Source: Antedon mediterranea (Eukaryota > Animalia > Echinodermata). Taken from it: DNA of 64,000 nt. The translations under genes were made by a program, and so were the position numbers. The stretch is from assembly GCF_964355755.1 (NCBI RefSeq), contig NC_092679.1:11577432-11641431 (forward strand), in the 5' to 3' direction. Shown here in pieces: positions 1 to 64,000 of this stretch (position 1 is the first letter of the stretch; every line of letters begins with the position of its first letter). The notes under the pieces were generated by a model. The model was not told the origin of the DNA and made no database searches. It worked only from the letters and a program-made list of their open reading frames with translations.

Positions 1-3000
1 ACTTAGTGGGATTATACTAATGGACCTACTTAATCGTCCAGTATAAGTTAGAGTAGGACCGCTGGTCCCGTTTACTCAGCCCTCATCTTTTAAATCTGAG
101 TGTAACTCAATTACGATTTTTTATATAGTGAAATTTGATACTGTATTTGTGAGAAAATGGCGGATTGCTCCTGGGAGTCACTTGGTGGGATTATACTAGG
201 GTACCTCCTTAGTCGTCCAGTATAAGTTAAAGTAGGACCACTGGTCCTGTTTACTCAGCCCTCATCTTTTAAATCTGAGTGTAACTCAATTACGATTTTT
301 AATATTATAGTTAATATTGATACTGTATTTGTGAGAAAATGGAAGATTGCTCCTGGGAGTCACTTGGTGGGATTATACTTGGGTACCTCCTTAGTCGTCC
401 AGTATAAGTTAGGGTGGGACCTCTTGTCCCGTTTACTCAGCCCTTATCTTTTAAATCTGAGTGTAACTCAATTACGATTTTTTATATAGTGAAATTTGAT
501 ACTGTATTTGTGAGAAAATGGCGCATTGCTCCTGGGAGTCACTTGGTGGGATTATACTAGGGTACCTCCTTAGTGGTCCAGTATAAGTAAGAGTAGGACC
601 GCTGGTCCTGTTTACTCAGCCCTCATCTTTTAAATCTGAGTGTAACTCAATTACGTTTTTAATATTATAGTGAAATTTGATATTGTATTTGTGAGAAAAT
701 GGCGGATTGCTCCTGGGAGTCACTTGGTGAGATTATACTAGAGTACCTCCTTAGTCGTCCAGTATAAGTTCGGGTGGGACCACTGGTCCTGTTTACTCAG
801 CCCTCATCTTTTTAATCTGAATGTAACTCAATTACGATTTTTAATATTATAGTGAAATTTGTTACTGTATTTGTGAGAAAATGGCGGATTGCTCCTGGGA
901 GTCACTTGGTGGGATTATACTAGGGTACCTCCTTAGTCGTCCAGTATAAGTTAAAGTAGGACCACTGGTCCTGTTTACTCAGCCCTCATCTTTTAAATCT
1001 GAGTGTAACTCAATTACGATTTTTAATATTATAGTGAAATTTGATACTGTATTTGTAAGAAAATGGAAGATTGCTCCTGGGAGTCACTTAGTGGGATTAT
1101 ACTTGGGTACCTCCTTAGTCGTCCAGTATAAGTTAGAGTAGGACCGCTCGCCCTGTTTACTCAGCCCTCATCTTTTAAATCTGAGTGTAACTCAATTACG
1201 ATTTTTAATATTATAGTGAAATTTGATACTGTATTTGTGAGAAAATGGAAGATTGCTCCTGGGAGTCACTTAGTGGGATTATACTAGGGTACCTACTTAA
1301 TCGTCCAGTATAAGTTAGACTAGGACCGCTGGTCCCGTTTACTCAGCCCTCATCTTTTAAATCTGAGTGTAACTCAATTACGATTTTTTATATAGTGAAA
1401 TTTGATACTGTATTTGTGAGAAAATGGCGGATTGCTCCTGGGAGTCACTTGGTGGGATTATACTAGGGTACCTCCTTAGTCGTCCAGTATAGTATAAGTT
1501 AAAGTAGGACCACTGGTCCTGTTTACTCAGCCCTCATCTTTTAAATCTGAGTGTAACTCAATTACGATTTTTAATATTATAGTGAAATTTGATACTGTAT
1601 TTGTGAGAAAATGGAAGATTGCTCCTGGGAGTCACTTGGTGGGATTATACTTGGGTACCTCCTTAGTCGTCCAGTATAAGTTAGAGTAGGACCGCTGGCC
1701 CTGTTTACTCAGCCCTCATCTTTTAAATCTGAGTGTAACTCAATTACGATTTTTAATATTATAGTGAAATTTGATACTGTATTTGTAAGAAAATGGCGGA
1801 TTGCTCCTGGGAGTCACTTAGTGGGATTATACTAATGGACCTCCTTAATCGTCCAGTATAAGTTAGAGTAGGACCGCTTGTCCCGTTTACTCAGCCCCCT
1901 CATCTTTTCAATCTGAGTGTAACTCAATTACGATTTTTTATATAGTGAGATTTGATACTGTATTTGTGAGAAAATGGCGGATTGCTCCAGGGAGTCACTT
2001 GGTGGGATTATACTAGGGTACCTCCTTAGTCGTCCAGTATAAGTTAGAGGAGGACCGCTTGTCCTGTTTACTCAGCCCTCATCTTTTAAATCTGAGTGTA
2101 ACTCAATTACGATTTTTAATATTATAGTGAAATTTGATATTGTATTTGTGAGAAAATGGCGGATTGCTCCTGGGAGTCACTTGGTGAGATTATACTAGGA
2201 TACCTCCTTAGTCGTCCAGTATAAGTTAGGGTGGGACCACTGGTCCCGTTTACTCAGCCCTCATCTTTTAAATCTGAGTGTAACTCAATTACGATTTTTT
2301 ATATAGTGAAATTTGATACTGTATTTGTGAGAAAATGGCGGATTGCTCCTGGGAGTCACTTGGTGGGATTATACTAGGGTACCTCCTTAGTCGTCCAGTA
2401 TAAGTTAGAGTAGGACCACTGGTCCTGTTTACTCTCAGCCCTCATCTTTTAAATCTGAGTGTAACTCAATTACGATTTTTAATATTATAGTGAAATTTGA
2501 TACTGTATTTGTGAGAAAATGGCGGATTGCTCCTGGGAGTCACTTGGTGGGATTATACTAGGGTACCTCCTTAGTCGTCCAGTATAAGTTAAAGTAGGAC
2601 CACTGGTCCTGTTTACTCAGCCCTCATCTTTTAAATCTGAGTGTAACTCAATTACGATTTTTAATATTATAGTGAAATTTGATACTGTATTTGTGAGAAA
2701 ATGGAAGATTGCTCCTGGGAATCACTTGGTGGGATTATAATTGGGTACCTCCTTAGTCGTCCAGTATAAGTTAGAGTAGGACCGCTGGCCCTGTTTACTC
2801 AGCCCTTATCTTTTAAATCTGAGTGTAACTCAATTACGATTTTTATTATTATAGTGAAATTTGATACTGTATTTGTGAGAAAATGGCGGATTGCTCCTGG
2901 GAGTCACTTTGTGGGATTATACTAGGGTACCTCCTTAGTCGTCCAGTATAAGTTAGAGTAGGACCACTGGTCCTGTTTACTCAGCCCTCATCTTTTTAAT

Positions 3001-5435
3001 CTGAGTGTAACTCAATTACGATTTTTAATATTATAGTGAAATTTGATACTGTATTTGTGAGAAAATGGCGGATTGCTCCTGGGAGTCACTTGGTGGGATT
3101 ATACTAGGGTACCTCCTTAGTCGTCCAGTATAAGTTAAAGTAGGACCACTGGTCCTGTTTACTGAGCCCTCATCTTTTAAATCTGAGTGTAACTCAATTA
3201 CGATTTTTAATATTATAGTGAAATTTGATACTGTATTTGTGAGAAAATGGAAGATTGCTCCTGGGAGTCACTTGGTAGGATTATACTTGGGTACCTCCTT
3301 AGTCGTCCAGTATAAGTTAGGGTGGGACCACTTGTCCCGTTTACTCAGCCCTTATCTTTTAAATCTGAGTGTAACTCAATTACGATTTTTTAAATAGTGA
3401 CATTTGATACTGTATTTGTGAGAAAATGGCGGATTGCTCCTGGGAGTCACTTGGTGGGATTATATTAGGGTACCTCCTTAGTCGTCCAGTATAAGTTAGA
3501 GTAGGACCACTGGTCCTGTTTACTCAGCCCTCATATTTTTAATCTGAGTGTAACTCAATTACGATTTTTAATATTATAGTGAAATTTGATACTGTATTTG
3601 TGAGAAAATGGCGGATTGCTCCTGGGAGTCACTTGGTGGGATTATACTAGGGTACCTCCTTAGTCGTCCAGTATAAGTTAAAGTAGGACCACTGGTCCTG
3701 TTTACTCAGCCTTCATCTTTTAAATCTGAGTGTAACTCAATTACGATTTTTAATATTATATTGAAATTTGATACTGTATTTGTGAGAAAATGGAAGATTG
3801 CTCCTGGGAGTCACTTGGTGGGATTATACTTGGGTACCTCCTTAGTCGTCCAGTATAAGTTAGAGTAGGACCGCTGGCCCTGTTTACTCAGCCCTCATCT
3901 TTTAAATCTGAGTGTAACTCAATTACGATTTTTAATATTATAGTGAAATTTGATACTGTATTTGTGAGAAAATGGAAGATTGCTCCTGGGAGTCACTTGG
4001 TGGGATTATACTTGGGTACCTCCTTAGTCGTCCAGTATAAGTTAGAGTAGGACCGCTGGCCCTGTTTACTCAGCCCTCATCTTTTAAATCTGAGTGTAAG
4101 TCAATTACGATTTTTAATATTATAGTGAAATTTGATACTGTATTTGTGAGAAAATGGCGGATTGCTCCTGGGAGTCACTTAGTGGGATTATACTAATGGA
4201 CCTACTTAATCGTCCAGTATAAGTTAGAGTAGGACCGCTGGTCCCGTTTACTCAGCCCTCATCTTTTAAATCTGAGTGTAACTCAATTACGATTTTTTAT
4301 ATAGTGAAATTTGATACTGTATTTGTGAGAAAATGGCGGATTGCTCCTGGAAGTCACTTGGTGGGATTATACTAGGGTACCTCCTTAGTCGTCCAGTATA
4401 AGTTAAAGTAGGACCACTGGTCCTGTTTACTCAGCCCTCATCTTTTAAATCTGAGTGTAACTCAATTACGATTTTTAATATTATAGTGAAATTTGATACT
4501 GTATTTGTGAGAAAATGGAAGATTGCTCCTGGGAGTCACTTGGTGGGATTATACTTGGGTACCTCCTTAGTCGTCCAGTATAAGTTAGGGTGGGACCTCT
4601 TTTCCCGTTTACTCAGCCCTTATCTTTTAAATCTGAGTGTAACTCAATTACGATTTTTTATATAGTGAAATTTGATACTGTATTTGTGAGAAAATGGCGC
4701 ATTGCTCCTGGGAGTCACTTGGTGGGATTATACTAGGGTACCTCCTTAGTCGTCCAGTATAAGTTAAAGTAGGACCACTGGTCCTGTTTACTCAGCCATC
4801 ATCTTTTAAATCTGAGTGTAACTCAATTACGATTTTTAATATTATATTGAAATTTGATACTGTATTTGTGAGAAAATGGAAGATTGCTCCTGGGAGTCAC
4901 TTGGTGGGATTATACTAGGAGACCGCCTTAATCGTCCAGTATAAGTTAGAGTAGGACCACTGGTCCCGTTTACTCAGCCCTCATCTTTGAAATCTGAGTG
5001 TAACTCAATTACGATTTTTATTATTATAGTGAAATTTGATACTGTATTTGTGAGAAAATGGCGGATTGCTCCTGGGAGTCACTTGGTGGGATTATACTAA
5101 GGTACCTCTTTGGCCGTCCAGTATAAGTTAGAGTAGGACCGCTGGTCCTGTTTACTCAGCCCTCATCTTTTAAATCTGAGTGTAACTCAATTACGATTTT
5201 TAATATTATAGTGAAATTTGATACTGTATTTGTGAGAAAATGGCAGATTGCTCCTGGGAGTCACTTGGTGGGATTATACTAGGGGACCTCCTTAATCGTC
5301 CAGTATAAGTTAGAGTAAGACCGCAGGTCCCGTTTACTCAGCCCTCATCTTTTAAATCTGAGTGTAACTCAATTACGATTTTTTATATAGTGAAATTTGA
5401 TACTGTATTTGTGAGAAAATGGCGGATTGCTCCTG
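1..5435 (+). repeat. Satellite array, left arm (179/182-bp monomers, ~30 copies, runs off the window start)
   Basis: ACTT(A/G)GTG(G/A)G recurs at 1, 180, 362, 541, 722, 904, giving periods of 179-182 bp. The two length classes differ by a 3-bp indel (TTTTTATATAGTG vs TTTTAATATTATAGTG). Confidence 0.98.
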
Positions 5436-8400
5436 AGTAAACAGGACCAGCGGTCCTACTCTAACTTATACTGGACGATTAAGGCGGTCCCCTAGTATAA
5501 TCCCACCAAGTGACCCCCAGGAGCAATCCGCCATTTTCTCACAAATACAATATCAAATTTCACTATAATATTATAAATCTTAATTTAGTTACACTCAGAT
5601 TTATTAGATGAGGGCTGAGTAAACGGGAGCAGTGGTCACACCCTAACTTATACTGGACGACTAAGGAGGTACCCTAGTATAATCCCACCAAGTTACTCCC
5701 AGGAGCAATCCGCCATTTTCTCACAAATACAGTATCAAATTTCACTATATAACAAATCGTAATTGAGTTACACTCAGATTTAAAAGATGAGGGCTGAGTA
5801 AAACGGGACCAATGGTCACACTCTAACTTATACTGGACGACTATGGAGGTACCCTATAATCCCACTAAGTGACTCCTAGGAGCAATCCGCCATTTTCTCA
5901 CAAATACAGTATCAAATTTCACTATAATTTTAAGAATAGTAATTGAGTTACACTCAGATTTCAAAGATGAGGGCTGAGTAAACGGGACCAGTGGTCCTAC
6001 TCTAACTTATACTGGACGATTAAGGCGGTCTCCTAGTATAATCCCACCAAGTAACTCCCAGGAGCAATCCGCCATTTTCTCACAAATACAGTATCAAATT
6101 TCACTATAATATTATAAATCTTAATTTAGTTACACTCAGATTTAATAGATGAGGGGTGAGTAAACGGGACCAGTGGTCACACCCTAACTTATACTGGACG
6201 ACTATGGAGGTACCCTAGTATAATCCCACCAAGTGACTCCCAGGAGCAATCCGCCATTTTCTCACAAATACAGTATCAAATTTCACTATAATATTAGAAA
6301 TCGTAATTGAGTTACACTCAGATTTAAAAGATGAGGGCTGAGTAAACAGGACCGGTGGTCCTACTCTAACTTAAACTGGACGACTAAGAAGGTACCCTAG
6401 TATAATCCCACCAAGTGACTCCCATGAGCAATCCGCCATTTTCTCACAAATACAGTATCAAATTTCACTATAATATTAAAGATCGTAATTGAGTTACACT
6501 CAGATTTAAAAAGATGAGGGCTGAGTAAACAGGACCAGTGGTCCTACTCTAACTTATACTGGACAACTAAGGAGGTACCCTAGTATAATCCCACCAAATG
6601 ACTCCCAGGAGCAATCCGCCATTTTCTCACAAATACAGTATCAAATTTCACTATATAAAAAATCGTAATTGAGTTACACTCAGATTTAAAAGATGAGGGC
6701 TGAGTAAACGGGACCAGCGGTCCTACTCTAACTTATACTGGACGATTAAGGAAGTCCCCTAGAGTATAATCCCACCAAGTGACTCCCAGGAGCAATCCGC
6801 CATTTTCTCACAAATACAGTATCAAATTTCACTATAATATTAAAGATCGTAATTGAGTTACACTCAGATTTAAAAGATGAGGGCTGAGTAAACAGGACCA
6901 GCGGTCCTACTCTAACTTATACTAGACGACTAAGGAGGTACCCTAGTCTAATCTCACCAAGTGACTCCCAGGAGCAATCCGCCATTTTCTCACAAATACA
7001 GTATCAAATTTCACTATATAAAAAAATTGTAATTGAGTTACACTCAGATTTAAAAGATGAGGGCTGAGTAAACGAAACCAGCGGTCCTACTCTAACTTAT
7101 ACTGGACGATTAAGGAGGTCCCCTAGTATAATACCACCAAGTGACTCCCATGAGCAATCCGCCATTTTCTCACAAATACAGTATCAAATTTCACTATAAT
7201 ATTAAAGATCGTAATTGATTTACACTCAGATTAAAAAGATGAGGGCTGGGTAAACAGGACCAGTGGTCCTATTCTAACTTATACTGGACAACTAAGGAGG
7301 TACCCTAGTATAATCCCACTGAGTGACTTCAAGGAGCAATCCGCCGTTTTCTCACAAATACAGTATCAAATTTCACTATATAAAAAATTGTAATTGAGTT
7401 ACACTCAGATTTAAAAGACGAGGGCTGAGTAAACGGGACCAGCGGTCCTACTCTAACTTATACTGGATGATTAAGGAGGTACCCTAGTATAATCCCACCA
7501 AGTGACTCCCAGGAGCAATCCGCCATTTTCTCACAAATACAGTATCAAATTTCACTATAATATTAAAGATCGTAATTGAGTTACACTCAGATTTAAAAGA
7601 TGAGGGCTGAGTAAACAGGGCCAGCGGTCCTACTCTAACTTATACTGGACGACTAAGGAGGTACCCAAGTATAATCCCACCAAATGACTCCCAGGAGCAA
7701 TCCTCCATTTTCTCACAAATACAGTATCAAATTTCACTATAATATAAAAAATCGTAATTGAGTTACACTCAGATTTAAAAGATGAGGGCTGAGTAAACAG
7801 GACCAGTGGTCCTACTCTAACTTATACTGGACGACTAAGGAGGTACCCTAGTATAATCCCACCAAGTGACTCCCAGGAGCAATCCGCCATTTTCTCACAA
7901 ATAGGCCTTACAGTATCAGATTTCACTATAATATTAAAAATCGTAATTGAGTTACACTCAGATTTAAAAGATGAGGGCTGAGTAAACGGGACCAGTGGTC
8001 CCACCCTAACTTATACTGGACGACTAAGGAGGTACCCTAGTATAATCCCACCAAGTGACTCCCAGGAACAATCCGCCATTTTCTCACAAATACAGTATCA
8101 AATTTCACTATAATATAAAAAATCGTAATTGAGTTACACTCAGATTTAAAAGATGAGGGCTGAGTAAACGGGACCAGCGGTCCTACTCTAACGTATACTG
8201 GACGACTAAGGAGGTACCCTAGTATAATCCCACAAGTGACTCCCAGGAGCAATCCGCCATTTTCTCACAAATACAGTATCAAATTTCACTATATAAAAAA
8301 TCGTAATTGAGTTACACTCAGATTTAAAAGATGAGGGCTGAGTAAGCGGGACCAGTGGTCCCACCCTAACTTATACTGGACGACTAAGGAGGTACCCTAG

Positions 8401-11400
8401 TATAATCCCACCAAGTGACTCCCTGGAGCAATCCGCCATTTTCTCACAAATACAGTATCAAATCTCACTATATAAAAAATCGTAATTGAGTTACACTCAG
8501 ATTTAAAAGATGAGGGCTGAGTAAGCGGGACCAGTGGTCCCACCCTAACTTATACTGGACGACTAAGGAGGTACCCTAGTATAATCCCACCAAGTGACTC
8601 CCTGGAGCAATCCGCCATTTTCTCACAAATACAGTATCAAATCTCACTATATAAAAAATCGTAATTGAGTTACACTCAGATTGAAAAGATGAGGGGGCTG
8701 AGTAAACGGGACAAGCGGTCCTACTCTAACTTATACTGGACGATTAAGGAGGTCCATTAGTATAATCCCACTAAGTGACTCCCAGGAGCAATCCGCCATT
8801 TTCTTACAAATACAGTATCAAATTTCACTATAATATTAAAAATCGTAATTGAGTTACACTCAGATTTAAAAGATGAGGGCTGAGTAAACAGGGCCAGCGG
8901 TCCTACTCTAACTTATACTGGACGACTAAGGAGGTACCCAAGTATAATCCCACCAAGTGACTCCCAGGAGCAATCTTCCATTTTCTCACAAATACAGTAT
9001 CAAATTTCACTATAATATTAAAAATCGTAATTGAGTTACACTCAGATTTAAAAGATGAGGGCTGGGTAAACAGGACCAGTGGTCCTACTCTAACTTATAC
9101 TGGACAACTAAGGAGGTACCCTAGTATAATCCCACCGAGTGACTTTCAGGAGCAATCCGCCGTTTTCTCACAAATACAGTACCAAATTTCACTATAATAA
9201 TAAAATCGTAATTGAGTTACACTCAGATTTAAAAGATGAGGGCTGAGTAAACAAGACCAGCGGTCCTACTCTAACTTATACTGGACGACTAAGGAGGTAC
9301 CCTAGTATAATCCCACCGAGTGACTTCCAGGAGCAATCCGCCGTTTTCTCACAAATACAGTACCAAATTTCACTATAATATTTAAAATCGTAATTGAGTT
9401 ACACTCATATTTAAAAAGATGAGGGCTGAGTAAACGGGACCAGCGGTCCTACTCTAACTTATACTGGACGACTAAGGAGGTACCCTAGTATAATCCCACC
9501 AAGTGATTCCCATGAGCAATCCGCCATTTTCTCACAAATACAGTATCAAATTTCACTATATAAAAAATAGTAATTGAGTTACACTCAGATTTAAAAGATG
9601 AGGGCTGAGTAAACGGGACCAGCGGTTCTATACTCTAACTTATACTGGACGATTAAGGAGGTCCCCTAGTATAATCCCACCAAGTGACTCATAGGAGCAA
9701 TCCGCCGTTTTCTCACAAATACAGTACCAAATTTCCCTATAATATTAAAAATCGTAATTGAGTTACACTCAGATTTACAAGATGAGGGCTGAGTAAACAA
9801 GACCAGCGGTCCTACTCTAACTTATACTGGACGACTAAGGAGGTACCCTAGTATAATCCCACCGAGTGACTTCCAGGAGCAATCCGCCGTTTTCTCACAA
9901 ATACAGTACCAAATTTCACTATAATATTTAAAATCGTAATTGAGTTACACTCAGATTTAAAAAGATGAGGGCTGAGTAAACAGGACCAGCGGTCCTACTC
10001 TAACTTATACTGGACGACTAAGGAGGTACCCTAGTATAATCTCACCAAGTGACTCCCTGGAGCAATCAGCCATTTTCTCACAAATACAGTATCAAATTTC
10101 AGTATATAAAAAATCGTAATTGAGTTACACTCAGATTTAAAAGATGAGGGCTGAGTAAACGGGACCTGCGGTCTTACTCTAACTTATACTGGACGATTAA
10201 GGAGGTCCCCTAGTATAATCCCACCAAGTGACTCCCAGGAGCAATCTGCCATTTTCTCACAAATACAGTATCAAATTTCACTATAATATTAAAGATCGTA
10301 ATTGAGTTACACTCAGATTTATAAGATGAGGGCTGAGTAAACAGGACCAGTGGTCCTACTCTAACTTATACTGAACAACTAAGGAGGTACCCTAGTATAA
10401 TCCCACCGAGTGACTTCCAGGAGCAATCCGCCGTTTTCTCACAAATACAGTACCAAATTTCACTATAATATTAAAAATCGTAATTGAGTTACACTCAGAT
10501 TTAAAAGATGAGGGCTGAGTAAACAGGACCAGCGGTCCTACTCTAACTTATACTGGACGACTAAGGAGGTACCCTAGTATAATCCCACCAATTGACTCCC
10601 AGGAGCAATCCGCCATTTTCTCACAAATACAGTATCAAATTTCACTATAATATTAAAGATCGTAATTGAGTTACACTCAGATTTAAAAGATGAGGGCTGC
10701 GTAAACAGGGCCAGCGGTCCTACTCTAACTTATACTGGACGACTAAGGGGGTACCCAAGTATAATCCCACCAAATGACTCCCCAGGAGCAATCCTCCATT
10801 TTCTCACAAATACAGTATCAAATTTCACTATAATATTAAAAATCGTAATTGAGTTACACTCAGATTTAAAAGATGAGGGCTGAGTAAACAGGACCAGTGG
10901 TCCTACTCTAACTTATACTGGACGACTAAGGAGGTACCCTAGTATAATCCCACCAAGTGACTCCCAGGAGCAATCCGACATTTTCTCACAAATACAGTAT
11001 CAAATTTCACTATAATATTAAAAATCGTAATTGAGTTACACTCAGATTTAAAAGATGAGGGCTGAGTAAACAAGACCAGCGGTCCTACTCTAACTTATAC
11101 TGGACGACTAAGGAGGTACCCTAGTATAATCCCACCAAGTGACTCCCAGGAGCAATCCGCCATTTTCTCACAAATACAGTTTCAAATTTCACTATATAAA
11201 AAATCGTAATTGAGTTACACTCAGATTTAAAAGATGAGGGCTGAGTAAACGGGACCAGTGGTCCCACCTTACTTATACTGGACGACTAAAGAGGTACCCT
11301 AGTATAATCCCACCAAGTGACTCCCAGGAGCAATCCGCCATTTTCTCACAAATACAGTATCAAATTTCACTATAATATTAAAAATCGTAATTGAGTTACA

Positions 11401-14400
11401 CTCAGATTTAAAAGATGAGGGCTGAGTAAACAGGACCAGCGGTCCTACTCTAACTTATACTGGACGGCCAAAGAGGTACCTTAGTATAATCCCACCAAGT
11501 GACTCCCAGGAGCAATCCGCCATTTTCTCACAAATACAGTATCAAATTTCACTATAATAATAAAAATCGTAATTGAGTTACACTCAGATTTAAAAGATGA
11601 GGGCTGAGTATACAGGACCAGCGGTCCTACTCTAACTTATACCGGACGACTAAGGAGGTACCCAAGTATAATCCCACCAAGTGACTCCCAGGAGCAATCC
11701 GCCATTTTCTCACAAATACAGTATCAAATTTCACTATAATATTAAAAATCGTAATTGAGTTACACTCAGATTTAAAAGATGAGGGCTGAGTAAACAGGAC
11801 CAGCGGTTCTACTCTAACTTATACTTGACGATTAAGGAGGTCCCCTAGTATAATCCCACCAAGTGACTCCCAGGAGCAATCCGCCGTTTTCTCACAAATA
11901 CAGTACCAAATTTCACTATAATATTTAAAATCGTAATTGAGTTACACTCATATTTAAAAAAATGAGGGCTGAGTAAACGGGACCAGCGGTCCTACTCTAA
12001 CTTATACTGGACGACTAAGGAGGTACCCTAGTATAATCCCACCAAGTGATTCATAGGAGCAATCCGCCATTTTCTCACAAATACAGTATCAAATTTCACT
12101 ATATAAAAAATCGTAATTGAGTTACACTCAGATTTAAAAGATGAGGGCTGAGTAAACGGGACCAGCGGTCCTACTCTAACTTATACTGGACGATTAAGGA
12201 GGTCCCCTAGTATAATCCCACCAAGTGACTCATAGGAGCAATCCGCCGTTTTCTCACAAATACAGTACCAAATTTCCCTATAATATTAAAAATCGTAATT
12301 GAGTTACACTCAGATTTAAAAGATGAGGGCTGAGTAAACAAGACCAGCGGTCTTACTCTAACTTATACTGGACGACTAAGGAGGTACCCTAGTATAATCC
12401 CACCGAGTGACTTCCAGGAGCAATCCGCCGTTTTCTCACAAATACAGTACCAAATTTCACTATAATATTTAAAATCGTAATTGAGTTACACTCAGATTTA
12501 AAAAGATGAGGGCTGAGTAAACAGGACCAGCGGTCCTACTCTAACTTATACTGGACGACTAAGGAGGTACCCTAGTATAATCTCACCAAGTGACTCCCAG
12601 GAGCAATCCGCCATTTTCTCACAAATACAGTATCAAATTTCATTATATAAAAAATCGTAATTGAGTTACACTCAGATTTAAAAGATGAGGGCTGAGTAAA
12701 CGGGACCAGCGGTCCTACTCTAACTTATACTGGACGATTAAGGAGGTCCCCTAGTATAATCCCACCAAGTGACTCCCAGGAGCAATCCGCCATTTTCTCA
12801 CAAATACAGTATCAAATTTCACTATAATATTAAAGATCGTAATTGATTTACACTCAGAATTAAAAGATGAGGGCTGGGTAAACAGGACCAGTGGTCCTAC
12901 TCTAACTTATACTGGACAACTAAGGAGGTACCCTAGTATAATCCCACCGAGTGACTTTCAGGAGCAATCCGCCGTTTTCTCACAAATACAGTACCAAATT
13001 TCACTATAATAATAAAATCGTAATTGAGTTACACTCAGATTTAAAAGATGAGGGCTGAGTAAACAAGACCAGCGGTCCTACTCTAACTTATACTGGACGA
13101 CTAAGGAGGTACCCTAGTATAATCCCACCGAGTGACTTCCAGGAGCAATCCGCCGTTTTCTCACAAATACAGTACCAAATTTCACTATAATATTTAAAAT
13201 CGTAATTGAGTTACACTCATATTTAAAAAGATGAGGGCTGAGTAAACGGGACCAGCGGTCCTACTCTAACTTATACTGGACGACTAAGGAGGTACCCTAG
13301 TATAATCCCACCAAGTGATTCCCATGAGCAATCCGCCATTTTCTCACAAATACAGTATCAAATTTCACTATATAAAAAATAGTAATTGAGTTACACTCAG
13401 ATTTAAAAGATGAGGGCTGAGTAAACGGGACCAGCGGTTCTATACTCTAACTTATACTGGACGATTAAGGAGGTCCCCTAGTATAATCCCACCAAGTGAC
13501 TCATAGGAGCAATCCGCCGTTTTCTCACAAATACAGTACCAAATTTCCCTATAATATTAAAAATCGTAATTGAGTTACACTCAGATTTACAAGATGAGGG
13601 CTGAGTAAACAAGACCAGCGGTCCTACTCTAACTTATACTGGACGACTAAGGAGGTACCCTAGTATAATCCCACCGAGTGACTTCCAGGAGCAATCCGCC
13701 GTTTTCTCACAAATACAGTACCAAATTTCACTATAATATTTAAAATCGTAATTGAGTTACACTCAGATTTAAAAAGATGAGGGCTGAGTAAACAGGACCA
13801 GCGGTCCTACTCTAACTTATACTGGACGACTAAGGAGGTACCCTAGTATAATCTCACCAAGTGACTCCCTGGAGCAATCAGCCATTTTCTCACAAATACA
13901 GTATCAAATTTCAGTATATAAAAAATCGTAATTGAGTTACACTCAGATTTAAAAGATGAGGGCTGAGTAAACGGGACCTGCGGTCTTACTCTAACTTATA
14001 CTGGACGATTAAGGAGGTCCCCTAGTATAATCCCACCAAGTGACTCCCAGGAGCAATCTGCCATTTTCTCACAAATACAGTATCAAATTTCACTATAATA
14101 TTAAAGATCGTAATTGAGTTACACTCAGATTTATAAGATGAGGGCTGAGTAAACAGGACCAGTGGTCCTACTCTAACTTATACTGAACAACTAAGGAGGT
14201 ACCCTAGTATAATCCCACCGAGTGACTTCCAGGAGCAATCCGCCGTTTTCTCACAAATACAGTACCAAATTTCACTATAATATTAAAAATCGTAATTGAG
14301 TTACACTCAGATTTAAAAGATGAGGGCTGAGTAAACAGGACCAGCGGTCCTACTCTAACTTATACTGGACGACTAAGGAGGTACCCTAGTATAATCCCAC

Positions 14401-15890
14401 CAATTGACTCCCAGGAGCAATCCGCCATTTTCTCACAAATACAGTATCAAATTTCACTATATAAAAAATTGTAATTGAGTTACACTCAGATTTAAAAGAT
14501 GAGGGCTGAGTAAACGGGACCACCGGTCCTACTCTAACTTATACTGGACGATTAAGGAGGTCCCGTAGAATAATCCCACCAAGTGACTCCCAGGAGAAAT
14601 CCGCCATTTTCTCACAAATACAGTATCAAATTTCACTATAATATTAAAGATCGTAATTGAGTTACACTCAGATTTAAAAGATGAGGGCTGCGTAAACAGG
14701 GCCAGCGGTCCTACTCTAACTTATACTGGACGACTAAGGAGGTACCCAAGTATAATCCCACCAAATGACTCCCCAGGAGCAATCCTCCATTTTCTCACAA
14801 ATACAGTATCAAATTTCACTATAATATTAAAAATCGTAATTGAGTTACACTCAGATTTAAAAGATGAGGGCTGAGTAAACAGGACCAGTGGTCCTACTCT
14901 AACTTATACTGGACGACTAAGGAGGTACCCTAGTATAATCCCACCAAGTGACTCCCAGGAGCAATCCGACATTTTCTCACAAATACAGTATCAAATTTCA
15001 CTATAATATTAAAAATCGTAATTGAGTTACACTCAGATTTAAAAGATGAGGGCTGAGTAAACAAGACCAGCGGTCCTACTCTAACTTATACTGGACGACT
15101 AAGGAGGTACCCTAGTATAATCCCACCAAGTGACTCCCAGGAGCAATCCGCCATTTTCTCACAAATACAGTTTCAAATTTCACTATATAAAAAATCGTAA
15201 TTGAGTTACACTCAGATTTAAAAGATGAGGGCTGAGTAAACGGGACCAGTGGTCCCACCTAACTTATACTGGACGACTAAAGAGGTACCCTAGTATAATC
15301 CCACCAAGTGACTCCCAGGAGCAATCCGCCATTTTCTCACAAATACAGTATCAAATTTCACTATAATATTAAAAATCGTAATTGAGTTACACTCAGATTT
15401 AAAAGATGAGGGCTGAGTAAACAGGACCAGCGGTCCTACTCTAACTTATACTGGACGGCCAAAGAGGTACCTTAGTATAATCCCACCAAGTGACTCCCAG
15501 GAGCAATCCGCCATTTTCTCACAAATACAGTATCAAATTTCACTATAATAATAAAAATCGTAATTGAGTTACACTCAGATTTAAAAGATGAGGGCTGAGT
15601 ATACAGGACCAGCGGTCCTACTCTAACTTATACCGGACGACTAAGGAGGTACCCAAGTATAATCCCACCAAGTGACTCCCAGGAGCAATCCGCCATTTTC
15701 TCACAAATACAGTATCAAATTTCACTATAATATTAAAAATCGTAATTGAGTTACACTCAGATTTAAAAGATGAGGGCTGAGTAAACAGGACCAGCGGTTC
15801 TACTCTAACTTATACTTGACGATTAAGGAGGTCCCCTAGTATAATCCCACCAAGTGACTCCCAGGTGCAATCCGTCATTTTCTCACAAAT
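5433..15890 (-). repeat. Same satellite in inverted orientation, right arm (~58 monomers)
   Basis: The reverse complement of the monomer (GAGTAAACAGGACC...CCGCCATTTTCTCACAAATAC) repeats from the junction to ~15890. The last monomer is degenerate (GGTGCAATCCGTCATTTT). Confidence 0.98.
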
Positions 15891-16167
15891 ATTGAATTTC
15901 TAATACTATAAAAACCTTAAGCAATACTGAAAATGTGAAAAATACACAAACGGCGTTTCATACTTATTGTCGGCTGGAAAAAATAAAAGTGGGCTGGCTT
16001 ATTGTCGGCTGGCTTATTGTCGGCTAGCTTGACACAAGCATTGTTTGGTTGTGTTTTTTGTTGATGTTTTTGTTTGTAAAAAAACCCGCCACCTACAGTT
16101 TTCCCAAGCACGCACACACTTATTGCTGCTCTGGTTTTTCAAACGCGGGAGAGACGCAAGGGGTTAA
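15891..16167 (-). mobile_element. Putative piggyBac-like transposon terminus abutting the satellite
   Basis: The + strand reads AAGGGG|TTAA at 16158-16167, i.e. TTAA-CCCCTT on the - strand. Three subterminal CTTATTGTCGGCT repeats lie at ~15963-16025. The partner end is not in the window. Confidence 0.4.
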
Positions 16168-18057
16168 AATATGGAAATCCATTATAACTGTATTATGAAA
16201 ATTTTAACGGCGAATGTACTGCAAGATAGCACATCAACATTAGTCAGTCCCAATCAGTAAATGTTTATATCTGTGTCACATTTAAAAAAATAAATAAACA
16301 TTTTTTTTATGTATGGGTCACGGGATGGGTCATTCTTCAGTATAATTGTCAAATTTCAGGTAATTGTCAAAATCGATTTTAAAACTTGCATTTTTTTAGT
16401 TTTAACAGTTTATTCAGATAAATGAACATGTATTACATGGCTAGCGTATGTTTTGCGAAATCTTTATTAGGCCTATATATATTTCGTAATTTATTCGTAT
16501 TTTTAATGGTTCCATGTACATTTTAATTTAGTGGCAGAAAAAAACATTTTAGTATGAAATTAAGGGTGTTGCCCGGGCAACTGGGGGAAACTGGGGGAAA
16601 CACCCCTTCGTCCACCCTTGGGAAATGTGACGGAGATGAGCGTAACGGAGATGATATAGGCCTACTTAAAATGGACAGGCCCGGGATCACCCCGTAGGCA
16701 TGTCTGACAACGAAGACGGGTACATACTGCTAGATAAAAGCTTTAAAAAAAAAGAAGCTTAAAAAACATATCACCTGAAATCAGAGACTAAAAATATCAA
16801 AGACCCCGCATGCGCACAAACCCTGCTTGTTTTGATCCTTAAGGATCGTTAAGAATTCCAAAGAAGAAGAAGAAGCCGTGAATAAATCGTAATTCTAGTT
16901 GAAAAAACCCAGAAATTATAATTATTTAATGAGTTCTATATAACGTTCGGATATGACGTTCTATAAAGGTTATACACAACTGTAATTTTTCTAAAACCTC
17001 GTTTTATTAGCTTTTTTCCTCTTTTATTGAAAATAATGTGCGGCTAGTTTTATTTCCATCTTCACATGTTTACAACGCACAATCAAGTTTTCCCCCGCCG
17101 TTCCTTATACTGCAGACGGCGCTTAAATTATGTGACTGTAGTTTTTTCCAAACAAAAACTTTAAAGTTTGAGATTTAATGTATGCAGGGGGATGTCATAG
17201 GCCTATTTTGAATAATAAAATTGCATGAAAACATAATTAACTAACTTTTTAACAATTCATGAACAAACATCCTTTATCAAATATAGGCCCGGTGATCATA
17301 AAACTGAGAATGACCCATATACTGTACTCTAAATCACCTTTTAGGTTCAATTTAGGGCCACTCGATCCAAATCCAGTTTCTTCCAATTTCCAATTAAAGA
17401 CCACCACAATTTAAATTAAAGTTTTTAAATGCATTTTTAAGGTAGAAGAACTTGCTGAATTTAAAGAAAAAGACAACATTTTTGTGAAATAACAAACTGA
17501 TAACAGGTTAATTATATAGGCCTACTACCCCATTCGCAGAGCTTCAAAGACAGAAAATGGTCCAAGAAGTTTGTTTTTTAATTAGGGGGATACCTATATG
17601 TTAGGCCTACATCCGGGGCCTAATGACGGTACCACAAGACTGGTGGCTGGAAGTCGAAAAAAACAATACAGTATTTAAAAACGACGAGCCGGGTAGGCTG
17701 TTAGGCGTATTGAATATTTCACCTTCACCCATATTTAAAGTTAAACGGTCTTTTGGATAGTAATGTGAATATTTTATTAGTATTACTTAAAAAATGATTT
17801 TAATATTGAAATAATATTATTTTTCATGGAGCTAACTAGATTTTGTATATAGGCCTAGGTCATGTTTTAATGTAGGCTATGGTTACGTAGATGTTTGAAA
17901 GTGTCATAGTATCTTGCAATTTACTTCAATTTAATGAAATCTATATTTTTTTATTGTAGTATAACATAATATTAGATATAATATCAAACAAAGTAGGCCT
18001 AACAAAGTCAAAAACAATCCAACAAAGTTTTCTTTGTTCGTCGTGATAAAACAAATA

Positions 18058-18096
18058 ACGCATGCGTAATACATTGGTTAAAACTCATGACGTCAT
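18058..18096 (+). promoter_or_regulatory. Probable WDR26 proximal promoter: NRF1-like palindrome, inverted CCAAT box, CRE/ATF palindrome
   Basis: ACGCATGCGT 18058-18067, ATTGG 18073-18077 and ATGACGTCAT 18087-18096, about 200-300 bp upstream of the first coding exon. Confidence 0.6.
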
Positions 18097-18151
18097 TGAA
18101 AATAAAGCACAACAGAGAGAGACAGAGCAGCTTCGCGAGCAGCTGACGGTG

Positions 18152-18255
18152 ATGGGGTGTATTATGGAATTGTTTCATAAGGATTCCGTCAAAATATTAT
18201 GAACATTTTGTTAAAATATTGCCAATTGGCCGATCTAGCTGAAGTAGTCAGATAA
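18152..18255 (+). other. Two overlapping short uORFs in the presumed WDR26 5' leader
   Basis: ATG 18152 to TGA 18202 (16 aa) and ATG 18199 to TAA 18255 (18 aa), overlapping as ATGA. They matter only if the TSS is upstream of 18152. Confidence 0.35.
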
Positions 18256-18275
18256 GTACTTTATTTGAAGCAATT

Positions 18276-18577
18276 CTGGCCTCTTCGTCCGATTCAGAGA
18301 ACGGTGGTTTGTCTCCGCCACCGCCGAAAAAACAACGCCTGTCTGCTGCTACTACTGCAGCAGTCATGCAAACCAATGGTTCGGGCCCGAGCTTTGAAAA
18401 TGGAGACACTGCTGCTCCGTTGTTGGTTAACCTTAATGGAGCTGCAAGCTCGGCTAGCAGTAATGGATCTTTCGTACCAGAAGATGTTTCTCGTAATCCT
18501 GTAACGATTACTCTTAGTCAGGGCGACAAAGATATTATTCGCCTAATAGGGCAACATCTGAAAGATCTAGGTCTTCA
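18276..18577 (+). CDS. WDR26: WDR26 exon 1 (first ATG at 18366, MQTNG; proposed CTG start at 18276)
   Basis: Frame is open from the stop TGA at 18240-18242. It encodes ...[13 protein letters not shown]...MQTNG...[14 protein letters not shown]. Donor CA|GTAAGT at 18578. Confidence 0.9.
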
Positions 18578-21500
18578 GTAAGTATATAATTTAGGCTAGC
18601 CTTAGGTCCTAGCTAGCTAGCCTGGGCCTAGGACTAGTTATTTGAGGGCCGGACTGAGCCCTACCTTTATGCCTAGCCTAAGCCTAGGTCCAAAAGTAGG
18701 CGCTACTGCAGTTTCGCACGACAGTGTTATATCTTCGATTTCTCACCTAAACTTTCATTTTTTACACTCACAACATACTATTATGTAACATGTTTACATG
18801 ATTACTAAGTAATTTTGTAAAAATAACAATACTTTTCAAAACATTTTAAACAATACTGAACTCGCTGTCAACACACTGCGAAATGTTCGCCATCTTATAT
18901 TTATCAGTTAATTGCCAGAATTTATGCTTCATTTTACCCCAAAAATTGTAGAAACTATAGAGGGCAGTCAGTGTTCTCCCCAGGATTCACATCAAGCGTC
19001 ACGCTTGGCCCCCCAGGGGGGTGGGGGGCATTCCGACACTAAGTACTTGAGTCACAGCCCCACCATGGTTGGGGCTGTGGCGAAGCGATTTTTGGTAATT
19101 TACACCCTAGATGGCCGGAAATGGTACTCTCGCACATAACATTTATGTTGAATGACACCTCTGGTTTGGCCGGAAATAACACTTATAGCGCGCTAGCAAA
19201 CAACAAAACGATCGTAGCCAACTTTTTCCGCCGGTAAACATACGCGAAGAAACATTTTTTGCGTTCATTACGAACGTCAGGGGGAAGCCCCAATGAAAAA
19301 AATAGGCCTAATCTATTAGCCTACTCATCAGTAGGAAAACTCTAGTTGGCCGGAAACGAAACTTTATAGCGCACTAGCAAACAGTAAAACCATCGTAGCA
19401 TACTTTTTCCGCCAGTAAACATACGCGATAAAAAAATGTTTTTGCGTTCAATACGAACGTCAAGGGGAATTCCCCGATGAAATAAAACTAGGCCTACTCA
19501 TGAGTAGAACAACTCTGTAGTTGGCCGGAAAGACACTTCATAGCGCGCTAGCAAACCGCACGATCGTAGCCTGCTTTTTCCGCCGGTAAACATACGCGAT
19601 AAGAAACATTTTTTGCGTTCATTACGAACGTCAAAGGGAATTCCCCGATGAAATAAAAAATGCCTACTCATCAGTAGGACAACTCTGTAGTTGGCCGGAA
19701 AGGACACTTCTTAGCGCGCTAGCAAACAGCCCGATTGAGCCTACTTTTCCGCAGGTAAACATACTGTACGCGATATATGAAAAAAAAATATGCCTCATAG
19801 TAGGCAACTGTAGTTAGCCGGAAACGACACCTCATAGCGCGTTAGCAAACATTAAAACGATCGTAGCCTACTTTTTTTTTTCGCCGGCGGGTAAACATAT
19901 GCGATAAAAAAACATTTTTTGCGTTCAAATACAAACATCGGGGGCAAGTCCCGATGAAATAAAACTAGGCCTACTCATTAGTAAGACACCTCTAGTTGCC
20001 CGGAAATAAGACTTCATAGCGCACTAGGAAATAGGAAAACATTCGAAAGAGAGACATGGCAGTAACAAAACACGTGCTTACATCTCTCGGCGGCGGCCGG
20101 TGAAAGCACCATGTGACATACAGTATCGCAGTACTGATATCACAATACCATGTGACATCCCTTGTCACTCGACTTTCTCACGAAGTAGGGCCTAAAACAT
20201 TCTAGCACCGATGTACAAATGTACCTTAAGTTAAGTGAAATAAGACTTTAGCGCACTAGCAAATAGGAAAACGATCGTAGCCTTCTTGAATGTATTATAC
20301 GATCAAAGCAGCTAGCATTGAATTGCGCCTAGAAATCATTTGATGACGTGCGTATGTTACCAACGAAAGAGTAAATCCCACCGATAGAGTCGATTAATTC
20401 AGTGTGATATTGAAAATAATAATATCATCGATATTTATTTTTAATACACATAACATTTTTACAAGAAAAACAATACAATCAATCATTTACTTTATTTACA
20501 ATATACAAGTTACTACACTTTAGACAACAGCCAAATACTAGAGATCGAAAGAGAGACATGGCAGTAACAAAACATGTGTTTACATCTCTCGGCGGCGGCC
20601 GGTGAAAGCGAGTCTCAGTTTAGTTGTTTAACACTTTGTTACGCAGTCTTTTGTTTTTCGTCTAGTGGTCATGTCACGTGTCTCGTATGCATTAGGCTCT
20701 TTATGCATGCCGCGCCTCAGCTCTAGAAAAAGTACCGTACCTGCCTGTTAATCTATTTTTAGATTGTTGTGGTTGATATTTTTAAGCGTCACGGATAAGG
20801 TTTTAAGCGTCACGGCCGACCGTAAAGCGTCACGGTAGAGAACCCAAGCGTCACGGTACCGTGACGCTTCAAAGGCCTGGGGAGAACACTGGCAGTGTTA
20901 TAAAATCCGATTACACATATAGGCCTATTTAGTTTTGAAAAGCAAGAAATGTTTTCAGCTGGTGAAATAAAGGTTAAATTAATATTTCATTATTAGATAG
21001 TATTATTATTCATATTAATGGTTCCTATCAATGTTTTATGTACGGACTCATATCGTCGCCGTTTTGATATGTACAGCTGGTTCTTTATAAAAACTACTCT
21101 TTGCAGTTTAAAAATAAAAACAGAAAATAAAACATACATTGATTTCTGGCAATTTTCTGATTCTAAAATGGCCACAGTTCGATCGAAGTATTCGCAAAAA
21201 AAGGAGCTGTTTTGAAAGGCATTTTTTATTATGATAAAGGTAATTAACGGTGGCTAAATCATGGGAACATGTTACATAATGGCCCAAAATTGTATGATGT
21301 GGGTGTGAGAAAAAAATTAAGCGAGAAATACTGAAAGCGAGTTTAGTTTTGGAAGGTTACCAGTGTTTTCTGTCAAAAGATTCTGTGCGAGGCACTGGGT
21401 TATATGTCAAGAATGGTATTCCAGTATCAGAAGTAAAGTTTAATGAATTTAGAGAGTCCGTTTGGGTTATTATTAATTTACCTCTTGACCAGAAATTACT

Positions 21501-24500
21501 TGCAGGTTGTGTTTATCGTAGTCCAAGCAGTTCTAAAGAGAATAATGTTTTATTAAATTTGTTATTGGAGCAGGTAAACCATTTTCAAGCAGATTTTCTT
21601 TTAGTTGCAGGAGACTTTAATTATAGGAATATCGATTGGGTTAGAATGGAATCTCAAGGTGATTCAGATACTTCAGATTTTTTTGAAAATATTTCAGAGG
21701 AGGTTTTTTGGTTTCAGCATTGTGTAGAACCTACGCGTTTTCGCGGTAGCGACGTACCAAGTACATTGGATTTAATTTTTACACGAGAAGAATGTTTCGT
21801 TGATGCGATTATATTTGGTCCCCCTCTAGGCAAGAGCGATCATGCAGTTCTGTCATTTAGAATATGTGGATATCCTATAGTTGTTGAAAATTCTCCCTTA
21901 ACTAGAAACTTTTATAAAGATGATTATATTGGGATTAGAAATTATTTAATTGACGCGGATTTAGTGAAGAACTGTACCCTGTAACCATGCATCTTCCTAC
22001 CTCTCTGAAAAGCTAAAGGAATGCATAAATAAGTTTGTACCCCTTCGGTCTGCTTATCATAAGAAAACCACTAATAAACTATGGTTTAATAAAGAGATAG
22101 AAAATATAATCAAAGTTAAACACAAAGCATGGAATAAGTATCTTAAATGTAAAAATCAGAGTAATTGGAATAGCTTTGTTTTAGCTAGGAATCAAGCTAC
22201 CAATGAAGTCCGCAAGGCAAGAGCTTCTTTAGAGAAAAAAATCGCATCAGATGTTAAAATAAATCCAAAATCCTTTTGTCATTATGTAAATAGTCAGCGA
22301 AAATATAAGCCTTTTATTCCAGACTTAAAAGATGATGAGGGAAATTTTGTGTCGTCAAAAATAAATAAAGCTGAATTATTTAATGAATCGTTTATTGGAG
22401 TTTTTACAGTGGAGAACCTTGAGGAGTTTCCTGAAATGTTTGCAGATGACACAAAAATGTATTTTAGCATCAATAATATAGACGATATGATTCAATTCCA
22501 GAATGATATTGATTTATTGTATATATGGTCCTCTACATGGAAGTGTAAGATCATGCATTTTGGTAACAACAACCAGAAGTTTAAATATAGTATAGGAGTA
22601 GGCGAGCAGAGGACAGAACTGGAAGCTGTAAGTGAGATGAAAGACCTAGGCGTTGTAATTGACGATAAGCTGAGTTTCAGATCTCATGTGTCCCATGGAA
22701 TTTCTTCTGCTAACAGGAAGTTAGGTATTATATATCGAGCGTTGAAATTTTTGGACCCTTAGAGTTTTTTTTTGTTATACAAGTCACTTGTACGTCCAAC
22801 CCTGGAATACTGTAATAATGTTTGGGTTTCTAAGTTTTTAGCGGATGAGGATATGTTGCAGAAGCTACAACAAAAGGCCACCCGATTCATTCCGGAACTA
22901 AGGGGTACAGAGTATGTATGTAGGCTAAAAATACTTGATCTTCCTACGTTAGTTTATAGAAGAAAGAGAGCTTCTCTGATCCAAGTATTTAAAATACTGA
23001 AAGGATTCGATAAATTGGACATTGAAACCTTTTTTAATATGTCAACTATCCATTATCATTCTTTCAAACTATCAAAGCCGCGGGTCAAAACTAAATGGGG
23101 ATCAAATAATTTTGGAGAAAGAGTAGTTAACGATTGGAACGCTTTGCCGAGAGTTGTTGTAGAGTCAGTTTGAATTGAACATTGAATCAGTTTAAGTCTA
23201 ATTTGAAAGAACACTGGAAAAACCACCACCAGAAGTTTCAGCCGTATGTAAGAGATGTGTAATTCCAGAGAGGAGAATAAGCAATTTGCTTTAGCCTTAA
23301 TTTCAAGGTAATTCAAGGTAATTAAAAAAAACACAGTGTGGTGCAAAACTGCAGTAGCGCCCAAAAGTATAGGCCTAGGCCATACAGCAGCTAGTCTCTA
23401 GTTAAACAAATGTTTATTAATTTGTTGCCGCGCTAGGCCAGGGCCTACTACTTGCTTGGAGCTTAGTTTTAGGCTAGGCCTAGTCCTACCTAGACTACTT
23501 GGTTTTGGTTGTGATTCAAATCAGTCATGTCTCACATCGGTCGTGTTGTGCATTTCGGTTGCTGCGCTGAACCCGCTGCACTGCGTGAGTCGTGACTTGG
23601 TATGTAAATTACCTAATGTTATGGACCGCCGTCAGCCAGTTGGGATTGCTTATAAAACTATATTATAGTAAAGTACTACTTTATTATTACATTCATACTT
23701 CTTTTCCTAATTATGTGTATGGTAATGAACAATATGTCGGGAAAACAAAAAACACGCTCCGTATAAGAACGACACAACACAGATCAGCTATCAAACCACT
23801 AAAGCTTGATCAACCCGTAGCCGAACATTTTAATTCAGCTGGTCACTTGATTGGAAATTTTAGAGTTGTTGCAAGAGACTACTATGTCAAATGGAGCAAC
23901 AAAACTCACAAAGACAAAGAAAAACACTGGGAATTACTATTAAAAAAAAACAAAACCTTTTGGACTTAACATTATGAACATACTCCCACATCGGTACAAT
24001 TACTCCATTGACAACTCAGGCAGTGCTTGCCTGATATATCTATCTACCTTCACTTGCACTGATGAAGGGCTAGTGTTTCTGGCTGTTTTACTTTTTTGTT
24101 TTGATTTAGCTTTTTTTTTATCTCCATTGAGATCCAGCCAATAATACCACAGCATTTTTTTCAGTATTTTGCCTTTGGAGTTGTGTATGGTAATGAATAT
24201 AGGCCTATTGAGATATAAAATTGAAAATAAATGAAAAATACTATAATTATTAATTATTATTTGTGTATAACTTATTATATATTGGGTACATAATCTCCTG
24301 TATATATCATATTATTATGCATTTATTATTCATTAACGATTGATTATTTCTGTATCTTTGTTGCACCAATGGAAGCCTATGGTTTGCAAAAAAAAGAATG
24401 TTTTTGTACTACATTTTGTACCGTATGCCAAAGGCAATTATTGCTTGCTTAAATCATGTCCCCCATACAGTAGTACGGTATGACCCTGCATGAATAAGCA

Positions 24501-27500
24501 AAGAAAAACATTTTGCATGAGATGTACAGTACACGACCGATTTGAAAAGCGAGCCATTCAAACCACGACCGATTTCAAGCCAGCTATGGCTAGGAAGATA
24601 GGTCTATGCTAAACCTGCTAATAATAGGCTGGCAAAACCTCTGTCAACTTACTAACTTACTAACTGTACCCAAGCAAGGAATCCATCAAAAGTAAGGAAT
24701 ATAATTTACTGTAGCTCACTAAATAGCAAATAATTGGCAATATTATTAAATTTAAATATAATGATGAATTTTGGGCTTATTCAACCCAGATTTGGTGTGA
24801 TGATTCCATCCTCTTTTTGACCCAAACTTCGTACAGTTTTTAACTAAATGATTGTTAAATAATGTTAATATACATTGGTGATATTTATCATTTTTTAAAA
24901 AGCTGTTTAAAACAATCATGCATTATTTCAATTTCTGATACATTACCAACTATAGAATATCTTTGTTAAATTAAATATTTGAGAGAATTTCAATTTAACC
25001 ACACTAAGCTTTGGCATGTGCAAAATACTTATTGAATAATTTCAAGTGCATGGCGATCGCTGTACTTTACTTCCCAAAAAAACAACCGTGTAGGCAATGA
25101 TGAGTAAAAACAATGTGAAGTCAAGCTGGCCTAACTTCAATATTGGTTACAATCCAGGTTGTCTGTCATAGGTAATTTTTATGCTGCGAAGAAATAACCG
25201 GTTATTAAACCATGTGAATGAATTAGTTAAACCCAATTTCTTGGCAGCTGAAACTGGACAAATTTTCAGTAAACGGTTAAATGGCAGCATGAAAATAATT
25301 GTTACAAACCCCTAATAAATAATAATAATATAATAGATTTGGCCATTTATTTGCAATCAATTATTCATTGTTTTGCTGTTTATATTATAGCCAATCTGTT
25401 GAACAATTGATGAAGGAATCTGGATGTACCTTAGAACACTCTGCTGCAGCTCAATTCCGTACTCATGTAATGGAAGGAAAATGGCAGAACGTAAGTACTG
25501 TACTACTGTAATTACAAAACACCAAATCATGGCCTAAAAGTGGTCCAGAATTTGGATCCTGGTCTGAATTTTCTCAAAATTTGGTAAGATTCCTCTTTTA
25601 GTTTTAGTTATCCTTCTATACTAACAGAACAAATATTACAAACAAATACATTTCGGGCACAAAAATAACCTCCTTAGCGAACAATAATACATATACCTAG
25701 TTAAAAGTAGTAATTTTACATCAGGGAAGTCATTTTAAAATTTAAAAGGGCCTGCTTATTATTTGTTAACAATTTACGCATAGACGTTTTGTTTAAAAAT
25801 AAAAATTCTAATTCCAGACAATGAAGCTATCATTTTAGTTACATCTGTACCAGGACAATGTTACAACAATACAGTACCTACTGTATGATATAATTAAGAC
25901 ATTTTAAAGAGCATTATTGGAATCCTGTTTCTTGTCAAATGCAGGATCCAAAGAAAAAGATAAAATGAACTACAAAGCAACAAGTGACTTAAAACATATT
26001 CTAAAGTATTTAAGTGAAATTTAAAACCTTTTAATTTGTGTTAAACGATAAATATGGATTTAGCATGTCTTGTCTAATCTTGCTTAGTTTCTATAATGAG
26101 TTGTGTCTTTATTTAAAAATTAAAAAAATGTTTACTTCAAACAAAATGCCCTGAAAATTCCTTTTATTTTTTTTAAAGACACCTTCCCTACGTTTTTTAG
26201 ATCTATTTTAAGATCACAAACTATATTAAATCTAAAAATAATACTATATGGTCCTATTGCGATAACTTTTTTCGTCTTTAAATGGTTAAAAATGTGAAAA
26301 ATAAGTCGATTCTAATATTTATAGGGGCCCGCTATAAATCCCAAAATGCATTGCGTGCAGATTGATATTTCTGTTTTTCTTCTGTAATTCACCCACTTTT
26401 TGATCGATCGTGAGGCCAAAACAAATGGAAGACTCCAAACTTTTCAGCGAAAATACCAGGTTTTCCCCAATTTGTATCAACGGAGTCTGGCAAAAATAGA
26501 AAGACAATTAATGCAGCAACTATACAACGTCAGACTAGGTATATAGCTAGCGTACGATGTTCGTACATTACCGATGTTTACCAGCTAGGCCTACAAAACT
26601 AAGCCTAACTAGGCTAGGCCTAAAGACCGTCCACGAGAGGTGAGTCGCCGCGAGCTACCTAGGTAGTGCATTGTTTCTCACTTTTTATCATAATTTACCA
26701 TAAAACGTACATTTAAGACAAGGAATGACCTGGTTTAATGTTTTTAAAGTAATATATATGTATTATTTTTACAAAACGTCACAAATTGTAGGGAAGGTGT
26801 CTTTAATTTGAGCAATTTTGTTTTTTATATTCAGGCTGAAGAAGACTTGCAAGAAATTCGACTTCTTATAACTAGTCCACAAGAACTGTTAAAGATGCAA
26901 TTTCTACTATTAGAACAAAAGTACCTAGAATATTTAGAAGAGGGTCAACTTAATGAAGCCTTGCATTGTCTTCGTCATGAATTAACACCTCTCAAGTATA
27001 ACTCAGAACGGGTTCATTCGCTAAGCAGGTTTGTTACATTTGGAAGATTCACTTGGGCCTGCATTTCTTTAAAAAATAGAAACATATACATCATGAAATA
27101 TGAATGTTGTCTATCCTGTTAAAGTTAAATCCTCTATATTACTCAAAATACATTTTTTAAGTCTGAAAAGCTTTCCGACAAATGTGATTTCTTCCAAGAA
27201 TACTGCAATATTTCATTTTCTTTTTAAAGTTGCAGCTATAACATTTGTACACCTCTCTTAAGCTACAACCTAGACATTTTAGATTGGGCTTTTAGGAGAT
27301 TTGACCTTATGTCATGTGTAAACAAATATACAGTATTTTTAAGGCACAAAAACTGTATAATATCCACAAATTAATTAGAGAAATATATGGTGTATAATAT
27401 TAAGGTACATAAGGTGAATATCTTTTATTTGTAAAGTTCACTATACATGTTTACCATTGCCATTTCTTAAAGCACGATAGGTCAATGTGAGTAGTTATAT

Positions 27501-30500
27501 ACCAGAAATCGCCAGTATCGATGGTAGCATGTATTTATTTTATTTCACCTTATTTATAGAGGGTGACCCTAAACACTGTATGCTGCCAATCAAGGTCTTG
27601 ATGAGTAATGAGAAGTGTCTGTGTGCGACAGTCACAGTGTGAATAGTCGTACACCAGGGTAACCCACTACTCGTCTCGAAAGATGTACTAGGTTCTTTAA
27701 AGTGCACATGAGCCAGATTTACACTCGACCTACGGTTTATAGTCCTCCACGAGCACTCGTTCTACCACCAGAACCATGGAGAGAGTGAGACTTGAACCCT
27801 TGCCGATTTTAAAATGGCATGGTATTACAGTTCCTCTCCTCTCTATACCGGTAATTCCCCACAATCATACTGTAGTGTTGGTTTGTTTTACATAGGGCTA
27901 AAAAAGTTCTTTTCTTATCCTAAGACAAACAAAGAGCTCAGGGTTTCTTATAATCTACTTATACTCCGTTCATTGATAATTTGCAATTTATTTTATATTC
28001 AGTTTTTTAATGTACACTAACAAAGATGAATTACATAAACAAGCCAATTGGGAAGGAAAAGGACTTGCATCTAGAACAAAGCTAATGGAGCAGCTACAAG
28101 GTAAACATACATTCATACCAAGAATTTACACTGTTATGAGGCCTAAAAAAAAAGTTTTTTTTTGTTTTTTTTGTTTTTTTTAATGCTAATTTCTCTGTTA
28201 ATTGTACGCGAATTTGAGAGTAACAAAACACACTGAATAAAACAACGAGCTCAAACATCTATTCATAATTTGTTTCACACTTTAATTCTGTTTTGGGCGC
28301 GTTAGGCTCCGTGTCTAAAAACAGTCTAAACTAGCCTAGGCTAGGCCTACTACACAGTAGGTCGTTGTTAGCAGGCCTAATTAAATATTTTAGAAGTTAG
28401 TGTACCGTATATTTCGGTGTATAAGTCGCACCTGTGTATAAGACGCACCCCCTAACTGAGAGTAAAATATCGGTATTTTGTATATCGTCGATGTATAAGA
28501 CGACCGCGCCCAGCCTCAACAAGAAGGGAAGTCCCCCATTCCGTCAGTTCTTTCTAACTTGTTATTCATGATTTTCGCACCCGCAACATCGAGTGCATGA
28601 CCGCACATGTGTGTGGGCTAGCCTCGCTCGATCCTTTTATCGAGAGGCGCACGTTTTCACGGACAATCGTATTCGATTAGTATCTATGTATCCTAGAAGT
28701 GTGTACGCTAGGTCTATGCTATAATCAACTGGAGAATATACTAGTCGAATACTGTACACCATGTGGTTGCCAAGAAGGGCTTGCTCGCGCTGGGGGTACG
28801 ACGGTCGTGCGTATAACTATAACACTATTCCAATCGTAAACGTTTACAAATGAAATTTTATCGGAGCGCCTAAAACAGCTCCATAATGAACAAATCTTTT
28901 CATCATATTTAGTACAAAATCACGCTAAAATGCCTTGAAAACTAGCAGGTTGTTGTTACGCTAGTACACTGTAGCTAGGCTATGCCTACTCTTTAGTAAT
29001 ACTAATAGGCCTTACCTTAAAAAGCCCAGGCCTAGCCAACGAGGTGGCGATATCTGTGTGTTGAGGCATTTATGTTCGTTGTATAAGACGCACCCTTAAT
29101 TTAGAGGTTAAATTTGCGTGTCAAAAGTGCGATTATACACCGAAATATACGCTACGTTATTATTTTTATTGTTTCATCCTCACACACTCGATTTTTACAC
29201 CTTGTCGGCCAAAAAAAATCATAAAAAAACTTTTTTTTTAAAAGCGCCCTCAACGTAAAAAAAAAAACTTTTTCTTATCTCCGCCCCAAATTTTTGGCGA
29301 AATTAGGGGCGGCGGATGACAGCAAACAAACTATTTTTTTTTTTAGGCCTGATAATGGTTGCTGCAAATCTAACCATATAAAATACCACTACAATTAGGC
29401 CAATTAAAAAAATATGTCAATGTCAAAGGACAATTACAAGTTTCTATTTTGGCAAGGCGAGCTCAGTGTCCTGTTGTTTAATTGTCTTGATGTAACACAG
29501 CCGTATTTGATGCCTATGAAATGTATTTCCAAATCTCAATTTTTAATTTTTTTTTTATAGTTTTTTTCCCGCCATCTGTGATGCTACCACCAAAACGAAT
29601 GCATAATCTATTGAAACAAGCACTTGAGTATCAGCAGCAGAGGTGTCCTTACCATAATACTAAAATACCTGATAGCATAGAATCAGTTTCATTACTTACA
29701 GATCACACCTGTAGTAGGTAAGGTTAACATATATTATATTAGTATTTACTTTATTATTCTCATTTTAAGTGAGTTCATTCAATTTCCATCTCAAAGTACG
29801 TGGCAATTCTTTTCACAAGACAAACATCGTTTTTATTTATTTTGTAATTGTATGTATTTTTGAAAAATAAATATATTATCATTATTTATTTTGTTTTATA
29901 TAGATTGTCATTTCCATGCAAGACTAAACAAATTTTAACAGAGCACTGTGATGAGGTGCTGTATAGTTGTTTTTCTCCAAATGGGTGCAAATTAGCCACA
30001 GGTTCTAAGGATGGTACACTGATTATTTGGGAAGTTGTTAAGGTAAATCAGGATAATCTAGCACTTTTTTTAAATGTTGACACATAATGTCTATTTGTGT
30101 TGTAGCCAGCATAAATAGTACTAATACCAGGACCAATAATCACCTAAATTGTGCTGCCAAATTTAAGAAATTATGGCATGTAACATGGCCAATTAAAATT
30201 ATTATTATCATGAACAAAAGAACACAAGGACTTGAATCACTCTGAGCTCAAATGTCAACTGACATATATATTATTAAATAAGTTCATTTGGATCTGATAA
30301 TGTAATGTGAAAAAAAGTTACTTTTATATGATCCAATATAGTGTCAAGTTTGTAAGATGATATCGGTACTACATTTCCAGAGAACTTGACGTTTCACCTA
30401 CTAACAGCAAGGCATAATCATCATCACATATGATTATGCCTTGCTGTTAGTAGGCGAAACGTCAAGTTCTCTGGAAATGTAAGTACCGATATCATCTTAC

Positions 30501-33500
30501 AAACTCGACACTATATTGGATCATATAAAAGTAACTTTTTTTCACATTACATATATATATATCATGCGTTTACATTTGAGGGTGTGTAGTGATGCAAAAA
30601 AGACACACTGTTTAAAAAGCGTGTTTGTTTGATTGACAGCAGTGCTTTAGCATATGCAAGCACGTTAGTTAATCTTTTGTCCATAGCATCATTCAGAAAC
30701 AAAACACATGCTACGATCGGTTTACTTACAATGTATAATATGTCTATAATTAGTTTGTCATGTATTAATATATTAAAATAAAAGTCCTTAAGTATTAAAA
30801 AAATGATATTTTTTCAGGAAACACACAAACTAAAGTTGGCTCACACTCTTGATGGTCATTCTAGTGGTGTGTTTTTTATGTCTTGGAGTCCAGATAGTAA
30901 ATTTATTATAGCATGTGGACCAGATGATTGTGCTGATTTATGGATATGGAATACTGAGGTATGGCTTCTTAATACTGTGCATTTAGAACATCTTCTTTTG
31001 GGGCACCCCTCTTAGGGGGCATGTGTTAACCAATGAATGATTAATGTTGATGTTCTTTTTCTTCATCCATCTACCTATGGCATTTTCACTTGTGCGAGAT
31101 TTTCTTCAACTAATAATGAAAATTTTAGTATTTAATATTTTATTTAGCCAAATTAAAAAGGATAAATTTAATAAATAACACAGTTTACATGCTATGCCTA
31201 TGTTAGGGTTAAAATATTGTTTAAATGTAAAAAATTATATTGTTACCGAGTGAAAAGCTAGCCCTTAATCAGCTGGCACCTCATCCTCAGTCTAAAATCG
31301 CTAAATTGTAAATAGCTTGTTGATATAAAGTTTGCGGTACACCACATATATTTAGTTCTGAGAAGTTATCGACGTTTCGATCAATATATTTTGATTGTCC
31401 TCGAGATATGAAAACATATTGATTTCACCATGCAAACCTTCAATAATATTTCTTGGGTAAATTTTTATTCAAGTTATACTGTACTTGAATTGTAATGTGT
31501 CTGTTTTAAAGTTGGGTGTAATTATTCCGCCATGACCTTGTTTTTCTGGAGCAAGAGGTACTGTAGATCCATGATGGAAAAATATATTCTTTTTTTCTTA
31601 AACTGGTTCTCTAATTGCTATTGGCTATTTGGCGAATGAATAGTGCGAGCGAGGTTATGTACACCTTTTGATTATCATGTAATGTGTTTTCTACCTTTTA
31701 GACTGGTATATTAAAAACTAAGATGACACATTCACCAGAAGATAGTCTAACATGTGCTGCTTGGAATGTAGATGGCAAGAGGTTTGTTACTGGTGGAATC
31801 AAGGGTCAATTTTATAGATGTGTAAGTTCAAGGGTCAATTTTATAGATGTGTAAGTTCAAGGGTCAATTTTATAGATGTGTAAGTTTTTGTTACAATTTT
31901 GCATTTAACATTACATTCTATTATGAAATGTTTGTTCATATGAACTTTGTAATCTGTGATATCAATATAGATTATATACAAAATTATACCACACGTGAGT
32001 GTATTTGAACAACATATGTGAACAGTATAGATCTACTGAAATGAAGTGATGTTTATGTGAACAGTATATTTTGTGAAAATGTTGAGAATTTTTCTGTTGA
32101 CTGATCTGCATTAAAAAATCAATGTTATACTGTGCGTCTTCAAAAGTAATTGGATAATCTAAAAAGCACATTCTCTTTTCATTCAGCATATTGATGGTGG
32201 AATTATTGATTCCTGGGAAGGGGTTAGAGTTCATAGTATATGTACTAAGTCCGATGGCAAGACTGTTCTCGCATCGGATACGCACAAAAGAATCAGAGCT
32301 TACATTTTTGAAGAAATTACTGACTATAATGTGTAAGTAAAATACAGAATAATTAGTGAATTTATCAACCAGGGTGTGCCTATATGCTGTGTGGAGCTAT
32401 GTACAGAATTCAAAGGACCAGGGTGTGCCTATTCTGTGTGGAGCTATGCCACAGAATTCAAAGGACCAGGTTGTGCCTATGCTGTGTGGAGCTATGCCAC
32501 AGAATTCAAAGGACCAGGGTGTGCCTATGCTGTGTGGAGCTATGCCACAGAATTCAAAGGACCAGGGTGTGCCTATGCTGTGTGAAGCTATGCCACAGAA
32601 TTCTATGGATGCGATTTTTTAAAGATATTATTGCAACATTAAAAACAAGGGGAAACACTGAAAAGTTCTTGGAATTTTCTTGAGAGCTATTTGATGGCGG
32701 TCAATGCACCAAACACTTGGATATATTTTGGCACATCCCTAAAGGAAAATAATGTTATGTTAAAGTATTAATATTTCAATGATCACTAGTTATAGATTTA
32801 AACGTTTTAAGGCTCTTTCACACCTATTCTGGTCCGGTGCTGGGAAATCCAATTGAACGTCAATGTTTCGTTTTCACGCGGCTATGCGCATATCGATTGG
32901 CACATAGTTGTGTGGAGCGTCGTGAAAACGAAACAATGATGTTCAATTCGTTGGACTGGAACCGTGCCGGAACAGGTGTGAAAGACCCTTTACTCTTGCT
33001 ATTATCGCACTGAATGTGAGATGAAATTATGATATAATGCGTTAAATAAATATATTGATATTTTAATGCAAGTAAAAAGGAAAATATTAAATATTCAAAA
33101 TTTGAATTTGAGATGAATTTGATTTAAGTAAATATTTATATCCATTTCCTACTTCAGCATTTTCTGACTTTCATTTCAGAATTCAAGAAGATCACCCAAT
33201 CATGTCTTTTGTTTTGAGTTCTAATGAACGATATGCGTTGTTAAATGTTGCCAACCAAGGAGTTCATATGTGGGATATTAAGGATAAGATATTGGTGCGC
33301 AAGTTTCAGGGAATCACACAGGGCTTCTATGCCATTCATGCTTGTTTTGGAGGTGTAGGCGAAAATTTCATTGCCAGTGGTAGTGAAGGTATGTTAAATT
33401 TCTAGGTGCATCGAAATAGTGCCAAAGCCATGTTATGTCAGTAAATTGAAGTTAGACCCTTTTCTAATTTCTTTATAACAGTATAGAGCTCATGGCATTT

Positions 33501-36500
33501 AGGTATACAGTGCTTGCAGAACCTTGCTTGCAATTAAATGTCAGGCAATTAGAATTTCTCTACATATAGATCAAGTTTCTCCAAGCTGGACACTTGAATG
33601 TCTTATATTATTATTATTATTATTATTTATTGCCAAAAACCAGATACAAACAAACAAAAACACAGAAACTAAGGGAGTAGGCAGGAACCTAAAAGTGAAC
33701 CTAATCACTATAACAAGAGTTCAGGTTCCGTACTCCCAAAGTAACAACAATGATATATAATAAACTATATAAAAATATTTAAATAACAAATAGACGAATC
33801 AACAGTGTCAATATAAAATAAACGGATAAAATACATTATAGTCGATTCAACAAAGTCAATATAAAACATGTGATTTAAGTTTGATAGCAAGGGAGACTTC
33901 CTTGTTATATGGACTGTGTGGTAACCCCTGGGTTTCCTAGGTTTGCTTTTGCAAGTTATCAATTCTACAAGACCAGCTGATTGACGTTCCTTTGAATGAC
34001 AGATAAGCATTGTATTTCAAATTTGTTGATTTTGCAATTTACAATTTACTGCTGTCAAAAATATTTTTTATATGTGCATTGTTTATAAGAAACTTTGAAA
34101 TATGTAATTGTAAATCATACTAAAATAATATATCTACAGTATAAAATTATCATGGTTACTGTAACTAATTAAAATTAAAATTTTAAAATTCTGCAACAGG
34201 TCGATCATCTCTTGTATAGATAGCTTTTTGCTTATATTTGTTATTTCCATTGAGATCCAGCCACTGAAACCCACAGCATTGTCATTTTGTATCTCCATTG
34301 AGATCCAGCCACTGATACCCACAGCATTGTCATTTTGTATCTCCATTGAGATCCAGCCACTGATACCCACAGCATTGTCATTTTGTATCTCCATTGAGAT
34401 CCAGCCACTGATACCCACAGCATTGTCATTTTGTATCTCCATTGAGATCCAGCCACTGATACCCACAGCATTGTCATTTTGTATTTCCATTGAGATCCAG
34501 CCACTGATACCCACAGCATTGTCATTTTGTATCTCCATTGAGATCCAGCCACTGATACCCACAGCATTGTCATTTTGTATCTCCATTGAGATCCAGCCAC
34601 TGATACCCACAGCATTGTCATTTTGTATCTCTATTGAGATCCAGCCACTGATACCCACAGCATTGTCATTTTGTATCTCCATTGAGATCCAGCCACTGAT
34701 ACCCACAGCATTGTCATTTTGTATCTCCATTGAGATCCAGCCACTGATACCCACAGCATTGTCATTTTGTATCTCTATTGAGATCCAGCCACTGATACCC
34801 ACAGCATTGTCATTTTGTATCTCCATTGAGATCCAGCCACTGATACCCACAGCATTGTCATTTTGTATCTCCATTGAGATCCAGCCACTGATACCCACAG
34901 CATTGTCATTTTGTATCTCCATTGAGATCCAGCCACTGATACCCACAGCATTGTCATTTTGTATCTCCATTGAGATCCAGCCACTGATACCCACAGCATT
35001 GTCATTTTGTATCTCCATTGAGATCCAGCCACTGATACCCACAGCATTGTCATTTTGTATCTCCATTGAGATCCAGCCACTGATACCCACAGCATTGTCA
35101 TTTTGTATCTCCATTGAGATCCAGCCACTGATACCCACAGCATTGTCATTTTGTATCTCCATTGAGATCCAGCCACTGATACCCACAGCATTGTCATTTT
35201 GTATCTCCATTGAGATCCAGCCACTGATACCCACAGCATTGTCATTTTGTATCTCCATTGAGATCCAGCCACTGATACCCACAGCATTGTCTTTTTGTAT
35301 CTCCATTGAGATCCAGCCACTGATACCCACAGCATTGTCATTTTGTATCTCCATTGAGATCCAGCCACTGATACCCACAGCATTGTCATTTTGTATCTCC
35401 ATTGAGATCCAGCCACTGATACCCACAGCATTGTCATTTTGTATCTCCATTGAGATCCAGCCACTGATACCCACAGCATTGTCATTTTGTATCTCCATTG
35501 AGATCCAGCCACTGATACCCACAGCATTGTCATTTTGTATCTCCATTGAGATCCAGCCACTGATACCCACAGCATTGTCATTTTGTATCTCCATTGAGAT
35601 CCAGCCACTGATACCCACAGCATTGTCATTTTGTATTTCCATTGAGATCCAGCCACTGATACCCACAGCATTGTCATTTTGTATTTCCATTGAGATCCAG
35701 CCACTGATACCCACAGCATTGTCATTTTGTATCTCCATTGAGATCCAGCCACTGATACCCACAGCATTGTCATTTTGTATCTCCATTGAGATCCAGCCAC
35801 TGATACCCACAGCATTGTCATTTTGTATCTCTATTGAGATCCAGCCACTGATACCCACAGCATTGTCATTTTGTATCTCCATTGAGATCCAGCCACTGAT
35901 ACCCACAGCATTGTCATTTTGTATCTCCATTGAGATCCAGCCACTGATACCCACAGCATTGTCATTTTGTATCTCCATTGAGATCCAGCCACTGATACCC
36001 ACAGCATTGTCATTTTGTATCTCCATTGAGATCCAGCCACTGATACCCACAGCATTGTCATTTTGTATTTCCATTGAGATCCAGCCACTGATACCCACAG
36101 CATTGTCATTTTGTATCTCCATTGAGATCCAGCCACTGATACCCACAGCATTGTCATTTTGTATCTCCATTGAGATCCAGCCACTGATACCCACAGCATT
36201 GTCATTTTGTATCTCTATTGAGATCCAGCCACTGATACCCACAGCATTGTCATTTTGTATCTCCATTGAGATCCAGCCACTGATACCCACAGCATTGTCA
36301 TTTTGTATCTCCATTGAGATCCAGCCACTGATACCCACAGCATTGTCATTTTGTATCTCTATTGAGATCCAGCCACTGATACCCACAGCATTGTCATTTT
36401 GTATCTCCATTGAGATCCAGCCACTGATACCCACAGCATTGTCATTTTGTATCTCCATTGAGATCCAGCCACTGATACCCACAGCATTGTCATTTTGTAT

Positions 36501-37404
36501 CTCCATTGAGATCCAGCCACTGATACCCACAGCATTGTCATTTTGTATCTCCATTGAGATCCAGCCACTGATACCCACAGCATTGTCATTCAGTAATTTT
36601 CCTTTTGGATTTATATATTTTGTATTATATATACATAGTGGAAATGATGTTTCCACCAATAAATGGGAAAAAATATAATAAAATTTATAATTATAACTGT
36701 ATGTTGTTAATATTATTATTATAATGCATTTAAGAACTCCATCCTGTATTCAGTAAAGTAAATTAAATACATTTTTACAAATTGCAGATAATAATGTTTA
36801 TATATGGCATATAAAACGTGAACGGCCATTAGTAGTATTGCAAGGTCATACAAGAACTGTTAACTGTGCATCCTGGAACCCAAAGGTGCCTAGCATGTTG
36901 GTAACAGTTTCAGATGACTTTACTGTTCGTGTATGGGGCCCAGAAAGCAATGAAGGTTGGTTGCTTTTTTTAAAAACTGCAAATGATTTGTAAATTTCTT
37001 TGGGACACATTGTTTTGCCATGTTTCCTTTACATTTAACGAACACAAATAGAGTCGTTTTAATCTTTTAAAATTTGTTTTCCTATAGAAGTGATTAACTT
37101 TATTAAAACTACAAAATAACTCATTCAAAGTGTGATTTAATTGATCTTCATTTTTCATGTTTTTGGGTGACAATACATCTTTAAATGAATGATTTCTACG
37201 AACTTTGATTTTGAGTAGTACTGTATTGATAATAATCACAGAGCTTTGATGGTTAAAATTCTAACTTCCTGTTTTTATTTTTCTCTTCAAATTGGAAAAC
37301 TGATTATTGTGTGATATGGTTCTATAATTGTCGATTACCACAGTATTGAGTTCAATTATGTCATTGTTTTTTTTCCAGATAATGTATGCAGTACAGCAGT
37401 GTGA
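18276..37404 (+). CDS. WDR26: WD repeat-containing protein 26 (CTLH/GID E3 ligase subunit, Gid7 homolog), 12 coding exons, complete
   Basis: Spliced exons give LisH ([21 protein letters not shown]), CTLH ([11 protein letters not shown]; [13 protein letters not shown]), [11 protein letters not shown] and a WD40 propeller ([21 protein letters not shown]). All introns are GT-AG with consistent phases. Confidence 0.96.
18969..20891. mobile_element. Non-autonomous DNA transposon with 16-bp TIRs and 5-bp TSD (hAT5-like?), with an internal ~175-bp tandem array
   Basis: CAGTGTTCTCCCCAGG / CCTGGGGAGAACACTG; TSD GCAGT at 18964-18968 and 20892-20896. AAGCGTCACGG subterminal repeats at 20785-20856. About 6 diverged internal units at ~19110-20030. 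Confidence 0.85.
21320..23322 (+). mobile_element. CR1-clade LINE, 5'-truncated and internally deleted (APE endonuclease plus RT C-terminus)
   Basis: GCVYRSP, VAGDFNY and GKSDH (APE motifs); [19 protein letters not shown] and [11 protein letters not shown] (RT and downstream). Stops and frameshifts present. Short TTCAAGGTAA tandem tail at ~23302-23322. Confidence 0.9.
23730..24181 (+). mobile_element. Penelope-like element 3' fragment (GIY-YIG endonuclease plus pseudo-LTR) with 16-bp TSD
   Basis: [17 protein letters not shown]...PVAEHFN...KEKHW. Partial hammerhead core CTGATGA at 24059-24065. Direct repeat TGTGTATGGTAATGAA at 23714-23729 and 24182-24197. Confidence 0.85.
25391..25490 (+). 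CDS. WDR26: WDR26 exon 2
   Basis: TAG| acceptor; [33 protein letters not shown]; |GTAAGT donor. Confidence 0.93.
26177..26802. mobile_element. Kolobok/T2-like MITE (TTAA TSD)
   Basis: TTAA|AGACACCTTCCCTAC ... GTAGGGAAGGTGTCT|TTAA, a perfect 15-bp TIR. Confidence 0.85.
26835..27028 (+). CDS. WDR26: WDR26 exon 3
   Basis: TTCAG| acceptor; AEEDLQEIR...[15 protein letters not shown]...[16 protein letters not shown]; AG|GTTTGT donor. Confidence 0.93.
27533..27800 (-). mobile_element. tRNA-derived SINE remnant
   Basis: B-box-like GGGTTCAAGTC on the - strand at ~27789-27799. The central ACCTACGGTTTATAGTCC / CTACTCGTCTCGAAAG segment resembles Nin-type SINE cores (from memory). A-rich (AAAT)n tail on the - strand at ~27533-27546. 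Confidence 0.5.
28003..28100 (+). CDS. WDR26: WDR26 exon 4
   Basis: TTCAG| acceptor; [32 protein letters not shown]; G|GTAAAC donor. Confidence 0.92.
28140..29349. mobile_element. MITE with GGCC termini and 3-bp TGA TSD (Zator or PIF/Harbinger-like)
   Basis: TGA|GGCCTAAAAAAAAA ... TTTTTTTTTAGGCC|TGA (TSD at 28137-28139 and 29350-29352). Confidence 0.7.
28405..29152. mobile_element. Tc1/mariner-pogo type MITE nested in the previous element
   Basis: TA|CCGTATATTTCGGTGTATAAGTCGCAC ... GTGCGATTATACACCGAAATATACGC|TA, with internal TATAAGACGCACCC repeats. Confidence 0.8.
29561..29717 (+). CDS. WDR26: WDR26 exon 5
   Basis: TATAG| acceptor; [33 protein letters not shown]...LLTDHTCS; AG|GTAAGG donor. 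Confidence 0.93.
29904..30042 (+). CDS. WDR26: WDR26 exon 6
   Basis: [46 protein letters not shown]; |GTAAAT donor. Confidence 0.93.
30300..30552. repeat. Near-perfect ~122-bp inverted repeat with 8-nt spacer in WDR26 intron 6
   Basis: 30300-30421 is the reverse complement of 30430-30552 with about 2 substitutions and 1 indel. Confidence 0.95.
30818..30958 (+). CDS. WDR26: WDR26 exon 7
   Basis: TTTCAG| acceptor; [18 protein letters not shown]...[16 protein letters not shown]; |GTATGG donor. Confidence 0.93.
31702..31821 (+). CDS. WDR26: WDR26 exon 8
   Basis: TTTTAG| acceptor; [40 protein letters not shown]; |GTAAGT (first of three tandem donors). Confidence 0.92.
31799..31885 (+). repeat. 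29-bp x3 tandem repeat spanning the exon 8 donor
   Basis: TCAAGGGTCAATTTTATAGATGTGTAAGT occurs three times exactly. Confidence 0.97.
32187..32332 (+). CDS. WDR26: WDR26 exon 9
   Basis: TTCAG| acceptor; [18 protein letters not shown]...[22 protein letters not shown]; GT|GTAAGT donor. Confidence 0.92.
32368..32602. repeat. 48-bp x ~5 tandem repeat in intron 9
   Basis: Unit CCAGGGTGTGCCTATGCTGTGTGGAGCTATGCCACAGAATTCAAAGGA. Confidence 0.95.
32810..32989. mobile_element. Small PIF/Harbinger-like MITE
   Basis: TTA|AGGCTCTTTCACACCT ... AGGTGTGAAAGACCCT|TTA. Confidence 0.7.
33180..33388 (+). CDS. WDR26: WDR26 exon 10
   Basis: TTTCAG| acceptor; [14 protein letters not shown]...[13 protein letters not shown]...FIASGSE; G|GTATGT donor. 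Confidence 0.93.
34243..36590. repeat. Highly homogeneous 48-bp minisatellite, ~49 copies, in WDR26 intron 10
   Basis: Unit ATCTCCATTGAGATCCAGCCACTGATACCCACAGCATTGTCATTTTGT, with only rare single-base variants. Confidence 0.99.
36788..36955 (+). CDS. WDR26: WDR26 exon 11
   Basis: TTGCAG| acceptor; [55 protein letters not shown]; G|GTTGGT donor. Confidence 0.92.
37379..37404 (+). CDS. WDR26: WDR26 terminal coding exon 12 (DNVCSTAV-stop)
   Basis: Strong polypyrimidine acceptor TTTTTTTTCCAG|, phase-compatible with exon 11; TGA at 37402-37404. Confidence 0.7.
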
Positions 37405-39223
37405 TGCTGGCTCAAATGTTCTATTTGAATGTACAAAATAGGTAAACAGGGATTTTAAGTTTTAACTTTAGCATGCCGACTAATATGAACTGTACAAAGC
37501 AACTAAACAATATTAAAATGTTACAATTTGAGGGATTGATCCATTTTGTTTCTTAAAGTAATTGTTTGATTGCATAGATTGCATATTGCCTTGTTCGGCA
37601 TTTCTATGGTTACAATTTTAAAACTGTTAGACAGCAGATTCAGCAGAATGTGTACCAGCAAAGACATTTGTGTCTGTCTTTATTTTTATGGGATTCAGTT
37701 ATGACAACGATTATGGGGTGTGATCATATTTGAAAAATGATTATTTGACACTAGATTCTACAACCTTGTATATACAGATTCTCTTCTGGCCTAGGCCTGG
37801 AAAAGTATATGAGTTGACTGTGCAGCATAGCATAAATTACAGCATGAGATCATATTTAAGCATGGAATTTTAGTTTGCCAAATAGATACCAGACTTGTGA
37901 ACTTATTGCCTACCATCAGCACTGAACTGTGTCTAGACAAATGTTCTCATATCTAGCCAAATTCTGTGCAACACATCGTGTATGATCAGTGCAACATAGG
38001 ACTCATCCTAAGGTACATAGTGTCACATGTAACATTGTTCCTATGATACAGTAGTGGCATACTTGAATCTCTCCAAAGAAAAGCATGCAATGATGTTTAT
38101 GAATGTGAAACTACCGTTTGACTGTAATCCAATTGTTGAATTAATGTACAGTATTGTATAATAACTGCCTTATAATAGTGAAAACTCTACTTTCTTTGAA
38201 GATAATAAACATTATTATTTATATAGCACTTTTAAAAGGTATGTTAAACATGTATTGCAATTAGTATGATATCTTATACATTTCGATTGTGGATTTTAGG
38301 TTGGTAAAGACTATGTACTGTTTAAATGTGTCATTTAGATTTGTATAAGCAAATAACAACTATGTACAGAGGTTTTTCATGTACAATACAATCCATCAAC
38401 AAATGTATTTAAATTCTTCACGAGTGCATATGATATTTTTACATACATACAAAATTGGAATAAGAGCAAAGATGCATCAAAACAGTGAGTGTGTTAATGT
38501 ATTATTTTCTTGGGTTTTATAATTATCCTCCTATATTTCAAATAATTATTCTGTGATATTGTGTTAAGCCTGATTTTCACTAAAATGTTTTATACAACAC
38601 GGAAATTTCTTTCTTTATACAAATGGAAGCCACAATGAGAGTGTATTAGGTTGTGATTCTGATTAGTATCTCAGTATTTTAGGGGTTTTATTAGAAAATG
38701 AATAACTAATGAAGTTTAGAAATTCAGACTTTTGCTGTTGTTTAGTAGTTTTACTTAAAGTTAAATGACATACAGTGACCGTTTATGTTGGTAGATTTTT
38801 TAAAAATTATTTTGGATAAAACTACTGTGTACTGTATGTAAGTTTATATTATTCAATAATTTGTTAATGAAAGTAAACTAGAGATAGTTTATTACATAAT
38901 GTATTGGGGCCAAAATCCTGAGTCCACTAAACCCACACAATAACATTGTGAATATTATCTGTTTATTCTTATTTGACATTGTCAAAGTAGTATATTATTT
39001 GTTTCGACAATGATCACCTGTTATAAATTCCAAAATCCAGCATGCAACATGTATAGTTGTAAGTCAATGCAATTCACCCTCAAATACCACCTGGTAGCAA
39101 AATTAGGATGTACTAATGTAACTCCCACAAAATATCTGAATTTTGTTAGAACGTGTAAATGCTATTACTTTCGGCTGGTTAAACTTTTTCTAATATGGTG
39201 ACTGGTGATTGGTTCTTATGTTG

Positions 39224-39377
39224 TTTGTGCATTGTACACAGTGTGCACAACATGATGGTGGGCTGATGTAAGAAGGTGTACACAGTGTGCACAACATGAT
39301 GGTGGGCTGATGTAAGAAGGTTTGTGCATTGTACACAGTGTGCACAACATGATGGTGGGCTGATGTAAGAAGGTTTG
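39224..39377. repeat. Three-copy ~45-55-bp tandem repeat in the presumed WDR26 3' UTR
   Basis: TGTACACAGTGTGCACAACATGATGGTGGGCTGATGTAAGAAGG occurs three times. Confidence 0.9.
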
Positions 39378-39922
39378 CAAATGGTGCATTATACATCACA
39401 GTAGATTGTTAGCTAGGAGTAGAGAACCAACAGGTTTGCATATGGTGCATTTATTCACAATAATCTGGGAGTTCAAACAAAGTGAAATGTATGTTGGTGT
39501 TGTAGCTGATCTATATACGCGACTTAACTGTTTTTATATACAAAACCAGTTTTATGGAATAATGGAACAGCTCATGAAGATACAAATAAATGAACTTTAC
39601 TCATTAATGGGTGATATATTTTGTACATAAGTAATTACAAGCTATAATAATCAGTAATAATAAATTAACTTTTGTAATTTCTTATTTACAATTTGTTTTG
39701 GCTAGAGATAAGCTTTTTGATATCTAACCAGATTAATAAAGTTTATATTGTAAATGCATAGTTTTAGATAAACTAGTTGCAGTGGCTGTATTTTGCTTTA
39801 ATATTTATTTATCGTCTATTTACTGTAATAGTAAACTTGTATTTTGTGTAAATGTTTTTTTTTGTTTTCATTGTCAATAAAGGTAATAAATTACTGATGA
39901 TTTAAACTTGTGCACAAGGTGA

Positions 39923-39958
39923 AATAAAGAGATTCGAATTCATCTTTTGGTTGTTTTT
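39923..39958 (+). terminator. Candidate WDR26 polyadenylation signal
   Basis: AATAAA at 39923-39928 followed by the U/GU-rich tract TTTTGGTTGTTTTT. Other AATAAA hexamers lie just upstream (~39735, ~39876). Confidence 0.4.
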
Positions 39959-42057
39959 ACATTTATTTATGCAGTGAACACCGGTCAAATGTTTTTAACA
40001 TCCATCTCACAATTAAATGGTTGGTCAATATTAAAGGTCCTATGACAACACTCGCATCGCATCGCACACGTGTTTCTAAATAGGAGTTTACTACCAACAA
40101 TAGTACTGTGATGGCGCTAGTTACTCTTTGTTATGCATGATTAATTTAAGACAAAAAAAAAACCTGAATGAATTTTACTATTGTCGTTACTTGCAGAATT
40201 CTGAACGGCAACATTTGAGAACCCCGATTTTGAATGTCGGTAGTTATTCGAATGAATAGAATGGCTGTTTAGCGTGTAATGGTGTAAATAGGTATTTGTA
40301 TACCAATGTAGCCTTGGTAACCGTTAAAGATGGTTCCCAAAAAACATGAAAAATGACTAATAAAATCAGGTCATTTTAAGTTGTACTAAAGTTTATTTAC
40401 TTAAAAAAATAATGATTTCACTTATGAAAATTAAGACCAAATGATTGTAATATTAAACTAATTTTACGAAAATGAGTAAAATCATTATTTTACATAGAAA
40501 AGCTCTAAATGTAACGCAAATTTAAAATTTCTTTTTGACATCCACTGCCATATAGTTAGAGCAGGTTTTAAAAGTTGTTTGAAAAAAATGTAAACATATG
40601 TAACAAAAATATATGTTATCCATTAAAGCAGGACTATTTTAAGAGGGTTGCCTAAAGACTCCAGGGCTGTCCAGGACAATCGGAGTATTTGAGCAAGTAA
40701 ACACCGCATGGCCGCAAATGGTACTCTCGCCTGTAAAATTCATGATAAATTGCACCTCTAGTTCGCCGGAAATGTCACTCACTCTATGGTGCCCTAGCAA
40801 ACAGAGGATTGTAGCCTATATTATTCCACCGGTAATAAACATACGCGACTAACAATATAGGATATAGGATTTGTTTTCGTTCAATGCGAATGTCACAGGG
40901 AAGTCCCCGATGAAGGTACTTTTGGTACGGTAATATATTCTAATAACTGTACTCAATTAATGTAAATTGATTATCAATTAATACGTTATAAAAAAAGTTT
41001 TACAAAAAAATATGAAGCTGCTGCTATAAATATATTAAGCAAAACGTTAATTATTATATTATTTTTTAATTAAATGCTAAATAAAGTCAAATGTTAAAAC
41101 CACAATTTCCAAAATTCATTTTTATTTATCCACTATAAACTTCCACTTCAAAAATGTTGTTTAAGCCACACTACAAAATAAAACAAAGAAAATAATGATA
41201 GGACAAATACAGAAAGAAGCAAACTTTGCTCTGCTACCGGTATAACACAGTTCAAACTTCGGAACGTCCATTAATTACTACGGAAATTTGGCCTAATATT
41301 TACGGACGTAGATAAATAAGAAGATTAAACGAGAACTTACCTGTTCAAAGTTTGATCTTTATTTTATGAGGTAGATCGGAAATACAAAAATAGGCCTATA
41401 CGCAAAATTATGATTTGGCCTAAAAATTGGCCTTAGATTATGGAAAAACCCCGGAAAAACGCAATAATTATGGACAAATCGATTATTAGTCTTGGCAATA
41501 TGCCTAATATTTAAAAGGAATGAATATAGGCTATATTGCGTTTGTCGATTAATTTTTTTTTTGACGCAAAGTTCATGTGTGAATGCTTGATCCATTAGAA
41601 GTAATCTGTGATGGTTCTAGTAAAACTGCTATGCGTGGATAATTTGTGAATCGCAGTAGGCTACATATACGTTCATTGAGAAAAACGATAAATTGTATTA
41701 TTTTGAATTAAATGCTAAATAAGTCAGGAATTAATTAAAACAACAATTTTCAAAATTTATTTTCATTTATCCACTATAAACTGTACAATAAAAATAATAA
41801 ATATAAAACAAAGAAATTAATTATAGGAAATTTAATTGCAGAAAGAACGGAAAAACAAAACTATACGCAAAATTATGATTTGGCCTTAAATTATGGAAAA
41901 TACGCAATAATTGAACATAATTGAATAAATGAACAAATCGACGACCCATATGACGGGTTTTTCCCGAACACAGTGTGTGTTGGCCTCCTTTCGTACCTCT
42001 CATTAGGAGAGAAATACATCTCCCTGCTCTCATGACGCGCGCAACACAAGCAACTAG

Positions 42058-45000
42058 AAGTAATCGGCGTAACTGCTTAATTCTTTATGGGGTACCTGAA
42101 ACCAATAATGAAAATACTGATAATGAAGCGTGTAGTGTATTTAAAGACAACCTCAATGTATCAGTTGACTCTTCCGACATAGACAGGTCTCATAGATTGG
42201 GGCCTAAAAGAGAACCGGACCCCAAGAAGAAGAAAAATAGTAGGCCTATTATAATTAAATTCTCCAATTACAATAAGCGAAACGAGGTTTTTAAGGCCAA
42301 AAAAGGTTTTAAAAACTCGCCATACTTTGTACATGAGAATTTAACCATGAAACGCTCGCAGCTGTTGCGTGAGGTGAAAACCAAATATGCAGACGCTATC
42401 AAGTCCACCTGGATACTAGATGGAAAAATACACATACTTACGCACACTATGAAAAGAATCGTCGTCTGTACGCGCTCGGATGTATCTCGGCATGCTCAAG
42501 ACCTGATGAAGTGAAGCGGCTATTTTGTTCCATTTCAGGCCCAGCTAGAAAACTAATTTACTGAAAACCGGAATCTGAGTTTTTTCGCTTAATTTATTCT
42601 TGATTTGATCTGAGACAAACTTGATTCATCAGATACTGTACTTTTTTAATTTTGGATATATAGAAGACTTGATTATGTTTCATTTATGTTTTAAATGCCC
42701 TTATGTTCTAAGCATTTCGTTTATATGTCTTGTTCTATGTTTTTTGTATGTATGTCTTGTCACTAGTAGTTTGGTTTATACAAATAAGCACAAATATATA
42801 ATTTATACATTTACATATATTGAATCCCATGAATTGTTTTATCTGCTGTATGAACGTTAATTCTGATTTAGAAAATGTATTAATTGCAATTCACACAATC
42901 TACGTTGTAATGATGACAGCTGGCTGTGTATTGACTGCACAACCATTTTGTTTCCATTTAATATGATTTTAGATGACAATGCATTTAAACATGAAATAAA
43001 ACACTTCTTTGACCACAATATTAATCTAAACAGTTTGCAGCCTTTAACCTTTGATCCTTTTTGTATTTCATTAAACAATATACTTAATGATGACTCTTTA
43101 CTTTTAGATAACAATGATCCGTGTAATAACCTTATTGATGCTTTTAATTCAAAAATCACAAATAATGTCTTCCTCATTTAGCATTTTTAATATGAATTCT
43201 CGCAGCCTTGTTAATCATTTTAATGATACAACTGTCTTTATTAGTACCTTAAAACATAATTTTTCTACAATCTGTTTCACTGAAACCTTTTTTAATAATA
43301 ACAAAACTTGTTTTTCTTTTTACAATATTCCAGGTTATACTTTATTGCATTCTTTTGGAACAAACAGAGCAGGGGGTGGCGTTGCCATATACTTAGACCA
43401 AAGATTTCAATATTCTGTTCGCAGTGATCTTTCTTCTATTATTTCTGAATCTGCCGAATCAATTTTTATCGAAGTTAAGACCGAGGCGAGGAATATTATT
43501 TTAGGTGTAGTTTATCGCTTACCCGAGTCATCATTAGTTACCTTCAATTCAAACGTATCCATTCTTTTAGACATTATTAATAATGAAAATAAAATCTCAT
43601 ATATTACTGGGGATTTTAACATTGATCTTTTAAAATCAAACACTCATAAACAATCATCCGAATTTTTGAGCAATATGTTTAAATTTGATTTTTACCCCCT
43701 CATTGACAGACCTACGCGAATAACCACTGCAACAGCCACACTTATTGACAACATATTTTGTAACAATGTTTATGACAAAATATCTCCAGGAATTTTTTAC
43801 TCTGACATCTCTGATCATTTTCCAGTGTATTCTATTACTTATTTTGAAGCTGTACTTGCTTCTCTTAATGATAATAACAAATACGTTTGCTTCAGGAAAA
43901 TAAATGATCAAGCTATTTCTTCTCTTGCAAATGACCTTCAGGAATCCGTTTGGTCCGATGTTTACAAAATGAAAAGTCCAAATTAATGATGCCTATAATT
44001 TATTTTAAAAATTTTTTTCCAAACTATATGATACTCATATAAAAATAGTCAGGTGTAAACGAAACATCCGGAAGGAAAAGAAACCTTGGATTACAACTGA
44101 CATTATCAAATCTATTGATAAAAGAAACAGACTTAAATATATTAAAACCAAAAAAGAGTCGGACAGAAACAAATACACACAATATAGAAACAAGTTGACT
44201 CATTTAATCAAAATTAACCGTAAAAAACATTATAATGACAAATTCAATTCCTTTAAAGGCAATATTCAAAAGACCTGGCAAACCATCAATACAGTCTTAG
44301 GACGCAATACTAAAAACAAACTACCTTCCCATTTTATACACAACGGATCCATAATCACTGACCCACTCACCATTGCGAATTATTTTAATGACTATTTTGT
44401 AAACATCGGGCCAAACATTTCTAAGACAATAAAAACACCTACTAACCAGCATTTCACTTCCTTCCTCAACGCACCTATCAAAGATTCTTTTTTTTTTTTG
44501 CACCCACGTCAGAAGAAGAAATCTAAAATATTATCAACAATTTAAAAATTAACAAAAGTTCAGGCTATGATGATATAGCCTATCTAATAAGGTTATTAAA
44601 GCTATTTCCAAATTTATTTCTAAACCATTATCTTATATTTTCAACTTGTGCTTTTCTGAATGAATTTTCCCTGACTTACTTAAAATTCCCAAGGTGGTTT
44701 CTATCTTTAAAAAAGATGATTTTCATTCATTTAGTAACTACAGACCCTTTACTACCTTGTTTTTCAAAAATCCTTGAACTGCAGCTAACCTATGATAGAT
44801 TATTTAATTTTCTCACTAAACACAGCATTCTTCACGATCGTTAATATGGGTTTCGAAAGGGATACTCAACTGATCTTGCAATTTTTGATATTTACGACCA
44901 AGTTACTAAAGCTATTTACAAAAATGATTTTACTATCGGTATTTTTCTTGATCTTAGCAAGGCCTTTGATACAATTGATCATGACATTCTCTTGAGAAAA

Positions 45001-46206
45001 CTCGAATTCTATGGTATCAGAGGCCTTGCTCTTAATTTTTTTAGGAACTACCTTGGCAACCGAAAACAATGTGTCTCAGTTAAATCCTACTCTTCTTCTC
45101 ATTCTAAAATTACATGTGGTGTTCCACAAGGATCTATACTTGGACCTTTACTATTTTTAATTTATGTTAATGACTTACCTAAAATTCCTCTTCCCTCTTA
45201 AATTTTGTTCTTTTGCTGATGACACTAACATTTTTTTTTCACACAAAAATATTACTGAACTTGTACAAACTACAAATAATGAATTAGTTAAGATTTCCAA
45301 TTGGCTCAATTTAAATAAATTATCTTTGAATATCAATAAAACTAATTATATTCTTTTTAATTATAAAATAAAAAATATAGACTCTGTTGTTATTAAAATT
45401 AATGATAGTGTAATCAAACGAGTTATTGAAACAAAATTTCTCGGTGTTATCCTATACTCAAAGTTATCCTGGCAGCCCCATCGTAACAATATTTCAAATA
45501 TAATTTCTAGAAACATCGGAATAATGAATAAACTGAAGCACTATCTCCCACAGCACATTCTTTTATATAACACCTTAGTTTTACCCTATATTAATTATTG
45601 TAACATATCTTGGGCTAACACAATTGATAAATTTCTTTACTTGTCCCTGGACGAGTCCTGAAGCAACCAATATTGACAACATCTTTAAACTACAAAAACG
45701 TGCTATCAGGATTTGTGCAGGGTCAACCAGAATTATATAGCTCACACCAAACACTTATTTAATAAATTTAATATACTTAATGTATTTGATTTACACAAAT
45801 TACAAACTTATATTTTTATGTATCGTCTAAAAAATCACTCTTTACCAAATCATATTATTTCTTTATTTCCAAAACAACAACCTGATATTCACAATTACAA
45901 TACGAGATTTGCTAAAACAAATATTTTATCTGAAAAGCATGCATTTCATTTAAGAAGAAAATCAATTTTTTACAATGGTCCAAAACTATGGAATTTATTA
46001 AGTTTTTCATTAAAATCTCTTCTAATCTACCTTTGTTCAAATCTAATCTTTGGTCGCAGCATATGGCAGCTAAATCTCCTGTTCTTGTTCTTCTTGTTTC
46101 CTTTCTTCTTCGCTTAATTGAATTTAATTACCTTATCATTGTTCAGCTGGTAATTGTACTATTGTCTTAGCAATTTAAGCTTCTGTATTTTTATTGTAAG
46201 CCGGAC
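42058..46206 (+). mobile_element. CR1/L2-group LINE (ORF1 C-terminal part, PHD-like remnant, APE endonuclease, RT), degenerate
   Basis: ORF1 RRNCLILYGVPE..DIDRSHRLG..RPIIIKF..HENLT; WLCIDC..FPFN; MNSRSL, CFTET, TGDFNIDL, ISDHFP; LDLSKAFDTIDH, GVPQGSILGPLLFLIYVND, FADDT. Many frameshifts. Confidence 0.92.
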
Positions 46207-47784
46207 GCGATTTTTTTTTTCGTACATAAGTTGGGGACCCCTCATGAAACGTCACAAAATAAACATGAATAATTCATCAGTTAAATTTTTTATTCCGTGT
46301 GTACCCAAGCGTATAGCAAAAAGTGATTAAAACTGCGATACGATTTTTTCTAGGCCTAGGATTCTAGGTCAATTCATGTGATTGCCTTCGCGCACTCTTC
46401 TTCACACACCAACCTATGCAAAATGTGTCGAGGCTAATCGACAGCTAGGCAAGACCTTCAACTAAGTAGTAATTAGACATAGCCCATAGAAAGCTTAGAC
46501 CCACAAGAAGAATGTGTATAATTTGTGTACTGTAATTGTTTAATTCTGCTATTTTATTCTCAAACAATATGCATGTACTCAAAGGAACTTTAAAAATGCG
46601 CGTATATCAGGGGTGGCGCCAGGATCTTTCCGACGCGGGGGGGTTAATTTCCCGACAGGGGGCTATGCGAGTGAAGCGAGCATCACTTGGCTGGGGGACA
46701 GGGGGCCGCCAAGGGCCCCTGGTGGGGGTCCAGGTGGGGAATCCCCCGGAAGCAACGCGTTATACCGTAATTTGAGGCCGTTTTAATCAGATTTAGGGTA
46801 GCCAATTTATTCAATTTTGTATGGTACATAAATAAAATACTGTGTGAAAAACACATTGCAAGAGGTCCGGTACGATGACTGTGTAAATCCATTCTTTCAA
46901 ATTTAAAAATGAAGTTTTTAAAGTTCAATATGCCTATCATAGAAAATATACGCGAACGTAAAACCTACCCACGGGCCAAGAGGTATATCGTTATAATCGC
47001 AGAGACGTAGGCAGGTTGCTGTCTGGGGGTGCGAAAATTGTAAATGCGCGAGATATCCATGGTCTGATCTGTAAGAAAATTTTGGAAAATATAGCTGCTT
47101 GGTCCCCGGAAATTGCAATTATACATTGATATATAAAACGAAATTACAAGTCTATCAGAGAACAAGCCCATCGTGGTTGAGATGGAGCCGAAGGACATTT
47201 AAGCAACTAGAGTTGTTAGGTCCCCGGATATTGGATTATAGTATTTCGAAAAAAGAAACAAAATATATAAGGCTCCAGGACCATTAGGGTTGAGCTGCTA
47301 AGAAAATTGTGAAAAATAGACCTGGGTACGTACCTGGAAATTGCACTTATATAGGCCCATCATATTGATAAATGAAACGAAATTATAAGTCTACAGAACC
47401 AGAGCTAAGAAAATTGTCAAAAATAGAGCTGGTAGGTCCCTGTAAAACATTGAAATATGAAACGAAATTATAGGTCCAGCCCACCATGGTTGGGGTGGAG
47501 CTAAGAACATTCTGAAAAATAGAGTTGCTAGATCCCGGAAATTTAACTTATCTATACTTCGAAGCATAAAACAAGATATATACCGGTACATCTCCAGAAC
47601 CAGCCCTACCATGGATATAAAAAAAAATTGAAAAAGTTCAATGCACTGACTGTATATTGTACATCGAAATATGAAACAAAAATGTACGGTAAGTATACAT
47701 GACCAGCTCTATAATTGGGGACGGTTGAGCTAAGACAATTTTGAAAACTAGAGATGCAGGTCTTAAAAAATTACACCTATACTT

Positions 47785-48527
47785 AACAAGGCCAACAGCC
47801 ATTAAGTCGCGTGCTACAATGCATAGTGATACCGGACCGACAGACAGACAGACCGACAGACAGACAGACAGACAGAGCGACCGACCGACATAGTGAACTA
47901 TACTGACCGAAATTACTGAACATGTTTAAAAATGTTGAAATGTTTAAAAACATTTATTTTTTTAAATTTACACGTGCGTAGCCTGTCACTTTCGATGTGC
48001 TCGTATAACGTAATTTCGAGTTGAAAAGTAAGTCAAGAAAACAGAAATCGGGCAAAAAGAGTGCGCAATTTTGTAAACGCTTAAAATTGCCTGAAATGTA
48101 CTCTTATTTCATCGAAAATAAATTTTGAAAATGTAAAGCACGCGTACGCATGCGTTACATGCGCTACGCACGTAATTGTATTGCCATATGATGATTTATG
48201 CCCTGAAATTTATGAGTACCAAATATTATTTAATTGTGATTCATGGTTGTGAAGATATGATTACAAACGTGATTTCGTTAAATCGTGCGTAGACCGCGTA
48301 ATTTTTTATTGCGCACCGTGAAAACATAACCACATTGATTCCTGGCCATAAGGAATATACTGTGAAAAATTGACCGACCTAGCTAGATTAAACTGATATC
48401 AAGATAAGGTCAGAAAGCGATAAAACGCATAGTGATACCGGACCGACAGACAGACAGACCGACAGAGAGACCGACAGACAGACCGACCGACATAGTGAAC
48501 TATAGAGTCGCTTCCACGCGATTAAAA
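47785..48527 (-). mobile_element. Helentron-associated non-autonomous element (HINE/DINE-1-like), copy 1
   Basis: Subterminal IR TCGCGTG/CACGCGA, two core repeats each with a (GACA/GACC)n microsatellite, a terminal hairpin (GGCCAACAGCC on the + strand), and T-rich ends. Confidence 0.8.
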
Positions 48528-48822
48528 AAAATTCAGAAATAGAGGCCTAAACAAGTTACCCTTTTTTTATTTTATTTGGAGGGGAATGCGTCCACAAGCG
48601 TAGACCATTTTCCGTCGGGGAAATCAGTTTATTTCCCAGATGTGAATCTGGAATTTCGATGTACGAGCAGTTCATGACATACAGGACATTGGAAATGTAA
48701 TAACTTAGCTATAATAAGATGTTGGCTAAACGAAAATGGCATGTTTTTTTGTTTAGTAATGTAGGCCGAGCCTACAGTGAAAAACGTCTATTTCAGGTTC
48801 AGGTAATCGTAAATTTAAATTT

Positions 48823-49638
48823 AACAAGGCCAACAGCCATTAAGTCGCGTGCTACAATGCATAGTGATACCGGACCGACAGACAAACAGACCGACAGACA
48901 GACAGACAGACCGACAGACAGACGGACCGACCGACATAGTGAACTATACTGACCGAAATTACTGAACATGTTTAAAAATTTTGAAATGTTTAAAAACATT
49001 TATATTTTTTTAATTTACACGTGCGTAGCCTGTCACTTTTGACGTGCTCGTATAACGTAATTTCGAGTTGAAAAGTAAGTCAAGAAAACAGAAATCGGGC
49101 AAAAAGAGTGCGCAATAACATTTAACGCGCAGTGCGCGCGCAAAAATCTGCGCACTCATGGCAATTTTGTAAACGCTTAAAATTGCCTGAAACGTACTCT
49201 TATTTCATCGAAAATAAATTTTTAAAATTTTAAGCGCGCGTACGCATGCGTTACATGCGCTACGCACGTAATTGTATTGCCATTATGATGATTTATGCCC
49301 TGAAATTTATGAGTACCAAATTTTATTTAATTGTGATTCATGGTTGTTAAGATAATGATTACAAACGTGATTTCGTTAAATCGTGCGTAGACCGCGTAAT
49401 TTTTTATTGCGCACCGTGAAAACATAACCACATCGATTCCTGGCCATAAGGAATATTCTGTGAAAAATTGACTTAGCTAGAGTAAACTGATATCAAGATA
49501 AGGTCATAAAGCGATAAAACGCATAGTGATACCGGACCGACAGACAGACAGACCGACAGACAGACCGACAGACAGACCGACAGACAGACCGACCGACCGA
49601 CATAGTGAACTATAGAGTCGCTTCCACGCGACTAAAAA
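48823..49638 (-). mobile_element. Helentron-associated non-autonomous element, copy 2
   Basis: Nearly identical to copy 1 in the same orientation, with an extra ~50-bp segment at ~49117-49165. Confidence 0.8.
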
Positions 49639-51673
49639 TTGAACATACGAACAATAAAATAGATCGCGAAGATAATTCGTACCCTTTTGCTGTCGATACA
49701 CAGTACACGACGTAACGCGTCAGTAAACTTCGCCTGGAAAGTAACTACAGTACACATTCTGGTCCCTGGGTGGAACATGATATCACGCGTAAACCGCAAT
49801 GGGCCGGGCCTAATGTAGACTTGCCCCAAGTCTGTATTGTTTGTTTTTTTATTTATTTGTTTTTATTTCGACCGCGATTTTTGTCTGAAAATACAGACTT
49901 GTGAAACACGTATAGAAATCGATTTGCAGACCGCTAACATCCGATAAGAATGACGTAGGTTATCATACCTTATTTGGCTATATGGGGCGGGCGGTATGTA
50001 AATATGGATTTCGAATCAACCAATGATCATTTTGTTTCAAAATGAAAAAGATCGAGTACGTACAGTGCTGAATGTACGATCGAGACTGTTGAAATATAAA
50101 ATCGTAATGCCAAGTTGTTTTGTTTATTAATTGTTTAGTCCTTGGCCTAGGCCTCCTTTGTAGGTCCTACAACTCGCACGTATGACCTGCCAAATAAAAT
50201 GCCAATAAAGTAGGCCTACATACCACCACCGGCACACAACAGGGCTACACCACCACACAGAACAGGACAGGGTCTGGGTGGGAATTAAATCAAAATTATC
50301 TCCAGTGGGACAGCCAGTCGACAAATCGTGTCAAATTTCGACTCGGAGAGGGCGCCCTACTTTTCTAATTTAGTTCAAAATTGCTAAATTTTAGGGTGTT
50401 GGATTTGGAAAAACACAATATTTGTAAATTTAGCTGATTATCGGAAAAATATTGTTAGTGAAATAAATTCATAAATGGTTTTAATATATTGTCATGTAAA
50501 ATTAAATGTATTTGAACAAAACGATAATCTGTAATTTAACGGCAAAATCAACCAATGTCTTTTTTCCGAAATTGTACCCTAGAAAATCGTTAAAATAAAA
50601 TATTTAGAAAAATTGAACAGTCCTGAATTTAAAATCCCTGTTAGAAAAATTAATAATCTACAGAATACGATATTAAGATACAAAATTCGGTGGTTGGGAT
50701 GCAGCTCCGACTATTCAAACAAAAGGTACCACTATTTGTTCCATCGAAAACTAGCGAAACCGCCATTTTGTAAACACATCGTCATCGTGTTTATGAATTT
50801 ATTTATAGCGAACGATATAGGCCTACGCGATGTTTATAATTGTCCGCGTATAAGAATTCATATAAATAAATACATTCCAATACAACGTATATTATTACTT
50901 GTTTATTTATCACAGTATACATTTTAGTTGAGGAATATTTATCATAACTATTATAATAGCTTTTATACGAGTCCGAGGCCTAGCCCTATTAGCGAGCGAT
51001 TGTTCCAGGGGCGGAAAGTCACTTAGTGACGTTGTGATCGGGCGCGTCGGGCCTAGCTAATATTAATAATATGACCTGAAATAACCGGCTAACAAGAACT
51101 GTTATATACTTGCTTACAATTGTTTTGTTATTGATGAACAAACAAGCAATTAGATTGAATAACAATAATAATAATTTAATTATTTATTCATTTGTTTTGG
51201 GTAAAAACATGTACAAACTAGTACGCTATAATATAAATTAATAGTAATATTAAACTAATACAGTATTAATAAAATATAAAATAGGCCTAACATACAATAA
51301 ATATTCAATTTTTAAGGTCTAACACATGAAAATAACATAATTTACAGAGTATAGTGTAGTAGGTTTGCATTCAACATAAATATTTGTATTGTAATTCATC
51401 TAAATCCTCTGCAACATACATATATTTGTAATTCAACATTTTGTTTTAAATAATTAAATTATAGTTTGGGTATGACAATGTTGGTAGGTACCGGTGTCAT
51501 CTTTTTATCCACTTCACTCTCAGTTTGAAGTCACAAAGACAAAGAACTCTGCATCATCAACGATTCCTGAAAGTGTCAGAAAAAATAATAAATATTATTT
51601 AAAAAAAATTTTACTTACTCGTAATCAGTACAACTTAACGACTATCGGATCAGCATCAACACAGTACAACACA

Positions 51674-52759
51674 GGGTGTCACGAAACCTAAGACCACGAA
51701 AGCTCAGACCCCCTAAGACCTAAGATCACGAAAGCTAAGACCCAACACCTAAGATTACAAATACTAAGATATACTACAGCTTAAAAACAATAATTGTTTA
51801 TCCATACATAATTTTAAACACAGTAGGTTTCATTTATTACCATAAATATAATTTAATACTACCGCAAAACATAGATAAACTCACATTATTTTCGCCCGTT
51901 GAGTAAATGTATATTTTTTCTTTACAACAAACAAACTTGACGGGTTGTTTGTTGGTATATATTTACTCCATTGTGTTGGTTCAGAGGATGTTTTTCTTAC
52001 GCACCTGCCTTTCTTGTATTTTGACTCCAAATTTGTTGACTAACTTTATCCTGAACACCACACTTTAACATTAGGACTTATAAGTACTTTCAGAAGGAGA
52101 AACACATAATAACAAATAAATAAATCCTTTAAATTGATGATTTTACAGATGTGTTTCTTTGTATACTGTAATACTAATGTAACTCCTCGAGCTCCCCATG
52201 CTCAATGTTTTTGTTTCTATGGAGCGCCAAAAGAGCAACAATAATAGTACAAGTATAAAAACAGAAAGAAAACGAAACAAAAAAACTTATCATGATTTTT
52301 AAATTAAAATTTATTTGCCAGTATTTATTTCTTCGTACTTGCATGATTATACTATTATCATTACAATTTTAATTTTACATTGTTCCATCCACACTGTAGA
52401 TGGACTCCACAGAGTTTTCAGCCCTCTATATAATTTTTGCTCTTTTGACGTTCCATAGAAACAAAAACATTGAACATGGCCCATGGGGTAGGCCTACTGT
52501 ACTGTAGGCTAGTCATTTTGTGTGCGAGAAAAACGTCTGTAAAATCATCAATTTAAAAATGTATTTGTTACTTTTTATGTGATTCTTTTTCATGAAAGTG
52601 CCAATTCTAAGGTGTGGTATTCAGAATAAATGTTGGGAGTTAAAATACAAGGCAGGTGCGAAAGATAAATATTTGTAATCTTAGGTATTGGGTCTTAGCT
52701 TTCGTGATCTTAGGTCTTAGGGGGTCTGAGCTTTCGTGGTCTTAGGTTTCGTGACACCC
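51674..52759. mobile_element. MULE-like MITE with repeat-rich long TIRs and 10-bp TSD
   Basis: GGGTGTCACGAAACCTAAGACCACGAAAGCT... mirrored at ~52680-52759. TSD GTACAACACA at 51664-51673 and 52760-52769. Confidence 0.9.
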
Positions 52760-54597
52760 GTACAACACACGTCTCGCTATCGCCTATACTGACACACGTG
52801 TCTCGCGTTGCCGAAACCACGCTCACAGCTAGAAAATGTACCTACCTTTCGAGGCCTGAGAATACACCAACAAATTTTTAACAGGATAGAAATATATCAT
52901 ACTCGATTAAACTAATATTATTCTTGATAAAACAATTGATTATAATTTTTTTAATTTGTTGGGATGCACCTCCGACTATTCAGAAAATGGACAACAAAAC
53001 AGTAGTCAAATCGTACCACATTTATAAATTTCACGAGTCCCGGCTTCGGTTTCTTTGAAGGAAACCGATTGGTTATTCAATTATACTTATTAGGAAATGC
53101 TTTTACCATAATAGGTAATGTTGGGCGGTTCTTAAATATTCATGAGAGCTTAAAATAAAACAGCACTTATTTGCTAGGCGACGAAAAATCGTGGTTTCAG
53201 TTTTCAACGATAGGTGGCGCTTCAAAATCGTCAATGCGGAAGTAAGTCGATTTTACACGATTTAACGGTCAAAACGCGAAGTGGCTTTCCCACTGTCTCC
53301 GCCTAATAAATGATCCATTCAATGTTTGATTTGCGGAGAAGCTAGCCTATCATATCAAGACGAGTTTTCATGTTCTTGGGAAAAATCCCATCAAATGTTT
53401 ACCAGACTATTTCAAACTTTCATCAATGTACCCAAGTACACATTGTCTAAACGTAACATAGCGCATGCGCATCATCTTAGTTGTTGAGTCTTTGAAATTC
53501 TGAAATATGAATATTAAAACAGTGTACGAGTGAGTAGCCAATCGCATGCAGCTGAGACTAGCTGACCGGATAGTCGTATGCACCAAGAATTCTTGGTGTC
53601 AAACCACGTGACTTGTGCGTGTTTCCCCGACGAAGTATCCAAAATCAAGTAGTATACGTATGAAACGCCATATGTGCCAAAATATTTATCTTTTTACTAA
53701 TATTAAGACAAAACTCCGTCTGGAACCCAGACTAGGCCTAATGTTAAACGATTCGTACAAAGGGACACCGCCAGACAAGTGCATACCTATTGTTTATTAG
53801 ATCGCTGGCAATAATGCATGCATAATAAAGTGTAATAGCCCTCCGACGTACTTAACAAAAATAGAACTTCGCAGTTTTCTAGTCGCTGAAGCTACGAAGT
53901 GAACGCGAATTATTTTTACTTTATATTATATTCCCCGACGAAAAGTACTCGCGTTCCCCGACGTGGGGGCTAGGCTCCCCGATGAGGGGGATACAGCCCC
54001 CGTAGCCCCCCCCCCCCCCGCTGGCGCCACCACTGGCGTATATGAACACATGAGATGGAAAGATTAGAACCACGAGAATAAAAAATGTATTTTTGTGTAT
54101 TGTAATTGTTTAATTTTGCTGACTTATTACTCGGACTGTGTCATACATAACAGTAACACACACGTCACACCCACACAGATTACTAGAATAGACATGGGCT
54201 TTAGAGACTAATAATTAGGCCTAATAGTATTAATAAAAACTATAATTTTAACACGTAATTCTTTAGTAATACATTATATTAAAAACACTATCATAAACTA
54301 ATGGCAGATTATTTCGACAATCCACACAAAACGCAGCTATTCTTTTATGAAATCCCACGCCGCAACCACAGCGGAGATAGGCCTAGAATCGTATCGCAGT
54401 TATGTCAAAGATAGCGCCACGAAGTACGTGGCGCTATCGTGGCGCTATAAGATCTTTGGTGGTGTCGTGGTAATCGCTTCTTGTTGCTATACGCTTGGGT
54501 ACACACGGAACAAGAAAATGTAACTGATGAATTATTCATGTTTATTTTGTGACGTTTCATTAAGGGGTCCCCAACTTATGTACGAAAAAAAAATCGC

Positions 54598-54831
54598 AAG
54601 CCGGACTGCTATACCTTAATTATTTATTTTTTCAATTTTTAACCCTTTTTTAACTGGTGGTCACGACCTAAAGTTGTCCGCAACTTATTTTGACCTCCAT
54701 CTGCACATTTTTGATGTTTTTATGTTTATTGTAATTTTTAAGTTATGTGTCTATCTTATTTGCAATTTGTAATTTTTATCTTTTATTTTCAAATGTTTTT
54801 AGAGAAACTAATAAAACAAACAAACAAACAA
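54598..54831 (+). mobile_element. 3' UTR and tail of the same LINE, displaced by the MULE insertion
   Basis: Resumes after the 9-bp TSD and ends AATAAAA(CAAA)n. Possible TSD AACTAG at 42052-42057 and 54832-54837. Confidence 0.7.
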
Positions 54832-55599
54832 AACTAGTCGAGTCAATCAGAAATTCATTCTGCGCATGCTCAGAAACTTATCTACACTTATCTGTGCGCG
54901 GTATAGTATAGTAGGCCTATTTATTTTATTAAAACATATTTAGGCAGGATTCAGCTGACGAGAATCATCATAAGTAAGATAGGTATGTTTTGTATCAACC
55001 TTAATAATAGGCATGTGGTGTATTGCAAACCTTCAAACAATATTATTATATTAATTTTTTACTGACAATTTTGTTTTTTTGCTTCTCGAGTCTCGTATTA
55101 ATTCGACCCCATCATCCGGAGAGATTCTGTGAGAGGAAGTGTGGTGTGGTCGGATCAACCACGCTGTCATTTATTCAAGCAGGGATTTGTTATTAGATAA
55201 GATATCTTAGTTTTAATAGTGATATCTCTATTAATAGAGATATATTAGTTTAAACTAAGATATCTTAGTTGAACTAAGATATCTTTAATTCCGAATGATT
55301 TTCCGCCATACTCATTCCCTGCTTGTCGGCCTCCTGTTACGCTCAACTGAATCGCAAAACCTCTTAATCACCCGTTGTTGTTATACAGTAGCAATTCAAG
55401 GTTCACCTTTACAACAATTGTCTATAGATTTCTATAGAGAACGGAGCTCGGGTATTTTATAGAAGTACACAATTTCTATAGTCAATGAATGATTTAGGCG
55501 CCTAGACAAATTAAGTGGTTTATTTCTTGTCTTTTTATAAGAATTCAAATAATCTATATTCTTAGATTGTTCGACTTTCTATTTTAAATAATCACGGTC

Positions 55600-58110
55600 A
55601 CGAGAAAGGGAAACAAATTAGTCCGTAAGCAATGGGATATCAGTTCCCTTCGCCTTGGTAGCATGAATCACTAATATCTACGCAAGATCAGAAATACGTT
55701 TTTTATTTCAAATGTTTTTGAATGTGTCATTTTATTGTCACATAATAGTTATTTTACCTGAAAAAATGTAATTTAAAGCAAGAAATACTTAAATTGTCTG
55801 TCAGACAATGGTTTTTGGGTTTCTTTTCTCTTTTGATATGTGAATAGATATAATTTTTTTGGTTACAGAAGGAAATACTCAATTTCTGTCACTTTAGTTA
55901 ATTTTATTGCAAAGGTCAAGTCTGGAGGTCACTTCATCACCCTAGATATTTCAAGTGTGAAGTGTCCTATTACAAACACAAACTTTAATGGACTGTTTTG
56001 ATAATAATTCAATGAGTATCTGACAGTGAATTACAGTCAAAAGTCAGTATTATAGTCAAATGGGACTCATAAATACCAGAAATGCTTTGGGATTTGTAAT
56101 TTTAGCATGACATGTCCTAATAGACTCTTTTCCCAGACATTTTTTGGGTCTAGAAGCTGGAATCTATAAATTATAGTGGAGTTTCCATTTTCGCAAAACT
56201 GTCGTCCTTAGAACTATAACTGCTGCTTGCTTTAGCTTCTGATTGAGTAGTCCTAATGGGACGTAGCTGGCTAGAGCAGCAGCGTGAAAATTAAGTCCAT
56301 ACAGACTACTGTTTTCCGTTACACGCGTTGAGGTTTTGATAGCATGTATTGGAAAATTAATTTGTGGAGGGTTTTACTGATCCGGGAATGCTGTTTATCG
56401 AATATATTCCAGTTTAAATCACCAACAACAATAATCACTATCTGGAATAAAAGATATTTGATCAGCACTATATCAACAAATTCAGCATACGAATTCGGTG
56501 GTCTATAGACATTACCTATAACAAACGGTTTAGTGTTAACCGGCTCAATTTGTATCCATACCAATTTAACTGTATTTTCACAATATCAATGACATAAAAA
56601 TCAACATTTTCATTTACATGAAGCTACCCAACCTTCCTGTCTATTTCTGTCTGCTCTAACTAGTAGGTATCTCGGGATTGCAAGTTCACTATTTATGTCC
56701 GGCTATATTTTGATCTAGCCATGAGGTCTCACTATATAATTCCTAAAACATGGAAACGGCATTCCGAAGTTAAATTCCGAACATAAACTACCTTATTGTA
56801 GAGACTTCTGACATTTAAATGACCAATTTTAAAGCCTTTTGTACATTCAATCAATATCGCATAATTTTCATAGTATGCATGGAACTGAACTAAAACAGGA
56901 TAAACAACGGAGTCGTTACGTAATTCACCATTGTCTACATCGTTGTATAAATGGCTTCCTACATTGCTATGCTCGTTGAATGAGTGAATTGCTTAAAATG
57001 TTTATCAAACGCGTTACAAATAAATCGGGAATTATCTTTATCATTACCTTTACAGTTAGGGATCGGAAAGTTCTAGATAAAACCACTTTCTCGTTACTCT
57101 GCTAGTGATGGTATGTATGCGATCAACAACAGAAACTGCAGATATCACTGATGCATAGTTTTGCTTAGCCTACAGTCCGTAGTAAACTTGATCTTTTTCT
57201 CGTAAGGTTTTCATGAATGTATATAGCTCCCCTTCAGTTTCTTTTTGCTATACTTCATTTCTAACATTATACGAACTAAACTTCACTATATTCCTCTTCC
57301 TCTTACATTTTTCTTAACGTTTAGCCCCAATATATGTCTATATGGCTGTGTAATTTATACAACACCCTAAAGTTGAATCCGTCTTTAATGTTTAGCGTGT
57401 TGCACGGGCCGAGGTCAACCCCACAAAAACCTTGCAGTTATACATGAAATCGTAATACCGTGTTATACCGTAGTTCATAATCCTAAGTTTGTATAATATA
57501 CTTGCATGCATTATGAATTAATATGAGTTTATATTAAGGATTTTAATAAAGGATGATTTCGTTTAAAATTTAGTTTATTCAATTATTGATTTTTTAAATC
57601 TGCTTTTGAAATTAGAAAAAAAATGTTTTAGAATTAGGATAAAACTATGCTACATTTTGCCAAATTATGCTAACATTTGATTAGCGTTAATGTTAAGTGC
57701 TAAATCAGTTAAAATATGCAAAAAAGCACAATTATCTACTAGATTTGGTAAACATTTTCACAGCACATACTTTTATTTAACGAGAGGTCAAAACAATACC
57801 CTGAGGACACTTCTAACACGCCAACAGCAACCGGGAATCCACACAATTTTAGGATTCAGCCAAGTAGCCTTTTTTGCAATTAAAATCTCATTACACGGAA
57901 TCTCTTCGATGTTATACAACACACTTTTTGTAGGCGTGTGGAATATGCGTGTAATAGCGTGTTGTATAAACGCGCCTACTTTTACGTTTAATTTTTGCTT
58001 AAACAAATCCACAACAATATTGTCTGTTATCTCGCCTTGTTTCTCTTCTATTCCGTGAATAATCAAGCACTTCCATCCTTCTTGAATACTGTTCTTCTTC
58101 ATCTAGCTCA
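55600..58110 (-). mobile_element. Highly degenerate CR1/L2-group LINE (ORF1 and APE remnants); boundaries approximate
   Basis: - strand KGFKIGHLNVRSLYNK (~56792-56840), IGNVYRPPNS and VVGDLN (56319-56564), and ORF1-like LIIHGIEEKQGE (~58030-58070). Confidence 0.7.
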
Positions 58111-58569
58111 TTTTGTAAGTCTTCTACCTGTTGTTCGGCTTAGTTCTATAGAATCTATAATATTATATTATATATTATATTATATTTCTCATTATTTATG
58201 GATGATTATCTCATCAATTGGATATTGATAGTTATGCTCATTTTGAAATAATACAGTACCGGTACCATTTTTTTTCTAACGATTAAAAATGTATTATTTA
58301 AATTATATAATTGCAACTATGGGATGAGCATGTGATGAATTTAATATTAAAAATTATTATTATAAATTGATAAATTATTATCAGAAAACCTTTTCCATTT
58401 GTTATCGTTAAAAATGTAAAAAGATTTATATGATTTTTTCTAGACTAGTTAGACAAATTAAAAATCAAATAGAAATACAATAAAAAGAAGAAAAAATGCA
58501 GAAAAACAAAAACAATATGGCACTATTATTATTAGTGATTAGGGAATTAACTCCCCTATAGTATAATAT

Positions 58570-59690
58570 GAAAAAAAGTAAATCAAAGAAAAGCAGATGG
58601 CGTCGTGGTAACGTAATTAAGGAATGTAATGTTTGTTTTTTTTATCCCATATTTTACTATTTTATATAACTGTTCACTAGATTAAATAAGGCACCTACTA
58701 TTTGGAAACGCTCACTGATACAGTCCACTGGCAGAAAGTAGTAATCCTTAAACGCTAAATGACTATAATAGACCTGTAGTGCACTTACAGCGGTGCCTAT
58801 AAAATGTCTTGAAAACATTTTTAAAGGGGAATGACGTTGGAGATAAATTATATTCTTAACAATTTGCATATCGTTTAGCCTACATAGGGGTATAGAATAA
58901 TGTAGATGACGCCGCGGCGTCATAACTTGCTTGGTCATCTTGATTATTATGTTTTTTTTCTAGATTTTTCGTCCGCTTTTAATACTATACAATTACATTT
59001 TAATGAGAAAATGAATATTTTAGGTGTAAACCAGTTATGGATCAATAACATTTTAAAGGATAGGGAACAATATGTCTGTTTTGAACGAGTGTAAATCTGA
59101 ATTCCGCAATGCAATACAATACAAGGCTGTGTCCTTTCACCAAATTTTCTCTCTTTTATACAATACTTTAAACTGTATTATACATGACCAGGTTTTACAA
59201 AGTGTTTTGTAAAATATGCAGATGATACCTGTCTTGTTGGGGTTGTAAATACATACAGATATTACTTAAAGCCGAAAAAGAGATTATTATTTATTATAGG
59301 AAACGTGATATAGACAGTGAGCTTACAATTATGACTGATAAGGTTGAGATTGTAAAACATCATAAATATTTAGGCAAAATAATTGATGATAAATCTAAAT
59401 TGGACAAAAATTAAACATTAAATTACAAAAAAAAGGTGCAAACAGATGCCTTATTTTTTGTTGAAGACGCATGAAGAAATTCTATTTTTTTGCAATGGAA
59501 TCGTAGTGTTGTTTTATGAATAAGTAATTTTATCAGTTTTAACATTTTAAAATGTTAACAAATAGCTTGGTTTTACAGCCTCGATAAACATATACTGTAG
59601 TATGAAGAGAGTAGAGAAAATCAGTAAAAAAGTAAGAACGCTGATAATATTGTAAACAGTGCTGCCACATTAGGATGAGAAACTTTCTTC
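58570..59690 (+). mobile_element. Rex1/Babar-like RT remnant
   Basis: ALTAVPIKCLE, QFAYR, FLDFSSAFNTIQ, QGCVLSP, KYADDT and KYLG motifs, with frameshifts. Confidence 0.75.
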
Positions 59691-59699
59691 CTACTGTAA

Positions 59700-60010
59700 T
59701 GAGGCATGAAACAAACACGGAGTTTCTTAATTCATACGTCTTAAAAAATAAGGCATCTGTTTGCACCTATTGATAGCATATGTTGATTTTTCTTTCTAGA
59801 TTTAAGTTTATCATCAATTATTGTGCCTAAATGATGTTTTACAATCTCAACCTTATCAGTCATAATTGTTGTAATCATCTCTTTTGTTTTCTTGCTATTC
59901 GATCAGCCTAAGTACACCAATAAAAGAGAACCGATTTATATCAGAGTATAACTTGTGTAGAATTATCTTTTACAACCCCAACACGACAGGTATCATCTGT
60001 ATGTTCGCTA
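59700..60010 (-). mobile_element. Second, inverted copy of part of the Rex1/Babar remnant
   Basis: Reverse complements of ~59213-59249, ~59327-59418 and ~59434-59476 are found at ~59968-60004, ~59779-59868 and ~59731-59768. Confidence 0.75.
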
Positions 60011-60954
60011 TCCTTTAACAAGCAATTGATGCTTAAAAGGATAGACTGGTTTACACCTAAAATATTCATTGTATTGGTTGTATACTATTAAAAGCGGATG
60101 AAAATAGAAATAAACCCCCTAGCATAAGTATTAGCACAACCAAGATGATTGTCTTCAATCTTTCTTCAAAACTTTCTCTTGCGTTGTGACACTTCCATCA
60201 TTATCTCTTTCTGTACTTGCCTTATCCGTATTCTTGATGCATTCCTGCTTTCTTTAATTAATTTCTTTAACCACCATGTTTAGACTAAATACTGCATTAG
60301 TATTGAGTGTATGCCTAATTTAATGTGTCTGATGAGTCAAAGAGTCCTAAAATGAAGAATCCCATGGGTCTCTTTCTAGGTAACTACACATAGTACAATG
60401 ATTACAGACAAATACAAGTTATTTTGAGAAAAAAAATTAGTAGGTCAAGTGTTATAACGTTCGTAAAGCTAGTTACTTATTCGCCGTAGAGGTCGTGTAT
60501 CCAAAAAATGTGAAAAAAAATCAAATAGTTTCATCATGGATTAAGGAATCCATGGTTTCATCGATCCATAACAAAATAAGTGGAAAATGATATGATGACA
60601 TATTATAATGGTTACTATGTCGACATAATATTTATATTTATGTCGACTTGACAAGATAAATTATCTTGACAAGTCGCCAAGTGGATGGCAATTATAACGT
60701 ATGTACGTAATACCATGATTCCATAATTTTACATACTAACTAGGCTGGTTGCTACTATTCAAATTAGGCGAACACGTCATAACAAACTTGTTAATTTAAT
60801 TCATGATATTGTTATTGTTTAATGTGACCACGTTTTAAACTATTACTTATTTATTATTATCACATTTATCAAAATGGTGAAAAAGGTTGTTTTGCCACAT
60901 GAAATAAAAAACAATTACCACCTCTTGTTGTTTCTTATTCTACTGGTTTGTAGA

Positions 60955-61107
60955 ATGACGTCTGAGCCGGCGCCGTACGAGCAGTATGAAGATATCAACG
61001 CACAGGATAGAGCGTCTCGCTTTAACAAGTCTTTTACACTGACAGAAGGCTACAGTACGACTGAGCGGATTGCTTACTACGATGAATGGTCAGAGACTTA
61101 TGACGAG
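60955..61107 (+). CDS. Methyltransferase-like 27 (WBSCR27)-like protein, first coding exon
   Basis: Acceptor TTTGTAG| at 60953, ATG at 60955; ...RIAYYDEWSETYDE matches the YDxWaxxYD family motif; |GTATCG donor. Confidence 0.75.
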
Positions 61108-61707
61108 GTATCGTTTTTGGCATGTTATTTAAGATACACCTCAGGGCGATAGCTTACAAATTGTGAATGCTAACAAATAAATGATACAAAAAAACTAAAC
61201 AATACTATACAGATTATAGTGTACCGATTATTTTGTACTGATATTAAAGGGATCAGGAAACAATCATACAACCATGTTCATAAAGCATTTGAATGCGCGG
61301 GTCAAATGTCCACGAGGAAGATGCGTGCGAAAAATACGCATTCTCAACATGTTGAAGCTTTGTCAGACTACGGACCACAATGTCTTAACTTATATGCGCA
61401 ACATTACCGTGCGAAACATAAATAATTTAGATTTAAAACAAGATAAGTCACGTTATTTTATATGAATACCTTTACTGCACATGTTCTCCGCATAGTTCCT
61501 GAATGATACGTCGCATAGTTTGCGAATCCAGAATACGTAATCAATGCAAACCCCTTGTGGATAGATGAATGACGCGGAACGAAAAGAAATAGAACTGCGC
61601 ATGTATATAACCTACAGGCGGTGTTTTTGTCTCTCATGAATATGAAAATGTAATTTCAATAACACAAAATAGCATTAATAAATTGACATGACACCTTTGT
61701 TTTTAAG

Positions 61708-61830
61708 GACATGAGGTCATACGGCTTTACTGGACCGGAAATAGCCGTTGAATATATGAAGAGGTATTTCACAGACACCAATGCCAAATACCTGGATTGT
61801 TTATCTGGTACTGGTCTTTTAGGTGTACAC
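61708..61830 (+). CDS. METTL27/WBSCR27-like protein, second coding exon (SAM-binding motif I); rest of gene not seen in the window
   Basis: TTTTAAG| acceptor; DMRSYGFTGPEIAVEYMKRYFTDTNAKYLDCLSGTGLLGVH; |GTAAGT donor; in phase with the previous exon. Confidence 0.8.
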
Positions 61831-61843
61831 GTAAGTTTTTGTA

Positions 61844-62922
61844 GGGTGTCACGAAACCTAAGATCACGAAAGCTAAGACCCAAGACCTAAGATTACAAAT
61901 TCTAAGATATATGACAGCTTAAAAACAATAATTGTTTATCTATATACACAATTTTAAACGTAGTAGGTTTAATTTATTAATGCTTTTTACCATAAATTTA
62001 ATTAAATACTTACCACAACCAAAAATAAACAATATTTTCGCTCGTTGAGTAAATATATACCTTTGTTTTACAACAAACTGGACGGTTTGTTTGTTGATAT
62101 ATATTTACTCCATTGTGTTGGTTCCAGGGGGTGTTTCCCTTTCCCTTTCCAAATTAATTCAACTAACTTTATTGAATTCTGAATACCACACCTTAGAATA
62201 AGTAAGAAAGATATTCACATAAAAAGTAACAAATAAATACTTGGTATTTATAAATAAAAATTGGTGATTTTACAGATGTGTTTCTTGCACACTTTCGCAT
62301 ATTCAACTTTCAATATTTTCGTCTCTATGGAGCGCCAAAAAACAACAATAATAGAGGGCTAAAAATGCGTCTACATTTAATGCATTTATTTGTGAAATAC
62401 ACGTTTAATTTGTTCAATACATTTTGTCAATTTGTCAATAAAAATGTTATAATATGTTAATATTATGATTTTGTCGATTTTATTCTTAAAGTTAACGAAA
62501 CCGTGTAAACTATCAACAGTAACATTTTATTTGTATTGACACTGACAAAATATATTGAATTGAACATGATTTTCACCAAAAAAATTAGTTAAATAGATGG
62601 ATTCCACATAGTGTTTAGCCATCTAATTATGTTGCTCTTTTGGCGTTCCATAGAAACAAAATATTAAACATAGAGTACTGTATTCGAAATTCGCATGAGA
62701 AAAACGTCTGTAAAATCATCAATTTATTTAAAGAATGTATTGTTATTTTATTGATTCTTCTTCATCTAATTCTAAGGTGTGGTATTCAGGATACAGTTTA
62801 GAGTTAAAATACCAGGCAGGTGCGAAAGACAACAATTGGTAATCTTAGGTCTTGGGTCTTAGGTTTCGTGATCTTAGGTCTTACTGGGTCTTAGCTTTCG
62901 TGATCTTAGGTTCTTGACACCC
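61844..62922. mobile_element. Second, diverged copy of the 51674-52759 MITE family
   Basis: Same GGGTGTCACGAAACCTAAGA...TGACACCC termini and internal similarity, but no matching TSD. Confidence 0.85.
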
Positions 62923-62954
62923 TCGCCGGGCATGCTCGAGCTTGCACTCAAGAG

Positions 62955-63300
62955 ATCCACCCATCTCGTAAGCGATCACCTCCCTCTATTAAGAAGACCA
63001 CCATATCTAAGGTGGTCGCTTACGAGATGGCCGCTTGTTGAAAGTTGGTCGCTTACGAGAGGTGGATAGATTGATTGATAAGTAAAGAGAGTGATGGTCT
63101 TTTAAAAGAGATGGTCACTTACGAAAGGTGCTCGATTATGAGAAGCGGTCCTTTATTAGAGGAGGTGATCACTTACGAGAGGTGGTCGATTATGAGAAGC
63201 GGTCCTTTAACAGAGATGATGGACCGTGGTCGTTCAATAGAAGTAGTCGCTAAAGAGGGTGGTTGCTTACGATGTATGGTCTGTTTTTAGGGAGGTGGAT
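62955..63300. repeat. Degenerate short repeats (GGTGGTCGCTTACGAGA), probably MITE subterminal repeats
   Basis: Motif recurs many times at 63010-63275, with inverted copies at ~62960-63005. Confidence 0.55.
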
Positions 63301-63373
63301 AGACTAATAGCTAAGCAAAGAGATAAATTTGCACATGATTTAGACATAGGTTTGTAAAATATATAATATTTTC

Positions 63374-63593
63374 TACATCAGCTGACGATAGTAACTACAT
63401 TAGCTGGAAGGCAATTTGCGTTACTACATTAGCTGTTGACCGTTCTACATTAGCTGGTGTTGATTTGATTATTTACTACATAAGCTGTTGGTGTTTCTAC
63501 ATTAGCTTGAGGTTTTACTAATTAGCGGTGGATTGTTTTACATTAGCGGTTGTTTCGACAATAGCTGGCGTTTTCTACATTAGCGGTTGTAAC
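63374..63593. repeat. Short tandem motif CTACATTAGC(T/G)G, ~9 copies, ending TGTAACA
   Basis: Period ~20-30 bp; likely the end of a non-autonomous DNA element. Confidence 0.6.
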
Positions 63594-64000
63594 AGGGCCC
63601 CGTGTCATCACAACTAAACGTCATACTTGCAGGAGGAAGAGTAAAATTTCACTATTTCTCTGATACTAGGCATCAGGCCCCCTCCGCTACTGTACGCATA
63701 TGATGCGTGTTATACGATGACCTGTAATAATTAGTCTCACTACCATTTTTTGTTAAAGCCAGAGAAATTTACAAAAAAGCATTGATTGATTGTTCTTGCT
63801 ATTGATTTACTTTAAGATCAATATTAAAAAATTGTACAGTACTATACCTTTTGTACTTGCTGCAATAACAGAGCAAGCTAGGATCATACATATTTGATAG
63901 AAAAATCCGCAGTAAATAATCGAAGATTCCAAAGGATTCCGCCGTGGTTACTAACTTCCGCCGTGGCATTCTGTACTTTGCTGTCGTGTTTCATTACTTA

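Follow-up and report, generated by a model that had tools for sequence, protein, structure and literature searches.

A predicted CUG-initiated N-terminal extension of WDR26 in the crinoid Antedon mediterranea and its conservation across Bilateria

Background

Few non-AUG starts are known to be shared by vertebrates and invertebrates. In eIF4G2 (NAT1/DAP5), the non-AUG start is the only known start of the gene. This gene is the cited precedent, its non-AUG initiation having been kept in vertebrates, a tunicate and Drosophila, although the codon is not described as identical across these groups (PMC9977666). WDR26 resembles eIF4G2 in having a deep non-AUG start but, unlike it, has retained two starts, with the CUG codon and its context unchanged.

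The closest described system is WDR26 of vertebrates. An ACG/CUG-initiated extension was reported from human to fish, and a non-AUG upstream start on the same gene, with AUU as its codon, was reported in Drosophila (Ivanov et al. 2011, PMC3105428). The vertebrate and fly extensions were judged independent in origin, the fly extension was described as not conserved in mosquitoes, and the passages of that paper dealing with WDR26 make no mention of a nuclear localization signal (NLS) (PMC3105428). One human extension peptide was detected by mass spectrometry, and the strong CUG and the ACG were noted; the extension peptide fell after EGFR inhibition while the canonical WDR26 protein stayed (Zhu et al. 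2018, PMC5834625). For human WDR26, a table of start sites has rows for the AUG and for a GUG lying 32 codons upstream of it, and both the CUG and the ACG are absent from its WDR26 rows (PMC12718117); this GUG lies after the basic motif, and the peptide of Zhu et al. lies upstream of the GUG. WDR26 is also listed as unannotated for a non-AUG form by Fedorova et al. (bioRxiv; PMC9789052), and in a further paper it appears only in a reference (PMC13082882). The earlier note on this DNA had referred to a human long isoform; the vertebrate extension is indeed published, and the new part is its depth and anatomy.

Nuclear high-order CTLH complexes need WDR26 (PMC11659599), and WDR26 substrates carry degrons that overlap NLSs (PMC7616709; PMC12687426). 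The NLS of SV40 large T-antigen resembles the WDR26 extension in having a serine/acidic patch upstream of a Pro-Pro-basic cluster, and CK2 phosphorylation upstream of that NLS speeds import 50-fold (PMC3022542). The likeness is one of layout, with no homology, and the spacing in WDR26 is a few residues shorter. No report of an NLS in the WDR26 extension, or of an invertebrate CUG start, was found in the literature searched, which was mostly without subscription papers.

Results

The WDR26 locus of Antedon mediterranea

The window is the whole stretch of 64,000 nucleotides of Antedon mediterranea DNA that was analysed. Its gene was identified as WDR26, as the earlier note had proposed, by 11 tblastn blocks of protein P0001 (WD repeat-containing protein 26-like, Antedon mediterranea, 569 aa) on the + strand between 18366 and 36954. 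P0001 begins at the ATG at 18366 and was the sole match to exon 1 in a single-sequence search. It matches the LisH (LisH_TPL above the cut-off) and WD40 families, nearly all named top matches among the best 120 of 771 homologues are WDR26, and in the trees it groups with echinoderm and hemichordate WDR26. It thus has the LisH, CTLH region, C-terminal WD40 propeller and grouping of a WDR26/GID7 orthologue, the CTLH not being scored as a separate family. The features discussed below are as follows.

18099..18275, + strand: 5' leader of WDR26 exon 1, minimum extent; a same-species contig (X1) starts at 18099 and has no joint to 18577
18152..18202, + strand: uORF1, 16 codons, out of frame, strong context, with a second ATG at 18164; its stop (TGA, 18200-18202) overlaps the uORF2 ATG
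18199..18255, + strand: uORF2, 18 codons, out of frame; stop at 18253-18255, ending 20 nt before the CTG
18240..18242, + strand: in-frame TGA bracketing the extension upstream; no change listed in 4/4 relatives
18273..18284, + strand: context of the predicted CUG start, which is at 18276-18278, has A at -3 and is followed by GCC TCT; CTG and A at -3 found in 18/18 loci, the window and human mRNA
18276..18365, + strand: predicted 30-codon N-terminal extension; homologous peptides in 77 distinct variants
18282..18299, + strand: serine/acidic patch SSSDSE, of CK2-type S-x-x-D/E pattern; pattern in 73/77 peptides
18312..18341, + strand: Ser-Pro site followed by a classical monopartite NLS-like motif; K-K/R-x-K/R in 74/77 peptides, S/T-P in 51/77
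18366..18577, + strand: annotated AUG and coding part of exon 1, MQTNG to the start of LisH; P0001 begins here
18578, + strand: splice donor GTAAGT; contigs of three relatives (X2-X4) leave the genome at 18575-18579
25391..36954, + strand: remaining WDR26 coding exons (LisH/CTLH region, WD40 propeller), located by tblastn; last few residues not located

The sequence bears out that the frame is open and free of ATG from the TGA at 18240-18242 to the ATG at 18366 (gtcATGc, MQTNG), which has C at +4, and that the CTG at 18276-18278 stands in attCTGg, with A at -3 and G at +4, 30 codons before that ATG. The other in-frame near-cognate codons (ATA 18252, ATT 18273, TTG 18309 and CTG 18339) are all without G at +4.

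Presence of the extension in transcript-like contigs and in close relatives

Contigs from five of twelve listed runs, which are only presumed to be RNA, were compared with the locus; X1 came from the same species and X2-X5 from four other organisms. The X1 contig spans 18099-18577 in one piece, and those of X2-X5 start at 18182-18214 and run onward across the CTG region. At the donor, the contigs of X2-X4 part from the genomic sequence and run on into exon-2-like sequence, and they are therefore taken to be spliced. The extension thus lies in contiguous transcript-like contigs upstream of the AUG in 5/5 of these presumed RNA runs, and no splice joint is listed in the leader or extension in any of the five, including at the AG at 18269-18270. 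Splicing at this AG was rejected on the contigs, which cross it intact, those of X2-X4 being spliced to exon 2. Among the findings that the earlier note had named as speaking against the extension were splicing of an upstream ATG-containing exon into the frame and a transcription start downstream of 18276; neither of these appeared as far as these contigs show, which give no transcription start sites and from which rare isoforms drop out.

Between 18268 and 18345, a single change is listed in the four relatives, a synonymous G>A at 18287, changes near contig ends being incompletely listed. Deletions after the CTG total 6, 6, 6 and 9 nt in the four relatives and all keep the frame; the 1-nt insertion of X5, behind 18253, falls upstream of the CTG. 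Coding-type conservation therefore begins at the CTG, with the frame kept after it and broken before it and the upstream columns not kept. The ATA at 18252 was rejected as a start because of its weak context and because it is cut off by the X5 insertion.

Invariance of the CUG codon and its context

Eighty loci were scanned for N-terminal LA[ST]...PP-basic peptides without regard to codons, and each of the 18 peptides found started with CTG and had A at -3. These 18 loci are 15 distinct ones after the near-duplicates L009, L010 and L013 are dropped; three other rows of the scan were set aside, one being a LASLAS repeat further upstream in L016 and two lying within coding regions. The G at +4 in 18/18 loci is a consequence of the search filter, which required the Ala. 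Detailed tests covered 14 genes, namely the window and 13 loci, L040 and L044 having come to light later. CTG made up 6-44% of Leu codons in these 14, and the chance product for CTG in all of them is about 1e-11 if they were independent, an assumption that overstates the figure. As a control, 60 invariant Leu, Ala, Ser, Pro, Arg, Gly, Val and Thr columns were compared in 11 transcripts, which share the same relatedness, and only the start-Leu column used a single codon throughout; in the other 21 invariant Leu columns, at most 6/11 shared one codon.

The residue before the start Leu, in the 73 peptides having one, was S (36), T (18), I (12), R (3), N (2), D (1) or A (1). Residues that need a pyrimidine at -3 accounted for 0/73 directly before Leu vs 173/614 further upstream, and columns upstream of -6 were not conserved. 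By eye, the human mRNA in the supplement of Ivanov et al. matches at this CTG GCC TC and also carries A at -3; with the human ACT CTG GCC TC at the same place as the crinoid ATT CTG GCC TC, the homology of the two extensions proposed in the earlier note is well supported.

Alignment of leaders across deuterostomes and protostomes, a check proposed at the outset, gave the expected pattern, since the peptide is kept across phyla while codons vary and the frame is bracketed by stops and free of AUG in 12/14 genes. The exceptions are L047, which is cut, and L002, in which an in-frame AUG in strong context lies 20 codons before the CTG. NCBI models place a Met upstream of the motif in Ephemera, Timema, Halyomorpha, Diaphorina and Orchesella dallaii, and these are models only. 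No additional RNA hairpin was found after the CUG relative to synonymous resampling (mean z -0.33, 10/14 negative), the Gly-Gly/Pro-Pro codons after the CUG pairing by themselves. The CUG initiation that had been proposed is well supported, as far as sequence can support it, by the invariant codon and context in 18/18 loci, and the CUG is very probably a real start.

Upstream of the CTG, an out-of-frame ACG with G at +4 was seen 20 nt before it in three loci (L003:89-103, L005:99-113 and L016:106-120), where it opens a uORF of 4 codons that closes with a TAG 5 nt short of the CTG. In vertebrates, an ACG in a similar CCACGG setting is in frame and precedes the CTG by 24 nt. Insect proteins read HHG at the place of the ACG. 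The insect and myriapod-like ACG and the vertebrate ACG may be one element that changed frame.

Orthologues and phylogenetic range

Homologues comprised the best 120 of 771 and a set of 329 fetched proteins, and the metagenome scan 80 of 118 confirmed loci; 36 of the 80 include the LisH start. Extension homologues were found in 90/329 proteins, as 77 distinct peptide variants. Among the 36 loci, 18 have the LAS...PP-basic peptide upstream of the usual Met, 14 start at an AUG that is followed at once by the PP-basic motif or by a short linker, three (L011, L014 and L030) keep the basic motif without LAS/CTG, and one (L059) is cut. Gar, newt, bird and pangolin models that extend upstream of MQANG read TTAALGEETLASASSSSDSDTGGASPPPRKK or a close variant. 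The human peptide given in the earlier note was nearly right, differing from the Ivanov supplement in one stretch, which reads RKKPRASAA and not RKKPRQSAA.

By the tree and the named members of each cluster, carriers of LAS include annelid-like (L001, L002), myriapod-like (L003, L005) and mite-like chelicerate (L006-L008, L015) loci. They further include springtail (L004) and insect (L016) loci, Ephemera, Coptotermes, Diaphorina, noctuid moths, an ostracod and the tunicate Styela, and the Priapulus-sister protein P0091 keeps the SPPP-basic part. The tree was a quick tree; a separate FastTree left out P0100, and the positions of its long-branch rows (L012, L030, P0140, P0141 and P0144) are unreliable. 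As judged from these peptides, the LAS-type extension is shown to range across Bilateria, and nothing older could be named. P0140, a non-bilaterian candidate, proved to be from the tunicate Styela. No pre-bilaterian carrier could be named among the remaining candidates, of which P0240, P0243, P0304, P0315 and others cluster without named members and P0343 had no match.

The long-branch WDR26 of L030 (65-203) has PPKKRKR directly before its first Met and several near-cognate codons, without ATG, upstream. Among the homologues no Drosophila sequence was identified. Mosquito WDR26 keeps S-P-basic just before Met, whereas moths and other insects keep the full LAS motif. In culicine mosquitoes (the cluster of P0190 and P0351), a long upstream frame ends in SSPQSKRRR just before the RefSeq Met, and P0190 starts with M where the Culex model has V, a GTG probably having been called as the start.

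Motifs of the extension

The conserved elements are the Ala-Ser after the start Leu, which is invariant, S/T-x-x-D/E in 73/77 peptides, S/T-P near the basic cluster in 51/77, and K-K/R-x-K/R in 74/77, the last count being partly circular because the basic motif was in the peptide filter. The crinoid KKQR fits K-K/R-x-K/R, the core consensus of a classical monopartite NLS, and the S-x-x-D/E patch is a putative CK2 site by the consensus for that kinase. The crinoid SPPPP is without the +3 basic residue of the full CDK consensus.

Ahead of LisH, each of the 57 vertebrate-type AUG forms has a run of six residues of which 4-5 are basic (KKKKRL), and 28/29 invertebrate AUG forms are without a cluster of four basic residues in six there, the scan covering this pre-LisH region. 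Vertebrate AUG forms thus hold a candidate NLS of their own besides the extension, which makes a simple switch less convincing in vertebrates; the human start-site table, with its GUG rather than the CUG, also speaks against it. Invertebrate AUG forms are mostly without such a cluster, so the extension would supply one, and a clean switch between forms with and without an NLS is likely in invertebrates only. The basic motif probably acts in nuclear import.

Two predicted starts and the copepod exchange of codons

The interval between the CUG and the AUG was 26-109 codons across the 14 genes, and in all 14 the main AUG is without G at +4. No frame of this interval holds an ATG in any of the 14; out-of-frame ATGs between the two starts numbered 0 vs 7.0 expected, and zero was reached in 0/2000 synonymous resamplings. 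Such an ATG-free interval is what scanning through to the AUG would require.

Copepod assignment rests on L019, which clusters with Calanus and Neocalanus; L037 is not in the tree. The first AUG is preceded by a pyrimidine at -3 and followed by T at +4 in 14/14 copepod-type loci, and a second AUG after the basic motif has a purine at -3 in 10/10 examined, four near-duplicates being left out. Copepods lost the serine patch and the Ala-Ser start and kept the Pro and basic residues. It appears that copepods changed the codon and kept both the leakiness and the order of start, basic motif and start; their losses mark the basic motif as the putative retained part of the extension.

Most of the loci L017-L029 have weak-context uATGs 36-56 nt upstream of the first AUG, and the copepod-type uORF is often 10-14 codons long, in frame, and ends 3 nt before the weak first AUG. 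In the mite-like L011 (225) and L014 (113), AAA ATT TCG heads a long conserved frame with an SPP-basic motif, and this ATT is a candidate AUU start.

Upstream ORFs of the crinoid leader

The covered part of the crinoid leader has three out-of-frame upstream ATGs (18152, 18164 and 18199), which were absent from the earlier note; between the CTG at 18276 and the ATG at 18366, the crinoid has no ATG. The ATGA overlap of uORF1 and uORF2 is also seen in the loose end of the X4 contig, and the TAA of uORF2 is kept in X5 despite the 1-nt insertion, although the uORF2 peptide is not conserved. An upstream ATG within 250 nt is absent in 7/13 loci, one of which is cut.

Since strong upstream AUGs precede the crinoid CUG, reinitiation as well as leaky scanning would be involved, and we speculate that the crinoid uORFs point to reinitiation. 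Ribosomes leaving uORF1 would have 73 nt to the CUG; for those leaving uORF2 this distance is only 20 nt, and they would tend to go on to the AUG. The strong upstream AUGs would lower the flow to both starts.

Discussion

Vertebrate and crinoid WDR26 share the gene, the position, the CTG GCC TC start and a peptide of S-rich/acidic-GG-SPPP-basic layout. Vertebrate WDR26 differs in its in-frame ACG eight codons upstream, its longer linker and the second basic cluster in its AUG form, and crinoid WDR26 differs in having CUG only, 30 codons and AUG uORFs. Our verdict from these comparisons is that the crinoid extension is orthologous to the known vertebrate one and probably of at least bilaterian age. 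The data point to one bilaterian origin of the WDR26 extension, against the published independent origins.

It appears fairly likely that WDR26 mRNA with the conserved CUG makes both a long NLS-bearing and a short MQxNG form by leaky initiation. Some scanning ribosomes, in the crinoid also reinitiating ones, would start at the inefficient CUG and the rest would reach the AUG. After removal of the initiator Met, the long form would start with Ala-Ser and would carry the serine/acidic patch and the basic nuclear-import signal, and the short MQxNG form would be without both. KKQR would bind importin alpha and bring WDR26 dimers and CTLH E3 assemblies into the nucleus, and phosphorylation of the acidic serines 12-14 residues upstream of KKQR may adjust this import, as it does at the NLS of SV40 T-antigen. 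Selection would then keep a leaky first start upstream of the basic motif, mostly CUG and, in copepods, an AUG in weak context.

A different use of a genuine CUG would be as the start of a regulatory tail, that is, a phospho-controlled docking site, an N-terminus that changes stability, or a mimic of the basic degrons bound by the propeller. The invariant Ala-Ser and the basic cluster that vertebrate AUG forms already have would fit such a tail, as would the binding of basic NLS-part motifs by WDR26, which YPEL5 blocks by mimicry (PMC7616709). However, the degron consensus K/G-R-x-W/Y/F or its inverse (PMC7616709) occurs in 0/77 peptides by motif test, an SV40-type NLS did not work as a WDR26 degron (PMC7616709), and copepods lost the serine patch and Ala-Ser and kept the Pro and basic residues; we consider a regulatory tail unlikely, though far from negligible. 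It is also conceivable, with a small probability, that the CUG or weak AUG gives nearly all invertebrate WDR26, the MQxNG Met being mostly internal and the poor start limiting dosage. The short form in invertebrates is predicted only, the AUG is without G at +4 in 14/14 genes, and the crinoid uORFs would fit dosage control. That ATGs are missing between the starts, where 7.0 would be expected, makes sense only if ribosomes scan on to the AUG, and it argues against a dosage start, as do the retention of the Met after linkers of 26-109 codons and a vendor blot described by Ivanov et al. (PMC3105428), on which the lower band is the main one and the upper band minor.

Very improbable, in our judgement, is that translation comes into this frame from an upstream exon with an AUG or from an upstream in-frame AUG, or that the frame is conserved as an untranslated DNA or RNA element. 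The almost complete invariance of 18268-18345 in close relatives, even at third positions, could be read in this way; L002 and some gene models do have an upstream Met, and the runs are only presumed RNA, with contigs from which rare isoforms drop out. Nevertheless, 5/5 runs have no joint and the spliced X2-X4 contigs cross the AG at 18269-18270 intact, and in-frame stops bracket the CTG without an AUG in 12/14 genes. The keeping of the peptide across phyla while codons vary and the detection of a human extension peptide by mass spectrometry (PMC5834625) speak against an untranslated element.

Production of a long and a short form by leaky initiation, the reading that we favour, can be extended, tentatively and as a possibility that falls somewhat short of probable, to a single leaky-start switch older than the protostome-deuterostome split that sets the nuclear share of CTLH. 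Start-codon stringency and uORFs would choose the subunit, phosphorylation of the serine patch would tune its import, and lineages would exchange the codon (CUG, the weak AUG of copepods, and AUU in some mites and flies) without giving up the design. If such a switch is true, CTLH work on AUG-started cDNAs has missed a nuclear-targeting subunit.

The WDR26 codon, context and peptide are kept across chordates, echinoderms and annelid-like, mite-like, springtail and insect lineages. This offers a testable approach to the targeting of nuclear WDR26-CTLH assemblies. It is predicted that many WDR26 database models and AUG-started constructs are without the conserved N-terminus, and the annotated 5' UTR of human WDR26, the Skraban-Deardorff syndrome gene, would be a coding region worth reading in variant data.

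Other sequence features of the window

A 182-bp satellite forms two arrays (30 and 57.6 copies) at 1-15891 of the window, with an inverted junction at about 5433, and the arrays end about 2.2 kb upstream of the WDR26 leader. Tandem arrays within the WDR26 gene lie at 19319-19764, 32368-32603 and 34237-36590; that in intron 1 has 171-bp units, and two unrelated arrays have 48-bp units, one with 49 copies at 99% identity. Just upstream of the start of the X1 contig are the palindromes ACGCATGCGT (18058) and TGACGTCA (18088, once in the window) and an ATTGG (18073), and the elements at 18058-18095 presumably correspond to NRF1-like, CRE and inverted CCAAT sites.
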